Shown here piece by piece: positions 1 to 64,000 of a stretch of DNA of 64,000 bases. A program made the position numbers and the translations under genes. This DNA comes from Pelomicrobium sp. (GTDB taxonomy: Bacteria; Pseudomonadota; Gammaproteobacteria; Burkholderiales; UBA6910): contig DATIUV010000072.1 of NCBI GenBank assembly GCA_035466595.1, positions 5,816-69,815 of the forward strand. Direction: 5' to 3'. Positions within the stretch are counted from its first letter, which is position 1. Every line of letters starts with the position of its first letter. The notes under the pieces were generated by a model, which was not told where the DNA came from, ran no database searches, and was given only the letters and a program-made list of their open reading frames with translations.

Positions 1-189
1 CGCCACGTCCCGCAGCGCCGGCGCACCGACGGCCTCCGCCAGCGTGAGCAGCAGCGCCGTGCCGGCGGTGCCGAACAGCTGCGCGGCCACCATGCGGTCG
101 GCGGGCGTCGGCCCGCGCAGGATGCGGACCAGCCCGCCGGCGAGGCTGAGCAGGATCAGCACGCCCATCGCCAGCAGAAAGTCATCCAT
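1..189 (-). CDS. mrpF: Monovalent cation/H+ antiporter subunit F (MrpF/MnhF), 5' part only; the gene runs off the left edge
   Basis: Manual minus-strand translation from the ATG at 187-189 gives MDDFLLAMGVLILLSLAGGLVRILRGPTPADRMVAAQLFG..., a hydrophobic protein with the GPTxADR motif typical of MnhF. The start overlaps the mrpE stop (ATGGATGA). Confidence 0.65.
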   Translation of the reverse strand, partial: MDDFLLAMGVLILLSLAGGLVRILRGPTPADRMVAAQLFGTAGTALLLTLAEAVGAPALRDVA

Positions 190-676
190 CGTCGAGCTCC
201 TCTCCGAAAACGGCCGCCACGCGGCGCTCGAGCCGGGCCAGCGTGGGCTCGAACGGCATGGCGCGGTCCAGCACGTGCACCCGCAGGCTGTCCCCGCGCA
301 GGGTCGCCGACAGGGTGCCCGGCAACAGGGTGACAACGCCGGCCATGAAGACCCGCGCGGCCGGCGCCGACAGCCGGAAGTCGTGGACCACCAGCGCCGG
401 GTCGATCGCCAGGGAAGGCACGACGATGCGCCGGGCGACGTCGACCCCGGCGCTCACGGACTGCAGCGCGAAGAAGCCGGCGAACCGCAGCACGCCCAGC
501 GGCCGCAGCCGGATGCGCTCGAGCCGCGCGCTGCTGACGACGCTGATGGCGAGCACCGCGGGCAGGCCGACGACCCACGATTCCGGCGCGCCGCCCGTGA
601 GCACCCACCACAGGGCGCCCAGCACAATGGCATGGGCGGCCGCGCGGGTCGTGCGCTGCCTGGTCGCGGTGTTCAC
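182..676 (-). CDS. mrpE: Monovalent cation/H+ antiporter subunit E (MrpE/MnhE)
   Basis: The C-terminal 164 codons of ORF 182..1309 read VNTATRQR...LWWVLTGG...LRFAGFFALQSVSAGVDVARR...LLPGTLS, which is MnhE-like. The start was set at the in-frame GTG at 674-676. The upstream part of that ORF is antisense to the CaCA gene. Confidence 0.7.
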   Translation of the reverse strand: MNTATRQRTTRAAAHAIVLGALWWVLTGGAPESWVVGLPAVLAISVVSSARLERIRLRPLGVLRFAGFFALQSVSAGVDVARRIVVPSLAIDPALVVHDFRLSAPAARVFMAGVVTLLPGTLSATLRGDSLRVHVLDRAMPFEPTLARLERRVAAVFGEELDDG

Positions 677-738
677 ATCAGTTACGACCGCGGCCGGCGG
701 CAAACGATCTGCCGCGACGGCATCCGGCGCGAATCGGC

Positions 739-1791
739 TTAGCGGCCCGCGCGGCGGCGGAACTCGCGGTAGGCCAGCACGGCCAGGGTGACGGCGGTCA
801 GCGGCAGCACGAACAGCAGCATCGCCCCGCTCAGCGCGGGCAGCGCGGCGTGCTCCGTCGCTTTGAGCACCAGGAATGCGGTATAGGCCGCGTAGAAGGC
901 GAGGAACAGGCCGCCCTCCCAGCGCTCGATGCAATGGCCGGTGAAGAAGATCGGCAGGCAGGCGGCCGCGACGGCAATCATGACCGGGATGTCGAAGGCC
1001 AGCGCGGCGGGAGCCACGGCGATCCCGGACGGCGCCACCGTCGCGGCGATGCCCAGCACGGCGAGGATATTGAAGATGCCGCTGCCCACCACGTTGCCCA
1101 CCGCGATGTCGCGCTGGCCGCGGACCGCGGCGATGACGGACGTCACGACCTCCGGCAGCGACGTGCCCGCAGCGATGATGGTGAGCCCGATCACGAGCTC
1201 CGACAAGCCCAGCGACCGCGCCAGGCTGACGGCGGCCTCCACCAGCCAGCCCGCGCCGATCACCAGCAGGCCGAGGCCGATCACGATGAGTACCACGCTG
1301 CGCCACCACGGGCCGGCCGGCGGCGCGCCCTCGTCGCCCGCCGCCGTATCGCGGCGGCTCAACCAGACGGCGAACGCAAGGTAGCCGGCAAGGCCGGCGA
1401 CCAGCAGCATCCCGTCCAGCCGGCTGACCTGTCCGTCGAGCGCAAGCAGCAGGAGCAGGAAGGAGACGCCCACCATGATGGGCGCGTCCCAGATCACCAG
1501 CTGGCGCGAGACCGCGAGCGGCGTCACCAGCGCCGCGGCACCGAGGATGAAGAGCACGTTGAAGATGTTGCTGCCCACCACGTTGCCGAGCGCCACGTCG
1601 ACGGTGCCCGACAAGGCCGCGCCGACGCTCACGGCCAGCTCCGGCGAGCTGGTGCCGAAGGCTACCACCGTCAGCCCCACCACCAGCGGCGTGAGCCCGA
1701 GGGCGAGCGCGAGGCGGGACGCGCCGCGCACCAGCAGCTCGCCGCCGGCGATGAGCAGGACCAGTCCGCCCAGAAACATCAGCGTCGTCAT
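739..1791 (-). CDS. Ca2+/Na+ antiporter, CaCA (YrbG-like) family
   Basis: 350-aa polytopic protein with two alpha-repeat motifs (GTSSPELAVS and GTSLPEVVTS) typical of CaCA exchangers. Confidence 0.85.
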   Translation of the reverse strand: MTTLMFLGGLVLLIAGGELLVRGASRLALALGLTPLVVGLTVVAFGTSSPELAVSVGAALSGTVDVALGNVVGSNIFNVLFILGAAALVTPLAVSRQLVIWDAPIMVGVSFLLLLLALDGQVSRLDGMLLVAGLAGYLAFAVWLSRRDTAAGDEGAPPAGPWWRSVVLIVIGLGLLVIGAGWLVEAAVSLARSLGLSELVIGLTIIAAGTSLPEVVTSVIAAVRGQRDIAVGNVVGSGIFNILAVLGIAATVAPSGIAVAPAALAFDIPVMIAVAAACLPIFFTGHCIERWEGGLFLAFYAAYTAFLVLKATEHAALPALSGAMLLFVLPLTAVTLAVLAYREFRRRAGR

Positions 1792-1877
1792 CGCAGCATC
1801 CGAAAAAAGAAAACGGCCCCGCTGCAGGCGGGACCGTTCCTATTGTAGCGGGCCGGCGCGGCGCGCCGACACCCGGC

Positions 1878-2849
1878 TTATCCGGCGCTCTCGGTCTGCG
1901 GCTTCGCCGCCGGCTTGGTCAGCAGGCTCAGCACCACCGCCGCGGCCAGGATCGCCGCGACCACGCCGAGGGAGGCGAACACCGGGATCTTGACGAAGTC
2001 CACGATCAGCATCTTGGTGCCGATGAACACCAGGATCAGCGCCAGGCCGTAGGTGAGCAGGTGGAAGCGGCTGGCGAAGTCGGCCAGCAGGAAGTACATC
2101 GCCCGCAGTCCCAGGATCGCGAACACGTTGGAGGTGAGCACGATGAACGGGTCCAGCGTGATGGCGAAGATCGCCGGGATGCTGTCGACCGCGAACACCA
2201 CGTCGGTCACGCCCACCATCACCATGACGACGAACAGCGGGGTGGCCCACTTGAGGCCGTCCTTCATGACGAAGAACCGCTCCTGGTGGAACTCGGGCGT
2301 GATGCGCAGGTGGCCGCGCAGCCAGCGCAGCACCGGGTTGCGGTCCAGGTCCGGCTCCTGCCCGGCGAACAGCCACATCTTGACGCCGGTCACCAGCAGG
2401 AACAGGCCGAAAATGTAGAGCACCCAGTGGAACTGCGCGATCAGCCAGGCGCCGATCAGGATCATGATCGCGCGCAGCACGATCGCGCCGATGATGCCGA
2501 AGATCAGGACCCGGCGCTGAAACTCGGGCGGCACGGCGAAGAAGGTGAACAGCATCAGGAAGACGAAGATGTTGTCCACCGCCAGCGATTTCTCGATCAG
2601 GTAGCCGGTGACGAACTCGGTCGCCTTGAGGTTGGCGACCTCGCGCCCGGCCGAGCCGTCCAGGTACCACCACAGCAGGCCGGCGAACACGAACGAGAGC
2701 GCGACCCAAAGCGCCGACCACCACGCCGCCTCCTTCATGGTGACCTTCTTCGCGCCCTTTCTCTCCAGCAGCAGGATGTCGACGGCGAGCGCCACCACCA
2801 CGAATGCCGCGAACGCGGCCCACATCCACCAGGTGCCGATGCTTTCCAT
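1878..2849 (-). CDS. TerC family integral membrane protein (Alx/YkoY-like, putative Mn2+ exporter)
   Basis: 323-aa membrane protein. The stretch [12 protein letters not shown]...FAVDSIPAI is typical of the TerC family. It lies downstream of a yybP-ykoY riboswitch. Confidence 0.85.
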
Positions 2850-2963
2850 GTCCCAATCTCCCCTTTCAGTTGCGAAGCAAATAAGTCACGGGCGCCGGCG
2901 TCCCCGGCAACACCGCTTTGTCCCCCCGTCCCCGCGCCGGCATCCCGCAGCGCGCGGTTCCCG

Positions 2964-3383
2964 TCAGGCCGTCTCCGCCAGGGCCTGCCGCAGCGACTCC
3001 AGCGTGAGACCCCAGCGCTCCAGCACCTGGTGCAGGAAGGCCAGCTCGGCCTCGTGGAACCGGCCGTCGGCGTCGCAGACGTTGAGCAGGAGCCCGCAAA
3101 CCCGCACCCGCAGCCGGGGGTCGGTGACCTCGTCCAGGACGCGCCCGATGCGCTGCGGATCCAGCAGGCGAATGCGCTCGGCGCCGCTCCCCTCGGCGAG
3201 AAGGTCCTGGCAGTACTGGTGAACGACCTCGAGGAATTCGGCGCGCGTGAGGCCGAGGATGGCGTAGGCGTCCAGGTCGTCGAGGACCTGCAGCTCGCGG
3301 TGGTCCAGGCGGGCGTCGGTGACGATCGCCATGGCGACGACGCGGGCCAGCGCGCGGGGACTGTTGGTCGGATACGGTCTCAT
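2964..3383 (-). CDS. TerB-like (tellurite-resistance TerB / DjlA N-terminal domain family) protein
   Basis: 139 aa. The DGRFHEAELAFLHQV pattern and helical composition resemble the TerB fold. It is the first gene after the riboswitch. Confidence 0.6.
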   Translation of the reverse strand: MRPYPTNSPRALARVVAMAIVTDARLDHRELQVLDDLDAYAILGLTRAEFLEVVHQYCQDLLAEGSGAERIRLLDPQRIGRVLDEVTDPRLRVRVCGLLLNVCDADGRFHEAELAFLHQVLERWGLTLESLRQALAETA

Positions 3384-3504
3384 GGTGCTCCCTTGTCAGG
3401 CGGCACCACGAAGGCGGGGGTGCCGGTCCGCGCAGCCCGCGCCAGGAATCCTCAGGAGGATGGGGTCTTTCGGCGGCGGGATCGCGCGGAGCGGCCCCAG
3501 AAAG

Positions 3505-3625
3505 CGAAAAGACCCTTGCCATCGCTGGCAAAGGTCTCGCTTGCAACGCCTGGCGTTGCCAACCGGACCGGGGCTCGACGCCCGTATTGACGATCCGGCT
3601 GCTGGAAGCTACTCCCCTTTGGCCA
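3505..3625 (-). promoter_or_regulatory. yybP-ykoY (Mn2+) riboswitch with terminator expression platform
   Basis: The minus strand reads CCAAAGGGGAGTAGCTTCC...GGTTGGCAACGCCAGGCGTTGCAAGCGAGACCTTTGCCAGCGATGGCAAGGGTCTTTTCGCTTTC. This contains both conserved cores (AAAGGGGAGUAGC and GCAAGNGAGACCUUUGCC). The hairpin GACCTTTGCCA/TGGCAAGGGTC is followed by a U-rich tract. Confidence 0.8.
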
Positions 3626-3750
3626 TCGCGTCCCGTTGGGGGGCGACAGCGGAGTGCGGGTTACCGACAAGTAGACCGGCCGCCGGCCAAAAGTTCCCGG
3701 CCGGAAAAAGAAAACCCCGAATCAATGGGTTGCAGCAGACCGCCGGGCGC

Positions 3751-4713
3751 TCAGCGGATCAGGCCGGCGGCCATGATCAGCGGCAGGCTGACCCAGAAAG
3801 CCAGCGTGCTCCAGCCGATCAGCAGCGCCGCCGCCTCGTGGTCGAGGCGGAAGCGGTCGGCCAGCAGCAGCGCCGTCATCATGGTCGGGGTCGTGCCTTC
3901 CACCACCGCAGCGAACTGCGGCTCTTCGAGCGGGCGGAACAGCAGCCACGCGGCCGCCCAGACCAGCAATGGCGTCACCAGCAGCTTGACGCCCGCGGCC
4001 GCGAGGATCTCGCGCCGGGGGCGCAGCGCGCGCCATGGCACCGTGAGGCCGAGCACGAACAGGATCACGGGAATCGTCGCCTGGCCGATGAAGTAGGTGG
4101 CGCGCACCAGCGGCTCGTACACGAGCCCGGATTGCTGCGCGGCCACGCCCAGCACGAACGCCCAGATCGGCGGCATCGTCACCATGACGCGGAACACCGA
4201 CGGCTGGTCGGCCGCGTCGCGGTGCGCGCCGAGCCGCGTGCAGATCCACACGCCGACGCTCCAGACCAGTGGCATCGTCATCAGCATGTCGTTGAACACG
4301 GCGTAGCGGATGGCGTCGGGACCGTAGAAGAACTGCAGCACCGGAACGCCGATGTTGAAGGTGTTGCCGAACATCCCGCCCACCATGAGGATCGCGCGCG
4401 TGCCGTCGGCGAGATTGCGCCCCAGCGGGGAGCGGTACAGCAGCCAGTACAGCACCACGCCCGAAAGCAGCGAGCCGATGCCCACCAGCAGCGGCACGCT
4501 CAGCAGCGCGGCGTCGATCGGGGTCGTCGCCGAGACCGCGAAGACGATCGCCGGATAGAAGACGTAAAGCACCAGCCGGTTCAGCTGGCTGCGCAGCACC
4601 GCCAGCGGCGCGTCGCGGAAGATGAGCGGCCACACGCCGCCGGCGGCGACCAGCAGCGCCAGCGGCAGCATGACCTGGACCATCAGGCCGATCAGCTGCG
4701 CGGGGTAGTTCAT
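3751..4713 (-). CDS. AEC (auxin efflux carrier) family transporter
   Basis: 320-aa protein with about 10 predicted TM segments and the two-lobe hydrophobic architecture typical of AEC/MleP-like permeases. Confidence 0.75.
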   Translation of the reverse strand: MNYPAQLIGLMVQVMLPLALLVAAGGVWPLIFRDAPLAVLRSQLNRLVLYVFYPAIVFAVSATTPIDAALLSVPLLVGIGSLLSGVVLYWLLYRSPLGRNLADGTRAILMVGGMFGNTFNIGVPVLQFFYGPDAIRYAVFNDMLMTMPLVWSVGVWICTRLGAHRDAADQPSVFRVMVTMPPIWAFVLGVAAQQSGLVYEPLVRATYFIGQATIPVILFVLGLTVPWRALRPRREILAAAGVKLLVTPLLVWAAAWLLFRPLEEPQFAAVVEGTTPTMMTALLLADRFRLDHEAAALLIGWSTLAFWVSLPLIMAAGLIR

Positions 4714-4782
4714 GGCGGGCCGCTGCCCGAGGAAGGGGGCGGAACGTCGGTCATGGGAGGGCGGACGGGCAGCGGGTTACTG

Positions 4783-4972
4783 GCGATGGGTGATAGGGGA
4801 ACGGGAAATCGGGTGATCGACGATGGGTGGTTGGGGACTCGGGCAGACCGAGGCGAAGCGCCGTTCAGCTACTGCTCATCAGGATCGCTCATCACCAATT
4901 GCTCATCACCGATCGCTCATCACCGATCGCTCATCACTCATCACCCATTGCCCATCACGGATCGCCCGTCAC
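4783..4972. repeat. Degenerate 11-14 nt tandem repeat array (unit about TCGCTCATCACCGA, about 8 copies at 4873-4972) with an inverted partner arm (4783-4835)
   Basis: Read directly from the sequence: tgctcatcagga / tcgctcatcaccaat / tgctcatcaccga / tcgctcatcaccga / tcgctcatcac / tcatcacccat / tgcccatcacgga / tcgcccgtcaccgc. The left arm (gcgatgggtgata, cgggtgatcga, cgatgggtgg) is the reverse complement of the same motif. Confidence 0.8.
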
Positions 4973-5946
4973 CGCTTCTTCGCGTCCGGGTTGACCAGGT
5001 TGGGCGGATTGCCGACCGTGAGCGCCGCGACCAGGTTGTCAGCCGCCTTCTTCGCCATGTTGTAGCGGGTGGTACGCGTCGAGCTCGCGATATGCGGCGC
5101 CAGCACCACGTTCCGGAGTTCGAGAAAACCGGGATGCAGCTTGGGCTCGCCTTCATAGACGTCGAGCCCGGCGGCGGCGATGGTGCCGTCCTTCAGCGCC
5201 GCCACCAGCGCGGCATCGTCCACCACCCCGCCGCGCGCGGCGTTGATGAGAATCGCCGAAGGCTTCATGCGCTTGAGTTCCGCAGCGCCGATCAGGTGAT
5301 GGGTTTCCGCCGAGTAGGGGCAATGCAGCGTGACGAAGTCCGACTGCTCCAGCAGCTCCTCCTTGGTGACCAGCGTGGCGTTGCAGCGGCTCTCGATCTC
5401 CGGCGCCACGCGCTTGCGGTTCCAGTAGAGGACCTTCATGTCGAAGCCGGCGGCGCGGCGCGCCACCGCCTGGCCGATGCGGCCCATGCCGACGATGCCG
5501 AGCGTGGCGCCGTGGACGTCGGCGCCCAGCAGCTGCTTCAGCTCCCAGCGCTTCCACTCGCCGTGGCGCAGATAGGCCTCGGCCTCGGTCAGGCGCCGGG
5601 CGGCGCCGAGGATGAGCGCCCAAGTGAAGTCGGCGGTGGCGTCGTCCAGCACGCCCGGCGTGTTGGTGACGAGGATGCCGCGCTTCGTGCACTCGGCCAC
5701 GTCGATGTTGTTGTAGCCCACCGCGATGTTGCACACCGCCTTCAGCTTCGGCGCATGGTCCAGCAGCGCGGCGTCCACTTTGTCGACGATGGACGTCATG
5801 ACGCCTTCCTTGTCGGCCAGCCGCTCGGCCAGCTCCTGCGCGGACCAGGTCTCGTCGGCCTGGTTGGCGGTGACGCCGAAGCGGGATTCGAGGCTCACGA
5901 TGACCTCGTCGAAGATTTCGCGGGTGACCAGGATCTTGGTTCTCAT
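4969..5946 (-). CDS. D-isomer-specific 2-hydroxyacid dehydrogenase (glyoxylate/hydroxypyruvate reductase B-like)
   Basis: 325 aa with the GxGxxG motif (GIVGMGRIGQAV) and the catalytic region LINAARGGVVD...APHIASST. Confidence 0.85.
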   Translation of the reverse strand: MRTKILVTREIFDEVIVSLESRFGVTANQADETWSAQELAERLADKEGVMTSIVDKVDAALLDHAPKLKAVCNIAVGYNNIDVAECTKRGILVTNTPGVLDDATADFTWALILGAARRLTEAEAYLRHGEWKRWELKQLLGADVHGATLGIVGMGRIGQAVARRAAGFDMKVLYWNRKRVAPEIESRCNATLVTKEELLEQSDFVTLHCPYSAETHHLIGAAELKRMKPSAILINAARGGVVDDAALVAALKDGTIAAAGLDVYEGEPKLHPGFLELRNVVLAPHIASSTRTTRYNMAKKAADNLVAALTVGNPPNLVNPDAKKR

Positions 5947-6051
5947 GCTCGGCAGGTCCGGGAGTTGGCGTTAACGCGGGATGGTGCGGCCGGGGCGGAG
6001 AAGTTTAGCACGGCCCCTGCCGGCAGCCGGCTTGTTGGTCCCTGCGCCTTC

Positions 6052-6068
6052 ATATACGCTTGGTATAT
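6052..6068. promoter_or_regulatory. 17-bp palindromic operator candidate, copy 1 (ATATACGCTTGGTATAT)
   Basis: ATATAC-N5-GTATAT inverted repeat 31 nt upstream of the panB-like start. It is one of three near-identical copies in the window. Confidence 0.6.
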
Positions 6069-6098
6069 CAGCTATCGCACAGAGCCAGGGAGGCCGTC

Positions 6099-6968
6099 GT
6101 GCCGGAGGAAAAGCGCGCCAAGCGCACCATCACCGAGATCCGCGACTCGAAAAAGACCGGCGAGAAGATGGTGTACATGTCTGTGCCGGACTACACGTCG
6201 GCGCGCTGGGCGGAGATGGCGGGCGTCGACGTGGCGGTGGTGGGCGACAGCCTGGCGATGGTGGCCCACGGCCACCCAAGCACCATCCCCGCGACCATGG
6301 ACATGATGGTGATGCACGCCCAGGCGGTGCGGCGCGGCGCGCCGAACACGTTCGTGCTGGGCTGCATGCCCTACCAGAGCTACAACACCGTCGACCGGGC
6401 GCTCGTCAACGCGACCCGTTTCATGCAGGAGGCGGCCTGCGACGCGGTCAAGCCGCAGGGCGGCAAGAGCCAGGCGCACATCCTCAGGGCGCTGGTGGAC
6501 GCCGGCATCCCGACGGCCTCGCATATCGGCCTGACGCCGCACACCATCGCCATGTTCGGCGGCTTCAAGATCCAGGGCCGCACCGCGGACGCGGCGATGA
6601 GAATCCTCGAGGACGCATTCGCCATCCAGGACGCCGGCTGCTTCATGCTCGAGTTCGAGGCCGTGCCGGCGAAGATCGCGAAAATCATCTCCGAGCAGCT
6701 CGAGATTCCCACCATCGGCATCGGCGCCGGCGTCGGCACCGACGGCCAGATCCTGCTCTCGTACGACCTGCTCGGCGTGTTCACCGACTTCAAGCCCAAG
6801 TTCACCAAGCGCTACAGCAACCTGACGGAGGTCGCGGTGAAGGGCATCCGCCAGTACGTCGACGAGGTGAAGACCGGAAAATTCCCCGACGACGACCACA
6901 GCTACGGCGTCGACGACGCCGAGTACGAGAGGTTTCTCGGCCTGGTCGAGCGCCGCAGGCAGCTCTGA
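6099..6968 (+). CDS. 3-methyl-2-oxobutanoate hydroxymethyltransferase family protein (PanB-like paralog)
   Basis: The PanB signature is present throughout (VGDSLAMV...HIGLTPH...IGIGAG). The start was moved to the GTG at 6099, preceded by AGGGAGG. The reported ORF start at 6060 is a TTG with no ribosome-binding site. Confidence 0.8.
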   Translation: MPEEKRAKRTITEIRDSKKTGEKMVYMSVPDYTSARWAEMAGVDVAVVGDSLAMVAHGHPSTIPATMDMMVMHAQAVRRGAPNTFVLGCMPYQSYNTVDRALVNATRFMQEAACDAVKPQGGKSQAHILRALVDAGIPTASHIGLTPHTIAMFGGFKIQGRTADAAMRILEDAFAIQDAGCFMLEFEAVPAKIAKIISEQLEIPTIGIGAGVGTDGQILLSYDLLGVFTDFKPKFTKRYSNLTEVAVKGIRQYVDEVKTGKFPDDDHSYGVDDAEYERFLGLVERRRQL

Positions 6969-6969
6969 G

Positions 6970-7701
6970 ATGCCGCGGGCAAGTTCCGCCGCCGCGGCGC
7001 GCAAGCGCACCGCTCCGCCCCGCCGGCGCTCGACGGCAGCGCGGCGCGACCGGCCGCCGCCGCTGAGCCTGACCGAGCGTGCCTACCGCGACCTCGAGGA
7101 ACTGATCGTCACCCTCAAGCTCGCGCCCGGCACTGCGGTGTCCGAGAGCGCGCTGAGCGAGCGCCTCGGCATCGGTCGCACGCCGATCCGCGAAGCGCTG
7201 CAACGGCTTGCGCGCGAGCGTCTGGTAACCATCCTGCCCCGCCGCGGCATCATCGTCTCCGAGGTGAACATCAAGAGCCAGCTGCGGCTGCTGGAGCTGC
7301 GCCGCGAAGTGGAGCGCCTGGTCGCGCGCTGCGCGGCGCGGCGCGCCAGCGAAGCGGAGCGCGCCCGCTTCGCCGAGCTCGCCGCCCTGTTCGAGAAGAG
7401 CGCGCGGGAAAACGACGACACCACCTTCCTGCGCATCGACCGCGAGTTCAACGAGCTGTGCGTGGCCGCCGCCCGCAACGAGTTCGCCAGCGTGGCGATG
7501 GGGCAGATGCAGTCGCTGTCGCGCCGGTTCTGGTACTTGCACTACAAGCAGGCGGCGGACCTGCCCGAGACGGCGCACCTGCACGCCGACATGGCGCGCG
7601 CCATCGCCGAGGGCAACCCGGAGGCGGCCGCCGCCGCGACCGATCGCCTGCTGGACAAGATCGAGTCGTTCACGCGCGCCACGGTGACGACGGATTTCTG
7701 A
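6970..7701 (+). CDS. GntR family transcriptional regulator (FadR subfamily, FCD C-terminal domain)
   Basis: Winged-HTH motif LSERLGIGRTPIREALQRLARERLV followed by a helical FCD-like domain. The N-terminal approximately 35 aa are Arg/Ala-rich, so the true start may lie further downstream. Confidence 0.85.
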   Translation: MPRASSAAAARKRTAPPRRRSTAARRDRPPPLSLTERAYRDLEELIVTLKLAPGTAVSESALSERLGIGRTPIREALQRLARERLVTILPRRGIIVSEVNIKSQLRLLELRREVERLVARCAARRASEAERARFAELAALFEKSARENDDTTFLRIDREFNELCVAAARNEFASVAMGQMQSLSRRFWYLHYKQAADLPETAHLHADMARAIAEGNPEAAAAATDRLLDKIESFTRATVTTDF

Positions 7702-7781
7702 GCCGCGATGCTGCATTGCCGCAGCCGCGCCACGCGCCGCGCTTGAAAAAACCGGGCCGGCAGGGCACACTTTGGGACTAG

Positions 7782-7798
7782 ATATACACCTGATATAT
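7782..7798. promoter_or_regulatory. 17-bp palindromic operator candidate, copy 2 (ATATACACCTGATATAT)
   Basis: Same motif as 6052-6068, located 59 nt upstream of the hydroxylase gene start at 7857. Confidence 0.6.
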
Positions 7799-7856
7799 TA
7801 GTGTCGCCGAATCCGTCAGGAGCGGCGCCGCAACCACCCGGCAGGAGGCAGCAGCC

Positions 7857-8678
7857 ATGACTACCCAAGACATGCTCGTCGAGCGCCACGCCATGGGCGA
7901 ACGCCAGCGCAAGTTCCGCCAGCAGTACATGTCGGAAGTCAGCCCGCTCTACAATGGTCCCTTCCACATCGGCGTCATCTACGTGGTGGGCGCCGCCGCC
8001 ATCTGGTGGTGCCTGACGCGGCTGGAGAACGCGACCTGGGAGTGGCTGCTGGTGATACCGGTGTTCGTGTTCTCGAACCTGTTCGAGTGGTGGATCCACA
8101 AGAACGTGATGCACCGGCTGAAGGACAAGTTCGCCCTGCGCGCGATCTACGACCGCCACACGCGCCAGCATCACGTCTATTTCTCGGACAACGAGATGAC
8201 GGTCGATTCCACGCGCGAGTGGCGCATCATCTTCTTTCCCTGGCGCGCGCTGTTCACGTTCATGGCGCTCGGCACGCCATTCGCGTTCCTGCTCGGCTGG
8301 CTGGTGAACCCGAACGCCGGCTACATCCTGATGATCACCATCGTCGGCCAATACCTGATCTACGAGACCTTCCACTACTGCTGCCACGTCCACGACAACT
8401 GGTTCGTGCGCAACATGCCGTTCGTCAACACCATCCGCCGCCACCACACCGTGCACCACAATGTCGGCGTGATGATGGACCTCAACATGAACCTCACTTT
8501 CCCCATCGCCGACTGGCTGATGGGCACCAGCGACCTCGACCGCGGCCTGCTGGGGCACATCTTCAACGGTTACAGCATGAAGCACCAGAAGCCCGAAGTC
8601 CGCGCCAAGATGCAGAAGTACATGAACGACGAGCAGGCAGCGGCCGCGGTCATCGACAGCGTTCGCCAGCCGGCCTGA
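7857..8678 (+). CDS. Fatty acid hydroxylase / sterol desaturase superfamily membrane di-iron enzyme
   Basis: 273 aa with hydrophobic segments and histidine boxes HKNVMHR, HTRQHH and HHTVHH. The ATG is preceded by AGGAGG. Confidence 0.8.
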   Translation: MTTQDMLVERHAMGERQRKFRQQYMSEVSPLYNGPFHIGVIYVVGAAAIWWCLTRLENATWEWLLVIPVFVFSNLFEWWIHKNVMHRLKDKFALRAIYDRHTRQHHVYFSDNEMTVDSTREWRIIFFPWRALFTFMALGTPFAFLLGWLVNPNAGYILMITIVGQYLIYETFHYCCHVHDNWFVRNMPFVNTIRRHHTVHHNVGVMMDLNMNLTFPIADWLMGTSDLDRGLLGHIFNGYSMKHQKPEVRAKMQKYMNDEQAAAAVIDSVRQPA

Positions 8679-8737
8679 GGTTCCCGCGCCGGCGACGGGC
8701 AACAAGACATCGAACCCAACCCAGAGGAGGAGGCAAC

Positions 8738-9817
8738 ATGAAGCAGGGACGCAGACAGGCACTCAAGGCGCTGGGCGCCACCGGCTTGCTGGCCGCCGTG
8801 GCCAGCGCGCGCGACGCGGCGGCTCAGCAGGGCGGCCCGAGCTACAGCTTCAAGATGGCCACCGCCTGGTCCGGCGGCCCGCTCATGGACATCGGCGCCA
8901 AGGCATTCGCCGAGAATCTCGAGTTTCTCTCGGGCGGCCGCATGAAGGTGCAGGTTTTCCCCGGCGGCGCGCTCGGCAACGCGCTCAAGGTTTCCGAAAC
9001 GGTCAAGAACGGCATCGCCGAGATGGGCCACACCTGGATGGGCTACGACTGGGGCGCCGACCCCACCACGGTGGCGTTCGGCGGCTACGCCGGCAGCTTC
9101 AATTCCGAGTACATGCTGCACTGGCTGTATCAGGCCGGCGGCGTCGAGATGCAGCGCCAGTTCCGCGAGGAGAAATTCGGCATCGTTTCGATGCCGCTGT
9201 TCATCCGCACCGCGGAGGTGTTCCTGCACTCGCGCAAGCCGGTCCGCACGCTCGACGACCTCAAGGGCCTGAAGATGCGCACCGCCGGTGCCTGGATCGA
9301 GATGTCGAAGGAGCTCGGCGCCGCGCCGGTGACGACCCCCGGTGGCGAGATTTACCCCGCGCTGGAGCGCGGCGTCATCGACGCGACCGAGTGGGGCACG
9401 CTGTGGGAGAACATCACGCCCGGCTTCTACAAGGTCGCCAAGTACCTGATCATCCCGGGGGTGCATCAGCCCACGGCGCCGTTCGAGCTCTGCATCAACA
9501 AGGGAGTCTGGGACAAGCTGTCGACCAACGACCGTCGCCTGATCGAGATGACCGCCCGGCTGGTGACCTACGACTGTTTCACGCGCATCGGCCAGGAGGA
9601 TGCCAAGGCGCTGGACTTCTACAAGAAAGCGGGCAACGAGATCATCGAGCTCGACCCCGAGGTCCAGTACCGCGGCCGCGAGATCGGCCTCAACTGGGGC
9701 GACAAGACCGCCGACGCGAATCCCTGGTTTGCCAAGGTGCACAAGAGCCAGCGCGAGTTCGAGGCGCTCTGGAAGGACGCGCCGCGCTACCGTAACGTCA
9801 AGGTGCGGCCGGCCTGA
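8738..9817 (+). CDS. TRAP transporter substrate-binding protein (DctP-like, COG4663 type) with Tat-like signal
   Basis: Begins MKQGRRQALKALGATGLLAAVASA after GAGGAGGAGG. The start was trimmed from the long ORF 8006..9817. It is a paralog of the protein at 18278..19429. Confidence 0.85.
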   Translation: MKQGRRQALKALGATGLLAAVASARDAAAQQGGPSYSFKMATAWSGGPLMDIGAKAFAENLEFLSGGRMKVQVFPGGALGNALKVSETVKNGIAEMGHTWMGYDWGADPTTVAFGGYAGSFNSEYMLHWLYQAGGVEMQRQFREEKFGIVSMPLFIRTAEVFLHSRKPVRTLDDLKGLKMRTAGAWIEMSKELGAAPVTTPGGEIYPALERGVIDATEWGTLWENITPGFYKVAKYLIIPGVHQPTAPFELCINKGVWDKLSTNDRRLIEMTARLVTYDCFTRIGQEDAKALDFYKKAGNEIIELDPEVQYRGREIGLNWGDKTADANPWFAKVHKSQREFEALWKDAPRYRNVKVRPA

Positions 9818-9834
9818 CGGCCGCGATGCGGCAA

Positions 9835-9875
9835 GCCGGCGGGACCGCACGGACGCGGCGTCCCGCCGGCTTTTT
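9835..9875 (+). terminator. Intra-operon hairpin plus T5 (partial terminator/attenuator) between the TRAP binding protein and permease genes
   Basis: GCCGGCGGGAC-N14-GTCCCGCCGGC followed by TTTTT. Confidence 0.6.
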
Positions 9876-9937
9876 CGTTCGCGCCCGCGCGCACGGCGCC
9901 GGGGCGCCGCATCCGACGAACCCGAATCCGACTGCCG

Positions 9938-10459
9938 ATGCTGTCCTGGCTGCTCCGCTTTCTCGACCGGGTGACCGGTACCTCCGGTGCCGTGGTCGCC
10001 TGGCTGGTGATCCCGCTGATCGCCGCCAGCTGCTACGAGGTGTTCTCGCGCTACGTGCTCAACGAGCCCACGCTGTGGGCGTTCGAGGTGGGCTACATGG
10101 TGATGGGCACCCACTTCCTGGTCGGCATGGCCTATACCCTGCGCGAGAACGAGCACGTGCGCGTGGACCTCTTGTACGCCCGCCTCTCGCCCAGGCTGCA
10201 GGCGCTGGTGGACACCTTCACCTACGTCTGCCTGCTGTTGCCCCTCACGCTGTGGCTTTCGGTGAGCCTGTGGGACAAGGTGCTCAAGGCCTACGAGTCG
10301 CAGGAGCGCTCGGGCATGTCGGCGTTCAATCCGCTGATCTGGCCGTACCGCGCGGTGTTCTTCACCGCATTCGTGCTGCTCAGCCTGCAGGCGATCGCCC
10401 AGCTGATCCGCTGCTACCAGACACTGACCGGCCGGGGCCGTGACGAAAGCGACGCATGA
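9938..10459 (+). CDS. TRAP transporter small permease (DctQ-like)
   Basis: 173 aa with 4 predicted TM segments. It overlaps the downstream dctM-like start by 4 nt. Confidence 0.85.
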   Translation: MLSWLLRFLDRVTGTSGAVVAWLVIPLIAASCYEVFSRYVLNEPTLWAFEVGYMVMGTHFLVGMAYTLRENEHVRVDLLYARLSPRLQALVDTFTYVCLLLPLTLWLSVSLWDKVLKAYESQERSGMSAFNPLIWPYRAVFFTAFVLLSLQAIAQLIRCYQTLTGRGRDESDA

Positions 10460-11778
10460 GCGAATACCTGCCGCTGTTCATGCTGCTGGCGATGTTCGTC
10501 CTGATCTTCCTGGGCGTGCACGTCGCGTTCGCGCTGATGGGCACCGCGCTCATGTTCGGCTTCGCCATCTTCCAGGGCGCGGTCATCTTCCAGTTCATGG
10601 AGAAGATCGAGGACATCGCGTCCAACTTCGTGCTGGCGGCGGTGCCGCTGTTCGTGTTCATGGGCACCATGCTGGAGCGCTCCGGCATCGCCGAGCAGCT
10701 GTTCGAGGCGGTGCATCTGTGGACGCGGCGGCTACCGGGCGGCCTCGCGCTGGGCACCGTGATCATGTGCGTGATCTTCGCCGCGTCCACCGGCGTGATC
10801 GGCGCGACCGAGACCGTGGTCGGACTGCTGGCGATCCCGGCCATGATGAAGTACGGCTACAACAAGCCCCTCATCTGCGGCACGATCTGCGCCGGCGGCT
10901 CGCTGGGCACGATCATCCCGCCGTCGGTCGTGGTCGTGGTACTGGGACCGGTCGCCAACGTATCGGTGGGCGACCTGATGGTGGGCATGATCTTCCCGGG
11001 CATGATCATGGCCGGCCTGTACCTGCTCTATATTCTCGTGCTGTGCCTGATCCGGCCCGAGGCCGGGCCGCGCATTCCGCCCAGCTCGGACGACCCGCCG
11101 CTCGTGCAGCGGCTCCTGACCACGGCCCACGCGCTGGTGCCGCCGCTGTTCATGATTTTCGCCGTGCTGGGCTCCATCATGCTCGGCTGGGCGGCGCCCA
11201 CCGAGGCCGCCGCCCTGGGCGCCTTTGGCGCCATCCTGCTCACCATCTTCTACCGCCGGTTCAGCCTGGCGACGCTGAAGGATTCCGCCCTGAAGACGCT
11301 GCGCATCACGTCCATGATCATGGCGATCCTGCTGGGCGGCACCATCTTCACCGGCGTGTTCTTCGCCGGCGGCGGCATCAATCTGACCAACCAGCTGGTG
11401 TCGCACATGGACCTGGGACCGTGGGGACTGCTGTTCCTGCTGCTCGGGATCTGCTTCCTGGCGGGCTTCGTGCTGGACTGGATCTCGATCCTGCTCATCT
11501 TCATCCCGATCTTCATGCCGCTGGTGAACGGTGCCGGCTTCGACCCCGTGTGGTTCTGCATCCTGTTCCTCATCATCATCCAGACCAGCTACCTGACGCC
11601 GCCGCTGGCGCCGGCAATTTTCTACCTGCGCGGCATCGCACCGCCGTCGATCACGCTGATCGACATGTACAAGGGCGTCGTTCCGTTCATCCTGCTGCAG
11701 GTCGCGACGCTGGCGGTGGTGATGACGTTTCCGCAAACTGTTCTCTGGCTGCCGGACAAGCTGCTCGGCTTCCGGTAG
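10456..11778 (+). CDS. TRAP transporter large permease (DctM-like)
   Basis: 440-aa polytopic protein that aligns by eye with the second DctM at 16249..17595. Confidence 0.9.
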   Translation: MSEYLPLFMLLAMFVLIFLGVHVAFALMGTALMFGFAIFQGAVIFQFMEKIEDIASNFVLAAVPLFVFMGTMLERSGIAEQLFEAVHLWTRRLPGGLALGTVIMCVIFAASTGVIGATETVVGLLAIPAMMKYGYNKPLICGTICAGGSLGTIIPPSVVVVVLGPVANVSVGDLMVGMIFPGMIMAGLYLLYILVLCLIRPEAGPRIPPSSDDPPLVQRLLTTAHALVPPLFMIFAVLGSIMLGWAAPTEAAALGAFGAILLTIFYRRFSLATLKDSALKTLRITSMIMAILLGGTIFTGVFFAGGGINLTNQLVSHMDLGPWGLLFLLLGICFLAGFVLDWISILLIFIPIFMPLVNGAGFDPVWFCILFLIIIQTSYLTPPLAPAIFYLRGIAPPSITLIDMYKGVVPFILLQVATLAVVMTFPQTVLWLPDKLLGFR

Positions 11779-11802
11779 CCGTGTCGCCAAGGAGGCAAAC
11801 CC

Positions 11803-12708
11803 ATGACACCCGAACAAGTCCTCGCCGTCGAGCCGAAGATCCTGACCCGGGAGCAGCGCGAGTTCTACTTCGCCAACGGCTATCTGGTGCTGGAGCGCAT
11901 CATTCCGCAGGAGTGGCTCGCGAAGCTGCGCGCCGCCACCGAGGAACTGGTCGAGCGCAGCCGCGCGATCACGAAATCGGACGCGATCTACGACCTCGAG
12001 CCGGACCACCGACCCGACGCCCCGCGCCTGCGCCGGGTCTCCAATCCCGTCGAGCAGCACCCGGCGTTCTGGGAGTACTGCTCGCGCTCGCTGCTGGGCG
12101 ACGTCGTCGCCGACCTGGTGGGCCCGGACGTCAAGTTCCACCACTCCAAGCTCAACTTCAAGTGGGCCAAGGGCGGCGAGGAAGTGAAGTGGCATTACGA
12201 CATCGGCTTCTGGCCCCACACCAACTACTCGCCGCTCACGGTGGGCACCTACCTCTACGACTGCGGCATGGACCAGGGCCCGCTCGGCGTGCTGCCGGGC
12301 AGCCACGAGATCGAGCCGATGTTCTCGCAATACGACGACAAGGGCGAGTGGATCGGCTGCCTCAAGCCGGCCGACGCGGCGAAGCTCGACCTGTCGAAGG
12401 CCGTGTTCCTGCCGGGCCCCGCGGGCTCGATCACGATTCACAACTGCCGCACGCTGCACTACTCGGCCAAGAACACGTCCGATCTCGGCCGGCCGCTGCT
12501 GCTGTTCGCCTACTCGTCGGCCGACGCGTTTCCCTACACGGTGAACCCGATCCGCTCGAAGTACGATCAGGCGATCATCCGCGGCCAGCCCGCGCGCTGG
12601 GCGCACCACGATCCGCGCCCGTGCCTGATGCCGCCCGACTGGTCGGGCGGCTACACCTCGATCTTCGCCCTGCAGCAGGAGGAGGCGAAGAAGGCGGCGG
12701 CGATGTGA
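11803..12708 (+). CDS. Phytanoyl-CoA dioxygenase (PhyH) family Fe(II)/2-oxoglutarate dioxygenase
   Basis: 301 aa. Begins REFYFANGYLVLE, has the HxD motif in VKWHYDIGFW, and a distal His in ITIHNCRTLHYS. Confidence 0.8.
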   Translation: MTPEQVLAVEPKILTREQREFYFANGYLVLERIIPQEWLAKLRAATEELVERSRAITKSDAIYDLEPDHRPDAPRLRRVSNPVEQHPAFWEYCSRSLLGDVVADLVGPDVKFHHSKLNFKWAKGGEEVKWHYDIGFWPHTNYSPLTVGTYLYDCGMDQGPLGVLPGSHEIEPMFSQYDDKGEWIGCLKPADAAKLDLSKAVFLPGPAGSITIHNCRTLHYSAKNTSDLGRPLLLFAYSSADAFPYTVNPIRSKYDQAIIRGQPARWAHHDPRPCLMPPDWSGGYTSIFALQQEEAKKAAAM

Positions 12709-12760
12709 CGGCGCTGCGTTCCATTGCCTGAGGACGGGAGCCGTTTTTCGTGAGGGGCGC

Positions 12761-14092
12761 GTGAACGCCATCGATTTGCGCGAGGGCCTGCGCGTCGAGG
12801 CCGACGTCGTCGTGGCGGGCGGCGGCGCGGCCGGCGTCGCGGCGGCGGTGACCGCGGCGCGCCAGGGCCTCCGGGTGGCGCTGGTCGAGCGCTACGGCTT
12901 CTGCGGCGGCGGCGCCGTCGCGGGCATGTCGGGAACGATCTGCGGCCTGTACCTGGCGCGCGACGGAGACGCGGGCCCGGAGCAGGTCGTGTTCGGCTTC
13001 GCCGACGAATTCCTCCGCCTGCTTGCGGCCCGCGGCGGCATCACGCCGGCGGTGCGCTACGGCAAGACCTGGACCCACGTCCATGACCCGCTGGTGTGGC
13101 GCGAGGCCGCCGATCACCTGTTGCGGGAAGCGGGCGTCCACGTGTTCCTGCACAGCACGGTCACCGATGTCCTGCTCGAGGGCGACCGGGCGCAGGGCCT
13201 GATCGCCTACAACAAGCAGGGCAAGCTCGAAATTCGCGCGAAGGTGACCATCGACGCCAGCGGCGACGCCGATCTCGTCGCCATGGCCGGGTGGCCGTCC
13301 TTCGTCGGCGATGGCGGTCGGGTGCAGAATCCAACCATGATCTTCCGCCTGGGCGGCGTCGACACCGCGCGCTTCCTGCAGGCCTACGGAGCCGACACCA
13401 TCATGCCGGAGCAGGTTTCCGAGCTGCTGCGGCGGCATCACGGCCAGGGCTACACGCTGCCGCGTGCGAAGATCTGGCTGTTCACCACGCCGCGACCCGG
13501 CGAACTGCTATGCAACTGCACCCGCGTCATTGGCCCCGACGGCCGCGAGCTGAACACGCTCTACGCCGCCGATTTCACCGACGCCGAAATCGAGGGCCGG
13601 CGCCAGGTCCGCGAGTACGCGCGTTTCTTCCGCGATCACCTGGCGGGCTGCGAGGCGAGCTTCGTCAACGACACGGGCGTGCAGGTCGGCGTGCGCCAGA
13701 CGCGGCAAGCGCGCGGCACGGCGCTGCTTGCCAACGAGGACGTCGTCGCGGCGCGCAAGTTCGCCGACGGAATCGCCCGCTCGCCGTGGCCGATCGAGCT
13801 GCACGCCGGCCAACGACCCCGCGTCGAGTGGATCCTGGATGACTTCTACGAGGTGCCCTACGGCTGTTTCGTGCCGCAGACCGGCGACGGTCTGCTGCTG
13901 GCGGGGCGCTGCCTCTCGGCACAGCATGAGGCCGTGGCCTCCGCCCGGGTCACGGCGCAGTGCTTCAGCTACGGCCACGCGATGGGCCACGCGGCGGCCA
14001 TGTGCATCGCGGACCGCTGCGAGCCGCGGCAGCTCTCCGGGACGGACGTGCGCGCCCGGGTCAGCCGCGACGGCGCGCGCCTCGATCGGTAA
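12761..14092 (+). CDS. FAD-dependent oxidoreductase (FAD_oxidored/GIDA-like family)
   Basis: N-terminal dinucleotide fold DVVVAGGGAAGVAAAVTAARQGLRVALVE. 443 aa. Confidence 0.8.
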   Translation: MNAIDLREGLRVEADVVVAGGGAAGVAAAVTAARQGLRVALVERYGFCGGGAVAGMSGTICGLYLARDGDAGPEQVVFGFADEFLRLLAARGGITPAVRYGKTWTHVHDPLVWREAADHLLREAGVHVFLHSTVTDVLLEGDRAQGLIAYNKQGKLEIRAKVTIDASGDADLVAMAGWPSFVGDGGRVQNPTMIFRLGGVDTARFLQAYGADTIMPEQVSELLRRHHGQGYTLPRAKIWLFTTPRPGELLCNCTRVIGPDGRELNTLYAADFTDAEIEGRRQVREYARFFRDHLAGCEASFVNDTGVQVGVRQTRQARGTALLANEDVVAARKFADGIARSPWPIELHAGQRPRVEWILDDFYEVPYGCFVPQTGDGLLLAGRCLSAQHEAVASARVTAQCFSYGHAMGHAAAMCIADRCEPRQLSGTDVRARVSRDGARLDR

Positions 14093-14204
14093 GCTCCCGG
14101 CATCCCGTATCGCTTCGCCCCCGCTGTTCGGCACCACTCGCCGTCTGCGCCCGGCCGCCGGCCGGGTTTGACCCAGATCAAAGACAGCGGCCTCCAGATC
14201 GGTA

Positions 14205-14221
14205 ATATATCAGGCGTATAT
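14205..14221. promoter_or_regulatory. 17-bp palindromic operator candidate, copy 3 (ATATATCAGGCGTATAT, the reverse complement of the ATATACGCCTGATATAT form)
   Basis: Third copy of the motif, 24 nt upstream of the ATG at 14245. Confidence 0.6.
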
Positions 14222-14244
14222 CAAAGCTCTCGACGGAGGCCCGA

Positions 14245-14577
14245 ATGACGGTCAACGCTTTCCTGGTTCTGGCATTGCTCGGCGTGCTGGCGAGCGCGTT
14301 CTGGTGGCTGCTGCTGCGGCAGGCGGCGCGGGCGACGACCGCGCGGCCGCCAACGCTGTTCGCTCGCATGCGCGAGCACCTGGGGATCGACCTGGCGAGA
14401 ACGCCGGTGTCCGGCGCTGCGCCAGCGGTTGCCGAGGCGACCGAGCGCTGCGGCCGCTGCACGCATCCCGCGGAGTGCCGTGAGTGGCTGGCGACCGACA
14501 AGGGCAGTCGGGCGCCGGGGTTCTGCGTCAACGCCACGCTCCTGGCCGAACTGCAGGAACAGACGCGGCGGAACTAG
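14245..14577 (+). CDS. Small membrane-anchored Cys-rich protein of unknown function (DUF6455-like by recollection)
   Basis: 110 aa with an N-terminal TM helix and the motif CGRCTHPAECREWL...FC. It is directly preceded by the operator copy and a GGAGG site. Confidence 0.55.
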   Translation: MTVNAFLVLALLGVLASAFWWLLLRQAARATTARPPTLFARMREHLGIDLARTPVSGAAPAVAEATERCGRCTHPAECREWLATDKGSRAPGFCVNATLLAELQEQTRRN

Positions 14578-14688
14578 GCCAGCCGCCCCCGGCTGCCGAC
14601 GACGGCGCGGCGGGACGCAAGGTGTAACGCAGGATGGGCGCGCGGGACGATGCGCCGGCGCGGAGCCAGCGCAGCCGCGCCAGGGGCG

Positions 14689-14859
14689 TTACTCGTCGCG
14701 GTGGCGCAGCGCCTCGATGTACTCCCAGATCATGAAACCCATGCCGATCAGGAGCACCACCACCAGCGCCACTTCCTTGACCTTGACGACGACGACCCCG
14801 AGGAAGATCACCATCAGGATCAGCGCCAGCGCACCCGTAACCGCTTTGACCAGAACCAT
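14689..14859 (-). CDS. 56-aa two-TM small membrane protein, last gene of the TRAP-amidase operon
   Basis: Internal ATG of ORF 14689..15051, preceded by GAGGGAGA. It reads MVLVKAVTGALALILMVIFLGVVVVKVKEVALVVVLLIGMGFMIWEYIEALRHRDE. Confidence 0.5.
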   Translation of the reverse strand: MVLVKAVTGALALILMVIFLGVVVVKVKEVALVVVLLIGMGFMIWEYIEALRHRDE

Positions 14860-14888
14860 TCGCGAATCTCCCTCTCGAGTGTCGGCCG

Positions 14889-16259
14889 TTACGCCGACCT
14901 GACCGATTTTTCCAGCCAGCGCGCCGTGCGCAGCAGGCGGGCGTCGTCCATGCGCTGCCCGACCAGCTGCACACCCAGCGGCATACCGTTTTCGCCCTGC
15001 AATAGCGGCAGCGTCAACGCGGGCGTGCCGCACAGCGTCCACAGGGTGCAATAGATCGGATCGCCGGTGCCTTCCTCGAACCTGGGTGCCGTGCCAAGGG
15101 TCGCCGGCGTCAGGATGGCGTGGTACTCGCCGAAGATCTCGTCTAGCACGCGGTTCAGCAAGGGAATGCGGTCCACGCAGTTGAGGTAATCGACGGCACG
15201 CACCTCACGGCCGCGCTCGATCTGCCCGCGCAGCGACGCCGACAACTTGTCCCGACCCTCGTCGTATTCCTGGGCGAAGCTGCGCGCCAGATCCGCCTCC
15301 ATGATGGTCTTGTGCCACGCCACGGCCTGCAGAAACGTCGCCGGGAGTTCAACCTCGGTGACGCTGCCGCCGAGGTGCTCCACCAGCTCGGCGAAGGCCT
15401 CCTGGGTATCCGGCGATGTCCGGTCCCAGGCGGGCGCCTTGATGAAGGCGAACCGCGGCTCGAGCGGCACCTCCTGGCGGGAGGTCTCGAGCAAAGGGGG
15501 CCGCGCCGTCAGCTGCGTCGCGGGATCGTCCTCGTCGTACCCGGTGAGGGTCTCCGCGATGAGCGCGATATCCTCGATCGAGCGCCCCATCACGCCGACC
15601 TGGTCCAGCGGTCGCGACTGGCGCAGCACGCCGGAGCGGGGAATCATGCCGAAGGTGGGCTTGTAGCCGTAGACGCCGCAATAGGCGGCCGGGCGGATCA
15701 CCGAGCCATTCGTCTGCGTGCCGACCGCCAGAGGCGCCATGTAAGAAGCCACGGCAGCGGCCGAGCCGCTCGAAGACCCGCCGGGTGTATGCGCCGGATT
15801 GTGCGGATTGCGTGTCTTTCCCGGCGCGTAGGTCGCCAGCTCGGTGGTGACCGTTTTGCCGAGGACGATCGCGCCATCGGCGCGCAGCCGCCGGATGAGC
15901 GCCGCGTCCTGGCGTGGAATGCGGCCCTCGTGCAGGACGGTACCGTCGCCGGTCGGCATGCCGCGGACGTCGATGATGTCCTTGATCGCCACGGGCACGC
16001 CGTGAAGCCGCCCGAGGGGCCGGCCCTGCCGCCGGTGTTCGTCGAGCGCCCGCGCCTGCTCGAGGACGTGCTCGGGGCCGAGGAAGGCCCAGGCCTCCAC
16101 CGAGGCGTCTACGTCGCGGATGCGCTCGAGGCAGTCCGTCACCGCCTGCTCAGTCGACACGAGCCCGGTCGCGATGGCGTCGCGCAACGCCACCGCGCCC
16201 AACGCGGCGCGCGTCGCCGGCGCGTCCACGGGCCTTACCGGTTCGTGCTCAGTTGCCAT
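14889..16259 (-). CDS. Amidase-signature family amidase (GatA-like)
   Basis: 456 aa with the amidase signature GGSSSGSAAAVA. Confidence 0.9.
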   Translation of the reverse strand: MATEHEPVRPVDAPATRAALGAVALRDAIATGLVSTEQAVTDCLERIRDVDASVEAWAFLGPEHVLEQARALDEHRRQGRPLGRLHGVPVAIKDIIDVRGMPTGDGTVLHEGRIPRQDAALIRRLRADGAIVLGKTVTTELATYAPGKTRNPHNPAHTPGGSSSGSAAAVASYMAPLAVGTQTNGSVIRPAAYCGVYGYKPTFGMIPRSGVLRQSRPLDQVGVMGRSIEDIALIAETLTGYDEDDPATQLTARPPLLETSRQEVPLEPRFAFIKAPAWDRTSPDTQEAFAELVEHLGGSVTEVELPATFLQAVAWHKTIMEADLARSFAQEYDEGRDKLSASLRGQIERGREVRAVDYLNCVDRIPLLNRVLDEIFGEYHAILTPATLGTAPRFEEGTGDPIYCTLWTLCGTPALTLPLLQGENGMPLGVQLVGQRMDDARLLRTARWLEKSVRSA

Positions 16260-17595
16260 AGAGCTGGTTGGGCAGCCAGGCCACCAGTTCCGGGAAGATG
16301 TAGACCAGGATCATCGACACGAACACCATGCTCAGGAACGGGAAGCAGCCCTTGAAGATGGTCCACAACTGCACGTGCGGCGGTGCGATGCCCTTCAGAT
16401 AGTAGGCCGACATCGCCATCGGTGGTGTCAGGAACGACGTCTGCAGGTTCAGCGCCACCAGGATGCCGAAGAACATCGGGTCGATGTTGAAGTGCGGCAG
16501 CAACGGCAGGAAGATCGGCACGAAGATGATGATGATCTCGCTCCACTCCAGCGGCCAACCGAGAATGAAGATGATGATTTGTGCCAGGATCAGGAACGTG
16601 ATCGGCGTCAGGTCCATGCCCAGCACCCAGTCCTTGATCAGACCCTCGCCGCCGAGATAGGAGAACACCGACGAAAACGTCCACGACCCGACGAACAGCC
16701 AGCACACCATCGCCGAGGTGCGCGCCGTCAGGAACACCGCCTCCTTCAGCCGCTCCCAGGTCAGCGCTCGGTACGCGGCGGCCAGCACGATGCCGCCGAA
16801 CGCCCCGACCGAGGCGGCTTCCGTCGGCGTCGCCAGGCCGAACAGGATCGAGCCCAGCACCGCCAGGATCAGCACCGCCAGCGGTATGAACGCTTTCAGC
16901 AGCAGAAGCAGCACCTGGCCCCAGGGAACGTTCGATTGCTCCTTCGGCAGCTTCGGCGCCAGTTGCGGGCGCAGGATGCCGACGCCGATCACGTAGAGCA
17001 TGTACAGACCGGCAAGCAGGAAGCCCGGAAAAAGCGCCGCCGCGTAGAGCTTCACCACGGAAACCGCGGAGGTCGCGCCGTAGACGATGAGCATGATCGA
17101 AGGCGGGATCAGGATGCCCAGCGTGCCGCCGGCGCAGATCACGCCGGCCGAGAGCTTCTGATCGTAGCCCGCCTTCAGCATCGCCGGGAACGCCAGCAGG
17201 CCCATCAGCGTGACGACGGCGCCGACGATGCCGGTCGCGGTGGCGAACATCGCGCAGGTGGCAAGCGCCGCCACCGCCATGGCCGCCGGCACGCCGCGGA
17301 ACGCCAGCTGCAGGCTCAAGAACAGCCGGTCCAGGATGTTGGCCCGTTCGACGATGTAGCCCATGAACAGAAACAAGGGCACCGCCACCAGCACGTCGTT
17401 GTTCATGACGCTGAACGTGTTCTGCGACAGCAGGTAGAACACGCGGTTGTCGAAGAACGTCTGGTCCGGCACGTAATAGGCGTAATAGCCGAAGCCGACG
17501 CCCATCGCCATCAGCGTGAAGGCGATCGGGAAGCCCAGCAGAATGATGAAAATGAACAGGCCCAGCATCAGCAGGGCGACTTCGGGGTTGGTCAC
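16249..17595 (-). CDS. TRAP transporter large permease (DctM-like), system 2
   Basis: 448-aa polytopic protein, paralog of 10456..11778. Confidence 0.9.
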   Translation of the reverse strand: MTNPEVALLMLGLFIFIILLGFPIAFTLMAMGVGFGYYAYYVPDQTFFDNRVFYLLSQNTFSVMNNDVLVAVPLFLFMGYIVERANILDRLFLSLQLAFRGVPAAMAVAALATCAMFATATGIVGAVVTLMGLLAFPAMLKAGYDQKLSAGVICAGGTLGILIPPSIMLIVYGATSAVSVVKLYAAALFPGFLLAGLYMLYVIGVGILRPQLAPKLPKEQSNVPWGQVLLLLLKAFIPLAVLILAVLGSILFGLATPTEAASVGAFGGIVLAAAYRALTWERLKEAVFLTARTSAMVCWLFVGSWTFSSVFSYLGGEGLIKDWVLGMDLTPITFLILAQIIIFILGWPLEWSEIIIIFVPIFLPLLPHFNIDPMFFGILVALNLQTSFLTPPMAMSAYYLKGIAPPHVQLWTIFKGCFPFLSMVFVSMILVYIFPELVAWLPNQLYGN

Positions 17596-18188
17596 TTGGC
17601 GTTCTCCCCGGCCATCTTCGCATGGTCCTGGTGCTGGGCCAGCACCGCCGTTTCCATCTCCTCGACGTCATGCAGCCGCGGCGGCCATTTGCCCTCCCGC
17701 AGGGCGATGAAGCAGCGGATCACCTCCGCCACCCCCTGGATCGCCAGCAGCAGGCCGGCCAGCGGAATCAGCGCCTTCAACTGGAAGATCGGCACGCCCA
17801 CCGGGCTGTTGACGCTGACCTCCTGGATGCGGATCGAATCCCAGGCGTAGCCGCCGCCCGCGATGATGAGCGAGAGCACGCCGGGGAAGAAGAAAATGAT
17901 GTAGAGCGTCAGCTCGACGCCGGCCTGCACGCGGATCGGCCACAGGCGGTAGAACACGTCGCCACGGACATGGGCGTTCCTTGACAGGGCATAGGCGCCG
18001 GACATCAGGAACAGGCCGCCGTAAAGGATGTAGCTCATGTCGAATGCCCAGCTGGTCGGGTCCCGCAGCGCATAGCGCACGAATACCTCGTAGACCGTGC
18101 CGAAAGTCAGGATGAGAATGCACCACGCAAAGGCATGGCCGACCGACTTGGAGAGCTGGTCGATGGCCTGCAACAGTCGATTGAGCAT
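17592..18188 (-). CDS. TRAP transporter small permease (DctQ-like), system 2
   Basis: 198 aa with 4 TM segments. There is a 4-nt overlap with dctM. Confidence 0.85.
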   Translation of the reverse strand: MLNRLLQAIDQLSKSVGHAFAWCILILTFGTVYEVFVRYALRDPTSWAFDMSYILYGGLFLMSGAYALSRNAHVRGDVFYRLWPIRVQAGVELTLYIIFFFPGVLSLIIAGGGYAWDSIRIQEVSVNSPVGVPIFQLKALIPLAGLLLAIQGVAEVIRCFIALREGKWPPRLHDVEEMETAVLAQHQDHAKMAGENAK

Positions 18189-18213
18189 CGCGGCACCCGG
18201 AGTGGGTTCGGAT

Positions 18214-18244
18214 ATGAAACGGGGCGGCGCACGCGCGCCGCCCC
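18214..18244 (-). terminator. Intra-operon GC hairpin (attenuator candidate) between the TRAP-2 binding protein and permease genes
   Basis: Minus strand reads GGGGCGGCGC-gcgt-GCGCCGCCCC followed by GTTTCAT, a weak U tract. Confidence 0.4.
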
Positions 18245-18277
18245 AACGGTTGGACCTAGCTCAAGTCGGCGCGAGCC

Positions 18278-19429
18278 CTAGAACGGCAGCTTGCCGAAAA
18301 TGTGCTCGTAGCCGGTCTTGTAATCCGCGTCGTTGAAGAAATGGTAGTAGGCGACGCGCTTGGCCCAGGCCTTTTGCGAGTCCACCACCTTCTTGAAGAA
18401 CGGATCGGCGTCGGACAGACGCTTGGTGATGACGTCCCAGGCCTTGAGCTGGGCCTCGAACACCGACTTCGGCGTGCGGTGAACCTTGACGCCGTGCTTG
18501 TTGATGAGCTCCTGCAGGTCCTTCGAGTAGTTGTCGAGGCCGGTCCAGAAGTTGGACGACGATGCCGCCTCGGCCGAGTAGCGCAGCACGGCCTGCAGAT
18601 CCTTCGGCAGGGCGTTGTACTTTTTCTTGTTGATCAGGATCTCGAAGAACTCCATCGCCTGGTGATAGGAGCCCATCATGTAGATCTTGCGCACGTCCTG
18701 GGCGCCGAACCGCATGTCCGAGGTCGGGTTGTTGAACTCGAACGCCTCGATGACGCCGCGCTCGAGGGCCGGCACGATCTCGCCGCCGGGCAGCTGCGTC
18801 ACCTTGACGCCCATTTCCTGCATCAGGTCGGCGGCCAGACCCACGGTGCGGTACTTCAGGCCCTTGAGGTCGTCGGCGCTCTTGATTTCCTTCGAGAACC
18901 AGCCGAGCGGCTGGGTCGGCATCGGCATCGCAAAGAAGCCGACGACGTCCAGACCGATCTTGCCCAGCAGCTCGTTGTAGAGCTCGAGCCCGCCACCACG
19001 GTAAATCCAGGCCAGCTGCTGGTGAGCGTCACAGCCGGTGATCGGGCCCGAGCCGAACAGCGACGCCACCTTGCTCTTGCCGTACCAGTACACCGGCACC
19101 GAGTGACCGGCATCGAGCACGCCCTTGGACACCGCGTCGGTCACCTCGAAGGGCTTCACGACCGCGCCGCCCACCAGGTAATCGATCTTCAGGCGGCCCT
19201 CGGACATCTCGTTGACACGCTTGACGTACTCCTCGGCCATCTCGTTGAAGATGTCCTTGGCACCCCAGGCGCCCTGCATCTTGATGACGATCGGCGACTG
19301 CGCGACGGAGATCATCGGGAAGCCGGCGATGGCCGCGCCCGTGGTGGCCGCAGCGGCCCCCTTCAGGAACTTGCGGCGGGAAGTCTTGACCTCGCCCTCG
19401 ACGGCGGGCTTGCGGGTTTCCTCACTCAT
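18278..19429 (-). CDS. TRAP transporter substrate-binding protein (COG4663 type) with Tat signal, system 2
   Basis: Has SRRKFLKGAAAATTGAAIAGFPMISVAQS. The mature part aligns with the protein at 8738..9817. Confidence 0.9.
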   Translation of the reverse strand: MSEETRKPAVEGEVKTSRRKFLKGAAAATTGAAIAGFPMISVAQSPIVIKMQGAWGAKDIFNEMAEEYVKRVNEMSEGRLKIDYLVGGAVVKPFEVTDAVSKGVLDAGHSVPVYWYGKSKVASLFGSGPITGCDAHQQLAWIYRGGGLELYNELLGKIGLDVVGFFAMPMPTQPLGWFSKEIKSADDLKGLKYRTVGLAADLMQEMGVKVTQLPGGEIVPALERGVIEAFEFNNPTSDMRFGAQDVRKIYMMGSYHQAMEFFEILINKKKYNALPKDLQAVLRYSAEAASSSNFWTGLDNYSKDLQELINKHGVKVHRTPKSVFEAQLKAWDVITKRLSDADPFFKKVVDSQKAWAKRVAYYHFFNDADYKTGYEHIFGKLPF

Positions 19430-19502
19430 TGCGTCCTCCAGCTTGTTGTTGAAGAGATCGACAGGTCTTGATTGGATCGCGTTGCGAACCGGGTGTTCTC
19501 GT

Positions 19503-19517
19503 TATTGCAGTGCAATA
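19503..19517. promoter_or_regulatory. Perfect 15-bp palindrome TATTGCAgTGCAATA upstream of the TRAP-2 operon
   Basis: Read directly from the sequence, 74 nt upstream of the start codon at 19429. Confidence 0.4.
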
Positions 19518-19634
19518 CTTTCCCCGAACCGCCGGGAAGCCCGGATACGCCACGGGATGGCCCCTCGCAACACGCGCTAAATATTACCCTTTTCCGCGGC
19601 GGGTTGGCCAGCGCGCAAATCCGGCTGCGGGCCG

Positions 19635-21065
19635 CTAACCCGCCGTGGCGGTTCTCGCCGTCTGCCGCCTGATCAGAAATGCCAGGATTGGCGGCGTCAT
19701 CAATGTCGTCAGCATGACCATGATCACGATCACCGAGAAAACCTCGTCCGAGACGACTCCCAATGTCTTTCCGACTACAGCGAAGATCAGTCCGACCTCG
19801 CCGCGCGGCACCATTCCCCAGCCGACCAGCCATTTGTTGGTCTTGCCGGCCGCCAGCCCGGCCGCCACCTTGCCCGCCACCGCCGCAACCGTGATGGCGA
19901 GCGCAATCAGCACCGCGTGAAGGTTGAACAGCACGTCCATGCGCACGCTCATGCCGGTGACGACGAAAAAGAACGGCACCAGGAAGTGGCCGATCGGGTC
20001 CATCAGGGCCTCGAGGTCGCGTTCCTCGTGGTGGGTGATGACGCGCGCGACCCGGCGTTTCACTTCCGGCGGCACCTCGTGCAGCGCCTCGGAGAGGTCG
20101 CGGCGGAACTCGGGCGGCGAGAAGTCGCGGAAATGCACGGAATCCAGGATGAGGCCGGCGGCGAAAGCGCCGACGATGGGTGCCAGCCCGATCGCCTGCG
20201 CCAGGTACGCGAACACGAGGCAGGTGCCGATCACAAGCGTGAATTTCATGCCGACGCCGGTGTGGATGCGCGAGAAAGCGCGGCTGAACAGCGGCGCCAG
20301 CGGCTGCCCGATCACCAGCGCGCCCACCAGGAAGGCGAATGCTTTCAGAATGATGCCGCCGACGCCGAGGGCGTCCACCGTGCCCGCGGAGACGATGGCC
20401 GAGACCACCGCCAGAATCACGAGGCCGAGGACGTCGTCGATGACCGCGGCGCCGAGCACGATCTGCGCCTCCGGCGTCTGCAGCGTGCCCATGTCCTTGA
20501 ACACCCGTCCGGTGATGCCGACCGAGGTGGCGGTCAGCGTGGCGCCGATGAACAGGTACGCGTTCTGCGAGAGCCCCGGCAGCAGCAGCGGACCAACGAT
20601 GACGGTGCCGAGCAGGAACGGCAGGACGACGCCGATGATGGCCACCAGAAATGCGCGCAGCCCGACCTTGCGCATGGTGGCGACGTTGGACTCCAGCCCG
20701 ATCTGGAACAACAGAATGACGACGCCCAGTTCGGCGAGGAAGCGCACGACCTGGTCCGACTTGATCGGCTCGAACCAGTCGAAGCCCGCCAGGAACAGGT
20801 TGCCGAGGATGATGCCGACGACCAGCTCGCCGAGCACTGCCGGCTGACCGAACTTCTCGACCAGCGCGGCGGCCTTGGCAAAGCCGAGGATCAGGGCGAT
20901 CCACAGGAAAACCTTGGCAGTATGCTCGGCCTCGGCTCCGCCGGCGGCGGCTGCCGTCACCGACCAGAGCGCCGCCGCCGCGACCGCGCATGCCAACGCC
21001 CCGCGCAACCACGCGGGCTTAGAACTCCTCGTCATCCTCTCCTCGCTCTCCCCTGTTCTTGTCAC
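19635..21065 (-). CDS. Cation:proton antiporter (CPA2/Kef-type membrane domain, no KTN domain)
   Basis: 476-aa polytopic protein with the Na_H_exchanger-like stretch GQPAVLGELVVGIILGN. Confidence 0.8.
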   Translation of the reverse strand: MTRTGESEERMTRSSKPAWLRGALACAVAAAALWSVTAAAAGGAEAEHTAKVFLWIALILGFAKAAALVEKFGQPAVLGELVVGIILGNLFLAGFDWFEPIKSDQVVRFLAELGVVILLFQIGLESNVATMRKVGLRAFLVAIIGVVLPFLLGTVIVGPLLLPGLSQNAYLFIGATLTATSVGITGRVFKDMGTLQTPEAQIVLGAAVIDDVLGLVILAVVSAIVSAGTVDALGVGGIILKAFAFLVGALVIGQPLAPLFSRAFSRIHTGVGMKFTLVIGTCLVFAYLAQAIGLAPIVGAFAAGLILDSVHFRDFSPPEFRRDLSEALHEVPPEVKRRVARVITHHEERDLEALMDPIGHFLVPFFFVVTGMSVRMDVLFNLHAVLIALAITVAAVAGKVAAGLAAGKTNKWLVGWGMVPRGEVGLIFAVVGKTLGVVSDEVFSVIVIMVMLTTLMTPPILAFLIRRQTARTATAG

Positions 21066-21097
21066 TGCGCGCCGCGGCTAGCGGCGGCGGCTTCGCC

Positions 21098-21760
21098 TCA
21101 ATCCACCACGATGACGTGCACGCGGTACGGGCCGTGGGCACCAAGCGTCACGGTCTGCTCGATATCCGCCGTTCGCGACGGCCCCGAGACCAGGTTCAAC
21201 GCCCGCGGCGGGCCGCCGCGCTCGGCGCGGACGAGCCCGAGCGCATCCTCGACGGAGTCGACGATCCGCTTCGCCGACACGACGGCGACGTGATTCTCGG
21301 GCACCAGGCTCACCGAGCCCGGCGTGCCGGCGCCGGACAGCAGCGCCAGGGTGCCCGTTTCGGCAATGCCGCAAAACGCGCCCGTGATGCCGACGAGATC
21401 CTCACCGCGCGCCCGGCGCGGCTCGACATTGATGCCGGCGGCGTCCCAACCCCAATCCGCGACTTCCGGCCAGACCACGGCGCTGGCCGGGAGCCCGGCA
21501 TCGCGCAGGTAACGCGCCACCGCTCCGGGAACCTGTTCGAGCGTTCCGACACGCTCGACGGTACATGCCATGGCCTTGGCCCGCTCCATGAATCGCTCGA
21601 GCCGATCCCAATCGGCGGGCGGCCGCGGACCGGTCGCGTGCCCTTCCATGTACGCACGCGCCTCGTCCTGGACCGCTTGCGCTGGCGGGCCGCTGCGGCC
21701 CAGCGCCTGGCGGATGCGTCCGAGAATCTGTTCGCGCGAGCTCATCGGGCTGTCAGGCAA
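21098..21760 (-). CDS. lutC: Lactate utilization protein C (LutC/YkgG, LUD domain)
   Basis: 220 aa. Begins SREQILGRIRQALG and has a C-terminal LUD-like region. It is the last gene of the lut-type operon. Confidence 0.75.
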   Translation of the reverse strand: MPDSPMSSREQILGRIRQALGRSGPPAQAVQDEARAYMEGHATGPRPPADWDRLERFMERAKAMACTVERVGTLEQVPGAVARYLRDAGLPASAVVWPEVADWGWDAAGINVEPRRARGEDLVGITGAFCGIAETGTLALLSGAGTPGSVSLVPENHVAVVSAKRIVDSVEDALGLVRAERGGPPRALNLVSGPSRTADIEQTVTLGAHGPYRVHVIVVD

Positions 21761-22700
21761 CGCGGTTGCGCGGCTCGCCGGCGACGTACGCTTCGATATT
21801 GTCGATCAGCTGGTCGGCCATCACCTGCATCGCTTCGCGGCTTGCCCACGCCACATGTGGCGTGAGAATAAAATTCGGCCGCTCGATCCCGAGCAGCGGA
21901 TTGCCTTCGCGCGGCGGCTCCACCGACAGTACGTCGAAACCGGCCCCGGCGATCCAGCCCTCGTCCAGCGCGCGCACCAGGGCGCGCTCGTCCACCAGCC
22001 CGCCACGCGCGGTGTTGATGAGGACCGCGTCCCGCTTCATGGCGCGCAACTCCTGCTCGCCGATCAGGCCGCGGGTGGCGGGCGTCAGCGGGCAGTGCAG
22101 CGAGATCACGTCGCTTTCGGCAATCACGCGGTCGAACCCCTGATAGCCGGCGCGCGGCTCCTTCACGCCCTTGCGCTCCGCGAACGCCACCCGCATGCCG
22201 AAAGCCTCGCCCAGTCGCGCCACCGCGTCGCCGAGCCCGCCGCGCCCGATGATTCCGAGCCGGCTGCCGTGCAGGTCCCGGATCGGATGACTGAACAGGC
22301 AGAAGAACGGCGCCTCCTGCCAGCGTCCCCGGCGCACGTCGTCGCGGTAGGCCAGCAGATTGCGCCGCAGCGCCAGGATCAGCGTGAAGACGTGCTCCGG
22401 CACGGCGTGCACGCCGTAACCGCGAATGTTGGAGACGACGATGCCGTGGCCGCGGCAGTACTCCAGGTCGACGTTGTCCGTTCCCGTCGCGCACACCGCG
22501 ATCTTGCGCAGCGCCGGCAGCTGCGCGAGTGCCTCCGCGCGCATCGGCACCTTGTTCACCACGGCAATGGTGACCCCCGCCAGACGCGGCAGGATTTCCG
22601 CCGGCGCGGTCAACGGGTAGTCGACCCACTCGTGCGCAAACGCCGGCCGCCGGATGTCGGCCTCGATCGTCGAGCGGTCGAGGAAGACGACGCGGTGCAT
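21753..22700 (-). CDS. D-isomer-specific 2-hydroxyacid dehydrogenase (glycerate dehydrogenase-like)
   Basis: Starts at the internal ATG 22698-22700 (MHRVVFLDRS...). Has GIIGRGGLGDAV and LINTARGGLVD...TPHVAWAS. Confidence 0.85.
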   Translation of the reverse strand: MHRVVFLDRSTIEADIRRPAFAHEWVDYPLTAPAEILPRLAGVTIAVVNKVPMRAEALAQLPALRKIAVCATGTDNVDLEYCRGHGIVVSNIRGYGVHAVPEHVFTLILALRRNLLAYRDDVRRGRWQEAPFFCLFSHPIRDLHGSRLGIIGRGGLGDAVARLGEAFGMRVAFAERKGVKEPRAGYQGFDRVIAESDVISLHCPLTPATRGLIGEQELRAMKRDAVLINTARGGLVDERALVRALDEGWIAGAGFDVLSVEPPREGNPLLGIERPNFILTPHVAWASREAMQVMADQLIDNIEAYVAGEPRNRVA

Positions 22701-22704
22701 CGCG

Positions 22705-24246
22705 TCAGCCCAGCGTCGGCATCGACAGGCTCTTGCCCGGCAGGTCGCTGTCCGCCCAGCGCGTCGTGACGACCTTGGTGCGGGTATAGAAGTGGACGCC
22801 CTCCATGCCGTGCATGTGCAGGTCGCCGAACAGCGACGACTTCCAGCCGCCGAAAGAGAAAAACGCCATCGGCACCGGAATCGGCACGTTGACGCCAACC
22901 ATCCCCACCTCGATCTCGTTCTGGAACCGCCGCGCCGCAGCGCCGGAGCGCGTGAACACCGCCGTGCCGTTGCCGTAGGGATTGCGGTTGACGAGGTCGA
23001 TCGCCTCGTCGAAATCCTTCGTCCGCACGACCACGAGCACCGGGCCGAAAATCTCGTCCTTGTACACGGTCATGTCGGGCGTGACGTGATCGATCAGCGT
23101 CGGACCAAGGAAGAAGCCGTCCTCGTGGCCCTTGACGGTGAGGTCGCGCCCGTCGACCACGAGGGTGGCGCCGGCGGCCTCGCCCTGGTCGACGTAGCCC
23201 TTCACCCGCTCCCGGTGGGCACGGCTGATGAGGGGGCCCATCTCGACGCCCTCGGCGCCACCCGGCCCGACGCTGAGCTTGCGCGCCCGCTCCGCGATCT
23301 TCTCCACCAGCGCGTCGCCGGCCTCGCCCACTGCCACCACCGCGGAGATCGCCATGCAGCGCTCGCCGGCCGAGCCGTAACCGGCGCCGATCAGCGCGTC
23401 GGCCGTGAAGTCGAGGTCCGCGTCCGGCAGCACGACGGCGTGGTTCTTCGCCCCGCCGAGCGCCTGCACCCGCTTGCCGTGCCGCGCACCGGTTTCATAG
23501 ACGTACTGCGCGATAGGCGTCGAGCCGACGAACGACACCGCCTTCACGTCCGGATGGGCGAGCAGCGCGTCGACGGCTTCCTTGTCGCCGTGCACGACGT
23601 TGAGTACCCCCTCGGGCAAGCCGGCCTCGGTGAACAGCTCGGCCATCCGCACCGAGGTCGACGGCACCTTCTCCGACGGCTTCAGCACGAACGTGTTGCC
23701 GCAGGCGATCGCCACCGGGAACATCCACAGCGGCACCATGGCGGGGAAGTTGAACGGCGTGATGCCGACGCAGACGCCGAGCGGCTGCAGCAGCGAATGG
23801 CAATCCACGCCGCGGCCGACGTCCTCGGAATGCTCGCCCTTCAGAAGATGCGGCGCACCGCTCGCGAACTCGATTACCTCGATGCCGCGCTGCACCGATC
23901 CCGCCGCATCCGCGAGCGTCTTGCCGTGCTCTTCGCTCACGAGCCGCGCCAGCTCGTCGCGGTTTGCCTCCATCAGCTCGCGGAACCGCGTGATGATGCG
24001 CGCACGGCGCAGCGGCGTCGTGGCACGCCAGCCGGGGAACGCCGCCCTCGCCGCCGCTACCGCGGCGTCGATGTCCGCCTTGCCGCACAACGGCACGCGG
24101 CGAATTGCCGCGCCGGTCGCCGGATTCGTCACCTCGCCCCAGCGCTTGGTGACCGCCGCAGCCTTCCGGCCGCCGATCCAGAGGGACACCTGCTCGAGAG
24201 AGGCCGCCGCCACGGCGGCGCCTTGGGATTTCGGTACGCTGCTCAT
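22705..24246 (-). CDS. CoA-acylating methylmalonate/malonate-semialdehyde dehydrogenase-like aldehyde dehydrogenase
   Basis: Internal ATG at 24244-24246 (MSSVPKSQG...). Has ITPFNFPAMVPLW, GERCMA and the MmsA-type C-terminus GDLHMHGMEGVHFYT. The ATGA overlaps the lutB stop. Confidence 0.85.
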   Translation of the reverse strand: MSSVPKSQGAAVAAASLEQVSLWIGGRKAAAVTKRWGEVTNPATGAAIRRVPLCGKADIDAAVAAARAAFPGWRATTPLRRARIITRFRELMEANRDELARLVSEEHGKTLADAAGSVQRGIEVIEFASGAPHLLKGEHSEDVGRGVDCHSLLQPLGVCVGITPFNFPAMVPLWMFPVAIACGNTFVLKPSEKVPSTSVRMAELFTEAGLPEGVLNVVHGDKEAVDALLAHPDVKAVSFVGSTPIAQYVYETGARHGKRVQALGGAKNHAVVLPDADLDFTADALIGAGYGSAGERCMAISAVVAVGEAGDALVEKIAERARKLSVGPGGAEGVEMGPLISRAHRERVKGYVDQGEAAGATLVVDGRDLTVKGHEDGFFLGPTLIDHVTPDMTVYKDEIFGPVLVVVRTKDFDEAIDLVNRNPYGNGTAVFTRSGAAARRFQNEIEVGMVGVNVPIPVPMAFFSFGGWKSSLFGDLHMHGMEGVHFYTRTKVVTTRWADSDLPGKSLSMPTLG

Positions 24247-25649
24247 GATCTTCCTCGCTCCGCGTAGAGTTCTCTGAAGGTCTTGCCAGCCGGCGCCGGC
24301 ATGTCGCGGCCGCCGGTCCAGCCCGACGCCAGCGGCAGCCGGTGCACCAGTCCGTCGCCGCGGCCCATCCATTTCAGCACCCGCGCGCCGATGCGCGTCG
24401 CCAGGGCGTACAGCGCGGGCTGCGTCGCCAGCCAGGCCCAGGCGCGCAGGCCCAGGCGCTCGGGCCACGGCCGCAAGCCCCGCTCCACCTGCTTCTCGCG
24501 CAGCTTGCGCATGAGATCCGGCAGCGGGATCTTGACCGGGCAGACCACCCCGCACTGGTTGCACAGGGTCGCCGCGTGGGGCAGATCGAGCGCGTTCTCC
24601 AGCCCCACGTAAGCCGGCGTCAGCACCGAGCCCATGGGACCGGGGTAGACCCAGCCGTAGGCGTGGCCGCCGACGCTCTGGTAGACCGGGCAGTGATTCA
24701 TGCAGGCGCCGCAGCGGATGCAGCGGAGCATCGGCTGCAGTTCGGTGCCCAGCAGCCGGCTGCGCCCGCCGTCGACCAGCACGATGTGGAAGTGCTCGGG
24801 CCCGTCGAGGTCGCCATCACCGCGAACGCCCGTGGTGATCGAGACGTAGTTGGTGATCGACTGGCCGGTGGCGGAGCGCGGCAGCAGGCGCAGCAGCGTC
24901 GCCAGGTCCTCCAGCGTCGGCACCACCTTCTCGATGCCCGTGATGGCGACGTGCACCCGCGGCAGCGTCGTCGTCATGCGGCCATTGCCTTCATTGGTGA
25001 CGATCAGCGTGGAGCCGGTCTCGGCGCAGTAGAAATTGGCCCCCGAGATGCCCATGTCGGCCGACAGGAAGTGCGGCCGCAGCATCTCGCGCGCCTCGCG
25101 CGTGAGCTCGGCGATATCGGTCTTGCGCGCTCGCGCGTGGACCCGCTCGAACAGGTCAGACACCTCGTCCTTGTTCTTGTGCACGACCGGCGCGACGATG
25201 TGCGACGGCGGCTCCTTGGCGAGCTGGAGGATGTATTCGCCCAGGTCGGTTTCCACCACCTCGACGCCGGCCGCCTCGAGCGCGTCGTTGAGCGCGCACT
25301 CCTCCGACACCATCGATTTCGACTTGATCGCCTTGCGAACGCCGTGCTCGCGGGCGATGTCGCAGATGATGCCGGTGGCCTCCTCATACGTTGCCGCCCA
25401 GTGCACCTTGGCGCCGCGCGCCGTGGCGTTGCGCTCGAACTCCTCGAGGTAGAAATCCAGGTTCGCCAGCGTACGGTCACGGATCGCGGCGGCGGCCTCG
25501 CGGATCTCCTCGAAGTTCGGCAGTTCCTGGATGGCGCGGGCGCGGGCGCCGACGAAGTTGGTCTGCAGCTTGGCCAGTGCCTGCTGCAGCGGCGCGTCGC
25601 GCAGCTTCTCGTGGGCGCGGGCCTTGAAGTACATGGAAGTGACCTGCAC
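24243..25649 (-). CDS. lutB: Lactate utilization protein B (LutB/YkgF, 4Fe-4S protein)
   Basis: 468 aa with CIRCGACMNHCP and CNQCGVVCP ferredoxin motifs plus a LUD domain. Confidence 0.85.
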   Translation of the reverse strand: MQVTSMYFKARAHEKLRDAPLQQALAKLQTNFVGARARAIQELPNFEEIREAAAAIRDRTLANLDFYLEEFERNATARGAKVHWAATYEEATGIICDIAREHGVRKAIKSKSMVSEECALNDALEAAGVEVVETDLGEYILQLAKEPPSHIVAPVVHKNKDEVSDLFERVHARARKTDIAELTREAREMLRPHFLSADMGISGANFYCAETGSTLIVTNEGNGRMTTTLPRVHVAITGIEKVVPTLEDLATLLRLLPRSATGQSITNYVSITTGVRGDGDLDGPEHFHIVLVDGGRSRLLGTELQPMLRCIRCGACMNHCPVYQSVGGHAYGWVYPGPMGSVLTPAYVGLENALDLPHAATLCNQCGVVCPVKIPLPDLMRKLREKQVERGLRPWPERLGLRAWAWLATQPALYALATRIGARVLKWMGRGDGLVHRLPLASGWTGGRDMPAPAGKTFRELYAERGRS

Positions 25650-25661
25650 GCGTCCCTCCGC

Positions 25662-26402
25662 TCAGTCCACCGTGTCGCCGTCCATCCCGGCGAGGACCTC
25701 GGCCACGTGCAGCACGCGGGTCTGGCGGTTGCCGCGCCGGCGCAGACGGCCCTCGATGTTGAGCATGCAGCCCAGGTCTCCCAGCACGAGCGCGTCGGCG
25801 CCGGTCGCTTCCACCGCGTCGCACTTGCGATCCGCGATGTGGGTCGAGATCTCGCCGAATTTAACCGAGAAGGTGCCACCGAAGCCGCAGCACTGCTCGG
25901 CGGCATCCATCTCGGCAATCTTGAGGCCATCCATTGTAGCGAGCAGCGCGCGTGGCTGGCGCTTCACGCCCATCTCCCGCAGCCCGGCGCAGGAATCGTG
26001 GTAGGTGATGGTACCGCGGCGACTGCCCGGCACGCGCTCGAGGCCGGCTACGTTGACCAGGAAATCGGTGAGCTCGTAGGTCCTGGCGCAAAGCCGCTCG
26101 ACGTCGGCCGCCCGCTCGGGGAAGTCGCGCAGCAGCTCGGGGTAATGGGTGCGGATCATGCCGCCGCAGGAGCCGGACGGCGCCACGACGTAGTCGCAGT
26201 CGCGAAATTCGTCCAGCAGCTTCAGCGCCAGCCGCTGGGCGCTGCGGCGGTCGCCCGAGTTGTAGCCCGGCTGGCCGCAGCAGGTCTGTCCTTTCGGCAC
26301 CACCACCTCATGGCCGGTCGCCTCCAGCAGGCGCAGCGCGGCGAAGCCGATGCGGGGCCGCATCACATCCACCAGGCAGGTGACGAACAGACCGATGCGC
26401 AC
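25662..26402 (-). CDS. lutA: Lactate utilization protein A (LutA/YkgE, CCG-domain Fe-S oxidoreductase)
   Basis: The GTG at 26400-26402 gives VRIGLFVTCLVD..., the canonical LutA N-terminus. CCG motifs are present (TCCGQPG, EQCCGFGG). No clear SD precedes the start. Confidence 0.8.
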   Translation of the reverse strand: MRIGLFVTCLVDVMRPRIGFAALRLLEATGHEVVVPKGQTCCGQPGYNSGDRRSAQRLALKLLDEFRDCDYVVAPSGSCGGMIRTHYPELLRDFPERAADVERLCARTYELTDFLVNVAGLERVPGSRRGTITYHDSCAGLREMGVKRQPRALLATMDGLKIAEMDAAEQCCGFGGTFSVKFGEISTHIADRKCDAVEATGADALVLGDLGCMLNIEGRLRRRGNRQTRVLHVAEVLAGMDGDTVD

Positions 26403-26487
26403 GGGAAGGTTGATAGACCGAAGACGATGCCGACAGTGGATCGATGATAGCACGCGGTCTGCGGGCCTCCGCCGCGGCTGCGGATGG

Positions 26488-26516
26488 TTGTCCGGAGAAA
26501 TTTCATAATGTAAAAT
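26488..26516 (+). promoter_or_regulatory. Candidate sigma-70 promoter for the iclR-family gene (TTGTCC-17-TAAAAT) enclosing the palindrome GAAATTTC
   Basis: Read from an AT-rich patch in the lutA/iclR divergent region. Confidence 0.35.
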
Positions 26517-26553
26517 TCCGCCCAATTGTTGCAGCGCAAGAGGAAACCCACCT

Positions 26554-27336
26554 GTGTCCGAGAACGGAGCCAAGTCGTCGATCCAGGTCCTGGAGCGGAT
26601 GGTGAGTCTGCTCGACGCCCTGGCCGAAAGCGCGGAGCCGCTCAACCTGAAGCAACTCGCCCTGCGCACGAGCCTGCATCCCTCCACCGCCCACCGCATT
26701 CTGGGCGTCATGGTGGAGCACCGGCTGGTCGACCGGATCGAGCCGGGCACCTACCGGCTCGGCATTCATCTGCTCGAGCTCGGCAACCTGGTAAAGAGCC
26801 GCCTCAACATTCGCGACGAGGCGCTGCCGTTCATGCAGAAGCTGCACGACCAGATCCACGAGACCGTGAATCTGTCGATCCGCCAGGGCGATGAGATGGT
26901 CTACGTCGAGCGCCTGGTGTCGAGCCGTTCGGCGATGCGCGTCGTGCACCTGATCGGCGCCCGTGCGCCGCTGCACATCACGGCGGTCGGCAAGCTGTTC
27001 CTGCTGGAGGACGGCCCGGAAAAGATGCGCGACTATGCGCAACGCACGGGATTGCCGTCGTCGACGCGCAATTCCCTCGGCACGCTGCCCAAGCTTGCCC
27101 AGGAAGTCGAGCGGGTGCGCAAGCAGGGCTACGCGTTCGACAACGAAGAGGCCGAGCGCGGCGTTTCCTGCATCGGCGCCGGCATCCGCGACGACGAGGG
27201 CCGGCTGGTCGCGGGCCTGTCGATCTCCTCACCGTCGGACCGCCTGCGCAAGGAATGGGCGCAGATGGTCAAAGACACGGCCGACGACATCTCGCACGCG
27301 ATCGGTTATCGTCCCGCGCGCATGCTGCGGCGCTAA
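26554..27336 (+). CDS. IclR family transcriptional regulator
   Basis: 260 aa. Has the HTH LNLKQLALRTSLHPSTAHRIL and an IclR effector domain (GVSCIGAGIRD). GTG start after AAGAGGAAA. Confidence 0.9.
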   Translation: MSENGAKSSIQVLERMVSLLDALAESAEPLNLKQLALRTSLHPSTAHRILGVMVEHRLVDRIEPGTYRLGIHLLELGNLVKSRLNIRDEALPFMQKLHDQIHETVNLSIRQGDEMVYVERLVSSRSAMRVVHLIGARAPLHITAVGKLFLLEDGPEKMRDYAQRTGLPSSTRNSLGTLPKLAQEVERVRKQGYAFDNEEAERGVSCIGAGIRDDEGRLVAGLSISSPSDRLRKEWAQMVKDTADDISHAIGYRPARMLRR

Positions 27337-27399
27337 CCTCGGTCCGCCCGCCCCTCGCCGGCGACGCGCGCCGCGATCGCGGCGCGGCCCGCGCTGGGG

Positions 27400-28431
27400 C
27401 TAGACCCCCGCCTCGAGATAGGACACGGCGAAGCCCTCGTCGTCCGCGAGCCATTGCCGGCGCATGACCCAGCCGCCCCGGCGCGCGAGCTCGCTGAACT
27501 CCGCGAGGTCGTACTTGTAGGAGTTCTCGGTATGCAACGTTTCGCCAGGAAAGAACGAGATCGTGCGGCCCGCGAGCCGCACTTGCTGGTGGCCAATGCT
27601 CGCCAAGTGCATTTCGATTCGACTGTCGGCGGGGTTGTACAGCGCCACGTGGCGGAAGCCCGTCGGATCGAAATCGGCGCCGAGCTCGCGGTTCATCCGC
27701 TCGAGCAGATTGCGATTGAAGGCCGCCGTCACGCCGCGTGAGTCGTCGTACGCTCTCGTCATTCGATCCACCGGCTTCTTCAAATCGATGCCGATGAGCA
27801 GGCCGCCGCCGCTGCCCGTGAGCGCGGCGACCCGCGCCAGGAACGCGGTCGCGTCCGCGGGAGCGAAGTTGCTGATGCTGGAGCCGGGAAAGTACGCCAC
27901 GCGCCGCAGCGCGCGGGCATCGGCGCTGAGGGGAAGCACCAGCGGTCGCGAGTAGTCGCCCCACATTGCCTCGATCGAAAGCCAGGGATAGTCTTGCGCC
28001 AGCTGCCGGACCGAGGCTTCGAGGGCAGAGCGCGAAATCTCGATCGGCGCATAGACCGCTGGCCGCAGCGCTTCGATCAGCAACCGCGACTTCTGGCTGC
28101 TGCCGCTGCCGAACTCGATGAGGACGCATCGCCGTCCCAAACATGCGGCCATCTCGGGCGCGTGCCCGCGCATCATCGCCGTTTCCGTGCGCGTCACGGC
28201 GTATTCCGGCAGCTCGCAGATCAGGTCGAACAGACGGCTGCCTTCGGCGTCGTAGAAATACTTCGGCGGCAGCGACTTCGGCGTTGCGCCGAGCCCGTTG
28301 ACCGCGTCCTCGAGAAAGCGGTCGACGATGGGTCCGCAGTCGTGCAGGACGGCGTTCGACGCGAGCTGCACCGAGGCGAAAGGTCCGACGCGAAAGGCAT
28401 CGGCGGCGGGCGCCGCCGGGAAATCGGGCAT
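27400..28431 (-). CDS. EgtD-like L-histidine N-alpha-methyltransferase family protein (Methyltransf_33)
   Basis: Internal ATG at 28429-28431. Motifs YFYDAEGSRLFDLICELPEY, LIEFGSGSSQKS, YFPGSSISNF and TENSYKY match the EgtD family. Confidence 0.8.
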   Translation of the reverse strand: MPDFPAAPAADAFRVGPFASVQLASNAVLHDCGPIVDRFLEDAVNGLGATPKSLPPKYFYDAEGSRLFDLICELPEYAVTRTETAMMRGHAPEMAACLGRRCVLIEFGSGSSQKSRLLIEALRPAVYAPIEISRSALEASVRQLAQDYPWLSIEAMWGDYSRPLVLPLSADARALRRVAYFPGSSISNFAPADATAFLARVAALTGSGGGLLIGIDLKKPVDRMTRAYDDSRGVTAAFNRNLLERMNRELGADFDPTGFRHVALYNPADSRIEMHLASIGHQQVRLAGRTISFFPGETLHTENSYKYDLAEFSELARRGGWVMRRQWLADDEGFAVSYLEAGV

Positions 28432-28496
28432 GGTCGGGAACGGGTCCGGCTTCTTGGGCTGCCGCGGGTCGCCGGTCCCCGCGACGGAAGTTCTAT

Positions 28497-29432
28497 CTAC
28501 CCAGACACCTGGCCGGGCAGCAGGTTCGACTCCATCCAGCGCTTGATGCGGTTGGCATCGCCGATGCGCGTGAGCGTGCCCCACGAGTCCAGCAGCACGA
28601 TGATCACCTGGCGTCCGGCCACCTGCGCCTGCATGACGAGGCAGCGACCCGCCTCCCGGATGTAGCCGGTCTTGGACACGCCGATGCTCCAGGCGCGGTT
28701 GTTCACCAGCCGGTTGGAGTTGCGGAACTCGAGCGGATGACGGTAGCCGCTGGCGTCGACGGCGTATTGCGCGGTGGTCGAGTACTCGCTGATCAGCGGG
28801 TAGGTGCTGCTGGCGTGCACCAGTCGCGCCAGATCGCGCGCCGTCGAAACGTTACCGCTGTCGAGGCCGGTCGGCTCCACGAAATGCGTGTCGGCCATGC
28901 CGAGGGTCGCCGCCTTGCGGTTCATTGCGGCCACAAAGGCCGGCATGCCGCCCGGGTAAGCGCGGCCCAGCGCGGATGCGGCGCGGTTCTCGGAAGCCAT
29001 CAGCGCCAGCCGCAACAGCTCGCCGCGCGTGAGCACGGTGCCGACGCGCAGCCGCGACGCCGAATTCTTCAGCGTGTCGACGTCGTCGCTCGTGATCCGG
29101 ATCGGCTCGTCGAGAGACAACCTCGAATCGAGCACCACCATCGCCGTCATGAGCTTCGTGATGGAAGCGATGGCGGTCACCTCGGTCCCGTTCTTCTCGT
29201 AAATCGGGCTGCCGGTGGCAGCGTCGACCACGAGCGCGACGTTGGAACGGAGCTGGGGGTCTCCGCGCATCTTCTGGACCGCCGGGGATGCCGCCACCGC
29301 CTGGCTGTCCGGCGCCCGCAGGCTGAAATGCAGTTTGGGAGCAATCGCGTCGCCTTTGACCGGCGTCTGCTCGCCCGCATGAGCGGACGCTGCGCCGCAC
29401 AAAAGCGCCAAAGAAATCCAAGCGAACCGCAT
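28497..29432 (-). CDS. D-alanyl-D-alanine endopeptidase (PBP7/PbpG-like, peptidase S11)
   Basis: Internal ATG at 29430-29432 after GGGGAAG. Has a signal peptide, SITKLMT (SxxK), SENRAA (SxN) and KTGY (KTG). Confidence 0.85.
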   Translation of the reverse strand: MRFAWISLALLCGAASAHAGEQTPVKGDAIAPKLHFSLRAPDSQAVAASPAVQKMRGDPQLRSNVALVVDAATGSPIYEKNGTEVTAIASITKLMTAMVVLDSRLSLDEPIRITSDDVDTLKNSASRLRVGTVLTRGELLRLALMASENRAASALGRAYPGGMPAFVAAMNRKAATLGMADTHFVEPTGLDSGNVSTARDLARLVHASSTYPLISEYSTTAQYAVDASGYRHPLEFRNSNRLVNNRAWSIGVSKTGYIREAGRCLVMQAQVAGRQVIIVLLDSWGTLTRIGDANRIKRWMESNLLPGQVSG

Positions 29433-29562
29433 GCTTCCCCCTTTCCGCGTCCCCAAGCTGCGTCCCGACATGCTCAGAAAGCCGCCGGGAACCGCTACCG
29501 TAGCAAAAAAGCCCGTCCCCGGAAAGGGTTGGCGCAAAAATTTAAGGCGGGGTCGAGCTAAT

Positions 29563-31410
29563 TCACGCGGCGCCGACCGGCCCCGGCGGCATCTCGACGG
29601 GCACCTCGGTGTCGGGCCTTGCGACACGCTCCTGCCGCTGCAGCTCCCACAGGTGCGCATACGTGCCGCCGATCCCCAGCAGCTCAAGGTGCGAACCGCG
29701 CTCGACGATGCGGCCGTGGTCCAGGACCAGGATTTCGTCGGCGGCGACAATCGTGGAAAGCCGGTGCGCAATGACAAGCGTGGTGCGCGCGGCCGCGATC
29801 CGATCCAGCTCGGCCTGGATCGCCTTTTCCGAGCGCGAATCGAGCGCCGACGTGGCTTCGTCGAAGACGAGGATCGGCGGATTCTTGAGAATGGCGCGGG
29901 CGATCGCAACGCGCTGCTTCTCGCCGCCCGAGAGCTTGAGCCCGCGCTCGCCGACGAGCGTGTCGTAACCTTGCGGCAGGCTGCTGATGAAGCCATGCAT
30001 GTGAGCCGCGCGCGCCGCCTCGACCACCTCCTCGCGGGTCGCCCCGGCGCGCCCGTAGGCCACGTTGTAATAGACGGTGTCGTTGAAGAGCACCGTGTCC
30101 TGCGGCACGATGCCGATCGCCGCGCGCAGGCTGGATTGCGTCACGTCGCGAATGTCGATCCCGTCGATGACGATGCGCCCTTCCCACACGTCGTAGAACC
30201 GGAACAGCAGGCGCGAGAGCGTCGACTTGCCGGCGCCGCTCGCGCCCACCACGGCCACGGTCTTGCCGGCCGGCACCTCGAAGCTGACGTCGAACAGGAT
30301 CTGGCGGTCGCGCTCGTAGCCGAAGCTCACGTTCTCGAAGCGGATTGCCCCGCCGCTCGGCACCAGCGCCGGCGCGCCCACGCGGTCCTCGACCTCGCGG
30401 TTCTCGTCCAGCAGGCGGAACATGCGCTCCATGTCGGTCACCGACTGCTTCAGTTCGCGGTAGATGACGCCGAGAAAGTTGAGCGGGATGTAGAGCTGGA
30501 TCAGCAGCGCGTTGACCAGCACGAGGTCGCCGAGCGTGAGCTCCCCGCGCACCACGCCTTTTGCCGCCAGGGTCATCAGGGCCGTGACGCCCGCCGCGAT
30601 GATCAGGCTCTGCCCCGCGTTGAGCGCGCCGAGCGAGGTCTGGCTGCGGATTGCCGCCTGCTCCCACTGGGCGAGATTCTCGTCGTAGCGGCGGGCCTCG
30701 AACGCCTCGTTGCCAAAGTACTTCACCGTCTCGTAGTTGAGCAGGCTGTCGATCGCGCGCGTGTTGGCCTTCGAGTCCAGCTCGTTCATGGCCCGCCGGA
30801 AGCGCGTGCGCCATTCCGTGACCCAAACGGTCAACCCGATGTAGATGACCAGCGTGACCACGGTAACCAGCGCAAACACCGGTGGAAACTTGACCAGAAG
30901 CACGGCCGCCACCAGCCCGATCTCCACCAGAGTCGGCAGGATCGAGAAAAGCAGGTAGCTCATCAGCGCCGAGATCGCCCGCGTGCCGCGCTCGATGTCG
31001 CGCGACATGCCGCCGGTCTGGCGCGCCAGGTGAAAGCGCAGGCTGAGGCCATGCAGGTGGCGGAAAACTTCCAGCGCGATTCGGCGGATGGCGTGCTGCG
31101 TGACCCGCGCGAAGACGACGTCGCGCAGTTCCGTAAACAGGGTGCTCGACAGGCGCAATGCGCCGTACGCGATCAGCAGCGCCGCCGGCACCACCAGCAG
31201 CGCCGGCGGCCGGTCCAACGCATCGACGATCTCCTTCATCAGGATCGGCACGCCGACGTTGGCCACCTTGGCGAGGATCAGGCAGCCGGCGGCGAGCAGG
31301 ACGCGCCCGCGAAACTCCCACAGATAGGGAAACAGCGTGCGCAGCGCCTTCCACTCGTCTCCCTGAGGGCGCGGCGCAGCGTCGGTCGAATCGTGGCCGT
31401 GACGTCGCAT
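29563..31410 (-). CDS. ABC transporter permease/ATPase, ABCB (Atm1-like) exporter
   Basis: 615 aa with six N-terminal TM segments, Walker A GASGAGKST, signature LSGGEKQR and Walker B ILVFDEATS. Confidence 0.9.
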   Translation of the reverse strand: MRRHGHDSTDAAPRPQGDEWKALRTLFPYLWEFRGRVLLAAGCLILAKVANVGVPILMKEIVDALDRPPALLVVPAALLIAYGALRLSSTLFTELRDVVFARVTQHAIRRIALEVFRHLHGLSLRFHLARQTGGMSRDIERGTRAISALMSYLLFSILPTLVEIGLVAAVLLVKFPPVFALVTVVTLVIYIGLTVWVTEWRTRFRRAMNELDSKANTRAIDSLLNYETVKYFGNEAFEARRYDENLAQWEQAAIRSQTSLGALNAGQSLIIAAGVTALMTLAAKGVVRGELTLGDLVLVNALLIQLYIPLNFLGVIYRELKQSVTDMERMFRLLDENREVEDRVGAPALVPSGGAIRFENVSFGYERDRQILFDVSFEVPAGKTVAVVGASGAGKSTLSRLLFRFYDVWEGRIVIDGIDIRDVTQSSLRAAIGIVPQDTVLFNDTVYYNVAYGRAGATREEVVEAARAAHMHGFISSLPQGYDTLVGERGLKLSGGEKQRVAIARAILKNPPILVFDEATSALDSRSEKAIQAELDRIAAARTTLVIAHRLSTIVAADEILVLDHGRIVERGSHLELLGIGGTYAHLWELQRQERVARPDTEVPVEMPPGPVGAA

Positions 31411-31596
31411 GAAGGGTGAAGCCTACCGTCTCGGCACGGACAGGTCACCTCGACCCGCATTGACAGCGGCGCGCGGCGCGCACCAGAATGGAGCAACGTC
31501 GCGGGCAAACGACAACGACGCCGGAGGAGGCCCCCATGCTCGCAGCCGAGGCAACGCGCCAGCGTTGCTCGTCAAGCCGTTCCCATCGAGGCTCCG

Positions 31597-32544
31597 ATGG
31601 CTAGCGCGCGCCGCCCGCCGAGGATTCCCGCGGGCGTGCGCGTGGTCGTGCGCGACTGGCTCAACTCCAACCACGTCGTCGTTCTCGGCGCCCGGGAAAA
31701 TGTCCTCATAGACAGCGGGTACTCCGCGTGCGCCGGCGAGACGCTGCAGCGCCTCCAGCAAGCCGATGCGCTCGGCCGCGGCCGGCTGGATCGTCTGGTC
31801 AATACCCACTGCCACAGCGACCACGTCGGCGGCAACCGGCTGCTGCGCAGCGTCTACGGCTGCCGGGTCAGCATCCCGGCGGCCCACGCCGATCTCGTCA
31901 ACGACTGGGATGCGCGCGCGCTCTGGCTCGATTACGCCGACCAGTATCTCGAGCCGTTCGCGTTCGACGATACGATCGCAGCGGGCGAGCATCTCCGCCT
32001 GGGCGACATGGACTGGCAGGCCATCGCCGTGCCGGGGCACGACATGGGTGCCCTGGTCTTCTACGCGCCGCAGGAGCGGCTGCTCGTTTCGGGCGACGCG
32101 TTGTGGGAGCGCGGGTTCGGCGTGGTGCCGCCCGAGGCGGGTGAGCCCGTACGGCTGAAGGCGACCCGCCAGGCGCTCGAGACCATCGCGGGGCTCGACG
32201 TCGACACCGTGATTCCGGGACATGGCCGGCCGTTCACCGACGTCCGCGCCGCGCTGGACTTCGCGTTTCGCAAGCTGGAGGCGTTCGAAGCCGACCCGCT
32301 GCGCACCGCGCGGCATTTCCTCAAGGTCATGCTGACCTTCTCGCTGATCGAGAAGGGGCGCATGCCGGTCAGCCTGCTGCCGGCGTATTTCGAGCAGGTC
32401 GACGCCTATCGCGAGACCAACGCCGAGTTCTTCCGGCTGCCGGCGGCAGCGCTGGCGGAGCAGCTCGTCGGCGAACTGGAGCAGGCCGCCGCGATCGTGC
32501 GGCGTGAAGGATTTCTCTTCCCCGCGAGCGCGCGGATTCGCTAG
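31597..32544 (+). CDS. MBL-fold metallo-hydrolase
   Basis: Has the HxHxDH motif THCHSDHVGG. 315 aa. The start is uncertain. Confidence 0.75.
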   Translation: MASARRPPRIPAGVRVVVRDWLNSNHVVVLGARENVLIDSGYSACAGETLQRLQQADALGRGRLDRLVNTHCHSDHVGGNRLLRSVYGCRVSIPAAHADLVNDWDARALWLDYADQYLEPFAFDDTIAAGEHLRLGDMDWQAIAVPGHDMGALVFYAPQERLLVSGDALWERGFGVVPPEAGEPVRLKATRQALETIAGLDVDTVIPGHGRPFTDVRAALDFAFRKLEAFEADPLRTARHFLKVMLTFSLIEKGRMPVSLLPAYFEQVDAYRETNAEFFRLPAAALAEQLVGELEQAAAIVRREGFLFPASARIR

Positions 32545-32612
32545 GTTCAGCGCGCTTCAAAAAAGAAGCCCCGGCGCCCGCCGGGGCTTTTCTTGTTTCG
32601 TGCCGCTGCCGC

Positions 32613-33848
32613 TCAGTGCCCCATGCTGGGCGTCGTGATCTTGTTCCCGTTGCTGAGCGACGTGAGGTAATACTCGATATCCGCGTACTCCGGCGCATCC
32701 GGCGGCAGCTCGTTCGCCCGGATGGCCACGCCGCACCACTGCAGCCGCTTGCGCACCGTCCACATCTGGCTCTGGCTGGTGCGATAGTACGGATGGTGGC
32801 CGAGCTGATTCTGGGAGGGACCGAGGTACTGGCCGCGGATCCACCGGTTGGCCGCCTGGCCGTGGCAGTCATTGCAGGAAAAGTTCAGCTGTCCCACCTT
32901 GCGCTCCATGAGCTGTTTGCCGTTTGCCGCGCGTGCCTTTTCCTCCGCGGTCCGGAACCGGATGTCGATCACCGCGCCGCGCGCCAGGCCGCGCAAATAG
33001 GCGGACAGGGCAATATTCTCCGTGCTTTGCATCAGGTACTCGGCCCCGGTGGTCGCCCGCGCATGGCGGGTAATGAACTCCTCGCCGTTGAGCACTTTCT
33101 TCATGCGCGGCTCGTAGTAGGGCATCTTGGCCGCCCAGGTCCGAAACGCCTTCTTCGGGTCCTGGTGGCAGGACGCGCACGACTTGCCGTTGGGGCCGGG
33201 GGTGGCGAACACCTTTTCGCCTCGATCCACCTCGCCCCAGGCCGGGTTCTCGAAGGGATCGTCCGGGTTGTACAGCGGCGTTTCCTTCTTGCGCTGGTTC
33301 GGGTCGTCGCGTACGTCCTTGAACGTCGCGGGCGTCTTAAGCGTTTTCAGATAGGCGACCATGTCCCGAATCTCGCCCTCCTTGTACAGGCCGTGCCTCC
33401 CCCAGGGCGGCATCATGGTATTGGCGTTGAAGACGCGGGCGTCGTAGATGTAGTTGTAGAGGTACCAGTCCGACCGGCCCCAGGTGCCGATGGTGGAGAG
33501 GTCGGGGCCGACGTTGCCCGGCAGCGTGGCGCCGGGGAGAATGTGGCAGGCAAGGCAGCCGCCGCCCCGGCTGCGGTCGAACGCGAGTTTCTTGCCGTTC
33601 TCCGCGTTGCCGTCCTCGATGGGCCCGTAGACTTTCTGGAACCGCTCGACCGGCGGCGACGCGTCGGTGCGCATGGTGTTGAACTTGTCCCAGTTCGCCT
33701 GGGGCCAATTCGAGTAACGGGACCATGGCTCCGGCGCCGCCGACTTCTGCGTTTCCAGCGGCGCCCGCGATCCCGCCGCAGCCGCAAACAGCCCGGGTGC
33801 GGACAATGAAACGATCGCCGCGACGACGATCTTCGATACAGTTCCCAT
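32613..33848 (-). CDS. Fused SoxX-SoxA-like triheme c-type cytochrome
   Basis: 411 aa with a signal peptide. The N-terminal SoxX-like domain has GGCLACH...NTMMPPWG. The C-terminal SoxA-like domain has CASCH, LNFSCNDCH and the conserved Cys in RKRLQWCG. Confidence 0.8.
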   Translation of the reverse strand: MGTVSKIVVAAIVSLSAPGLFAAAAGSRAPLETQKSAAPEPWSRYSNWPQANWDKFNTMRTDASPPVERFQKVYGPIEDGNAENGKKLAFDRSRGGGCLACHILPGATLPGNVGPDLSTIGTWGRSDWYLYNYIYDARVFNANTMMPPWGRHGLYKEGEIRDMVAYLKTLKTPATFKDVRDDPNQRKKETPLYNPDDPFENPAWGEVDRGEKVFATPGPNGKSCASCHQDPKKAFRTWAAKMPYYEPRMKKVLNGEEFITRHARATTGAEYLMQSTENIALSAYLRGLARGAVIDIRFRTAEEKARAANGKQLMERKVGQLNFSCNDCHGQAANRWIRGQYLGPSQNQLGHHPYYRTSQSQMWTVRKRLQWCGVAIRANELPPDAPEYADIEYYLTSLSNGNKITTPSMGH

Positions 33849-33910
33849 GGTGCCCCCTCCGTGATTAAGACGCCTGTGACCGGCAAACGAGTTCTACTGC
33901 AAAGACGGAG

Positions 33911-33942
33911 AAAAAAAAAGAGGCGCTTTATGCAAGCGCCTC
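33911..33942 (-). terminator. Intrinsic terminator (9-bp stem GAGGCGCTT/AAGCGCCTC, 5-nt loop, T9) in the leader of the fused soxXA gene
   Basis: Minus strand reads GAGGCGCTTgcataAAGCGCCTCTTTTTTTTT. It lies between the sigma-54 promoter and the ATG at 33848. Confidence 0.75.
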
Positions 33943-34004
33943 AATAGCCAAAGGAGGAGGATGAAAACAACGAGAATGCTCCCGCTGCCTTCAGTCCCTT
34001 TTAA

Positions 34005-34019
34005 GCAATCCCCATGCCA
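34005..34019 (-). promoter_or_regulatory. Sigma-54 (-24/-12) promoter TGGCATggggaTTGC
   Basis: The minus strand reads GTGGCATGGGGATTGCT, matching TGGCAC-N5-TTGCW with correct GG-to-GC spacing. It sits in an AT-rich gap. Confidence 0.65.
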
Positions 34020-34048
34020 CAAAATATCTGCTGTATTTTCAATAATCT

Positions 34049-34076
34049 AGAAAAAACGCCGGCTCGCGCCGGCGTT
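34049..34076 (-). terminator. Intrinsic terminator after soxX-soxA-lipoprotein module 1
   Basis: Minus strand reads AACGCCGGCgcgaGCCGGCGTTTTTTCT. Confidence 0.75.
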
Positions 34077-34135
34077 TCGGTTTCGTCAATTCCGCTACAT
34101 CCCGGTGCACCGTGCACCATCGTGCAGCGAAACCC

Positions 34136-34462
34136 TTAGAACGACAAGGTCGGGTATTTCTTCTGCCGTTGGCTCAAATTCGCCTGCTCGCTGGCCTTCT
34201 TGGCATTCTTGAGCACCGTTGCACTGTCACCCTTGCGCGCCGCATCTTCGGCGGCTTTGAGGGCATCCGTTGCCGTGGACCAGGAGTTACCGGACTTCTT
34301 CGCGTCCTTGACGTCCGCCTCGGCCTGCGCCAAGGCGTCCATCGCCTGCTTCGACAGGCCGCCCTGGGCGACCGGCTTGGCGGGCGGCTCCTCGAGCGCG
34401 GTGGCGCAGCCGGCCAAAATCAGCGCGGCGACCATGGCCGCAAACAGCGTCACTCGCTTCAT
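34136..34462 (-). CDS. 108-aa helical lipoprotein in the soxK position (paralog of 35936..36262)
   Basis: ATG at 34460-34462 after GGGGAGGAGG. Has the lipobox LILAGC. It shares ...KGD.A.VLKNAK.AS..A.L.....KYP with its paralog. Confidence 0.7.
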   Translation of the reverse strand: MKRVTLFAAMVAALILAGCATALEEPPAKPVAQGGLSKQAMDALAQAEADVKDAKKSGNSWSTATDALKAAEDAARKGDSATVLKNAKKASEQANLSQRQKKYPTLSF

Positions 34463-34507
34463 CGTGCCTCCTCCCCGTTCCGGATCATGTCGTGAGCTCA
34501 TGGGCGC

Positions 34508-35335
34508 TCACTTGCGGTAGATCGATGAATACATGGGCAGGCCGTTGCTCATGTACGACATGAAGTATTCGAGGTTGTTGTACTCCTCGCTGCCAGGCTT
34601 TTTCGGGTCGGCCCGCACCTGTTCCTCACAGCGCTTGTAGCGCATGTGCAGGGTGTTGAGCGAGTCGCCGCCGCGGAATACCGGCCAGTGGGTCGCCTGC
34701 CCCAGCATGGGCGACAGGATCTCGGTACGCAGCGTGTTGCCCGCATTGCCAATATGGCAGGTGGCGCAGGCGAAGTTCAGCTGGCCGTGCCGCGAGAAAT
34801 AATACTTCTTGCCTTCTTCGTACTTTTTCAGCGCACCCGGGCTGTCGACCTTGATGTTCATCTTCATGCCGTCCGACAGGGTCCGCGCGTAGGCCACCAG
34901 CAGCCCCATGGTGCGGCGGTCGCCGTAGTCGTAGGGCTCCTCGCCGTTTGCCTCCCGGCAAAGATTGACGGCGCCCTCGAAGGTAACGACTTTCCCCAGT
35001 TTCTCGTCGTAGTACGGGTAGTTGCCCGCCACCATTTTGCCGCCGTTCTGGAAGCAGTCCGCGTAGGTCTTGCCGTTCTTGAATGGCGTCTCCCATAGCT
35101 TCTTGCCCTTGTCGATGTCGACCAGAAAGGGCGGGAAGGCCATGATGCTCTCGTACTGCTGCAGCGCGTCGGGGCTGACGATCATCGCGCCGTGGATATA
35201 GTCCTCGAACTTCACGTTCGGGTACTTCTGCTTATACATCGCCACCAGTTTCTGGCGGTCCTCTTCGGGCGAGGCGTTCGCCGCCCCCGTGACAACTGCC
35301 GCAATTCCCGCCAAGGCAAGAATCCAATGCTTCAT
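34508..35335 (-). CDS. soxA: SoxA, monoheme type (L-cysteine S-thiosulfotransferase subunit), copy 1
   Basis: 275 aa with a signal peptide, a single heme site LNFACATCH and the conserved ligand Cys in RYKRCEEQ. The first heme site is degenerate (YADCFQNGG). Confidence 0.85.
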   Translation of the reverse strand: MKHWILALAGIAAVVTGAANASPEEDRQKLVAMYKQKYPNVKFEDYIHGAMIVSPDALQQYESIMAFPPFLVDIDKGKKLWETPFKNGKTYADCFQNGGKMVAGNYPYYDEKLGKVVTFEGAVNLCREANGEEPYDYGDRRTMGLLVAYARTLSDGMKMNIKVDSPGALKKYEEGKKYYFSRHGQLNFACATCHIGNAGNTLRTEILSPMLGQATHWPVFRGGDSLNTLHMRYKRCEEQVRADPKKPGSEEYNNLEYFMSYMSNGLPMYSSIYRK

Positions 35336-35406
35336 CTTTTCCTCCGTAAAACGTCGTCACCGCCCGTCGCGGCGGGCGCCGGCTGGCCGGATCGCCAACG
35401 GGCGCG

Positions 35407-35793
35407 CTACAAGCCGTGCACGAAATCCGTGATCAGGTCAATTTCCTTGTCCGTCAGGATTCCATGGACGCCGAACGGCGGCATGGACGTTTCCGGATTG
35501 TTGCGCATCGGGTCGGCGATCTGCTGGCGCAACTTGGCCCGGTCGGGAAACCGGGCCTTCATTGCGATCAGCGGTGGGCCGATGTTGGCCGCCGTGTAGT
35601 TCTTGGACGTGGGCGACAGCGTTTCCTGCAGCGTGGGAAACGAATGGCACGCCATGCAGTTGCCCTTGCGGTTGTTGAAGGCCAGGTCCTTGCCGGTAGG
35701 CTCCTTGGCGGTCTGGGCCGACGCGGCAGCCGAGATCGCCAAGAAACCCATGGCAATGGCAGGCCCCAGCCAGCGCTTGCGCGTTGGGGTCAT
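35407..35793 (-). CDS. soxX: SoxX monoheme cytochrome c, copy 1
   Basis: 128 aa with a signal peptide and RKGNCMACH...SMPPFG. Confidence 0.85.
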   Translation of the reverse strand: MTPTRKRWLGPAIAMGFLAISAAASAQTAKEPTGKDLAFNNRKGNCMACHSFPTLQETLSPTSKNYTAANIGPPLIAMKARFPDRAKLRQQIADPMRNNPETSMPPFGVHGILTDKEIDLITDFVHGL

Positions 35794-35867
35794 CGCTCCT
35801 CCTCGTGGTAGTTATCGTGAGCGGCGCTTATTCTGCCATGCAGCCGAATGTTGTAAATACGGGAGCG

Positions 35868-35903
35868 AAAAAATTGAAAAAGGGGCGGCCCAGAGGCCGC
35901 CCC
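35868..35903 (-). terminator. Intrinsic terminator after soxX-soxA-lipoprotein module 2
   Basis: Minus strand reads GGGGCGGCCtctgGGCCGCCCCTTTTTCAATTTTTT. Confidence 0.75.
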
Positions 35904-35935
35904 TTTTCCTGCCGAACCCGAAACCGCCGCACCCG

Positions 35936-36262
35936 TCAGTAGGTAGTCAGGGGATACTTCGTTTGCATAGCCCCGAGCTTGGCATGGTCACTCGCGATCT
36001 TGGCGTTCTTGAGCACGGCCGCATTGTCGCCCTTCTTCGCCGCCTCCTCGGCCTGCTTCAGTGCCTTGTCTGCCGTCGTCCACAGGGCGGCTTCCTTTTT
36101 CTTCGTTGCTGCGACCTCGGCACGGGCCTGTTCCAGGGCAGCACTCGCCTCGCTCGAGAGGCCAACCATCGGTTCCGCGGTGGGCTTGACCGTCGCCCCG
36201 CCCTCACACCCGGCCAGAACCACCGCGGCCAAGGCGGCGGCGGCCAGCATCTTCAAGTCCAT
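35936..36262 (-). CDS. 108-aa helical lipoprotein in the soxK position (paralog of 34136..34462)
   Basis: ATG after GAGGAGG. Has the lipobox VVLAGC. Its length and C-terminal motif are conserved with the paralog. Confidence 0.7.
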   Translation of the reverse strand: MDLKMLAAAALAAVVLAGCEGGATVKPTAEPMVGLSSEASAALEQARAEVAATKKKEAALWTTADKALKQAEEAAKKGDNAAVLKNAKIASDHAKLGAMQTKYPLTTY

Positions 36263-36311
36263 GGGTATCCTCCTCGTTATCCGTGACTGATTCCGCTTTT
36301 CCGGTCCCGCG

Positions 36312-37142
36312 TCACTTGCGGAACACGGAGGCCTGCATCTCGAGGCCGTTACTCAGGTAGCTGTGGAAGTATTCGAGGTCGTTGAACTCGGTGCTTCCGG
36401 GCTTGAGAGGCACCGCGCGAATCCGGCTCAGGCAGCCGCGATAACGGTCCTGCAGGGTCACGAGCCGGCTGCCGCCCCGGAATACCGGCCAATGGGTCGC
36501 CTGACCAATCGCCGGGGAAAGGTATTCCGTCCGCACGATCTGGCCCGCCCCCTGGATGTGGCAGCTCGCGCACGAAAAATTGAGCTGGCCATGGCGGGTG
36601 AAGAAGAACTTCTTACCCCGCTCGAACGCCTCCTGCGCGGCCGGCGACTGGACCTTGATGTTCATCTTCATGCCGTCCGACAGGGTCCGGGCGTAGGCGG
36701 TCAGCACCCCCATCGTCTTCATGTCGTTGTAGGCCAGCGGCGCCTCCCCGTTGGCCTCGCGGCAGGCGTTCAGGGCCATTTCGAAGGTGACGACCTTGCC
36801 GGCCTTGTCGTCGAAGTAGGGATAGTTCCCGGCCACCATCCTGCCGCCATTGGGGAAGCAGCCGGCGTAGGTCTTGCCGTTCTTGAACGGCATCTCCCAC
36901 ATTTTTTTGCCCTTCTCGATGTCGCTCACATAGGGCGGGAAGTCCATGATGGCCTCATACTGGCCCATCGAATCTTCGCTGAAGTTCAGCGCGCCATGGA
37001 CGTAGTCTTCGAGCTTGATCTCCGGGTAGCGCTTCTGGAAATACTGCAGCAGGGCCTGACGATCCTGTTCCGGAGCCGCGACGGCGGCGGCCGGTGCCAG
37101 AACCAAAGCCAGGGCGGCAAGAGCCGTTATCAGCCTTGTCAT
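36312..37142 (-). CDS. soxA: SoxA, monoheme type, copy 2
   Basis: 276 aa. Has LNFSCASCH and RYRGCLSR and is collinear with copy 1 throughout. Confidence 0.85.
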   Translation of the reverse strand: MTRLITALAALALVLAPAAAVAAPEQDRQALLQYFQKRYPEIKLEDYVHGALNFSEDSMGQYEAIMDFPPYVSDIEKGKKMWEMPFKNGKTYAGCFPNGGRMVAGNYPYFDDKAGKVVTFEMALNACREANGEAPLAYNDMKTMGVLTAYARTLSDGMKMNIKVQSPAAQEAFERGKKFFFTRHGQLNFSCASCHIQGAGQIVRTEYLSPAIGQATHWPVFRGGSRLVTLQDRYRGCLSRIRAVPLKPGSTEFNDLEYFHSYLSNGLEMQASVFRK

Positions 37143-37215
37143 TTCATGCCTCCTAATCGGTAACCGGGCCGAGGGAGCGCGGCGGCGTCGCCTCGTGCCA
37201 CAAGCGGTCGGTGGA

Positions 37216-37611
37216 TCACAGACCGTAGATGAAGTCGGTGATCAGATCGATTTCCTTTTCGGACAGGATCTGATGCTTGCCGAACGGCGGCATCAAAGTG
37301 TCCGGATTGGTCGTCATCGGATCCCAGATCTGGGCGCGGAGCTTGCCCTTGTCCGGGTACCGCTTGTTCATCGCGATGATCGGGGGACCGATCGTGGCGG
37401 CCGTGTAATTCTTGGAAACGGACGAGCGCGTGGTCGCCAGGGTCGGGAACTGGTGGCAGGCCAGGCAGTTGCCCTTGCGGCGGTCAAACGTCAGATCCTG
37501 GCCGGTAGGCTCCTTTGCCTTTTCAGCTGCTGAAACCGCAACAGGAGCCGATGCAACGGCCATCAAGGCGGCAACCCCGGCAGTGGCCAGGGCGAAACGG
37601 GAAGTTCGCAT
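37216..37611 (-). CDS. soxX: SoxX monoheme cytochrome c, copy 2
   Basis: 131 aa. Has RKGNCLACH...LMPPFG and is collinear with copy 1. Confidence 0.85.
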   Translation of the reverse strand: MRTSRFALATAGVAALMAVASAPVAVSAAEKAKEPTGQDLTFDRRKGNCLACHQFPTLATTRSSVSKNYTAATIGPPIIAMNKRYPDKGKLRAQIWDPMTTNPDTLMPPFGKHQILSEKEIDLITDFIYGL

Positions 37612-37698
37612 GGATGCTCCTCCAGGAGTCTGATATAAATGGATTTTTATTTATTTTTGTTCTTGTTCTTCAGAATCTAGCGGGTATGGCATCGGCGG

Positions 37699-37731
37699 GC
37701 CAATAAAAATCGTCTATTGGCGCATAGCCAA
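37699..37731. promoter_or_regulatory. Overlapping inverted repeats GCCAATA-N9-TATTGGC and TTGGC-N5-GCCAA upstream of sox module 2
   Basis: Read directly from the sequence, 88-120 nt upstream of the soxX copy 2 ATG and next to an AT-rich stretch (37630-37680). Confidence 0.4.
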
Positions 37732-37796
37732 AACTGATGGAGCGCCCAGGGCGCAGAGCCGATTTTTTCGCTTCCGCGCCGGCGGGAAGCCGGCGC

Positions 37797-38579
37797 TCAG
37801 TCCCGGACCATCGTCGCCGACAACGCGGCGTGGTCCGAAATTCGGGACCAGGGATTGCCGTGGTGGACGTGAGCGTGCCGGACGCGAAAACCCCGGACAT
37901 AAATGCGGTCGAGCCGAAGCACCGGCAGGGCGGAAGGGTAGCTGCGGGCGCACTGCCCGCGGGTCAGCTCAAATACCTCGCACAAGGCCAGTTCCTCGAC
38001 CAGGATGCGGCGCGCGTGACCCCGCCAGTCGTTGAAATCGCCGGCCACGATCAACGGCGCGTCGCGAGGAACCATGGCTTCGATGCGCTGGGCCAGAGCC
38101 TTCAGCTGCTTGCGCCGGCCGACGGCGAACAGGCCCAGGTGCACGCACACGCAATGGAGATTCGTGCTCCAGCCGGGAACCCTGACCTCGCAGTGCAGCA
38201 GCCCGCGGCGCTCAATCCGGTTCGTGGAGACATCCTCGTTCTCCCAGCTGACAATGGGATAGCGACTGAGGATGGCGTTGCCGTGGTGACCCTCGTCATA
38301 GACGGCGTTCTTGCCGTAAGCGAAATCGAGCCACACCGTGTCCGCGAGGAACTCGTACTGGGGTTGCCCGGGCCAGTTGTGAAAGCGCTCCGCATGACGG
38401 TCGTGGGCGCCCACCACCTCCTGCAGGAAGATCAGGTCGGCGCCGAGCGCGTGCAGCCGCTCCCGCAACTCGTGCACCACCATGCGCCGATTGAAGTGGG
38501 AGAAGCCCTTGTGAATGTTGTACGTGGCGACGTGCAGGATCTCGTTCATTTTTTTCGCGATTCTCTTAACACGCCGCAT
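37797..38579 (-). CDS. Endonuclease/exonuclease/phosphatase (EEP) family protein
   Basis: Has the N-terminal TYNIHKG, plus GDFNDW and the C-terminal SDHAAL. The start may instead be the ATG at 38549 (MNEILHV). Confidence 0.8.
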   Translation of the reverse strand: MRRVKRIAKKMNEILHVATYNIHKGFSHFNRRMVVHELRERLHALGADLIFLQEVVGAHDRHAERFHNWPGQPQYEFLADTVWLDFAYGKNAVYDEGHHGNAILSRYPIVSWENEDVSTNRIERRGLLHCEVRVPGWSTNLHCVCVHLGLFAVGRRKQLKALAQRIEAMVPRDAPLIVAGDFNDWRGHARRILVEELALCEVFELTRGQCARSYPSALPVLRLDRIYVRGFRVRHAHVHHGNPWSRISDHAALSATMVRD

Positions 38580-38618
38580 GCCAGCCGTCGATCGCCGGCT
38601 CTCCCTGCCCTGCCGTGG

Positions 38619-39122
38619 TCAGGAGAAACCCCCGCGCGCCTCGGCCCGTCGCATGATCTCCCCTTCGATGCCCTGCAACTGCGTGTCGACGTGCCGCCGC
38701 ACGAGCGCCGGTCCCACCGAAGCCGGCATCCAGAAAGCGGGCACTAGCTCCACCGAGTAGACCACCTTGGCGCCTTTCCCCAACGCTACGATCCGCCATT
38801 CGCCGCGCATTTCACGAACGTTGCCCTTCACTGCGGTGAACTGCAACCGCTCGATGGGATACTCGTCGACTCGCAGCGTCACCGCCACTTCCGCGCTGAA
38901 AACGCCGATCCGGGTCCGGCCGCGTTGCGCCAGCAGCCGCGGCTCGCCGGGCGCGCTCACCACGCGGCTTTCGATCAGATCAGGGACGAAATCGGCCAGC
39001 CGCTCGTAGTCGGTCAGGACCTCCCAGATCAGGGCCGGGGAAACGGGAAGCAGCAACTGGGCGTCGATCGGAGTCTCCCGCTCGGCCGCGGCACCGGCCC
39101 CGACCGGCGCGCGCACCCCCAA
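38619..39122 (-). CDS. SRPBCC (START/polyketide cyclase-like) family protein
   Basis: Has VLTDYERLADFVPDL and a beta-rich pattern typical of SRPBCC. The start is uncertain. Confidence 0.65.
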   Translation of the reverse strand: MGVRAPVGAGAAAERETPIDAQLLLPVSPALIWEVLTDYERLADFVPDLIESRVVSAPGEPRLLAQRGRTRIGVFSAEVAVTLRVDEYPIERLQFTAVKGNVREMRGEWRIVALGKGAKVVYSVELVPAFWMPASVGPALVRRHVDTQLQGIEGEIMRRAEARGGFS

Positions 39123-39127
39123 CGCTC

Positions 39128-40225
39128 TCAGGAAACCTCGAGCATGCGGTCAAGCGCCACCTTCGCGAGGCGGGCTTCGTCCGCGGGCACCTGGATACGA
39201 TTCACCACCTTGCCTTCGACCAGGTTTTCCAGCGTCCACGCCAGATGCTGCGGATCGATCCGGGCCATGGTCGAGCACATGCAGACCGTGGGCGCCATGA
39301 ATTGGATCTGCTTGCCCTGTGGCTTGAACTCCTCGGCGATGCGGTTCACCAGGTTGAGCTCGGTGCCGACCAGCCACCGCGTGTTCGGGGCGGCGTCCGC
39401 GATCGTCCTGATGATGAACTCCGTCGAGCCGACGTAATCGGAGAGCCGGCAGACGTCGAAATTGCACTCGGGGTGGGAAATGACGATGCCGTCCGGATGC
39501 TCCCCGCGCCAGCGCGTGATGTGCGCAGCCTGGAACATCTGGTGCACCGAGCAATGGCCTTTCCACAGCAGAATGCGCGCGTTGCGGATCTGCTCCGGGG
39601 TGAGTCCTCCCAGCGGCTCGTCGAAATCCCAGACCACCATCTGGTCCATCGGAATGCCCATCTGGTGTCCCGTCCACCGGCCGAGGTGCTGATCGGGGAA
39701 GAACAGCACTTTCTCGCGCCGCGCGAACGACCAGTCCAAAATCCTGCGGGCGTTGCTGGACGTGCAGACAATGCCGCCGTGCTCGCCGCAGAACGCCTTC
39801 AGGTCGGCGGCGGAATTGATGTAGGTAACCGGCGTGACGTGCTGGTCGGGATCCAGGATCTCGTTCAGCTCCCGCCAGGCGCGCTCCACCTTCGCGAGGT
39901 TGGCCATGTCCGCCATCGAACAGCCGGCGTTCAGATCCGGCAGAATTGAAACCTGGTCCGGACGGCTGAGGATGTCCGCCACCTCGGCCATGAAGTGCAC
40001 CCCGCAGAAGACGATGAACTCGGCGTCCGTCTGCGAGGCGAGCCGCGAGAGCTTGAGGGAATCCCCGGTAAGGTCCGCGTGCTTGTAGACGTCGGCGCGC
40101 TGGTAGTGGTGCCCCAGGATCACGGCGCGCTTGCCCAGCGCCGCCTTCGCCGCCAGGATGCGCGCCTCGCAGTCCTGGTCCGGCAGGCGGATGAATCGGT
40201 CGATCGCTACAGCGGCCGTTTGCAT
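39128..40225 (-). CDS. nadA: Quinolinate synthase
   Basis: 365 aa with GHHYQ...FCGVHFMAE...NAGCSMADM and the three conserved Cys regions. Confidence 0.9.
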   Translation of the reverse strand: MQTAAVAIDRFIRLPDQDCEARILAAKAALGKRAVILGHHYQRADVYKHADLTGDSLKLSRLASQTDAEFIVFCGVHFMAEVADILSRPDQVSILPDLNAGCSMADMANLAKVERAWRELNEILDPDQHVTPVTYINSAADLKAFCGEHGGIVCTSSNARRILDWSFARREKVLFFPDQHLGRWTGHQMGIPMDQMVVWDFDEPLGGLTPEQIRNARILLWKGHCSVHQMFQAAHITRWRGEHPDGIVISHPECNFDVCRLSDYVGSTEFIIRTIADAAPNTRWLVGTELNLVNRIAEEFKPQGKQIQFMAPTVCMCSTMARIDPQHLAWTLENLVEGKVVNRIQVPADEARLAKVALDRMLEVS

Positions 40226-40294
40226 CGGCTAAGCCCTCTCGGCGTCCAAGTCATTCATGTCTAAGTGAGGTCGCACTGGGACCCGTTCAAGGGT

Positions 40295-40741
40295 TCAGGG
40301 GTTCCGGCAGCGCTGCGGCAACATCAGGATAACGTCGCGATTGCTCCAGGAAAACACTTTCTCGGCCGCTTCCCGGTAGGGCAGCCACTGGAATCCGAGA
40401 TGCTCGTCCGGCGCCACCTGGATCGGCAGCGGCGCCGGCACCCGCAGCGCGAACACGTGTTCGGTGTTGCGCGTCACGCCCGGCGCGTACCGGCTGCGCC
40501 AGTGAGCGTAGATTTCGAACTCGTTGGTGAGCTGCCAGTCCTCCAGCGCATGGCGCTCCGGGTCGAGGCCGGTTTCCTCCCGCACCTCCCGGCGGGCGGT
40601 CTCCTCGAGCGTCTCCCCCGGATCCTGGCTGCCAGTCACCGACTGCCAGTAGCCGGGCCGATCGGCGCGCTCCAGCAAGAGTACTTGCAGGTCCGGCGTA
40701 TGGATCAGCACCAGAACCGAGACCGGGGTCTTGTACGCCAC
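40295..40741 (-). CDS. nudB: Dihydroneopterin triphosphate diphosphatase (Nudix)
   Basis: 148 aa with the Nudix box GSQDPGETLEETARREVREETG. It lies immediately downstream of aspS, as in many proteobacteria. Confidence 0.8.
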   Translation of the reverse strand: MAYKTPVSVLVLIHTPDLQVLLLERADRPGYWQSVTGSQDPGETLEETARREVREETGLDPERHALEDWQLTNEFEIYAHWRSRYAPGVTRNTEHVFALRVPAPLPIQVAPDEHLGFQWLPYREAAEKVFSWSNRDVILMLPQRCRNP

Positions 40742-40757
40742 CGGGAGCCGGATCCGT

Positions 40758-42539
40758 TCAGGCCTTGACCGGCTCCTGGCGCCGGACCCGGATGTGAAGC
40801 TCGCGCAGCTGCTTCTCGTCCACCGCGTTGGGCGCGGCGGTCAGCAGGCACTGGCCGCGCTGCGTCTTCGGGAAGGCGATCACGTCCCGGATCGAGGTGG
40901 CGCCGGTCATCAGCGCCGCCAGCCGGTCGAGGCCGAAAGCGATGCCGCCGTGCGGCGGCGCCCCGTACTGCAGCGCCTTCAGCAGAAAGCCGAATTTCTG
41001 CTCCGCCTGCTCCGGGCTGATGCCGAGCGCCCGGAACACCTTGGACTGCACGTCCTGACGATGGATACGCACCGAGCCGCCCCCAACCTCCCAGCCGTTC
41101 AGCACGACGTCGTACGCCTTCGAGCGCGCCTTGCCGGGATCGGACTCCAGCAGGTCTTCGTGTCCGTCCATCGGCGCCGTGAACGGATGGTGCAGGGCCG
41201 CCCAGCGTTTCTCCTCGTCGTCCCACTCGAACATGGGAAAATCGATTACCCACAGCGGGCGCCAGCCCGGCTGCACCAGCCCCCGGTCCTGGCCGACCTT
41301 GAGCCGCAGCGCGCCGAGCGCCTCGTTCACGACCTTGGCCCGGTCCGCGCCGAAGAAAATCAGATCGCCGTCGCCGGCCTGCGTGCGCTCGAGAATTGAC
41401 TTGACCACCTCCGGCGCGAGGAACTTCAGGATCGGGGACTGCAGGCCGTCGATGCCCTTTTCCAGTGCGTTGACCTTGACGTAGGCGAGGCCCTTGGCGC
41501 CGTAGACCTTCACGTATTCGGTGTAGTCGTCGATCTCCTTGCGCGAGAGCTGGCCGCCCTGAGGGACCTTGAGCGCCGCCACCCGGCCGTCGGCCAGGGT
41601 CGCAGCGTCGCGAAACACCTTGAAGTCCACGCTGCGCATGATGTCGGTCAGCTCGGTAAGCTCGAGCGGAATACGCAGGTCGGGCTTGTCCGAGCCGAAC
41701 CGCGCCATGGCCTCGTCGTAGGTGAGGCGCGGGAACGGATCCTCGAGGTCGACATCGAGGACGCTCTTGAACACGCTGCGCACCATCCCCTCCATCAGCG
41801 CGGTGATCTGCGCGACGTCGAGGAACGACGTTTCCACGTCCACCTGGGTGAACTCCGGCTGCCGGTCGGCGCGCAAGTCCTCGTCGCGGAAGCACTTGAC
41901 GATCTGGTAGTAGCGATCGAAGCCCGCCATCATCAGCAGCTGCTTGAACAGCTGCGGCGACTGAGGGAGCGCGTAGAACTCGCCCTCGTGCAGCCGGCTC
42001 GGCACGAGGAAATCGCGCGCGCCTTCCGGCGTCGAGCGTGTCAGCATCGGCGTCTCGATGTCGATGAAACCATGCTCGTCGAAGAAGCGCCGTACCGCCA
42101 TCGCCAGGCGATAACGCAGCTGCAGATTGCGTTGCATCTCCGGCCGGCGCAGGTCGAGCACGCGGTGCTCGAGCCGGACCTGCTCGCTGATGGAATCGTC
42201 GTCCATCAGGAATGGAGGCGTCAGCGACGGATTGAGCACCTCCACCGCGCGCGCCAGCACCTCCACCGCGCCGCTCGGGAGGTTGGGATTGACGGTGCCC
42301 TCGGGCCGCGGCCGCACCACGCCGCGCGCTCTAACGACGAATTCGTTGCGAAGCGTCTCGGCAACGCGAAACGCGTCAGCCTGGTCCGGATCGCAGACGA
42401 CCTGCACCAGGCCCTCGCGGTCCCGCAGGTCGATGAAAATGACGCCGCCATGATCGCGGCGACGATGGACCCAGCCGCACAGGGTGACCTCTTGTCCAAC
42501 GTGGCCGCGGCCGACTAGGCCGCAATAGATGGTTCGCAT
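40758..42539 (-). CDS. aspS: Aspartate--tRNA ligase
   Basis: 593 aa with class II synthetase motifs ([21 protein letters not shown]). Confidence 0.95.
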
Positions 42540-42601
42540 GGGATCGCTTGTCGCTTTTCTTGGTGAATTCGCTTCAGGCAGCCGGCGCCGGCCGCCGCAG
42601 G

Positions 42602-43255
42602 TCAGGCGACGCGCTGCTCGGGATGTGCCGGCGCGCGTTCAGGGATCGGATCAGGCGCCGGCAGCCGGCTCTCCGGCGCGACGACACCCATGGAGATGAT
42701 GTATTTCAGCGCGGCGTCGACGCTCATCTCCAGTTCGACGACGTCGCTCCGGGGCACCATGAGGAAGAAACCGGAGGTCGGGTTAGGCGTCGTCGGCACG
42801 TAAACGCTGATGTAGTCGCCATTCAGGTAATTGGCGATGTCGCCGCCCGGCTTGCCGGTCAGGAAGGCGATGGTCCAGGCACCCTGACGCGGGTACTGGA
42901 TCAGCAGCGCCTTGCGGAACGCCACGCCCTTGCTCGAGAACAGGGTGTCGCTCACCTGCTTGACGCTGTAATAGATCGACTTCACGACCGGAATGCGCGC
43001 CAGCAGGCCCTCCCAGTAACGGATCAGCCGCTCGCCGATGACGTTGGCGGCGAAGACGCCGGTCAGGAAGATCACCAGCAGGCTCAGCACGAAGCCAAGG
43101 CCGGGGATGCGGATGCCCAGCCACTTCTCGGGCCGCCAGGTCTCCGGCAGCAGCAAAAGGGTCTGATCCATGGTGCTGAACAGCAGGTCCAGCACCCAGA
43201 TCGTGATCCCCAGCGGCGCCCAGACCAGCAGTCCCGCGATCAGGTATTTCTTCAC
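42602..43255 (-). CDS. DUF502 domain membrane protein
   Basis: 217 aa with two N-terminal TM segments and the typical ...IPVVKSIY...[11 protein letters not shown]... pattern. Confidence 0.8.
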
Positions 43256-43530
43256 GCCTCGGCCTTCGGCGCACAGCCGCAGGCGCCGGCCGCACAGCCG
43301 TGCCCCCCGGCCGGCTTCTCCGCCGTGTCGCCTTTGGGCTTGCTTGCCCCGCCCTTGAAGTCAGTCGCGTACCAGCCCGAGCCCTTGAGCTGAAAGCCGG
43401 CTGCCGACAGTAGCTTGTGGAATGCATCCTGGCCGCACTCGGGGCAAGTTGTGAGCAAGGGCTCACCCACTTTCTGCAGAAACTCCTTTTGGAAACCGCA
43501 GGATTCGCAACGGTATTCGTAGATCGGCAT
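43252..43530 (-). CDS. FmdB family zinc-ribbon protein
   Basis: Begins MPIYEYRCESCG...CPECG, followed by a Gly/Cys-rich tail. Confidence 0.85.
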   Translation of the reverse strand: MPIYEYRCESCGFQKEFLQKVGEPLLTTCPECGQDAFHKLLSAAGFQLKGSGWYATDFKGGASKPKGDTAEKPAGGHGCAAGACGCAPKAEA

Positions 43531-43768
43531 CGACTCTCTCCCGAAGAAGAAAACGCATTATACCTGAGACAGTTACAGCTCGATCGGATATTGGGGCAGC
43601 GGTTGCCCAAGGCAATCCCCCTGCCGGGGTCCCGGAGACTCGCCGGTGCCGCGGCGGGTACAATTCGGGCACGATCAACGGCCCCGGCGATCCGGCCGGA
43701 TTAACCCGCCGGGGCGCCGCCCCAACGCCCCTGGCTGCGGCCGGGGCGGACAGAATCAGGACAACCGC

Positions 43769-45208
43769 ATGTCGCAGCCCGCCGAGCAGCACTGGCAACA
43801 GGTTCAGTTCCGGGACCTGGTGGAAAATCACCCCTTCGAGGAAGTCTGCCTCGGCGACCGGGCTGTGCTTGCGCGCGTGCTCACGCGCGAGGACATCGAG
43901 ATCTTCGGCGTCATCTCCGGCGACATCACGCCGGCCCTCCTCGATGCCGAGCTGGCCAGGGGCCAGGTACCGCCCCAGTTCGTCGCGCACAGCATGTGGG
44001 GCTCCGCGCTCGTGTCGACCGTCGTGGCCACGCGCTTCCCGGGCCCCGGGACCGTGCAGCTGGACCAGACCCTGCACTTCGGCAACCCCGTGATGATCGG
44101 CGACGAGGTGACCGTGACCGTGCGCGTGATCGCCAAGCACCCGGCGGATCGCACGGTGGACCTCGATGTCGAGGCGAAGAACCAGGACGGCGTTCGCGTG
44201 ATTTCGGGCCGGGTCCGCGTCCGCGCGCCGGCCGAGAAGATCAAGCGCCCGCGCACGATCCTTCCCACCGTCCGGCTCACCGACGTTTACGCCCGCTATT
44301 ACCGGCACCTGATCAACATGACGCGCAATCTGGCGCCGATTCGTACGGCCGTCGTCCACCCGGTTGACGGCGTGTCCCTGATGGGCGCGATCCGCGCCGC
44401 GGAGCAGGGTCTGATCGCGCCGGTGCTGATCGGCCCGGAAGCGCGCATCCGTGCCGCCGCCGAGGCGGAGGGCGCCGACCTTGGCCGCTGCACGCTGATC
44501 CACACCGAGCACAGCCATGCGGCCGCCGAGCGGGCCGTGGCCATGGCGCGCACCGGCGAAGTCGACGCCGTGATGAAGGGCAGCCTGCACACGGACGAGC
44601 TGATGTCAGCGGCGGTGGACAAGGAGCGCGGCATTCGAACCGCACGGCGCATGAGCCACGTCTTCATCATGGACGTCCCGACCTACCCGCGCCCGCTGTT
44701 CATCACGGACGCGGCGATCGCGATTGAGCCCACGCTCGACGACAAGGTGGACATCGTGCAGAACGCCATCGACCTCGCCCACGCGCTCGGCATCGAGCAG
44801 CCCAAGGTGGCGATTCTTTCGGCGGTCGAAACCGTCACGACCAAGATGCGCTCGACCGTGGAGGCCGCGGCGCTGTGCAAGATGGCCGACCGCGGTCAGA
44901 TCCGGGGAGCGATCCTGGACGGCCCGCTCGCGTTCGACAACGTCGTCTCGGAAGTGGCGGCGCGCACCAAGGGCATTGTCTCGCCGGTCTCGGGCAAGGC
45001 CGATATCCTGCTGGTGCCGGACATCGAGTCCGGCAACATGCTGGCGAAGCAGCTGGAGTATCTCGCCGACGCGCAGTCGGCCGGGATCGTGCTGGGAGCG
45101 CGGGTGCCGATCATCCTCACCAGCCGCGCCGACAAGGAACTCGCGCGCATGGCCTCGTGCGCGGTGGCGCTGCTGCTGGTGCGGCGCCGGCAGGAACCGG
45201 CGAAGTAG
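43769..45208 (+). CDS. Bifunctional MaoC-like dehydratase / phosphate acyltransferase (Pta/Ptb family)
   Basis: Internal ATG at 43769. The N-terminal hot-dog fold (about 150 aa) is followed by a phosphate acetyl/butyryl transferase domain (DAVMKGSLHT...ILLVPDIESGN). Confidence 0.8.
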   Translation: MSQPAEQHWQQVQFRDLVENHPFEEVCLGDRAVLARVLTREDIEIFGVISGDITPALLDAELARGQVPPQFVAHSMWGSALVSTVVATRFPGPGTVQLDQTLHFGNPVMIGDEVTVTVRVIAKHPADRTVDLDVEAKNQDGVRVISGRVRVRAPAEKIKRPRTILPTVRLTDVYARYYRHLINMTRNLAPIRTAVVHPVDGVSLMGAIRAAEQGLIAPVLIGPEARIRAAAEAEGADLGRCTLIHTEHSHAAAERAVAMARTGEVDAVMKGSLHTDELMSAAVDKERGIRTARRMSHVFIMDVPTYPRPLFITDAAIAIEPTLDDKVDIVQNAIDLAHALGIEQPKVAILSAVETVTTKMRSTVEAAALCKMADRGQIRGAILDGPLAFDNVVSEVAARTKGIVSPVSGKADILLVPDIESGNMLAKQLEYLADAQSAGIVLGARVPIILTSRADKELARMASCAVALLLVRRRQEPAK

Positions 45209-45232
45209 GCCGGAGGCGGCGAGCCCTCCGGC

Positions 45233-45697
45233 TCAGAAAGGAATATCGTCCTCGAAGTCGTCGAAGCTGGAGCCGGCCTTGGCGCTCTGGCGCTTCTCGC
45301 CCGCAGCGGGCGGCGGCGCCGATGCCGAGCTGTCCTTGTCCATCGCCTCGAACCCGCCGCCACCGCCGCGGCCGCCCAGCATCTGCATGCGATCGCCGCG
45401 GATTTCGGTGGTGTAGCGGTCCTTGCCTTCCTTGTCGGTCCACTTGCGCGTCTGCAGGCGGCCCTCGACGTAGACCGAGCTGCCCTTGCGCAGGTATTCG
45501 CCGCAGATCTCGGCCTGGCGGCCGAAAAAGGCGACGCTGTGCCACTCGGTCTGCTCCTGCATCTCGCCGCTCTTGTCCTTCCACTTCTCGGTCGTGGCCA
45601 CGCGCAGGTTCGCCACCGCATCGCCGCTGGGGAGGTACCGTACCTCGGGGTCGCGCCCCAGGTTGCCGATCAGGATCACTTTGTTGACCGATGCCAT
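45233..45697 (-). CDS. ssb: Single-stranded DNA-binding protein
   Basis: Begins [18 protein letters not shown]..., with a Gly-rich linker and the acidic tail DDIPF. Confidence 0.95.
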
Positions 45698-47077
45698 CTA
45701 TGCCCTTCCCCCTAGTAGCTGCAGCACGCGCTGCTCGTCGAAACCGGCCGCGTCCGCCTTGATGTAGGCGACGCGCTCGCCGGCGATCACCATGGCTTCC
45801 CGCACGCCGGGCAGCCGGGAAAGCTGCTCGGCCAGACCGCGCGCCCGCTGCGCGTCCATTTCCGGGATCGGATACACGTGGGTTCGCACCGAGGGCGGCG
45901 GCCGCATGCCGGCGGCAAGGCCGAGCCAGGCCAGCAAAAGAATAACGCAGAAGGCAAACACCGCATAGGCGCCGTAGTGCTGGGCCAGCCAGCCGCCGGC
46001 AACGCCGCCGACGAAGGTGCCGAAAAACTGCACGCTGCTGTAGACGCCGATGGCCGTTCCCTTGGCGCGCACCGGCGCCATCTTGCTGATCAGCGACGGC
46101 AGCATCGCCTCCAGCAGGTTGAACCCGATGAAAAAGCCCAGCAGGCCGAGCACGAGCCAGGACAGCGCGGCCCCGGCCTGGAACAACGCCACCTCCCCGG
46201 CCGCCAGCACGACGATGGCCGCCAGGAACACCGGCTTCAGCTTTGCCCGCCGCTCGGCGTAGATGATCGCGGGAACGATGAACGCGATCGACGCCACCAT
46301 CACCGGCAGGTAGACCCACCAGTGGTGCGCGGTCTCGAGTCCGGCCTCGCGCAGCTGGAACGGCACCACCACCCACAGCGCCGTCAAAACGGCGTGCAGG
46401 ACAAACGCGCCAACGTCGAGCCGCAGCAGGTCCGGATCACGCACCACGGCGGCGATCATCGCGACGTTGGCGCCGGCATCGACGTGGAAAGCACTGCGCT
46501 CGGGATCCGGTACGACGAACGCCACCACGGCCATCGCCGCCAGCGCCAGGGCGCCGGTCAGTGCGAAGATGCCCGGCACGCCGATGAAGCGGTCGAGGAT
46601 CGGCGCAGCTACCAGTGACACCATGAACGCCACGCCGATGGTGATGCCGATGACCGCCATCGCCTGGGTGCGATGCTCATCGCGCGTGAGGTCCGCCAGC
46701 AGCGCGACGACCGCGGCCGAAATCGCGCCGGCGCCCTGCAGCACGCGGCCGACGATCACCCAGTAGATATTGTCGGCGGCTGCCGCGACGAAGCTGCCGA
46801 AGGCCAGCAGCGCCAGGCCGGCGTAGATCACCGGCTTGCGGCCGACGCGATCGGACAGCCAGCCGAACGGCAGCTGGAACAGCGCCTGGGTGAGGCCGTA
46901 GATGCCGATGGCGAGGCCGACCAGCGCCTGGTTGTCGCCCCCGGGCAGGCGCTCGGCGTAGAGCGCGAACACCGGCAGGATGATGAACATCCCCAGCAGG
47001 CGCAGCCCCGAGACGCCGGCAAGGCTGGCCGTGGCACGCCGCTCGAACGCGGTCAGCCTAGCGCGCGAAGGATGCAT
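45698..47077 (-). CDS. MFS transporter with an approximately 70-aa C-terminal soluble extension
   Basis: 459 aa with 12 TM segments and the MFS loop GWLSDRVGRKP. Its stop codon abuts the ssb start. Confidence 0.85.
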   Translation of the reverse strand: MHPSRARLTAFERRATASLAGVSGLRLLGMFIILPVFALYAERLPGGDNQALVGLAIGIYGLTQALFQLPFGWLSDRVGRKPVIYAGLALLAFGSFVAAAADNIYWVIVGRVLQGAGAISAAVVALLADLTRDEHRTQAMAVIGITIGVAFMVSLVAAPILDRFIGVPGIFALTGALALAAMAVVAFVVPDPERSAFHVDAGANVAMIAAVVRDPDLLRLDVGAFVLHAVLTALWVVVPFQLREAGLETAHHWWVYLPVMVASIAFIVPAIIYAERRAKLKPVFLAAIVVLAAGEVALFQAGAALSWLVLGLLGFFIGFNLLEAMLPSLISKMAPVRAKGTAIGVYSSVQFFGTFVGGVAGGWLAQHYGAYAVFAFCVILLLAWLGLAAGMRPPPSVRTHVYPIPEMDAQRARGLAEQLSRLPGVREAMVIAGERVAYIKADAAGFDEQRVLQLLGGRA

Positions 47078-47142
47078 GCCGCCTTGGGACTGGAAAGGAA
47101 AGTTGGGTATATTAGCAGGTTTGGTTTTAGGCCCGCCAAGCG

Positions 47143-49978
<2,836 letters not shown>

Positions 49979-50007
<29 letters not shown>

Positions 50008-51250
50008 CTTCCACGCCGCCGTCGCGGCGGCCGAGCCGCTCGCCATCGTGCCGCCGCATCTGCCGCGTCCACCGAAAGGCCGGACCGTCGTCGTCGGCGC
50101 CGGCAAAGCGGCGGCGTCGATGGCGAAGGCGGTCGAAGGCCACTGGCCCGAGCGCGCCGATCTTTCCGGGCTCGTGATCACCCGCTACGGGCACGGCCTG
50201 CCGACCCGCCGAGTCCGCGTGGTGGAGGCCGGCCATCCGGTGCCGGACGAGAGCGGCGAAGCGGCGGCGCGCGAGATCCTCACGCTCGTGAAATCGCTCG
50301 GGCCAGACGACCTGCTGCTGGCGCTGGTGAGCGGTGGCGGCTCGAGCCTGCTGAGCCTGCCGGCCGACGGCGTGACGATGGCCGACCTGAAGGGCGTCAC
50401 GCGCGAGCTGCTGCGCTGCGGCGCCTCGATCCAGGAGATCAACACGGTGCGCAAGCACCTGTCGGCGATTCAGGGCGGCCGCCTGGCAGCGGCGTGCCGG
50501 GCCCGCGTCCTCGCGCTGGTGATCTCGGACGTCACCGGCGATGATCCGACGCACATCGCCTCGGGGCCCTGCGCCCCCGACCCCACGACTTTCGCGGACG
50601 CGCTCGCGATCCTGCGCGACTACGACGTGCGCGAGCCGTCGGCGGTCATCGAGCGGCTCGAGCGCGGCGCCGCGGGCCGGATCGAGGAGACGCCCAAGCC
50701 CGGCGACGCCGTATTCCGCCGCGTGGAAAACCGTGTCATCGCCACTGCGCACCAGTCGCTGGTGGCCGGCGGCGAGGTGCTGCGCCGGGAGGGCGTTCCG
50801 GTCGCGATTCTCGGCGACAGCGTGGCGGGCGAGGCCCGCGACGTGGCCGCCGTGTACGCGGCGCTGGCGCGGGAGGTGAGCACCTACGGCCACCCCTGGC
50901 AACGGCCGGTAGCCCTGGTTTCCGGCGGCGAGACCACCGTCACGGTCCGCGGCGATGGCCGCGGCGGTCGCAATGCGGAGTTCCTGCTGGCGCTGACCGT
51001 GGAGCTTGATGGGATGCGCGGGGTGCACGCGCTGGCGGCCGATACCGACGGCATTGACGGCACCGAAGACAACGCGGGCGCAATCTGCGGCCCGGACACC
51101 CTGAAACGTGCGGCGCAGCTCGGCATTGATGCACGGACCATGCTGGCCAACAACGACGGCTACACGTTCTTCAAGGGACTCGGCGATCTCGTCCTGACGG
51201 GTCCCACCCGCACCAACGTCAACGACTACCGGGTGATTCTGATCCGCTGA
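49979..51250 (+). CDS. Glycerate 2-kinase / hydroxypyruvate reductase-like (DUF4147 + MOFRL domains)
   Basis: Internal ATG at 49979 ([11 protein letters not shown]...). Has VSGGGSSLL and the C-terminal MOFRL pattern [11 protein letters not shown]. It overlaps the uvrA 3' end by 29 nt. Confidence 0.8.
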
Positions 51251-51791
51251 ACTCCAGCGCGCGCTGGCCGCCGCCGTCGAGGTCATAGACGAGGCGACCG
51301 GCGTCCAGCCGCAATCGCGGATCGAGGCGGTGCTCTTCGGCGTGCCCGGGCTCGAGCAGGTGGGTCACCCGAGTCCCCGCGGCGACCAGTCCATCGGCGA
51401 TGAGCTTGCGGTGGCACTGCATGGGATCGCGCTCCGCGCAAAGCAGCGCGGGCCGCTCAACCTGCGCGGACTCGACCAGACGGAACAACGCGGCGCCGAA
51501 CGCAGCCGTTGCCATGTGATCGGCGAATCCGCGGAAACCAGGCTCCAGTGCTGTGTGCGGCGAGCCCGCCGCAGCCTGACGCATGCCACCCAAATCCCGG
51601 CCTTCCCAGCGATAGGCGATGCCGGCCTGCGCCAGCGCTTCCGCCAGACGATCCCGGTTGAACTGGGGATGCCGCCGCGATGCCGGATACGCACGCACGT
51701 CGACGAGCGACGTCACCGCTGCCGCCCGCAGCAAGTCGATCAGCTCCACGAGTGTGCGATTGCCGTGACCCGCGGTGAAGATCATGCCCAT
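51219..51791 (-). CDS. DUF488 domain protein
   Basis: Has IFTAGHGNRT...LVDVR...LLCAERDPMQCHR, typical of DUF488. Confidence 0.75.
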   Translation of the reverse strand: MGMIFTAGHGNRTLVELIDLLRAAAVTSLVDVRAYPASRRHPQFNRDRLAEALAQAGIAYRWEGRDLGGMRQAAAGSPHTALEPGFRGFADHMATAAFGAALFRLVESAQVERPALLCAERDPMQCHRKLIADGLVAAGTRVTHLLEPGHAEEHRLDPRLRLDAGRLVYDLDGGGQRALEFSGSESPGSR

Positions 51792-51795
51792 CAGA

Positions 51796-52527
51796 CTAGG
51801 TCAGGACACTCACGGCATCGCCGATGCCGAGCCCGAGGACATCGGCGGCGCTGCCGCCGTTGACGGCGATCTCGACCAAACCCAAGCTGCCGACGTACCA
51901 GAACGCGCTGCCGGCCGGCACATCGGAAAAGGTCCGGGCACGGGCCAGGTTTCGGCCGCCCGCCTGCAGCCGCGCGTCGTGCAAGCCGTCGCCGGCCCGC
52001 AGGCCGGTAATCGCGTTGCCGTAGTGGTCGACGTAGATCACCTCCGCCAGGTCGCCGTCGGAGAACTGGACCGAGAGTCGTTCCCGCGGCGCCAGCAGCG
52101 ACGCCGGGTCATCCCCCCGCGCAAGCCGGGCCGCCACGGGTGCAAACAGATCGCGGCCGTGAAAGGTCGGCGACAACAGCCCCGGTCGCCACGTGATGGT
52201 GTACGCCGCTGCCTGAGATGTTCGCGCCACGGCGACCGACAGCAATCCGTTGTCGGGACCCACGAGCCAGTGCGCACCGCACCTCACCGCGACGGCGTCC
52301 CGCGCCCCGCCGACTCCCGGATCGACGACTGCCAACACGACGCTGGGCGTTCTGAGCTGCGGCGTCAACGCCGCCAAAAGGTGCGCCCCCGCCCGTGCAT
52401 CGAAGCGGGGCGCGTCGTGAAGCAGATCAACGATCCCGATATCCGGCGCCTCGGCAGCGAGGACCGCATGCACCTGCCCGACGTAGAGGTCCGCGGAACC
52501 GAAATCGGTGAACAGAACGATCTGCAC
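51796..52527 (-). CDS. SAM hydrolase / SAM-dependent halogenase family protein (DUF62)
   Basis: The GTG at 52525-52527 gives VQIVLFTDFGSADLYVGQ...VVDPGVGG...GPDNGLL...TFHGRDLFAP. The rest of ORF 51796..54162 is antisense to rplQ and rpoA. Confidence 0.75.
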   Translation of the reverse strand: MQIVLFTDFGSADLYVGQVHAVLAAEAPDIGIVDLLHDAPRFDARAGAHLLAALTPQLRTPSVVLAVVDPGVGGARDAVAVRCGAHWLVGPDNGLLSVAVARTSQAAAYTITWRPGLLSPTFHGRDLFAPVAARLARGDDPASLLAPRERLSVQFSDGDLAEVIYVDHYGNAITGLRAGDGLHDARLQAGGRNLARARTFSDVPAGSAFWYVGSLGLVEIAVNGGSAADVLGLGIGDAVSVLT

Positions 52528-52544
52528 CGGCCGATTGTACGGCG

Positions 52545-52571
52545 AAAAAAAAGCCCGGCGTGCAGCCGGGC
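52545..52571 (-). terminator. Intrinsic terminator after rplQ
   Basis: Minus strand reads GCCCGGCtgcacGCCGGGCTTTTTTTT. Confidence 0.8.
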
Positions 52572-52595
52572 TCGGGTTTGCGTGGTGCGCCCTGC

Positions 52596-52988
52596 TTATT
52601 CGGCTGCGGCCGGCGCGGCGGCTTCTTCCTCGGGCCGGTCCATGAGCTCGATCAGCGCCATCGGCGCGTTGTCGCCCTTGCGGAAGCCGCACTTGAGGAT
52701 GCGCAGGTAGCCGCCGTTGCGGGCCTTGTAGCGGGGCCACAGTACGTCGAAAAGCTTGACCACGTTGTCGCGGTCGCGCAGGCGGTTGAACGCCAGCCGG
52801 CGGTTCGCCAGCGACGGCTTCTTGCCCAGCGTGATGATCGGCTCGGCGACGCGGCGCAGCTCCTTTGCCTTCGGCAGCGTGGTGGTGATCACCTCGTGGC
52901 GCAGGAGCGAGTTGGTCATGTTGCGCAGCATCGCCTGGCGATGGCTGCTGGTGCGGTTGAGCGTGCGATAACCCTGACGATGGCGCAT
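52596..52988 (-). CDS. rplQ: 50S ribosomal protein L17
   Basis: Begins [23 protein letters not shown]. Confidence 0.97.
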
Positions 52989-53003
52989 GGCGCTTCTCCC
53001 GAA

Positions 53004-53984
53004 TCAGGCCTGCTCGAGGTTGGCCGGCGGCCAGTTCTCGAGCTTCATGCCCAGCGTGAGCCCCCGCGAGGCGAGGACTTCCTTGATCTCGTTCAGCGAC
53101 TTGCGGCCCAGGTTGGGCGTCTTCAGCAGTTCGGTCTCGGTGCGCTGGATGAGGTCGCCGATGTAGTAGATGTTCTCGGCCTTGAGGCAGTTGGCAGAGC
53201 GCACCGTCAGCTCGAGGTCGTCCACCGGACGCAGCAGGATCGGGTCCACCTGCGGCGACTTCGGCTGCTCGATGGTCTGCGGCGTTCCCTTCAGGTCCGC
53301 GAACAGCGACAGCTGATCGACCAGGATGCGGGCGGCGTAACGGATCGCCTCCTCCGGTTCGATCACGCCGTTGGTCTCGATGTCCATGATCAGCTTGTCG
53401 AGGTCGGTGCGCTGCTCCACGCGGGCGCTCTCGACGGAATAGGCAACGCGGCGCACGGGGCTGAACGAGGCATCCAGCAGAATGCTGCCGATGCCGCGCG
53501 TGCTGCCCTCGGCCGGACGTCGCGCCGTGGCCGGCACGTAGCCGCGCCCCTGCTCGACCTTGATCTGCATCTCGAGCTTGCCGCCGGCGGTCAGATGCGC
53601 GATGACGTGCTCCGGATTGACCACCTCGACATCGTGGGTGCCCTCGATATCGCCCGCCGTGACGACGCCCTCGCCCTGCTTCTTGAGATTGAGCGTGACG
53701 TCGGGGCGATTGTGCAGCTTGAGAACCAGGCCCTTCAGGTTGAGCAGGATGTCGACCACGTCCTCCTGCACGCCCTCCAGCGTGGAGTACTCGTGCAGCA
53801 CGCCCGCGATATGCACCTCGGTGGGGGCGAAGCCGGGCATCGACGACAGCAGAACCCGCCGCAGCGCGTTGCCCAGCGTGTGACCGTAGCCGCGCTCGAA
53901 AGGCTCCATGGTGATGCGCGCGTGGGTCGGCGAGACGTGCTGGACGTCGACGATCCTCGGCTTGAGGAAAGCACTGGCTTGCAT
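53004..53984 (-). CDS. rpoA: DNA-directed RNA polymerase subunit alpha
   Basis: 326 aa with [11 protein letters not shown] and the C-terminal domain motif. Confidence 0.97.
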
Positions 53985-54047
53985 ACTGGCGTACCTCTTG
54001 GACGTTGGAACGGCAAGCCCGCCGCAACTCGCAGCGGGCAGGCCCGA

Positions 54048-54674
54048 TTATTTCGAGTAAAGCTCGACGACCAGATTCTCGTTGATGGTCTGGGGCAGCT
54101 CGGCCCGCTGCGGCAGTGCCTTGAACGTGCCTTTCAGGCCCTTGGCGTCGACCTCGATCCACTCCGGGAAGCCGCGCCCTTCGGCGGACTCGGCAGCCGC
54201 CTTGACGCGTAGGTGCGCCTTCGCGCCCTCGGCGACCTCGACGACGTCGCCCGGCCGCAGCTGGTACGACGGAATGTTAACGCGACGGCCGTTCACCAGA
54301 ATGCCGTTGTGGCGCACCACCTGCCGCGCCTCCGCGCGCGAGGCGCCGAAGCCCATGCGGTAGACCACCGAGTCGAGCCGGCTTTCCAGCAGCTGCAGGA
54401 GGTTCTCGCCGGTGATCCCCTTGCGGCGGTCGGCCTCTACGTACAGCGAATGGAACTGCTTCTCCATCAGGCTGTAGGTGCGCTTGAGCTTCTGCTTCTC
54501 GCGCAGCTGAACCGCGTAGTCGGACAGGCGTCCGCCCTTCTGCCCATGCTGGCCCGGCGGATAGCTGCGCCGCTCGACCGGGCACTTGTCGGTGAAGCAC
54601 TTCTCGCCCTTGAGGAAGAGCTTCTCGCCTTCCCGCCGGCACAGGCGGCACTTGGCGTCCAGGTATCTAGCCAC
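54048..54674 (-). CDS. rpsD: 30S ribosomal protein S4
   Basis: Begins [23 protein letters not shown]. Confidence 0.97.
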
Positions 54675-54689
54675 GCTGAATCTCCTCGA

Positions 54690-55079
54690 TCAGATGCGAC
54701 GCCGCTTCGGCGGCCGCACACCGTTGTGCGGAATCGGCGTCACGTCCGAGATGCTGGTGATCTTGAAGCCGACCGCGTGCAGCGCACGCACCGCCGACTC
54801 CCGCCCCGGTCCGGGGCCCTTGATCCGCACTTCCAGATTCTTCACCCCGCACTCCTGGGCGGCGCGGCCGGCGCGCTCGGCGGCCACCTGAGCCGCGAAC
54901 GGCGTGCTCTTGCGCGAGCCCTTGAAGCCGTTGCTGCCCGAGGTCGCCCACGAGAGCGCATTGCCCTGCCGGTCGGTAATGGTGACGATGGTGTTGTTGA
55001 ACGACGCGTGGACGTGGGCGATGCCCTCCGCCACGTTCTTCTTGACCTTCTTGCGCGCCCGGGTTTGGGTCTTTGCCAT
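54690..55079 (-). CDS. rpsK: 30S ribosomal protein S11
   Basis: Has [17 protein letters not shown]. Confidence 0.97.
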
Positions 55080-55094
55080 GCTGGATTCCTGCCT

Positions 55095-55463
55095 TTAGCC
55101 TTTCTTAGCGGCGCTGATCAGCTTGCGCGGGCCCTTGCGGGTGCGTGCGTTGGTCCGCGTGCGCTGACCCCGCATCGGCAGACCGCGACGATGCCGGACG
55201 CCGCGGTAGCAGCCGAGATCCATGAGCCGCTTGATGTTCATCGTCACTTCCCGGCGCAGATCGCCCTCCACCGTGAAGGAACCCACCGCCTCCCGCAGGC
55301 GATCCACTTCGCTATCCGACAAGTCCTTGATTTTACGGGACCCCTCCACACCGGCGGCGACGCAGATCGCGCGCGCCCGGCTGCGGCCGATGCCGTAAAT
55401 GGAAGTCAGCGCGATTTCCGCGTGCTGATGGTTCGGAATGTTGACGCCTGCAATGCGGGCCAT
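55095..55463 (-). CDS. rpsM: 30S ribosomal protein S13
   Basis: Begins [14 protein letters not shown]. Confidence 0.97.
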
Positions 55464-55536
55464 CCTGGGAACTCCGAAAAACGAAAACTTTAAATTATAT
55501 GCGGTTACGCCTTTTCGCGCAAAGGCGCGAAGGGCG

Positions 55537-55650
55537 TCAGCCCTGGCGCTGCTTGTGCCGGGGGTCGGTGCAGATCACCCGCACCACACGCTTGCGCCGC
55601 ACAATCTTGCAATTGCGGCACATCTTCTTCACCGACGCGTTCACTTTCAT
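55537..55650 (-). CDS. rpmJ: 50S ribosomal protein L36
   Basis: Not in the ORF track. Manual translation gives [37 protein letters not shown]. Confidence 0.93.
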
Positions 55651-55674
55651 TGGTTCTCTCCTTTCGCCGCCGAC

Positions 55675-55893
55675 CTACTTCGCCCGGAACACGATGCGTC
55701 CGCGGGAAAGGTCGTAGGGCGTAAGCTCCACCGTCACCTTGTCGCCCGGCAGGATGCGGATGTAGTGCATCCGCATCTTTCCGGAAATGTGGCCAAGGAC
55801 CTCGTGGCCATTCTCGAGCTTGACGCGAAACGTCGCGTTCGGGAGGTTCTCGATCACCTCCCCCTGCATCTGGATCGTCTCTTCCTTGGCCAT
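55675..55893 (-). CDS. infA: Translation initiation factor IF-1
   Basis: 72-aa S1-like fold, reading [30 protein letters not shown]. Confidence 0.97.
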
Positions 55894-55934
55894 GCCCTAC
55901 GAGGTTCCGTCTCGACCCCGCGCCCGCTCTCGCC

Positions 55935-57257
55935 TCAGCGGGCGGGCAGCCCACCCTTGAGGTTGGCCTTCTTGAGCAGGCTCTCGTACTGATGCGACAT
56001 GACGTAGGCCTGCACCTGCGCCATGAAGTCCATCGTCACGACGACGATGATCAGCAACGAGGTGCCGCCGAAATAAAACGGCACGTTCCACTTCAGGATC
56101 AGAAACTCGGGCAGCAGGCATACCAGCGTGACGTAGATCGCGCCGGCCAGCGTGAGCCGCATCATGATCCGCTCGACATAGCGCGCGGTCTGGTCGCCGG
56201 GCCGGATGCCGGGGACGAAGGCACCGCTCTTCTTCAGGTTCTCCGCCGTCTCCTTGGGATTGAACACCAGGGCGGTGTAGAAGAAGCAGAAGAAAATGAT
56301 CGCAGCCGCGTAAAGCATCACGTAGATCGGCTGGCCAGGCGACAGCGTGGCGGCGATGTCACGCAGCCAGGTCGTCGACTCCGAGGCGCCGAACCAGCCC
56401 GCCAGCGTGGCGGGGAACAAAATGATCGACGAGGCGAAGATCGGCGGAATAACGCCGGCCATGTTGAGCTTGAGCGGCAGGTACGAGCTGGTGCCGCCGT
56501 AGACCTTGCGCCCCACCTGGCGCTTCGGATAATTCACCAGGATCTTGCGCTGCCCGCGCTCGACGAACACCACCAGCGCGGTCACGGCCAGCGCACCCAC
56601 CAGCAGCACCAGCACCAGCGGGATCGAAAATGCCCCCGTGCGCGCCAGCTCCAGCGTGCCGCCAAGCGCCGCCGGCAGACCGGCGACGATGCCCGCGAAG
56701 ATGATCAGCGAGATGCCGTTGCCGATGCCACGCTCGGTAATCTGCTCGCCGAGCCACATCAGGAACATGGTGCCGGTGACGAGCGTAACGACGGTCGTCA
56801 CGCGAAACAGCAGCCCCGGCTCCGGCACCAGGCCAGGCTGGGCCTCGAGCGCGATCGAGATGCCAATGCTCTGGAACGTGCCCAGCAGCAGGGTTCCGTA
56901 GCGCGTGTACTGCGTGATCTTGCGCCGCCCGGCCTCGCCCTCCTTCTTCAGCGCCTCCAACTGCGGCACGACCACGGTCGCCAGCTGCATGATGATCGAC
57001 GCCGAGATGTACGGCATGATGCCGATGGCGAAAATCGAGAAGCGCGAGAGCGCGCCCCCGGAGAACATGTTGAACAGGCCGAGGATGCCGCTCTGCTGCG
57101 AGCGAAACAGCTCGGCCAGAACCACCGGATCGATACCGGGAACCGGAATATGGGCGCCGATGCGGTAGACCACCAGCGCGCCGATCAGGAACCACAAGCG
57201 GCGCTTGAGGTCCCCGAATTTCCCGGACATGCCGAGCAGCGATTCCTTGGTGGCCAT
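55935..57257 (-). CDS. secY: Preprotein translocase subunit SecY
   Basis: 440-aa protein with 10 TM segments at the conserved position in the spc operon. Confidence 0.97.
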
Positions 57258-57270
57258 GGAAATTCCGCTA

Positions 57271-57702
57271 TCAGGCGACGCTGCCGCCCGCCGCCTCGAT
57301 GGCCGCGCGCGCGCCCTTGGTCACCTTGAGCCCCTGGACCGTTACCTTGCGGGTAAGCTTCCCAGAGAGGATGACCTTCGCCGACGAAACGAGTTTCGGC
57401 ACGGCGCCCCGCTCCTTCAGCACCGCGAGATCGATCGTGTCGACGTCCAGCTTCTCGAGCGTCGACAGGCGCACCTCGGCGGTGTCGTCCCGGCTGGGCG
57501 AAGTAAATCCACGCTTGGGCAGCCGCCGCTGCAGCGGCATTTGGCCGCCCTCGAAGCCAACCTTGTGGAAGCCGCCAGCACGGGCCTTCTGGCCCTTGTG
57601 CCCGCGACCCGCGGTCTTGCCCAGCCCGCTGCCGATGCCGCGGCCGACGCGCTTGCGCGGGCGTTTGGACCCCGGCGCCGGTTTAATGTCGTTGAGCTGC
57701 AT
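57271..57702 (-). CDS. rplO: 50S ribosomal protein L15
   Basis: Has [19 protein letters not shown]. Confidence 0.97.
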
Positions 57703-57894
57703 CTAGCCCTCGCACTTCAACAGATAGCTGACTTTTCTGATCATTCCGCGAACCGCCGGCGTGTCCTCCACCTCCACGGAATGGTTGATGCGCTTAAGTC
57801 CGAGCCCGCGGATGCACAGTCGGTGCTCGGGCTTTGTCCCGATCAACCCGCGGATCTGAGTAACCCGGATGGTCTTGCCGCCCTTGCTGCTCAT
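57703..57894 (-). CDS. rpmD: 50S ribosomal protein L30
   Basis: Internal ATG at 57892-57894 gives [19 protein letters not shown]...[12 protein letters not shown]. There is a 4-nt overlap with the rpsE stop. Confidence 0.93.
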
Positions 57895-58406
57895 CGCCCC
57901 TGCTCCAGGATCTGCTCCACCGTCTTGCCGCGCTTCGCGGCGATCTCGGACGGCGCGCTGGTCGCCAGCAGGCCGTTGATGGTGGCCCTGACGACGTTGT
58001 AGGGGTTGGCCGAGCCGATGCATTTGGCCAGCACGTTCGTTACGCCCATGACCTCGAAAACGGCGCGCATCGGGCCGCCGGCAATGATGCCGGTGCCTTC
58101 GGACGCCGGCTGCATCAGCACCTTGGCGGCGCCGTGCTCGCCGACCACCGGGTGATGGAGCGTTCCTTCCTTGAGCCGGACCTTCACCATGCGCCGGCGC
58201 GCCTGCTCCATCGCCTTCTGCACCGCCACCGGCACCTCGCGGGCCTTGCCCTGACCCATGCCGATGCCGCCGTCGCCGTCACCCACCACGGTGAGCGCCG
58301 CGAATCCCAGCACGCGGCCGCCCTTCACCACCTTGGTGACGCGGTTGATCGCGACCATCTTCTCGCGCAGGTTGTCCTGCCGCTCTTCCACCTGAGTTTT
58401 TGCCAT
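57891..58406 (-). CDS. rpsE: 30S ribosomal protein S5
   Basis: Has [25 protein letters not shown]. Confidence 0.97.
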
Positions 58407-58445
58407 CGCGTTTGACCTCGTTCGCCTGTATGTGCGGCGGTCCGC

Positions 58446-58802
58446 TTAGAACTTCAGTCCGCCTTCGCGGGCCGCATCCGCCAGGGCCTTGATCCGCCCG
58501 TGGTAGCGGAAGCCGCCGCGGTCGAACGCCACCTGCTCGATGCCGGCGCCTTTCGCTTTTTCGGCGATGCGCTTGCCGACCGCCGCCGCCGCGGCCACGG
58601 ACCCGCCTTTGGGCTGCGCCTTGCGCAGCTCCGGCTCCAGCGTCGAAGCGCTCGCGACCACCCGGCCGCCGTCGGCCGCGATCAGTTGCGCGTAAATGTG
58701 GCTGTTGCTGCGGAACACCGACAGCCGCGCCACCCTGAGTTACGCAATTTTCGCCCGCGTCCTGCGGGCCCGGCGCAGCCGCGCCACCTTTTTGTTGACC
58801 AT
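58446..58802 (-). CDS. rplR: 50S ribosomal protein L18, reading frame interrupted by an in-frame TAA (58740..58742, codon 21)
   Basis: Translation from the ATG at 58800-58802 gives [38 protein letters not shown].... The stop sits where L18 homologues have Glu (AKIAEL). The track ORF restarts at the GTG at 58733. Confidence 0.85.
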
Positions 58803-58814
58803 TGATCGCCCCGC

Positions 58815-59351
58815 TTACTTCTTCTTGGTCTCTTTCAAGACCACTCGCTCATCGGCGTAGCGAATGCCCTTGCCCTTGTACGGCTCCGGCTTCCGGTAGG
58901 CGCGGATCTCCGCCGCCACCTGGCCCACCTGCTGCTTGTCGATGCCCTTGATCACGATCTCCGTCTGCGACGGCGTTTCCACCTTGATGCCCTTGGGCAT
59001 CTTGTGGCTGACCGGATGCGAGAAGCCCACGGTAAGGTTGAGCGCATCGCCGGCGGCCTGGGCCCGGTAGCCGACGCCGACCAGCGAAAGCTTTTTCTCG
59101 AAGCCCTTGGAAACGCCAGTGACCATGTTCGCGAGCAGCGCGCGCGTGGTTCCGGACATGGCACGGGCCTGCTGACTCTCGTTGGCCGCAGTGACCTGGA
59201 TGCGGTCTTCCTGCTGCTCCAGCTTCACGAGGCCGGCAGGCAGACGGCTCGACAGCGAGCCGAGCGGCCCCTTCACGCTGACCGCCTCCAGCGACAGCGT
59301 GACCTCGACGCCCTTGGGCAGCACGACTGGGTATTTGGCTATGCGCGACAT
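58815..59351 (-). CDS. rplF: 50S ribosomal protein L6
   Basis: Begins [17 protein letters not shown]. Confidence 0.97.
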
Positions 59352-59361
59352 GGATCCGGCC

Positions 59362-59757
59362 TCACGCGACGATGCACAGGACTTCGCCGCCGACTCCGGC
59401 CGCGCGCGCCTGGTAATCGGCCATCACGCCCCGGGAGGTCGACACGATCGCGATGCCCAGTCCGTTCATGACTTTCGGCAGATCGTTGCGGCCCCGGTAG
59501 ACGCGCAGTCCCGGCCGGCTGACACGCTCGATGGTCTCGATGACCGGCCGGCCGGCGTAGTACTTCAACGCCAGTTCCAGCGCCGGCTTGCCGTCCAGCT
59601 CGCGTGCGACAAAATCCTCAATGTAGCCCTCGTCCTTGAGCACCTTGGCGATGGCGACCTTGAGTCTCGACGACGGCATGACCACGCTGGTTTTCTCCGA
59701 CGCCTGGGCGTTACGGATGCGGGTCAGCATGTCGGCGATTGGATCACTCATGCTCAT
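59362..59757 (-). CDS. rpsH: 30S ribosomal protein S8
   Basis: Begins [17 protein letters not shown]. Confidence 0.97.
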
Positions 59758-59829
59758 ACGTTTTTCTCCTGCAGCCTGCCTGCGCCCCGGGAAGCGTCCC
59801 GCGGGCGACCGTAGCGTAGCAACTCGTCC

Positions 59830-60135
59830 CTACCAGCTGGCCTTCACCACGCCGGGAATTTCGCCGCGCATGGCGATCTCGCGCAGCTTGTTGCGGGCCA
59901 GTCCGAACTTGCGGAACGTGCCGCGCGGCCGCCCGGTGATGGCGCAGCGGTTGCGCAGCCGCACCGGCGAGGCGTTGCGCGGCAGCTTCTGCAGCCGCAT
60001 ACGCGCCTGGTGGCGCTCTTCCTCGCTGGCCTGAAAGTTGTCGATGATGGCCAGGAGCTCGGCGCGCTTGGCCGCGAACCTGGCGACCGTCGCCCGTCGC
60101 TTCTTTTCCCGATTGATGACCGACTTCTTCGCCAT
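59830..60135 (-). CDS. rpsN: 30S ribosomal protein S14 (long, non-zinc type)
   Basis: 101 aa ending in [11 protein letters not shown]. Confidence 0.97.
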
Positions 60136-60142
60136 GCCGTAC

Positions 60143-60682
60143 TCAGCTCCGGAAGGGAAACTTGAACGCCGCCAGTAGCGCCCGCGCCTCTTTGTCGCTC
60201 TTGGCGGTGGTGGTGATCGTGATGTTCATGCCCCGCAACGCATCGATCTTGTCGTACTCGATCTCGGGGAAGATGATCTGTTCCTTGACGCCCATGCTGA
60301 AGTTGCCGCGGCCGTCGAATCCGCGCGCCGAGATGCCGCGAAAATCGCGCACCCGCGGAATCGCGATCGTGATCAGCCGGTCGAGAAACTCGAACATGCG
60401 CTGCCGGCGCAGGGTGACCATGCAGCCGACCGGAAAGCCCTCGCGGACCTTGAAGCCGGCGATCGACTTGCGCGCCTTGGTGACCACCGGCTTCTGCCCG
60501 GCGATCTTCTGCATATCGCCGGCCGCGTTGTCCAGCACCTTCTTGTCGGCTATCGCCTCGCCCACGCCCATGTTGAGCGTGATCTTCTGGAGGCGCGGCA
60601 CCTCCATGTTCGTCTTGTAGCCGAACTGCTTGACGAGTTCGGGTACGACGGTTTCGCGGTAGTAGTCGTGCAACCGTGCCAT
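60143..60682 (-). CDS. rplE: 50S ribosomal protein L5
   Basis: Begins [16 protein letters not shown]. Confidence 0.97.
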
Positions 60683-60691
60683 GGCCAGCCC

Positions 60692-61009
60692 TTAAACGTC
60701 CATCACTTCGCCGTTGGACTTGAAATAGCGCACCTTGCGCTGGTCCTCCAGCACCTTGATGCCCACGCGATCGCCCTTCTGCGTCGCCGGGTTGAAGATG
60801 GCGACGTTGGAAACGTGCAGCGGCATCTCCTTCTCGACGATGCCGCCGGTGGTGCCCTTGAGCGGATTCGGCCGCTGGTGCTTCTTCACCTTGTTGGCGC
60901 CCTCGACCACCAGGCGCTCGTCGTCGACCACGCGCAGCACGGTGCCACGCCGGCCCTTGTCGCGTCCGGCGATCACGATCACCTCGTCACCCTTGCGGAT
61001 CTTGCGCAT
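60692..61009 (-). CDS. rplX: 50S ribosomal protein L24
   Basis: Begins [19 protein letters not shown]. Confidence 0.97.
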
Positions 61010-61019
61010 CAGCTTCTCC

Positions 61020-61388
61020 TTACAGCACTTCCGGCGCCAGCGAAACGATCTTCATGAAGCGCTCGGTCCGCAGCTCGCGGGTAACCGGGCCGAAGATGCG
61101 GGTGCCGATCGGCTCGAGCTTGTTGTTGAGCAGCACGGCCGCATTGCCGTCGAACTTGACCAGCGAGCCGTCCTGCCGGCGCACGCCTTTGGCGGTCCGG
61201 ACGACGACGGCGTGGTAGATCTCGCCTTTCTTCACGCGTCCGCGCGGCGCCGCTTCCTTGACGCTGACCTTGATGACGTCGCCGATGCCGGCATAGCGGC
61301 GCTTCGAGCCGCCCAGCACCTTGATGCACTTGAGCGTGCGGGCACCGGTGTTGTCGGCGACGTCCAACAACGATTGCATCTGAATCAT
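61020..61388 (-). CDS. rplN: 50S ribosomal protein L14
   Basis: Begins [17 protein letters not shown]. Confidence 0.97.
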
Positions 61389-61505
61389 GTGAAGTCCTTT
61401 TCCAACTTGACCCGCTCGGCGGTAATTCCGCGCGGCCAGCCAGTTTTGGATCCCGTCCGGGCGACGCCGCCTGTAACCTGCGAGGCGGGCGGCGAAAAGC
61501 CAGAA

Positions 61506-61534
61506 ATTTTAATCTAAATCAGCCGCCAAGGCAA
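61506..61534 (-). promoter_or_regulatory. Candidate spc-operon sigma-70 promoter TTGCCT-17-TAAAAT
   Basis: Read on the minus strand in the 149-nt rpsQ-rplN gap, the position of the spc promoter in E. coli. Confidence 0.5.
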
Positions 61535-61537
61535 AGC

Positions 61538-61810
61538 TCAGACCGTCTTGGCCTTCTCCAGCAGCTGGGTGACCCGCCACGCCTTGGTCTTGGAGAGCGG
61601 GCGGCACTCCTCGATCATGACGACGTCCCCCAGGTGCGCCTCGTTGTTCTCGTCGTGCGCATGGTATTTCTTCGACCGCGTGATGACCTTACCCTGCAGC
61701 GGGTGCTTGACCCGCCGCTCGACCAGCACCGTCACGGTCTTGTGCATCTTGTCGCTCACCACCCGGCCCGAGAGGGTGCGGCGGCGCTTCTCAGCGGTTT
61801 CCGTCATCAC
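61538..61810 (-). CDS. rpsQ: 30S ribosomal protein S17
   Basis: Has [21 protein letters not shown]. Confidence 0.97.
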
Positions 61811-61998
61811 TGTTTCGCCTTCTCGTTCAGCACCGTGCGCACCCGGGCAATGTCCCGGCGCACCTTGCTAAGCTGACTGGTGTTGTTCAACTGCTGCGTC
61901 GCATGCTGCATGCGCAGGCCGAAATGGCCCTTGAGCAGTTCGCCGAGCTCCTTCTCGAGCTCCTCCACCGACTTCGATCGCAGTTCGCTCGCTTTCAT
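61807..61998 (-). CDS. rpmC: 50S ribosomal protein L29
   Basis: Begins [18 protein letters not shown]. Confidence 0.97.
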
Positions 61999-62002
61999 CG
62001 TC

Positions 62003-62416
62003 CTACCCCAGTTGCCGCGCGACGAACGTGGTCAGCAGCGGCAGCTTGGCCGCCGCGAGGCGGAAAGCCTCCCGCGCCACCTGCTCGCTGACGCCGTCCA
62101 TCTCGTAGAGCACCTTGCCGGGACGGATCTCGGCGACGAAGTATTCCGGGTTGCCCTTGCCGTTGCCCATCCGCACCTCGGCGGGCTTCTTCGAGATCGG
62201 CTTGTCCGGAAAGATGCGGATCCAGATGCGTCCGCCGCGCTTGATGTGACGCGTCATCGCGCGCCGCGCCGCTTCGATCTGGCGCGCGGTCAGACGCCCG
62301 CGCGTCGTCGCCTTCAGGCCGAACTCGCCGAAGGAGACCTTGGTGCCGCGCGTGGCCGGGCCGGTATTGCGGCCCTTCTGCATCTTGCGATACTTGGTCC
62401 TAGCTGGTTGCAGCAT
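62003..62416 (-). CDS. rplP: 50S ribosomal protein L16
   Basis: Begins [16 protein letters not shown]. Confidence 0.97.
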
Positions 62417-63116
62417 GTTTCGCTCCTGGCCGGCGGCCGCGTCGAGCGGGCTCGGCCGGTGCCGGCGCCGCCGCCGGCTGCTCGCCCTTGCCCAGCAGCT
62501 CGCCCTTGAACACCCAGACCTTGACGCCGATGACGCCGTAGGTGGTCTTGGCTTCCGAAAAACCGTAATCCACGTCCGCTCGCAACGTGTGCAGGGGAAC
62601 CCGCCCCTCGCGATACCACTCCGTGCGGGCGATCTCGATGCCGTTGAGGCGCCCGGCGCTCATGATCTTGATGCCCTGCGCGCCCAGGCGCATGGCGTTG
62701 GTAATGGCGCGCTTCATGGCGCGGCGGAACATGATCCGCTTCTCCAACTGGGCCGTGATCGAGTCGGCGATCAGCTGCGCATCCACCTCGGGCTTGCGGA
62801 TCTCCTCGATGTTGACGTGCACGGGCACGCCCAGCAGCTTCTGCAGCTCGCCGCGCAGCACCTCGATGTCCTCGCCCTTCTTGCCGATCACGACGCCGGG
62901 CCTGGCGCTGTGAATGGTGATCTTGGCGTTCTTCGCCGGCCGCTCGATCACGACCTTGGCCACCGCCGCATGGGAGAGCTTCTTGCGCAGGAAGTCGCGC
63001 ACCTTGGCGTCCTCGTTCAGCATGCCCGAGAACGTCTTGGAGTTGGCGTACCAGCGCGAAGTCCAGTTGCGGTGCACCGCGAGCCGGAATCCGGTCGGAT
63101 GAATCTTCTGTCCCAT
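62400..63116 (-). CDS. rpsC: 30S ribosomal protein S3 (Ala/Pro/Arg-rich C-terminal tail)
   Basis: Internal ATG at 63114-63116 gives [14 protein letters not shown]. It overlaps the rplP start by 17 nt. Confidence 0.95.
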
Positions 63117-63126
63117 ACCTGTTCCC

Positions 63127-63456
63127 CTAGTCCCCGACCGTGATGAAGATGTGGCAGGTCGGCTTCGTGATCTTGGCGCCGCGGCCCTTGGCGCGTGCAT
63201 GGAAGCGCCGCAACGACGGCCCCTGCTCGACGAAGATTCGCTTCACCTTGAGCTCGTCCACGTCGGCGCCTTCGTTGTGCTCGGCGTTGGCGATCGCCGA
63301 CTCCAGCACCTTCTTCATGATGCCAGCTGCCTTTTTCGGGCTGAAGGCGAGGACGTTCAGCGCCCGCTCCACCGGCAGGCCGCGGATCTGGTCGGCCACC
63401 AGGCGGCCCTTCTGGGCCGAGAGCCGAACGCCGCGCAGATTTGCCGTCGTTTGCAT
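63127..63456 (-). CDS. rplV: 50S ribosomal protein L22
   Basis: Begins [22 protein letters not shown]. Confidence 0.97.
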
Positions 63457-63465
63457 GTCGACTCC

Positions 63466-63750
63466 TTACTTCTTGGCCACGGTGGCCTTCTTGTCGGCCG
63501 CGTGACCCTTGAATGTGCGGGTGAGCGCGAACTCGCCCAGCTTGTGACCCACCATGTTTTCCGTCACGAACACCGGAATGTGCTGCTTGCCGTTGTGGAC
63601 GGCGATGGTAAGGCCGACGAAGTCCGGCAGCACCGTCGAGCGGCGTGACCAGGTCTTGATCGGGCGCTTGTCGCTGGTCGAGCGCGCCGTGTCCACCTTT
63701 TTCATCAGGTGGTGGTCGACGAACGGACCCTTCTTTACTGATCGTGCCAT
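63466..63750 (-). CDS. rpsS: 30S ribosomal protein S19
   Basis: Begins [15 protein letters not shown]. Confidence 0.97.
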
Positions 63751-63762
63751 GGCAAAACCTCG

Positions 63763-64000
63763 TCAGCTCTTCCGGTTGCGGCGACGCACGATCATGCTCG
63801 TCGTGCGCTTGTTGCGCCGCGTCTTGAATCCCTTGGTGGACACCCCCCACGGGCTCACCGGATGGCGCCCGCCGGACGTACGGCCCTCGCCACCGCCGTG
63901 CGGGTGGTCGATCGGGTTCATCGCCACCCCGCGCACCGTCGGCCGCACGCCGCGCCAGCGTTTCGCGCCCGCCTTGCCGATCGACTCGAGCGAGTGCTCC
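63763..64000 (-). CDS. rplB: 50S ribosomal protein L2, 3' part only (runs off the right edge)
   Basis: Has [28 protein letters not shown] and the C-terminal [15 protein letters not shown]. Confidence 0.95.

Follow-up and report, generated by a model that had tools for sequence, protein, structure and literature searches.

The question raised by this locus is whether the genes between positions 5947 and 14577 of the 64,000-nucleotide stretch of Pelomicrobium sp. DNA analysed here (the window) form one functional unit and, if so, what that unit would do. The sequence-only reading described an oxidative catabolic island and did not recognise its gene combination as a described pathway, and our search for literature on the cluster or for such a pathway likewise turned up none.

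A gene cluster under a common operator

Profile searches recovered every gene named in that reading. On the plus strand, the PanB-family gene (hereafter PanB*, 6099-6968) matches PF02548 over its full length with 321 bits and TIGR00222 with 286 bits (cutoff 207.6), and a GntR/FCD transcriptional regulator (6970-7701; PF00392 and PF07729) starts 1 nt after it. These are followed on the same strand by FAH, a member of the fatty-acid-hydroxylase/sterol-desaturase superfamily (FA_hydroxylase, 7857-8678; PF04116, 36.9 bits, cutoff 31), the TRAP solute-binding protein DctP (8738-9817; PF03480), the small membrane subunit DctQ (9938-10459; PF04290, 92 bits), the large membrane subunit DctM (10456-11778; PF06808, 241 bits; TIGR00786, 298 bits), a PhyH-family Fe(II)/2-oxoglutarate dioxygenase (11803-12708; PF05721, 92.6 bits) and an FAD-dependent oxidoreductase (FAD_oxidored, 12761-14092; PF12831, 407 bits). 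A further plus-strand gene inside the interval, overlooked before, encodes a DUF6455 protein of 110 aa (14245-14577; PF20056, 57.9 bits). The successive intergenic gaps from PanB* to DUF6455 are 1, 155, 59, 120, -4, 24, 52 and 152 nt, the start of dctM overlapping the end of dctQ by 4 nt. Two long open reading frames considered for PanB (5981-7066) and DctQ (9826-10443) are in the wrong frame and match no family.

The 64-kb window contains exactly three copies of a 17-bp palindrome, ATATAC-N5-GTATAT, against an expectation of none. Operator 1 (ATATACGCTTGGTATAT, 6052-6068) is perfectly palindromic about a 5-bp spacer and lies 31 bp 5' of the PanB* start; operator 2 (ATATACACCTGATATAT, 7782-7798) is upstream of FAH and overlaps the -10 hexamer of a predicted sigma-70-like promoter at 7772-7799; and operator 3 (ATATACGCCTGATATAT, in minus-strand reading, 14205-14221) is 24 bp 5' of DUF6455, with an equivalent in locus L011. 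The same palindrome is found at equivalent places in about 100 related loci: it precedes PanB* in 28 loci from genomes and 34 from metagenomes, and FAH in 31 loci, including Methylobacterium nodulans and Halomonas plasmids. Related loci totalling 1.46 Mb contain 83 sites (about 5 in shuffles), lying upstream of FAH (31), PanB* (28), the corrinoid operon (8), GntR (5) and the methyltransferase (MT) fusion (3); in the PanB*-anchored metagenome loci, 34 of 42 sites are upstream of PanB*. The GntR/FCD protein is presumed to be the repressor that binds the three operators. Judged from the sites, their three copies show PanB*-GntR, the FAH-DctPQM-PhyH-FAD operon and DUF6455 to be one predicted regulon, DUF6455 being assigned to it by the operator upstream. 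The earlier view of the genes as one functional unit is thus upheld by the common putative GntR operator, one copy of which sits over the FAH -10 box.

Among NCBIfam models, the regulator best matches that of the phosphonate regulator PhnR, but its 68 bits are below the cutoff of 271.5. PhyH and a di-iron oxygenase share one operon, which resembles the two-step oxidative cleavage of PhnY*/PhnZ type, where a 2OG dioxygenase precedes a di-iron oxygenase. However, the di-iron enzyme here belongs to the membrane family PF04116 rather than to the HD-domain type, and there are no phosphonate genes; TRAP binding proteins need a carboxylate, which also counts against this likeness.

A GhrB-like D-2-hydroxyacid dehydrogenase (4969-5946, minus strand; PF02826 and PF00389) is divergent from PanB*, and the operator-bearing intergenic region is common to both. 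It scores 374 bits against the glyoxylate reductase model NF009714, below the cutoff of 455. Its presence on the left flank, as first described, is borne out, but not its membership of the unit, since the divergent arrangement is confined to the closest relatives (L012-L014 and L131); a 2-hydroxyacid dehydrogenase occurs in 6/73 FAH-anchored and 2/34 PanB*-anchored loci. It is an accessory at most.

A conserved, mobile core and its sister loci

We surveyed the neighbourhoods of 80 loci anchored on FAH and 80 anchored on PanB, in which the cassette recurs, and tallied co-occurrence in 73 FAH-anchored and 34 PanB*-anchored loci. PanB* is present in 46 and GntR in 52 of the 73; among the 34, FAH is found in 27 and GntR, adjacent to PanB*, also in 27. 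The PanB*-GntR-FAH trio stands without the other cassette genes in Methylibium, and it is also found on a M. nodulans plasmid and in a Rhodovibrionaceae MAG. The FAH gene also occurs by itself in about 15 loci. These results show that PanB*-GntR-FAH is a conserved, horizontally mobile core. PhyH, the FAD enzyme and the TRAP system proved in the neighbourhood check to be exchangeable accessories; the transporter may be TRAP or, in other lineages, LIV-type ABC or MFS. Other accessories in relatives are an IlvD-like dehydratase, a PEP-mutase-family lyase, an Fe-ADH and 2-hydroxyacid dehydrogenases, all of which act on 2-oxo or 2-hydroxy acids and so count for a substrate of that kind.

Sister loci have, in the place of PhyH, a corrinoid/tetrahydrofolate methyltransferase chain made up of an MT-corrinoid fusion, a methyl-THF:corrinoid methyltransferase, a RACo activator and MTHFR. 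These cassettes hold genes for B12-binding, URO-D-like and pterin-binding methyltransferase, RACo-MTHFR, DUF1638, FTHFS and homocysteine S-methyltransferase proteins, the MT domain being marginally URO-D-like (23 bits). PhyH and the MT fusion rarely occur together: 2 loci have both, against 30 with PhyH alone and 20 with the fusion alone (P = 6e-4, Fisher's exact test, uncorrected for phylogeny). The sister loci resemble chloromethane utilisation (cmuA/cmuB/metF2/folD/purU) and the anaerobic O-demethylases in passing a methyl group to cobalamin and then to tetrahydrofolate, and share with them the MT-corrinoid fusion, methyl-THF:corrinoid methyltransferase, RACo, MTHFR and FTHFS. Unlike those systems, the window has PhyH instead of these genes, and the present system is coupled to a carboxylate transporter and PanB*. 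The strong link to tetrahydrofolate C1 metabolism is visible through the sister loci only, not from the window.

One reading of the cluster is that it serves the catabolism of lignin-derived methoxylated aromatic acids (vanillate, syringate, aryl-2-oxoacids), with O-demethylation by a corrinoid system or an oxygenase followed by flavin-dependent hydroxylation. The URO-D-like MT, corrinoid protein, pterin-binding MT and RACo of the sister loci make up a set that we take to match the anaerobic aryl O-demethylase architecture, other bacteria take up aromatic acids through transporters of both types, TRAP and LIV-type ABC, and in fold the FAD enzyme is similar to flavin monooxygenases and halogenases. 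However, about 170 loci contain no ring-cleavage or aromatic-pathway genes, the PanB*, PEP-mutase-family and IlvD-like enzymes indicate aliphatic 2-oxoacids, and DctP is nearest to lactate and ketoacid binders. This reading is improbable.

PanB*, a divergent PanB-family enzyme

PanB* shares with PanB (EC 2.1.2.11; E. coli 1M3U and M. tuberculosis 1OY0) the same full-length Pfam family, the TIM-barrel fold of the PEP-mutase/isocitrate-lyase superfamily, and Asp45, Ser46, Lys112, His136 and Glu181 (the proposed base; E. coli numbering). In contrast, Cys89 and Gln120 of PanB* occupy the positions of E. coli Asp84 and Glu114, a Cys/Gln pair shared by all 134 clade members. Among the 150 best representatives, 124 have all seven residues of the canonical pattern, Asp84 and Glu114 included; a published account (PMC13488298) counts these two among six KPHMT residues that are strictly conserved and probably essential. 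The identity of PanB* is about 39-40% to the E. coli enzyme, much the same to that of Burkholderia, and 39-44% to solved PanBs. Within a library of 1.84 billion proteins, clade members are at least 84% identical and the next relatives at most 52%; Alpha- and Betaproteobacterial members, including the Methylobacterium plasmid copy, share 85-90%, with 87-88% in comparisons between classes. Thus alignment shows PanB* as a separate clade with a metal and substrate pocket that appears remodelled, and the suspicion that it is a specialised paralogue rather than an ordinary panB is confirmed by the discrete clade and the two replaced pocket residues. The replacements could mean a different chemistry altogether, for example another metal, no folate or a different bond. 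PanB* is also tied to the GntR operator, a hydroxylase and transporters rather than to panC, which is near PanB* in none of the loci examined, and it is mobile, even carried on a plasmid.

These observations bear on whether a housekeeping panB merely lies by chance next to an unrelated transporter operon, with the "sterol desaturase" modifying membrane lipids. PanB* does pass TIGR00222, the NCBI panB equivalog model, and RefSeq annotates FAH homologues as lipid biosynthesis. Against this, PanB* and FAH have a common operator in dozens of loci from three proteobacterial classes, the PanB* of a Hydrogenophilia/Burkholderiales-type genome and that of the Methylobacterium plasmid share 87% identity, and neither the altered PanB* pocket within a discrete clade nor the lack of nearby panC fits a housekeeping copy. 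Chance juxtaposition is therefore very unlikely, and the shared operator and recurring cassette confirm that the cluster is real.

Hydroxylases, transporter and the proposed pathway

FAH had been credited with three His boxes; it has four (HKNVMH, HTRQHH, HYCCH and HHTVHH), and 11 His covering all four motifs are invariant in 31 homologues. A fold comparison of its AF2 model (pLDDT 78) with the PDB gave a single match, the hydroxylase domain of Scs7p (probability 1.0, TM 0.47). FAH shares its membrane di-iron character and the typical His motifs with ERG25/SMO and Scs7p/FA2H of the PF04116 superfamily; unlike them, it lies in a small-anion transporter/regulator operon with no lipid genes nearby and is without a cytochrome b5 domain. 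PhyH has an intact H-x-D...H triad (motifs WHYD and IHNCRTLHYS), and its nearest solved relatives are EctD, EvdO2 and the leucine hydroxylase 5nch, which presumably hydroxylates a terminal methyl group and counts for branched-acid chemistry. The AF2 model of the FAD enzyme (pLDDT 78) matches only generic two-domain flavoproteins (TM at most 0.51), and its homologues, 76-89% identical, are all unnamed; it may be a dehydrogenase, acting on 2-hydroxyacids or otherwise, or may supply FAH with electrons. DUF6455 has a single N-terminal transmembrane helix and a Cys4 motif (C-x2-C-x5-C...C) and, speculatively, may be a metal or electron-transfer partner of FAH.

The best PDB sequence matches of DctP are the lactate-binding protein TTHA0766 (139 bits), 2hzk, 5cm6, 4pet and 7ug8, a "ketoacid-binding protein". 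This supports assigning DctP to the TRAP binding proteins of the lactate/2-oxoacid-binding branch, and the complete DctPQM resembles TakP/TTHA0766-type systems, although the similarity is moderate and no orthologue is solved. The closest DctP orthologue from a cultured organism, at 75% identity, is encoded on plasmid p1 of Azospirillum brasilense Sp7 by a gene without annotation. The ABC binding protein of other loci is nearest to Leu/Ile/Val-binding proteins, and the relatives of both binding proteins count for branched 2-oxo or 2-hydroxy acids.

We tentatively propose, with a probability of about 0.4, a GntR/FCD-repressed regulon for the uptake and O2-dependent breakdown of a small branched 2-oxo- or 2-hydroxy-carboxylate, with PanB* working in reverse. 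A TakP-like TRAP system, or a LIV-type ABC or MFS system in other lineages, would import the acid. FAH, whose relatives include sterol C4-methyl oxidase and fatty-acid 2-hydroxylase, would oxidise a methyl on the carbon next to the 2-oxo or 2-hydroxy group to a C-hydroxymethyl; SMO, which oxidises a methyl on a quaternary carbon next to the C3 oxygen function, offers an analogy. Where present, PhyH, whose relatives hydroxylate free amino acids and ectoine, would help the same oxidation, and the FAD enzyme or a 2-hydroxyacid dehydrogenase would set the 2-oxo state. PanB* would then reverse the ketopantoate hydroxymethyltransferase reaction, handing the hydroxymethyl to tetrahydrofolate as 5,10-methylene-THF and leaving a shorter 2-oxoacid for central metabolism. 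We infer this direction of the PanB* reaction from the catabolic context only. The corrinoid chain in PhyH's place in sister loci suggests a common theme, C1 units stripped into the folate pool. Several points count against this proposal: members of the fatty-acid-hydroxylase superfamily usually act on lipids, PanB* passes the panB equivalog cutoff, its replaced pocket residues may signal other chemistry, and FAH is found by itself in about 15 loci. The earlier suggestion of a branched carboxylate oxidised to a 2-oxoacid for the PanB-like enzyme is partly supported: it holds as to the single unit, and its chemistry, still conjectural, remains the best reading.

The canonical residues and equivalog score of PanB* would also suit catabolism of pantoate or pantothenate derivatives, in which the TRAP system imports pantoate or ketopantoate and biosynthesis is reversed: a dehydrogenase would form ketopantoate, PanB* would yield 2-oxoisovalerate and methylene-THF, and the hydroxylases would act on later or related gem-dimethyl intermediates. 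The D-2-hydroxyacid dehydrogenase on the same operator region and an amidase and a second TRAP system adjoining the cluster agree with this, as do the PEP-mutase-family enzymes and Fe-ADH of relatives, which we assume resemble the classical aldopantoate/dimethylmalate route. However, it gives no role to FAH, the most conserved partner; the dehydrogenase and amidase are confined to the closest relatives; DctP is only distantly related (54 bits) to 4p9k/4pak, of which 4pak presumably holds bound pantoate; and an altered metal site is unexpected with the canonical substrate. Such a route is rather unlikely.

The alternation of PhyH and the MT fusion raises another alternative, for a corrinoid methyltransferase cannot substitute stepwise for a C-H hydroxylase; with no step-for-step swap, the alternation fits only different precursors (methyl versus methoxymethyl) or heteroatom-bound methyls. 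In the latter case, formaldehyde or methyl-THF would be released from an imported O-, N- or S-methyl compound, either by FAH and PhyH using O2 or, in its absence, by the corrinoid system, and PanB* would run forward as a C1 sink, consuming methylene-THF or formaldehyde by hydroxymethylating a 2-oxoacid. The complete methyl-to-THF chain of sister loci, with MTHFR and FTHFS, is consistent with this, and MocD of rhizopine catabolism, which we take to be a membrane di-iron O-demethylase, would be a precedent. In one case, a planctomycete-like genome (L007), FAH adjoins a glutathione-dependent formaldehyde-activating enzyme, a placement that heteroatom demethylation fits as well as C-methyl oxidation does. 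However, a stoichiometric 2-oxoacid acceptor would be required and the product would accumulate, the minimal loci (Methylibium and L110) have PanB*, GntR and FAH without further C1 enzymes, and the changed PanB* pocket is left unexplained. Heteroatom demethylation is thus possible but unlikely. The core, for which no pathway has been described, pairs an unusual PanB copy with an altered active site and a membrane iron hydroxylase, and it is found widely in soil and freshwater bacteria.

Gene content and conservation of the cluster

The cluster opens with a PanB-family gene (6099-6968, +), whose product, hereafter PanB*, matches PF02548 at full length (321 bits, profile positions 2-258 of 259). 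It continues on the same strand with a GntR/FCD regulator (6970-7701; PF00392 and PF07729), a membrane protein of the fatty-acid-hydroxylase superfamily (FAH, 7857-8678; PF04116, 36.9 bits against a cutoff of 31), the genes DctP (8738-9817; PF03480), DctQ (9938-10459; PF04290) and DctM (10456-11778; PF06808), all above cutoff and together encoding a complete TRAP transporter, a PhyH protein (11803-12708; PF05721, 92.6 bits), an FAD oxidoreductase (FADox, 12761-14092; PF12831) and a DUF6455 protein of 110 aa (14245-14577). A metagenome-assembled genome (MAG) named "Pelomicrobium sp." encodes proteins identical to the PanB* and FADox products. Because the G+C content of the window is 65-72%, long spurious ORFs are common in it, and the true reading frames were picked by GC3 and profile matches. 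The ORFs 5981-7066, 6072-7010 (-) and 9826-10443 are wrong frames with zero family matches in the profile searches; the first and the last of these are what a naive reading would give. The sequence-only reading overlooked DUF6455, but the families that it named are all present. Rfam and tRNA scans were empty, and neither a cobalamin nor a THF (tetrahydrofolate) riboswitch was found.

A genome scan with FAH as the anchor, mapped by tblastn, gave 80 loci, nearly all in uncultured Burkholderiales-type MAGs, together with Pelomicrobium sp. G1. The cassette order is PanB-GntR-(MT + B12 domain)-FAH-DctPQM-(PhyH and/or FADox), ending with (corrinoid protein, URO-D methyltransferase, methyl-THF:corrinoid methyltransferase, RACo, MTHFR), where parentheses mark variable parts and the MT + B12 domain protein is a methyltransferase-corrinoid fusion. 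PanB* is present in 46/73 and GntR in 52/73 of the FAH-anchored genome loci with enough flank, and FAH and GntR are each found in 27/34 of the PanB*-anchored metagenome loci with enough flank. The transporter varies between TRAP, a LIV-type ABC system that takes the same place, and MFS, and FAH is alone in ~15 loci. The trio of PhyH, hydroxylase and TRAP binding protein, whose neighbourhoods had been proposed as a check, does recur, but its transporter and PhyH are exchangeable. The D-2-hydroxyacid dehydrogenase of the left flank (4969-5946, -) does diverge from the cluster as previously described, but its linkage is limited to the nearest relatives.

Related arrangements are found outside these MAGs. 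Methylibium petroleiphilum and other Methylibium carry the PanB*/GntR/FAH trio without a dedicated transporter; plasmid pMNOD02 of Methylobacterium nodulans carries GntR, MFS, FAH, DUF6166 and panB; and a Rhodovibrionaceae MAG has the order PanB-GntR-DUF6166-DctPQM-PhyH-FAH-hemerythrin. Plasmid p1 of Azospirillum brasilense Sp7 encodes FAH, a PEP-mutase-family enzyme, Fe-ADH, DctPQM, PhyH and GntR, with DctP and PhyH 75% and 69% identical to the window proteins and PanB absent, and Indioceanicola has TRAP, GntR, FADox, IlvD-like and PhyH genes (the Azospirillum and Cupriavidus plasmid loci were annotated by hand). We put at roughly nine in ten the probability that these genes are a single conserved unit for catabolism, co-regulated and centred on a neofunctionalised PanB. 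The unit works in the same mode as GntR-controlled, TRAP-linked catabolic operons, and its parts all come from known superfamilies. The earlier view that the combination corresponds to no described pathway held up, for we found neither a paper nor a curated model for the cluster, and the Pelomicrobium literature yielded nothing that explains it.

Several further features were observed around these loci (L-numbers denote related loci retrieved for comparison). In Methylibium (L099-L102) the trio has a urate/purine catabolism cluster on one side and a malonate decarboxylase (mdc) operon on the other, with an amidohydrolase gene directly upstream of PanB* on the same strand. Distant FAH homologues (~40% identical) occur on plasmids of Hydrogenophaga sp. 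PBL-H3 (L098) and Dinoroseobacter shibae (pDSHI01, L097); both plasmids are conjugative, and the hydroxylase is flanked by IS elements in the pattern of a mobile catabolic module. DUF6166 (~100 aa) repeatedly adjoins the hydroxylase in Alpha-, Beta- and Gammaproteobacteria (L093 10627-10917; L096 8853-9415; L098 7593-7904; L103 9241-9528), DUF6455 being found instead in the window. Some of these loci also encode a tiny hypothetical protein (with one transmembrane helix in L096), and L103 encodes a hemerythrin; the idea of DUF6166 as an electron carrier was dropped, as it has no metal motif. Elsewhere in the window, all on the minus strand, are an EgtD-like histidine-specific SAM methyltransferase of the hercynine/ergothioneine type (27400-28584; PF10017, 343 bits), three clustered SoxA/TsdA-type cytochrome c genes (32613-37142; 411, 275 and 276 aa), which suggest thiosulfate oxidation, and a dense run of small genes (52600-63750) that resembles, by ORF sizes only, a ribosomal-protein/secY/rpoA operon and would indicate a chromosomal origin.

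A divergent PanB clade and a shared putative operator

PanB* passes the curated panB models (286 bits against 207.55 for TIGR00222, 310 against 272 for NF001452), and since it clears the NCBI equivalog cutoff it is annotated as an ordinary panB. Its identity to E. coli PanB, however, is only 39%, and the PanBs of Burkholderia, M. tuberculosis and Neisseria are about as distant, while PanB* shares 87% identity with the M. nodulans plasmid copy and 88% with the Methylibium and Rhodovibrionaceae copies. Among 1.84 billion cluster representatives, the matches drop from at least 84% identity to 52% (a PanB2-type paralogue) and then to at most 47%, and in the 396 plasmid records that match PanB, no copy other than that of M. 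nodulans exceeds 60% identity to PanB*.

The pocket residues Asp45/46, Asp84, Lys112, Glu114, His136 and Glu181 are reported to be strictly conserved in ketopantoate hydroxymethyltransferase (KPHMT, the canonical PanB reaction) (PMC13488298). PanB* retains Asp45, Ser46, Lys112, His136 and Glu181 but has Cys89 in place of Asp84 and Gln120 in place of Glu114, and because it departs from this defining six-residue pocket we do not file it as a canonical KPHMT. Cys and Gln occupy these two positions in 134/134 clade members among the fetched loci; in the neighbouring paralogues PanB2 and PanB3, the first is Ser or Ala and the second Gln. By comparison, all seven canonical residues, Asp84 and Glu114 among them, are found in 124/150 best representatives and in 5/5 solved PanBs. 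The reading of PanB* as a housekeeping panB was rejected as very unlikely, given the replaced pocket residues of this discrete clade, the palindrome that it shares with FAH in dozens of loci across three proteobacterial classes, the close identity to the M. nodulans plasmid copy and the lack of panC in the loci examined. No panC, panD or panE was found in the window or in any locus examined. By these sequence comparisons, PanB* is a discrete clade with an altered pocket, and the Cys/Gln change might mean a different chemistry; Cys89 would point to Zn, Fe or Co as the metal. Moreover, within the cassette PanB* holds 85-90% identity, whereas FAH and GntR fall to 42-60%, and one PanB* copy is plasmid-borne (M. 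nodulans); the identity pattern indicates unusually strong constraint together with horizontal spread.

A paralogous module adjoins many of the cassettes (L018 15239-16285, L024 18057-19774, L049 15100-17733 and others). It joins PanB2 to a second PhyH (PhyH2, ~25% identical), a PEP-mutase-family enzyme (PF13714) and a further TRAP system, and in some cases has a GntR of its own. PanB2 is ~53% identical to PanB* and has Ser/Ala84 and Gln114, and the more distant PanB3 (31%) comes after PhyH2 in L029 and L039.

A 17-bp palindrome, ATATAC-N5-GTATAT, is common to the intergenic regions upstream of PanB*, FAH and DUF6455, with exactly three sites in the 64 kb against none in 100 shuffles. The site upstream of FAH overlaps the -10 hexamer of a sigma-70-like promoter, a classic repressor position. 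The 88 related loci (1.46 Mb) contain 83 such sites when up to two mismatches are allowed, where shuffles give ~5. Of the 83, 31 directly precede FAH, 28 PanB*, 8 the corrinoid-protein operon and 3 the MT-corrinoid fusion, and 5 precede GntR in loci without PanB*. Exact matches are also present upstream of FAH on the M. nodulans and Halomonas sp. KO116 plasmids, and in the PanB*-anchored loci, which were fetched independently, 34 of 42 sites are upstream of PanB*. The adjacent regulator has the winged-helix and FCD domains of the GntR/FCD (FadR-type) family, and the palindromes at the target promoters are its putative operators. The PanB*, FAH and DUF6455 units are one predicted regulon, and co-expression of the genes, on which the sequence-only reading had made its proposal depend, is now suggested comparatively by the shared, conserved palindrome.

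Hydroxylases, corrinoid chain and candidate chemistry

FAH contains the motifs HX4H, HX3HH, HX3H and HHX2HH, four where three His boxes had been counted before, and all are invariant in its homologues. Its predicted model is all-helical, with the hydroxylase domain of Scs7p as the sole PDB match; both motifs and model place FAH in the PF04116 superfamily, with di-iron His boxes on a multi-helix membrane domain, and the model confirms the superfamily without narrowing the function. The neighbours of FAH, a transporter, a GntR/FCD regulator and soluble enzymes of 2-oxoacids, point indirectly to a small anion rather than a lipid as its substrate, and a lipid-modification reading was rejected together with that of a housekeeping panB. 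The iron triad of PhyH, as read from its sequence, consists of WHYD and the distal His in IHNCRTLHYS, and because it has Asp and not Ala/Gly, PhyH is predicted to be a hydroxylase rather than a halogenase; its solved relatives (ectoine hydroxylase, leucine hydroxylase and the sugar-modifying EvdO) act on free small molecules. For FADox, an AF2 model yielded neither a close structural relative nor a function, its matches being generic two-domain flavoprotein folds (TM at most 0.51), and PDB sequence searches gave nothing specific for FAH, FADox, the MT domain or the URO-D methyltransferase. A phosphonate pathway of the PhnY*/PhnZ type was also rejected, as its HD-domain partner and phn genes are absent from the window and related loci and the PhnR model scores 68 bits against 271.5.

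The nearest solved relatives of DctP are a Thermus lactate-binding protein and several 2-oxoacid binders (ligands as given by molecule names), and where an ABC system is used instead, its binding proteins come closest to those for Leu/Ile/Val. The accessory enzymes of the relatives, namely an IlvD-like dihydroxy-acid dehydratase, PF13714 lyase/decarboxylase-type enzymes, Fe-ADH, an aldo-keto reductase and further 2-hydroxyacid dehydrogenases, all act on 2-oxo/2-hydroxy acids. Two neighbouring blocks in the window were also observed. One (14889-19429, -) contains an amidase (PF01425) and then a second, different TRAP system (DctM 16249-17595, DctQ 17592-18188, Tat-signal DctP 18278-19429); the amidase lies beside the cluster in L011, L013, L014 and L131, as does the second TRAP where the flank is long enough, and the GntR operator was not found in front of either. 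The other (21098-27336) is a lactate/2-hydroxyacid utilisation block with LutC, a 2-hydroxyacid dehydrogenase, an aldehyde dehydrogenase, LutB and a LutA-like gene on the minus strand, and a divergent IclR regulator.

In one Burkholderiales MAG, the FAH-TRAP-FADox block lies among B12-binding, URO-D, pterin-binding and RACo-MTHFR genes. The pterin-binding protein falls in the methyl-THF:corrinoid/iron-sulfur-protein methyltransferase family (NCBIfam, 302 bits against 259), the corrinoid proteins are nearest to MtgC/MtbC-type models with scores below those cutoffs, and the fused MT domain is only marginally URO-D-like. DUF1638, FTHFS and a homocysteine S-methyltransferase domain protein are companions in such sister loci. 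PhyH alone is found in 30 loci, the MT-corrinoid fusion alone in 20, both in 2 and neither in 28, so that the two are nearly mutually exclusive (P = 6e-4, Fisher's exact test, no phylogenetic correction), across both TRAP subtypes. Judged by gene content, PhyH alternates with a corrinoid/THF methyl-transfer chain. This cmu/O-demethylase-type chain replaces PhyH in 20-22 sister loci and is missing from the 64-kb window, where corrinoid protein, MT I, the pterin-binding MT II and reductive activator are all absent.

Methyl hydroxylation by PhyH- and PF04116-family enzymes and the reversibility of KPHMT are both precedented; to our knowledge, the combination of these steps is not. The hydroxylases would convert an imported branched acid to one with a C-hydroxymethyl group adjacent to the 2-oxo group, and PanB* would strip this group as methylene-THF, that is, by KPHMT in reverse, with the direction and the folate dependence both putative. 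The corrinoid chain of the sister loci could supply the same intermediate, or additional C1 units, from methyl groups. This scheme of a hydroxylase-made C-hydroxymethyl group removed by a reversed PanB* is tentative, and we hold it at a little under even odds: FAH is sometimes solitary, and a methyltransferase is no like-for-like substitute for a C-H hydroxylase. In L007 (10001-11464) the surroundings of a hydroxylase 72% identical to the window FAH look planctomycete-like (PSCyt/DUF1501 genes). A SASA-family esterase adjoins it on one side and a glutathione-dependent formaldehyde-activating enzyme on the other, and the latter neighbour hints at formaldehyde as a product. A heteroatom demethylation would suit such a formaldehyde-activating enzyme beside FAH, found in one locus, and fits equally well. 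The more specific proposal that PanB* and FAH carry out an unrecognised C-methyl removal, in which the methyl of a branched or quaternary 2-oxoacid would be oxidised to hydroxymethyl and released as methylene-THF by a folate-dependent retro-aldol at a Cys/Gln metal site, is rather unlikely.

Significance of the PanB*-FAH cluster

Thousands of genes are now filed either under pantothenate biosynthesis, as ordinary panB, or under lipid biosynthesis, as "sterol desaturase"; in the PanB* clade, the two genes are part of one mobile, co-regulated catabolic unit, and neither annotation is likely to be right. PanB* relatives are encoded by at least 578 metagenome stretches, the best 80 all being 85-90% identical, and the sources are soil, rhizosphere, groundwater and lake samples. 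There is a realistic chance of new biochemistry in the cluster, and it is testable: operator and regulator are defined, ligands can be fished for with the binding protein, and Methylibium petroleiphilum, Methylobacterium nodulans, Azospirillum brasilense Sp7 and Pelomicrobium are hosts in culture. If confirmed, the reversed PanB* reaction would be the first case of KPHMT chemistry serving catabolism and a new entry route for carbon-bound methyl groups into folate C1 metabolism. The C-methyl removal, if true, would be a small-molecule counterpart of sterol C4-demethylation, and soil and freshwater bacteria, several methylotrophs among them, could draw C1 units from methyl-branched acids.

Follow-up and report, generated by a model that had tools for sequence, protein, structure and literature searches.

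The gene cluster and its palindromes

The window, by which we mean the whole 64,000-base stretch of DNA analysed, has a G+C content of 61-72% and contains a gene cluster with a GntR-family regulator, a presumed repressor with an FCD effector domain encoded on the plus strand at 6970-7701. The protein combines an N-terminal PF00392 winged helix-turn-helix (residues 34-96, E = 1.5e-17, 63.5 bits with a cut-off of 27) with a C-terminal, all-helical PF07729 FCD effector domain (residues 107-229, E = 9e-21, 75 bits with a cut-off of 24.3). Its homologues number in the thousands, and its similarity to the NCBIfam NanR family is far under the cut-off (41 vs 260 bits). The first gene of the panB-gntR operon is a panB-like gene of the ketopantoate hydroxymethyltransferase family (6099-6968, plus strand; TIGR00222, 286 bits, cut-off 207.55), with 1 nt between its stop codon and the gntR ATG; its product is 80-90% identical in 33 related loci. 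Divergent from panB, on the minus strand at 4969-5946, lies a gene for a D-2-hydroxyacid dehydrogenase of the glyoxylate/hydroxypyruvate reductase type, whose conservation is limited to the close relative L200; it was not found in the 79 other loci described below.

The plus-strand operon that follows starts with a membrane FA_hydroxylase/sterol-desaturase-like di-iron enzyme (7857-8678; His boxes HKNVMH, HTRQHH and HHTVHH), for which no relative was found in the PDB, and continues with the TRAP transporter genes at 8738-11778 (dctP 8738-9817, dctQ 9938-10459, dctM 10456-11778). It ends, at 11803-14092, with a PhyH-family 2-oxoglutarate dioxygenase (11803-12708) and a PF12831 FAD-dependent oxidoreductase (12761-14092), which had just a marginal halogenase match among known structures. 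Genes from the FA-hydroxylase-like one through the FAD oxidoreductase are separated by 24-120 nt or overlap, in what is given as a seven-gene operon (FA-hydroxylase-like, dctPQM, PhyH, FAD-oxidoreductase). A small protein, DUF6455, with an N-terminal hydrophobic segment and four Cys, is encoded further downstream (14245-14577, plus strand). Profile searches agreed with the gene assignments of a preliminary description of this DNA and gave Pantoate_transf/panB, GntR+FCD, FA_hydroxylase, DctP/Q/M, PhyH, FAD_oxidored (PF12831) and DUF6455.

The nearest solved relatives of the TRAP binding protein bind lactate, pyruvate and keto acids (E = 1e-38 to 1e-29), and we rejected naming the substrate from this protein because they are too distant for a ligand call. 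Pantoate catabolism, with PanB working in reverse together with the 2-hydroxyacid dehydrogenase, was also rejected, since the dehydrogenase is not conserved in the regulon and the binding protein matches the sequence group 4p9k/4pak remotely (E = 1e-13), of which 4pak is a pantoate-bound TRAP binding protein.

The preliminary description had reported three copies of a palindrome, ATATAC-N5-(G/A)TATAT, and considered their chance origin very unlikely. The pattern search placed ATATACNNNNNRTATAT exactly where it had been described, at 6052-6068 (a perfect palindrome, matching on both strands), 7782-7798 (plus strand) and 14205-14221 (minus strand), and no fourth copy of ATATAC-N5-RTATAT was present on either strand of the whole window. 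In 100 dinucleotide-preserving shuffles of the window the pattern did not occur, and when up to two mismatches were allowed the same three places alone were recovered, against 0.08 expected. With a 21-column matrix trained on the orthologous loci, no site of the window other than these three reached 12 bits. The palindromes lie 30 nt upstream of the panB-like gene (GTG at 6099), 58 nt upstream of the FA-hydroxylase-like gene (ATG at 7857) and 23 nt upstream of the DUF6455 gene (ATG at 14245); the first is also 105 nt upstream of the divergent dehydrogenase gene, which starts at 5946.

A tandem double box and its conservation

Read together with the orthologous loci, the real unit is a 21-bp pair of boxes rather than the 17-bp palindrome. 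Each putative operator consists of two tandem 10-bp boxes with the consensus TGATATATCA (T-n-R-T-A-T-A-Y-n-A), whose starts are offset by exactly 11 bp, roughly one turn of the helix. This spacing of neighbouring boxes was found in 102 pairs vs 2 in the control, with boxes derived from the trained matrix. Overlapping matrix matches 13 bp apart in Cupriavidus loci suggested arrays of three or more boxes; only one three-box run appeared at the chosen threshold, so the unit is a pair. The appeal of the preliminary description to a 'GT-Nx-AC' core misparsed the site, since the order within the palindrome is AC-N5-GT and its AC and GT sit in different boxes. Each box itself fits the GT-N2-AC frame as a degenerate GTATAC-type core, but just 26% of the symmetrised boxes have G/C at the key positions.

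Operator 1 (6050-6070, TCATATACGC-T-TGGTATATCA, 24.8 bits) lies between the divergent 2-hydroxyacid dehydrogenase gene and the panB-like/gntR operon, 28 nt upstream of the panB-like gene, and an identical site occupies the equivalent place in L200. Its position before the regulator's own operon implies autoregulation, as had been proposed earlier, the overlap with the promoter being a predicted one. The dehydrogenase gene may be co-regulated through the same operator. Operator 2 (7780-7800, AGATATACAC-C-TGATATATTA, 27.3 bits), upstream of the FA-hydroxylase-like/TRAP/PhyH/FAD-oxidoreductase operon, overlaps a promoter-like match TTGGGA-16-TATATT with a TG extension, and promoter prediction called two of the three sites promoter-like. 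Operator 3 (14203-14223, TAATATATCA-G-GCGTATATCA, 27.4 bits) is 21 nt upstream of the DUF6455 gene.

Conservation was analysed in 79 loci of other beta- and alphaproteobacteria, each encoding an orthologue of the GntR/FCD regulator. The literal pattern with up to two mismatches occurred 73 times in these loci (1.22 Mb) vs 3-10 times in 50-bp block local shuffles, a test that involved no training; the matrix gave 354 matches vs 6, a figure that is partly circular as the matrix was trained on the loci it scored. Of the two tests, the literal pattern is the cleaner. At least one matrix site was present in 75 of the 79 loci, and sites were concentrated in the kilobase preceding gntR and in the kilobase beginning at its 5' end; 162 of 194 were intergenic, while about 80% of the DNA is coding. 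These results support the earlier link between the motif and the GntR/FCD regulator and show it to be a conserved cis-element; the phylogenetic footprinting that the preliminary description had proposed shows it recurring at equivalent promoter positions in orthologous loci.

The same target families recur despite reshuffled gene order, across two proteobacterial classes. The operator stands upstream of 55 of 60 FA-hydroxylase-like genes, the most constant members of the regulon, and of 25 of 38 panB-like, 24 of 55 gntR and 13 of 27 dctP genes, the 24 gntR genes being ones without a panB neighbour; a site upstream of panB or gntR was found in 40 of the 79 loci. Furthermore, a complete 319.5-kb plasmid carrying an orthologue has a lone site of at least 16 bits, 139 bp upstream of its gntR, and in a metagenome scan that started from the motif, 8 of 18 GC-rich matches had a homologous gntR gene no more than about 150 bp away.

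A repressor model and its alternatives

We consider it likely, from the sequence comparisons above, that the FCD-type GntR repressor encoded at 6970-7701 has the three palindromes as its operators. Each box, as a degenerate FadR-subfamily 'GT-N2-AC' palindrome, would probably take one dimer, and the symmetry of the boxes suggests two dimers, or a tetramer, on one DNA face per operator, with either of which the double box is compatible. The operators overlap the predicted -10/transcription-start regions of three units: the panB-like/gntR operon, which implies autoregulation, and possibly also the divergent dehydrogenase gene; the operon of the FA-hydroxylase-like enzyme, dctPQM, PhyH and FAD-oxidoreductase; and the promoter presently before DUF6455. 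Without effector the repressor would block RNA polymerase, and binding of a small molecule to the FCD domain would release it; this overlap fits a repressor released by effector. Candidate effectors are the organic acid that the transporter takes up, an intermediate of the pathway or, possibly, a folate C1 derivative. Such a mechanism is a familiar one, with a GntR/FCD repressor that acts on AT-rich palindromic operators in a local regulon and regulates itself.

The operators of FadR-subfamily members (FadR, PdhR, LldR and others) follow the consensus NyGTM-N0-1-KACNy (PMC4494728). Those operators are A/T-rich palindromes recognised by a winged helix-turn-helix dimer and typically overlap promoters in local catabolic regulons, which is also what the sites described here would be; but the canonical G and C are mostly A and T at the symmetrised positions, and the functional unit is a fixed box pair instead of a single palindrome. 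NanR of E. coli, of the same subfamily, binds tandem TGGTATAW repeats (PMC4494728); these GGTATA-type units take more than one dimer, as the tandem boxes here would, but those of NanR are direct repeats without internal dyad, whereas each box here is palindromic. The VanR-group FCD repressor Atu1419 of Agrobacterium fabrum (PDB 6z74) controls folate-linked demethylation genes, with N5,N10-methylene-tetrahydrofolate as the proposed effector; one dimer binds the 10-bp palindrome ATGTATACAT, in which G3 is essential and which overlaps -10 boxes, and palindromes 109-190 bp apart are bridged by a tetramer through looping (PMC7797058). The present regulon also includes folate-C1 enzymes (the panB-like one and, in relatives, a pterin methyltransferase and MTHFR). 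However, Atu1419 is similar to this regulator only distantly and in the DNA-binding domain (E = 1.2e-8), the boxes here are adjacent at 11 bp, and A is commoner at the position of its essential G3.

Another parallel is HypR, the GntR/FadR-subfamily repressor of hydroxyproline catabolism in Sinorhizobium meliloti, whose regulon has been reconstructed across Proteobacteria (PMC5343134) and which belongs to the FadR-subfamily class with GT and AC 2 nt apart (PMC4494728). Like the regulator described here, it has a GntR winged helix-turn-helix and an FCD domain and is usually autoregulated, and its GT-N2-AC class core resembles each box (RTATAY vs GTATAC). Metagenomic proteins that we call HypR-like, a label taken from gene neighbourhood and not from comparison with the S. 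meliloti protein, are encoded beside a 4-hydroxyproline epimerase gene (NF010578) and share both the double-box operator and the GRTP(I/V)REA helix, but at an identity of only 37-41% the present regulator is a paralogue rather than an orthologue of them. Hydroxyproline genes (epimerase, D-Hyp dehydrogenase, deaminase, KGSA dehydrogenase) flank such paralogues of about 40% identity, and none was present in the cluster of the window or in the 79 orthologous loci.

These paralogues bear directly on which protein binds the sites. Residues G69, R70, T71, P72, R74, E75 and A76 are invariant in those beside the same operator type, as is the recognition-helix motif GRTP(I/V)REA among regulators near such operators; the operator type is not unique to this regulator, and the specificity of paralogues is not readable from sequence. 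The palindromes might then be operators of another factor, a paralogous FCD-GntR (HypR-like, for example) or an unrelated regulator, with the adjacent GntR recognising something else. We regard this as unlikely, as the motif travels with this orthologous group through two classes and 75 of its 79 loci, precedes the regulator's own operon, has its best plasmid site directly upstream of the orthologue and is accompanied by no second regulator gene conserved in the cluster. Even less probable is that the AT-rich elements are mere core-promoter sequence, extended -10 or UP-like, of a GC-rich genome without a dedicated repressor. Boxes such as TGATATATT do match TGnTATAAT-type -10 elements, so that part of the conservation could reflect promoter function, and prediction picked two of the sites as promoter-like; but the conserved stretch is 21 bp long, dyad-symmetric and includes outer T/A and CA positions needless for a -10 hexamer, the fixed 11-bp pitch is no promoter feature, many loci show by inspection a separate conserved -35/-10 pair upstream of the site, and the element is confined to this gene cluster in both the 64-kb window and the 319.5-kb plasmid. 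The palindromic, intergenic nature of the sites would also suit copies of a dispersed REP/MITE-like repeat or terminator hairpins, a reading to which we give practically no chance and which is effectively refuted: the 64-kb window has only three copies, each preceding a gene and with dissimilar flanks, and the 319.5-kb replicon one strong copy; the hairpins, at -0.5 to -2 kcal/mol, are no more stable than those of shuffles (z-scores -0.4 to -0.85); the sites are not followed by a T-run and match no Rfam family, and their position is conserved in distant genomes.

Operator 3 has to be weighed separately within the repressor model. It is of the same sequence type as the operator before the corrinoid-protein gene in L200, L202 and L001, it shares an upstream palindrome with L200, and these resemblances make it a homologue of the operator that, in close relatives, precedes a corrinoid-methyltransferase operon. 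Synteny with L200 ends at 14085, and corrinoid-methyltransferase genes are absent from the 64-kb window; operator 3 would thus have been inherited with that operon, which close relatives kept and this genome lost. No DUF6455 homologue was found in the 79 loci or in 120 motif-selected contigs, and the arrangement of operator 3 with DUF6455 occurs otherwise only in near-identical metagenome contigs (a 52-kb contig of the same population). With the corrinoid genes missing and a non-conserved gene in their place, regulon membership of DUF6455 is genome-specific and uncertain; by this distribution, neither DUF6455 nor the D-2-hydroxyacid dehydrogenase is a conserved target. The earlier proposal that one GntR protein links three units into one pathway is therefore supported by conserved sites for the panB-like/gntR pair and the hydroxylase operon, and not for the small Cys-rich gene. 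That operators 1 and 2 function while operator 3 is a relic of the lost operon, with no regulatory role for DUF6455, is a possibility of some weight, given the break in synteny, the equivalent operators in the three relatives, the lack of corrinoid genes in the window and of DUF6455 in other loci, though less likely than not. Against it, the score of operator 3 (27.4 bits) is no lower than that of the other two, and an FNR/CRP-family-like box TTGAC-CCAG-ATCAA (14168-14181), the only match in the window with at most one mismatch, is centred 31 nt upstream of the centre of a TAATAT -10-like hexamer (14203-14208). This class-II-like spacing leaves a promoter that looks intact and points at DUF6455, and the arrangement is retained in an independent metagenome contig. 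In related loci, FNR/CRP-like boxes precede the corrinoid methyltransferase genes. A minus-strand promoter match at site 3 (TCGAGA-18-TATATT), which would run antisense into the FAD-oxidoreductase gene, was taken as a by-product of the palindrome.

A candidate C1 regulon

A literature search gave nothing relevant on the box TGATATATCA, on the combinations GntR/ketopantoate hydroxymethyltransferase/TRAP/PhyH or corrinoid/sterol desaturase/TRAP/GntR, or on DUF6166. As a conjecture that we ourselves think rather improbable, an organic acid, methylated or ether-containing, would be the substrate of an undescribed but widespread catabolic regulon defined by the operator. The C1 group would be removed along either of two routes, both held by the GntR repressor and feeding tetrahydrofolate. 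An O2-dependent branch would comprise the membrane FA-hydroxylase-like di-iron enzyme, the PhyH dioxygenase and the PF12831 flavoprotein; an O2-independent corrinoid methyltransferase branch would comprise a CmuA-like or corrinoid protein, URO-D and pterin methyltransferases, RACo and MTHFR, and would additionally be under an FNR-type low-oxygen box. The dedicated PanB paralogue would use or release methylene-THF. As proposed for Atu1419, the signal that the repressor senses might be a folate-C1 species instead of the substrate.

With the operator, a regulon present in many soil and freshwater Burkholderiales and Rhodospirillales genomes can be defined from sequence. It ties together genes without an assigned pathway: the highly conserved PanB paralogue, the sterol-desaturase-like membrane enzyme, the PhyH dioxygenase, the PF12831 flavoprotein, DUF6166, TRAP, ABC or MFS transporters and, in relatives, corrinoid methyltransferase systems. 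With the regulon delimited, substrate and pathway become experimentally approachable. The site is, in addition, a clean case of an FCD regulator paired with a tandem double box of fixed spacing.

Three probable operators and the genes they precede

An exact search located the palindrome ATATAC-N5-RTATAT at 6052-6068, where it reads identically on both strands, at 7782-7798 on the plus strand and at 14205-14221 on the minus strand, as the preliminary description had reported. The 64 kb contain no fourth copy, 100 dinucleotide-preserving shuffles gave no match, and allowing up to two mismatches added no site in the window (0.08 expected), whose G+C content is 61-72%. The gene calls made earlier from the sequence alone also agree with Pfam and NCBIfam. 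The first palindrome ends 30 nt before the start codon of a panB-like gene (6099-6968, +), whose product exceeds the TIGR00222 cut-off and which is followed by the gene of the GntR + FCD regulator (6970-7701, +); on its other side, 105 nt away, starts a divergent D-2-hydroxyacid dehydrogenase gene (4969-5946, -). The second ends 58 nt before the gene of an FA_hydroxylase-family membrane protein with His boxes (7857-8678, +), followed on the same strand by dctP (8738-9817), dctQ (9938-10459), dctM (10456-11778), a PhyH dioxygenase gene (11803-12708) and a PF12831 FAD oxidoreductase gene (12761-14092). The third ends 23 nt before a DUF6455 gene (14245-14577, +). In the 120 nt that separate dctP from dctQ, a T-run comes directly after a short GC hairpin (9856-9868; CGGCGTCCCGCCG GCTTTTTCGT); the two could form a partial terminator that reduces expression of the membrane subunits relative to the binding protein.

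Each palindrome is the inner part of a 21-bp unit, very probably an operator (6050-6070, 7780-7800 and 14203-14223), made of two 10-bp boxes, for which symmetrising both halves gives the consensus TGATATATCA. Left box, spacer and right box are TCATATACGC, T and TGGTATATCA in operator 1, AGATATACAC, C and TGATATATTA in operator 2, and TAATATATCA, G and GCGTATATCA in operator 3. Measured on boxes taken from the 21-column matrix described below, box starts lie exactly 11 bp apart in 102 adjacent pairs against 2 in the control; there is almost no other spacing, and three boxes in a row are rare. The GT-Nx-AC core cited earlier is approximated by the single box, which has the frame of those FadR-subfamily sites where two nucleotides separate GT from AC (GTATAC; GT-N2-AC), the class to which HypR has been assigned (PMC4494728), but with A and T usually standing in for the G and C. 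It does not hold for the 17-bp palindrome, where the order appears to be AC-N5-GT because ATATAC and GTATAT each come from the inner half of a separate box. As a dimer, the FCD regulator Atu1419 binds the 10-bp palindrome ATGTATACAT (PMC7797058), and by analogy two dimers, or one tetramer, would occupy each 21-bp operator. No hairpin stability was found at the operators, and the window has no Rfam match.

With a 21-column matrix, the three operators are the only sites of at least 12 bits in the window, contrary to what would be seen if the palindrome were a dispersed repeat without promoter association. The same scan found no operator at the convergent, apparently unrelated operon at 14889-19429 (-), whose products are an amidase and a further TRAP transporter, the window's second (dctP, which has a Tat signal, dctQ and dctM).

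Conservation and specificity of the proposed operator

Starting from an alignment of 15 regulator homologues, we collected 79 orthologous loci of up to 20 kb from species-representative Beta- and Alphaproteobacteria genomes, with regulators 54-81% identical. The literal pattern of the preliminary description, untrained and with up to two mismatches, matched 73 times in these loci against 3-10 times after shuffling in 50-bp blocks. As in the window, matches lie about 0.9 kb 5' of gntR, before the panB-like gene, and just 3' of gntR, before the hydroxylase gene, so that phylogenetic footprinting, which had been proposed as a check, finds the motif at the same promoters. Aligned matches show conserved columns beyond the 17 bp (T at -1, C-A at +18/+19). 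The resulting 21-column matrix gave 354 positions of at least 16 bits against 6 in reversed sequence, a comparison with some circularity, since these same loci supplied the training set. At least one matrix site occurs in 75 of the 79 loci (mean 2.4); 162 of 194 distinct sites are intergenic, though about 80% of the DNA is coding, and 82 of 191 lie within 1 kb before gntR or 1 kb from its 5' end.

All predicted proteins were clustered, and a family was counted as a target if it lay up to 350 bp downstream of a site. Sites precede 55 of 60 members of the FA-hydroxylase-like family, 25 of 38 panB-like, 24 of 55 gntR and 13 of 27 dctP genes. Smaller recurrent families comprise PhyH and a second PhyH family, DUF6166, Fe-alcohol dehydrogenase, MFS and ABC transporters, alpha/beta hydrolase, a PEP-mutase/isocitrate-lyase-like protein, a homocysteine-S-methyltransferase-domain protein, and corrinoid-dependent methyltransferase components (a CmuA-like fusion of URO-D and B12-binding domains, a corrinoid protein and a URO-D methyltransferase). 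Gene order varies widely among the loci, and the motif therefore tracks genes rather than a syntenic block. Cultivable organisms with the cluster include Cupriavidus necator A5-1, Azospirillum brasilense, Tistlia consotensis and Hydrogenophaga sp. PBL-H3, and an orthologue is also encoded in the complete sequences of Bradyrhizobium sp. ORS 111 (NZ_CP120701) and of Azospirillum chromids (NZ_CP012915).

As a specificity control, the complete 319,548-bp plasmid pPBL-H3_B2-1 of Hydrogenophaga sp. PBL-H3 was assembled and scanned. It carries a regulator orthologue (61% identical) and an operon whose last genes are DUF6166 and one annotated "sterol desaturase family". A single site, of 20.5 bits and located 139 bp 5' of the gntR orthologue, exceeds the reversed-sequence maximum of 15.7 bits. 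Another, weaker one (13.2 bits) precedes the hydroxylase operon, 85 bp ahead of its first gene. The gntR/hydroxylase cluster of this plasmid (NZ_CP044976.1, 152-174 kb of the record) is flanked by a duplicated block of dmeF, TMEM165/GDT1, FTR1 and hypothetical genes, together with several IS elements, and thus lies in a rearranged, mobile region.

A motif-first search, in which metagenome contigs were scanned for exact matches to ATATAY-N3-TGATATATCA, yielded 120 contigs, most of which are AT-rich and match by chance. Eighteen have a G+C content of 55% or more; in 8 of these a homologous gntR starts within about 150 bp of the motif, and AT-rich contigs added 3 gntR-adjacent cases. One of the 8 holds a true orthologue with the panB-gntR-hydroxylase arrangement; most of the others encode paralogues about 40% identical beside hydroxyproline-catabolic genes, one neighbour (contig L089) being a 4-hydroxyproline epimerase that exceeds the NF010578 cut-off. 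In contigs L089, L103, L128, L154, L171, L172 and L198 the tandem double box occupies divergent promoter regions beside such genes, among them 4-Hyp epimerase, a DHDPS-like gene and an FAD dehydrogenase; L172 stops before any regulator gene. Further paralogues with this operator type occur in L093, L173, L107 and L158, where neighbouring translations resemble dimethylglycine dehydrogenase, an MttB-family methyltransferase and a sodium:solute symporter, which hints that the regulator clade is generally linked to amine/methyl-group catabolism.

The recognition-helix residues G-R-T-P-(I/V/L)-R-E-A are common to all regulators adjoining the motif. Since paralogues share both operator and helix, the operator type is a property of a wider FCD-GntR clade, and the link between motif and regulator family is the stronger for it. 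The same breadth makes cross-talk by paralogues at these operators possible.

The third operator and a probably lost corrinoid operon

The three-unit regulon proposed earlier is supported at the panB-like/gntR and hydroxylase promoters; the third unit does not recur: DUF6455, like the 2-hydroxyacid dehydrogenase beside operator 1, has no counterpart in the 79 loci or the 120 motif-selected contigs. In a relative's contig (L200) whose regulator is 89% identical, collinearity with window 725-14085 at 86% nucleotide identity breaks off precisely where the FAD oxidoreductase gene ends, the breakpoint region being 14085-14245 in the window and 17119-18994 in L200. Beyond the break, L200 carries an ILVD/EDD-family dehydratase gene, then an operator (AATATATCAGTTGCATATGAG) followed by a corrinoid-protein gene and a URO-D methyltransferase gene; the contig of another relative (L202) continues with a pterin-binding methyltransferase, the RACo activator and MTHFR. 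None of these genes, whether dehydratase or corrinoid, lies within the window. Operator 3 is of the same sequence type as the L200 corrinoid-operon operator, and both share the upstream palindrome GTTTGAyCCAGATCAAA. From the broken synteny, the shared sequences and the absent genes, we conclude that operator 3 probably derives from a corrinoid-operon promoter and faces DUF6455 after gene loss or rearrangement, in a putative regulatory role.

The shared palindrome contains TTGAC-CCAG-ATCAA (14168-14181), one mismatch from the FNR/FixK/Anr consensus TTGAT-N4-ATCAA, centred 31 nt upstream of the centre of a TAATAT hexamer in the left box of operator 3, a class-II-like spacing. FNR-type boxes with at most one mismatch number 43 in the loci, a few of them not sites since they lie within hydroxylase coding sequence, against 2 in reversed sequence. 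They precede 6 of 13 CmuA-like, 2 of 4 corrinoid-protein and 1 of 6 URO-D methyltransferase genes, but 1 of 59 hydroxylase and none of 14 PhyH genes, which suggests the hypothesis that the corrinoid branch may also be under low-oxygen control and the oxygenase branch not. Besides the one in the window, boxes 24-55 bp upstream of a GntR operator occur in relatives, there ahead of corrinoid-methyltransferase genes, at L002:10633, L009:8972 and 11694, L024:9495, L031:10770, L044:3657, L067:9000 and 13167, and L200:18872.

Promoters, regulator and putative function

A promoter-like TTGGGA-16-TATATT with a TG extension overlaps operator 2. On inspection of aligned upstream regions, many betaproteobacterial hydroxylase genes share a TTGnnA-17-nAnAAT pair that ends 5-18 nt before the operator; its version in the window (TTGAAA, 7743-7748; CACACT, 7766-7771) places operator 2 at about +2 to +23 and predicts a transcript start near 7778-7780, while the start at operator 3 is predicted near 14215. 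Where hydroxylase and panB diverge, TTGACA precedes the operator by 6 nt, with the -10 hexamer (TAATAT) inside the second box. These arrangements, like that at operator 3, would all fit repression by occlusion, and none is one where an activator typically sits.

The regulator has thousands of homologues, mainly in Burkholderiales metagenomes, and both domains of the FadR-like/FCD subfamily; the closest solved structures are distant (best E = 1.7e-17; Atu1419, 1.2e-8). Many homologues (213-217 aa) lack the Arg/Ala-rich stretch of some 30 residues by which the regulator is extended at its N-terminus (6970-7065), and the true start codon could lie further downstream, which leaves operon membership unchanged. 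Identities of 37-41% and the absence of hyp genes set the regulator outside the HypR orthologues. It would function like HypR, Atu1419 and other FCD repressors, by a mechanism already known for them, but the fixed tandem double box and the regulon content set it apart. In the literature that was searchable, we found no publication on the regulator, its motif or the gene cluster.

The closest matches of the TRAP binding protein are binders of lactate, pyruvate and keto acids, and those of the PhyH protein are ectoine and amino-acid hydroxylases; in both cases the similarity is too remote for functional assignment. Because folate-C1 enzymes (the PanB paralogue, pterin methyltransferase, MTHFR and the homocysteine-methyltransferase-domain protein) and methyl-transfer systems recur in the regulon, its most attractive, if hypothetical, theme would be demethylation of a methylated acid. 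A folate-derived effector is conceivable, with Atu1419 as the precedent. In several loci the 10 kb around the cluster include another panB-like gene, which has diverged further (52-54% identity with that of the window) and often lies beside another TRAP system (L002:18008-18844, L005:1786-2640, L006:16208-17035, L017:18260-19087, L023:16917-17780, L027:7272-8120 and L031:18334-19161).

Follow-up and report, generated by a model that had tools for sequence, protein, structure and literature searches.

Three tandem SoxAX units of two architectural types in a 64-kb window from Pelomicrobium sp.

SoxAX, an L-cysteine S-thiosulfotransferase, attaches thiosulfate by oxidation to the cysteine of the carrier SoxY, and the two electrons go to cytochrome c. 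What would three such enzymes serve in a locus where neither SoxYZ nor SoxB is encoded beside them? This question is raised by a 64-kb window, the whole stretch of DNA analysed here, on the minus strand of which the open reading frames comprise two collinear soxX-soxA-lipoprotein modules and one fused soxX-soxA gene. ORF calling returned the seven ORFs of this SoxAX locus, all of them intact, with the coordinates and strand given in an earlier note on this DNA, and the neighboring MBL-fold, EEP-family and NadA proteins agree with the flanks named there (MBL hydrolase, EEP-like, nadA). The locus is a tandem of three intact SoxAX units belonging to two architectural types.

Cytochromes and small lipoproteins of the locus

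The two modules form a collinear DNA repeat with a period of 1800-1809 bp and an identity of 70-73%. Their proteins had been described as two-thirds identical, which holds for SoxX1/X2 (65%) and SoxA1/A2 (63%) and was generous for the small lipoproteins K1/K2 (50%). Signal peptides were found on all SoxX and SoxA proteins, including the fused one. SoxX1 (37216..37611, minus strand) is a monoheme c-type cytochrome with a Sec signal peptide, a CLACH heme motif and the Met ligand in MPPFG, and SoxX2 (35407..35793, minus strand), also a monoheme c-type cytochrome, carries CMACH and MPPFG and is 81% identical to the sole SoxX of the relative L004; they scored 72.8 and 74.2 bits, respectively, with the SoxX model TIGR04485. 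The monoheme SoxA1 (36312..37142, minus strand) and SoxA2 (34508..35335, minus strand) scored 213.6 and 215.5 bits with the SoxA model TIGR04484, and the fused triheme SoxXA (32613..33848, minus strand; 411 aa) was matched by both models (TIGR04484, 162.5 bits; TIGR04485, 75.1 bits). Since the NCBIfam equivalog cut-offs are 61 bits for SoxX and 110 bits for SoxA, all five cytochromes passed the family check that had been proposed for them.

SoxA1 aligns to the SoxA structures 1H31 and 2C1D, including the Cys ligand region, and presents the heme motif C191ASC194H195, the distal ligand Cys237, Arg242, and Cys95 and Cys127, which are kept at the position that binds heme 1 in type I SoxA; these residues are invariant among 122 homologs, and all five invariant cysteines are kept in SoxA2. 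The first CxxCH has been lost in both proteins, which retain one each, the CADCH of 1H31 corresponding to AGCF in SoxA1. SoxA1 is 100% identical to the database protein P0001, 'SoxA [Pelomicrobium sp.]'. In the fused protein, with CxxCH motifs at residues 98, 224 and 325, an N-terminal SoxX domain (residues ~80-170; C98LACH, Met146, Met motif MPPWG) precedes a diheme SoxA domain (residues ~200-411; C224ASCH, C325NDCH, Cys372, Arg377). In alignments with 1H31 and 2C1D, its active-site heme (C325xxC328H329), C372 and R377 match the region of the Cys ligand; its heme and ligand residues are invariant among 121 homologs, and its PDB matches include both SoxA and SoxX chains. This fused triheme family is large and usually encoded by a lone gene, as in Beggiatoa, whose proteins are 52-53% identical to that of the window across 98-99% of the length, and in Halorhodospira.

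A small lipoprotein at the SoxK position had also been noted, and in both modules it was indeed encoded directly downstream of soxA, after gaps of 50 nt (soxK1-like, 35936..36262, minus strand) and 46 nt (soxK2-like, 34136..34462, minus strand). Each is a 108-aa protein with an LAGC lipobox, K2 being counted from MKRV within a longer ORF that extends up to 34501, and likewise called at 108 aa in L006. SAXB (NF052674) was the top match of both over nearly the full length, with 20.3 bits for K1, whose margin over a lipoprotein model was slight, and 41.9 bits (E 1.1e-10) for K2, both below the equivalog cut-off of 95 bits; the model also matched 9 of 11 members of the K family, each of them under the cut-off. 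A small gene directly after soxA was also present in L002, L013, L004, L007, L082, L083 and L085. The K proteins are 44-51% identical overall to the L002 gene, which encodes 99 aa between soxA and soxB (50% for K1). These comparisons suggest a distant relationship of K to SoxK/SAXB, below the threshold of the model. The two modules are predicted to form type III-like heterotrimers of a monoheme SoxX, a monoheme Cys-ligated SoxA and the small SoxK/SAXB-like subunit. Since K is a lipoprotein, it probably tethers the SoxAX complex to a membrane.

Transcription units and a candidate small RNA

The proposal that each module ends in its own terminator and that the locus is divided into three units was borne out by three intrinsic terminators, together with promoter-like blocks conserved in relatives. 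Module 1 ends after K1 in a 15-bp stem followed by a T-run (35876..35909, minus strand), the position of which is conserved in L007. The terminator of module 2, after K2 (34051..34076, minus strand), consists of a 9-bp stem, AACGCCGGC, the loop GCGA and the stem GCCGGCGTT, followed by T6, and was read from the sequence, the terminator scan having scored just 5 of its pairs. The fused gene ends in a 10-bp stem (32566..32589, minus strand), a bidirectional hairpin common to the convergent MBL-fold gene. A sigma-70-like promoter is predicted for module 2 at 35830..35857 on the minus strand (TTTACA, 16-nt spacer, TG-n-CAGAAT), both hexamers of which are kept in L007. Upstream of soxX1, a promoter-like block on the same strand (37674..37710) comprises an A/T-rich stretch, TTGGCC, an 18-nt spacer and TAGATT; L007 shares it, and conservation in L004 is partial. 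These separate promoters and terminators suggest that the three units may be differentially regulated.

A candidate small RNA (33912..34019, minus strand) precedes the start codon of the fused soxXA by 72 nt. It comprises a hairpin at its 5' end, the single-stranded stretch CAUCCUCCUCCUUUGG and, at 33942-33920, a terminator with U9 after it. The element is approximately 97% conserved with L004, the intergenic DNA around it is not conserved, and its fold has a z-score of -4.5. A sigma-54-type motif, TGGCATGGGGATTGCT, which occurs once in the window, lies within it at 34019-34004, and Rfam returned sub-threshold matches to suhB/mmgR and ncS16. The hairpin and T9 at 33942-33920 terminate this separate, conserved small-RNA-like element and not module 2.

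Carrier genes, history of the locus and competing explanations

The stated lack of SoxYZ, SoxB and SoxCD in the 64 kb withstood two kinds of search. When the window was searched by tblastn with two betaproteobacterial sets of SoxY, SoxZ and SoxB queries, the best E value was about 0.7, and a Pfam scan of its other coding-like ORFs gave no SoxY, SoxZ, 5'-nucleotidase/SoxB or Mo-oxidoreductase/SoxC family and no further sulfur-oxidation family. The soxYZ and soxB genes beside soxXA by which a complete or truncated sox cluster is recognized are thus missing from the 64 kb, and in L004, L006 and L088, which share the synteny, none was found within 10 kb.

The syntenic site has the order aspS-nudix-nadA-cyclase-EEP ... 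MBL-ABC and holds zero, one or two soxXAK cassettes beside the fused gene, which stands alone in L088 and is accompanied by one module in L004, where the flank proteins are 83-95% identical to those of the window. This distribution shows that the fused soxXA is an old resident of a conserved EEP/MBL-fold site and that the cassettes were added beside it. The nearest cassette homologs (65-71% identity) belong to soxXYZAB or soxYZ-X-A-K-B clusters; among 52 related soxA loci, soxYZ and soxB were adjacent in 43 and two soxA genes in one locus were found in none. In a neighbor-joining tree of SoxA, A1 and A2 were not sisters, A2 falling on a separate deep branch, and the L004 module was equidistant from both window modules. 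The second module may nevertheless have come from an old duplication in situ followed by divergence, as the tree that speaks against the sisterhood of A1 and A2 is one without support values.

The likely explanation is that the locus encodes three SoxAX isoenzymes, was built up by accretion and serves SoxYZ and SoxB encoded elsewhere. The fused soxXA was the ancestral lone resident of the chromosomal site, beside which a first and later a second divergent soxXAK cassette were added. The three periplasmic SoxAX-type enzymes are encoded by separate transcription units; they would be expressed under different conditions and would load thiosulfate on SoxYZ, with SoxB, both encoded elsewhere in the genome. 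The earlier note had left the choice between isoenzymes with a distant SoxYZ and cytochromes with another acceptor; comparative evidence favors the former, and the latter gained no positive support. The use of a distant SoxYZ is favored because the cassette homologs lie in canonical clusters, the catalytic residues are invariant and a lone fused gene has a precedent in Beggiatoa leptomitoformis, which induces it together with soxB and soxY and encodes soxYZ and soxB at other loci (PMC11507549).

It is also possible, although unlikely, that the extra soxXAK cassettes are spares, acquired horizontally or by duplication, and that one unit matters while the others are neutral or being lost. Cassette number does vary between zero and two among close relatives in which synteny is otherwise conserved, and the identity between relatives (65% for SoxA and 50% for K, against 83-95% for the flanks) suggests turnover. 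However, none of the seven ORFs is disrupted and no catalytic residue has been lost, the GC3 of the cassettes equals that of the flanks, and the cassettes are therefore long-resident, and the two-module layout is kept with the terminator and promoter blocks in the species-level relative L007. An alternative acceptor was judged very improbable. By this account, neither SoxYZ nor SoxB exists in the lineage, and the cytochromes use another thiol acceptor or form tetrathionate in the manner of TsdA; it is consistent with the searches of the 64 kb, with four other contexts of the fused gene, where neither soxYZ nor soxB was found within 10 kb, and with the common fold and Cys-ligated heme mechanism of SoxA and TsdA (PMC4423706), the shared cytochrome c domain PF21342 being matched at 76-84 bits by SoxA1, SoxA2 and the fused protein. 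Nevertheless, the equivalog models for SoxA and SoxX were passed, the PDB matches of these three proteins at E<=1e-3 were SoxA and SoxX chains with no TsdA among them, and the second heme needed by TsdA is missing from the monoheme SoxAs, which speaks against a TsdA-type identity. Moreover, K cannot act as a carrier because the lipobox cysteine is its sole one in the family alignment, close monoheme homologs occur inside full sox clusters, and the fused family works in Beggiatoa, whose soxYZ and soxB lie at separate loci. An assembly artefact in which strain variants were joined into a chimera, conceivable for paralogous repeats in a metagenome-assembled genome, is hardly credible, as the same seven genes recur in the same layout, with 99-100% protein identity, in L006, an independent ENA assembly, the JGI contig L007, from a different species, has module 1 (A1 85% identical) and then a second soxX, and the DNA identity between the modules is too low for strain variants.

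Comparison with known sox systems

The closest relatives of the X, A and K proteins are found in the betaproteobacterial soxXYZAB and soxYZ-X-A-K-B clusters of Sulfuriferula, Thiobacillus and uncultured Burkholderiales (57-71% identity for SoxA), from which the window differs in having neither soxYZ nor soxB and in the doubling of the module. The modules resemble the type III SoxXAK of Allochromatium vinosum and Chlorobaculum tepidum (SoxK = SAXB) in the monoheme SoxA and SoxX and in the small gene after soxA, whereas in the window K is a distant SAXB relative with a lipobox, soxB is not adjacent and two tandem copies are present. The fused gene is like those of Halorhodospira and Beggiatoa, with SoxX N-terminal to a diheme SoxA and a lone gene apart from soxYZ and soxB, the fused form being the only one in thiosulfate-using Halorhodospira species (PMC8877833); in the window, however, it adjoins two unfused SoxXAK units, and the conserved small-RNA-like element directly upstream of it is absent in L088 and Beggiatoa.

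The emphasis first placed on the locus as unusual was too strong. For Chromatiaceae and Ectothiorhodospiraceae, sox genes split between loci are textbook knowledge (PMC8877833), with soxYZ at a separate locus in the former (PMC4891895, PMC8877833), adjacent soxYZ and soxB are missing at about 10% of the related soxA loci, and 'four repeats of soxXA in a row' were reported in Thioalkalivibrio (Berben et al. 2019, PMC6382920). These arrays, of Tv. sulfidiphilus and Tv. denitrificans, which use a truncated Sox system, consist of head-to-tail soxXA units apart from soxB (PMC6382920), but the organisms are Gammaproteobacteria, and the paper describes neither a SoxK-like gene for each unit nor a fused triheme gene within the array. 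Such an arrangement is no exception: other sulfur oxidizers are already known to have tandem arrays of SoxAX or sox genes split between loci.

Gene content and heme sites of the sox locus

Seven intact ORFs are carried on the minus strand at 32613-37611. Module 1 comprises soxX1, soxA1 and the gene of a small lipoprotein, K1 (131, 276 and 108 aa, respectively), module 2 comprises soxX2, soxA2 and K2 (128, 275 and 108 aa, respectively), and both are followed by a fused soxXA gene (32613-33848), whose product of 411 aa is SoxX-like in its N-terminal third and SoxA-like in the remainder. The five cytochromes were evaluated against the NCBIfam equivalog models, a check proposed in the earlier note, and all scored above the cut-offs. 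For SoxX (TIGR04485, cut-off of 61 bits), X1, X2 and the fused protein reached 72.8, 74.2 and 75.1 bits, respectively, and for SoxA (TIGR04484, cut-off of 110 bits), A1, A2 and the fused protein reached 213.6, 215.5 and 162.5 bits, respectively. The Pfam match to PF21342 (SoxA/TsdA) agreed with the NCBIfam SoxA assignment, and SoxA1 was found to be 100% identical to 'SoxA [Pelomicrobium sp.]', a protein from a TPA metagenome-assembled genome. A1 and A2 contain a single CxxCH motif each and are monoheme, and the fused SoxXA contains three. A1, A2 and the fused protein could be aligned to SoxA of known structure (1H31 and 2C1D), the distal Cys ligand of the active-site heme included, and in alignments of about 120 homologs per type the heme-binding Cys and His, the SoxX Met, the SoxA Cys ligand and the neighbouring Arg were invariant. 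Since the cut-offs were passed, the structures aligned and these residues were invariant, all three SoxAX units look catalytically competent at the level of sequence. In the fused protein, Arg261-His262 is invariant (121 fused homologs) and takes the place of the heme 1 Cys ligand of type I SoxA (1H31 and 2C1D), which led to the proposal that the extra heme (heme 1) of the fused family may be His/His- rather than His/Cys-ligated.

The observation in the earlier note of three SoxAX units with neither soxYZ nor soxB in 64 kb was confirmed. SoxY, SoxZ and SoxB were not found in the 64-kb window by tblastn with queries from two betaproteobacterial clusters (best E of ~0.7); SoxB proteins of Betaproteobacteria share 72-96% mutual identity. 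No sulfur-oxidation families were retrieved by a Pfam scan of the other coding-like ORFs of the window, which encode TRAP transporters, lactate-utilisation proteins, dehydrogenases, EgtD, a D-Ala-D-Ala carboxypeptidase, an ABC exporter, MBL-fold and EEP-family proteins, NadA, AspS, UvrA, SSB and the alpha and spc ribosomal operons. The MBL-fold neighbour was considered as SoxH or a persulfide dioxygenase and rejected, with weak sub-threshold matches only (SoxH-related, 46 bits against a cut-off of 280; GloB, 52 against 201) and no signal peptide. The EgtD gene (27400-28584, minus strand) encodes an equivalog of the L-histidine N-alpha-methyltransferase of ergothioneine synthesis (375 bits against a cut-off of 291) and adjoins the D-Ala-D-Ala carboxypeptidase gene, with no EgtB-like gene among the scanned neighbours. 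A LutA/LutB/LutC-like lactate-utilisation set (21098-26750, minus strand; CCG, LUD plus 4Fe-4S, and LUD domains) is interleaved with aldehyde dehydrogenase and 2-hydroxyacid dehydrogenase genes beside an IclR-family regulator, and is syntenic in two related contigs (L004 and L006).

The small lipoprotein, unit boundaries and a candidate small RNA

K1 and K2 both present an LAGC lipobox. Their top NCBIfam match, near full length, was the SoxAX-binding protein model SAXB (NF052674), i.e., SoxK, and this match was clear for K2 and only marginal for K1 (42 and 20 bits, respectively, far under the cut-off of 95). In the soxYZ-X-A-K-B clusters of two related loci (L002 and L013; 44-51% identity), the gene between soxA and soxB belongs to this family, and 9 of the 11 family members from related loci matched SAXB. 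On the basis of this shared position and these matches K was treated as SoxK-like, and it is probably a distant homolog of SoxK. A third subunit agrees with the make-up of the known type III SoxAX, which has three subunits and is stabilised by SoxK (PMC4891895). The SoxK-like family was found in two forms: lipoproteins, whose lipobox is LAGC or VSGC, and soluble proteins, which have a signal-peptidase-I type signal (AYA/AE). The members from L082, L083 and L085 have an ordinary signal peptide without a lipobox. Where Thiobacillus-like genomes carry soxXA as a standalone locus, a K-family gene likewise lies downstream of soxA.

The two modules form a collinear 1.8-kb repeat (spacing of 1800-1809 bp) with a nucleotide identity of 70-73% and protein identities of 65% for SoxX, 63% for SoxA and 50% for K. 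On the minus strand, K1 is followed by a strong terminator (35909-35876), whose position is kept in L007, a contig from a different species, K2 by a 9-bp GC-rich hairpin with a T-run (34076-34051), and the fused gene by a hairpin terminator (32589-32566). An A/T-rich block with TTGGCC-N18-TAGATT upstream of soxX1 is kept in L007 and partly in L004, and a promoter-like block before soxX2 (TTTACA/TTTGCA ... TG-n-CAGAAT) is kept in L007 after the same terminator. At the level of sequence, these terminators and conserved promoter-like blocks support well the earlier proposal of three separate units. The hairpin with T9 at 33942-33920 is not the end of module 2 and belongs to a separate small-RNA-like element. 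Downstream of the fused gene, the terminator hairpin (32561-32594) is perfect and bidirectional, has T-runs on both strands and is common to the convergent MBL-fold gene.

The small-RNA-like element, a candidate sigma-54-dependent small RNA, lies on the minus strand at 33912-34019, between soxK2 and the fused soxXA, and consists of a sigma-54-type motif, TGGCATGGGGATTGCT, a stable 5' hairpin, an unpaired, anti-Shine-Dalgarno-like CAUCCUCCUCCUUUGG stretch, and a terminator followed by U9. The motif was the sole match to TGGCAY-N5-TTGCW in 64 kb, with 0.14 expected by chance, the fold z-score was -4.5, and the element is ~97% identical in L004, with the neighbouring intergenic DNA diverged. Its Rfam matches were sub-threshold (suhB/mmgR, 29.6 bits against 41; Burkholderia ncS16, 27.2 against 48), the element was absent upstream of the fused gene in the more distant L088 and in Beggiatoa, its core had no exact match among the JGI metagenome contigs scanned, and the window showed no gene for a sigma-54 activator. 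Alternatively, the element may serve as a leader or attenuator for the fused gene, the start codon of which lies 72 nt downstream. A 30-aa plus-strand ORF in the element, with a perfect Shine-Dalgarno sequence, was rejected, as a 1-nt indel breaks its frame in L004 even though the DNA is ~97% identical.

Relatives and history of the locus

The same seven-gene layout was found in an independent ENA assembly (L006), with flanking proteins 99-100% identical to those of the window. L007, a JGI contig (flanks 86-92%, cyclase 67%), carries an orthologous module 1 (A1, 85%), behind which another soxX (68% to X2) lies at the end of the contig. L004 (GCA_049322755.1; flanks 83-95%, cyclase 73%, EgtD 76%) has one soxXAK module and the fused gene (87%), and L088 (GCA_016183615.1; flanks 51-81%) has the fused gene only (74% identical), with the aspS-nudix-nadA-cyclase-EEP ... 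MBL synteny retained. Because the fused gene stands alone at the syntenic site of L088 and the relatives have zero, one or two cassettes, the comparison indicates that the fused soxXA is an old resident of the site to which soxXAK cassettes were added. In L004, SoxX is 81% identical to X2, SoxA 65% to both A1 and A2, and K ~50% to both; a sliding-window comparison placed this module about equidistant from both window modules along its whole length, and an origin by recombination between modules 1 and 2 was therefore rejected. In a neighbour-joining tree without support values, A1 grouped with L007 near the soxYZ-X-A-K-B clade, and A2 branched off deeply and separately. That the cassettes were recently acquired by horizontal transfer was likewise rejected, their GC and GC3 being like those of the flanks, and neither tRNA genes nor mobile-element signatures were found at the cassette borders; the 64-kb window has no tRNA genes. 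The equidistance of L004, the tree positions of A1 and A2 and the flank-like GC3, taken together, favour a long-standing, variable cassette region over a recent duplication. Comparison of 34136-37142 with positions 8529-9723 of L004 gave ~65% identity for SoxA, ~50% for K and 81% for SoxX, though the fused SoxXA is 87% and the flanks are 83-95% identical; at least three variants of the soxA-soxK segment occur among close relatives, and the segment is a fast-changing or exchanged cassette.

Proposed function and comparison with known Sox systems

Three SoxAX isoenzymes are the most likely products of the locus: two SoxXAK complexes, with K probably serving as a lipid anchor, and one single-chain triheme enzyme. 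Each would most likely attach thiosulfate oxidatively to SoxY, with SoxYZ and SoxB both encoded elsewhere, and the three would most likely be expressed from separate promoters. The unit structure is consistent with differential regulation of the three. The alternatives considered were that the SoxAX units are neutrally redundant and that they act independently of a carrier. The earlier note had offered both a distant SoxYZ and a different acceptor, and was upheld in part, with the distant SoxYZ favoured by the sequence relatives and the Beggiatoa and Halorhodospira precedents. It is very improbable that the lineage lacks SoxYZ and SoxB altogether and that fast-turnover SoxA-SoxK cassettes and the fused SoxXA are membrane-tethered cytochromes passing thiosulfate or other sulfane sulfur to a different acceptor, with the adjacent sigma-54-type small RNA choosing the unit translated. 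An assembly artefact is effectively excluded by the identical layout in the independent assembly L006, by the second soxX behind module 1 in a different species and by a nucleotide identity between modules of only 70-73%. The type species, P. methylotrophicum, reportedly grows lithoautotrophically on reduced sulfur compounds. The title of its description (Extremophiles, 2020) contains 'lithoautotrophic and methylotrophic'.

A search of genome contigs with SoxA1 listed 80 loci, none of them from the source genome or from Pelomicrobium, with a best identity of 71%. Among 52 species-representative loci that hold the nearest SoxA relatives and extend 2.5 kb or more to either side, soxY/Z and soxB adjoin soxA in 43, soxB alone in four and neither in five (soxXAK, soxXA, or soxXAK with a fused gene), and none has two soxA genes. 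The carrier-less soxXA(K) locus is therefore a known minority state, and the doubling of soxXAK is specific to this lineage within the sample. With 1692 proteins at E ≤ 1e-10, the fused family is a large one; its best 120 members are all 398-448 aa long and 50-91% identical, Beggiatoa, Reyranella and Bradyrhizobium among them, and the fused gene stood alone among unrelated neighbours in every context examined (L005, L088 and L090/L091).

With two architectural types adjacent, separate promoters and close relatives with zero, one or two extra cassettes, the locus would lend itself, as a compact natural system, to the question of why multiple SoxAX isoenzymes are maintained in sulfur oxidisers. 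The current view of the Sox pathway is left as it was. Three points may be useful in practice: the gene of a fused triheme SoxXA typically stands alone, SoxK-like proteins include both lipoproteins and soluble forms, and, when MAGs are annotated, soxXA in a locus that lacks soxYZB is no reason to infer a missing pathway. Halorhodospira using thiosulfate has a fused triheme SoxXA, and purple sulfur bacteria have split loci, with soxAX apart from soxYZB or soxAXB apart from soxYZ (PMC8877833). In Beggiatoa leptomitoformis, a single 'soxAX' gene lies at a locus apart from soxB and soxYZ and is co-induced with both (PMC11507549), and Thioalkalivibrio sulfidiphilus and Tv. denitrificans present 'four repeats of soxXA in a row' (PMC6382920). 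No description of type III cassettes beside a fused gene was found in the literature. Each ingredient has already been reported, and the side-by-side occurrence of type III and fused SoxAX sets the locus apart in arrangement and not in kind.
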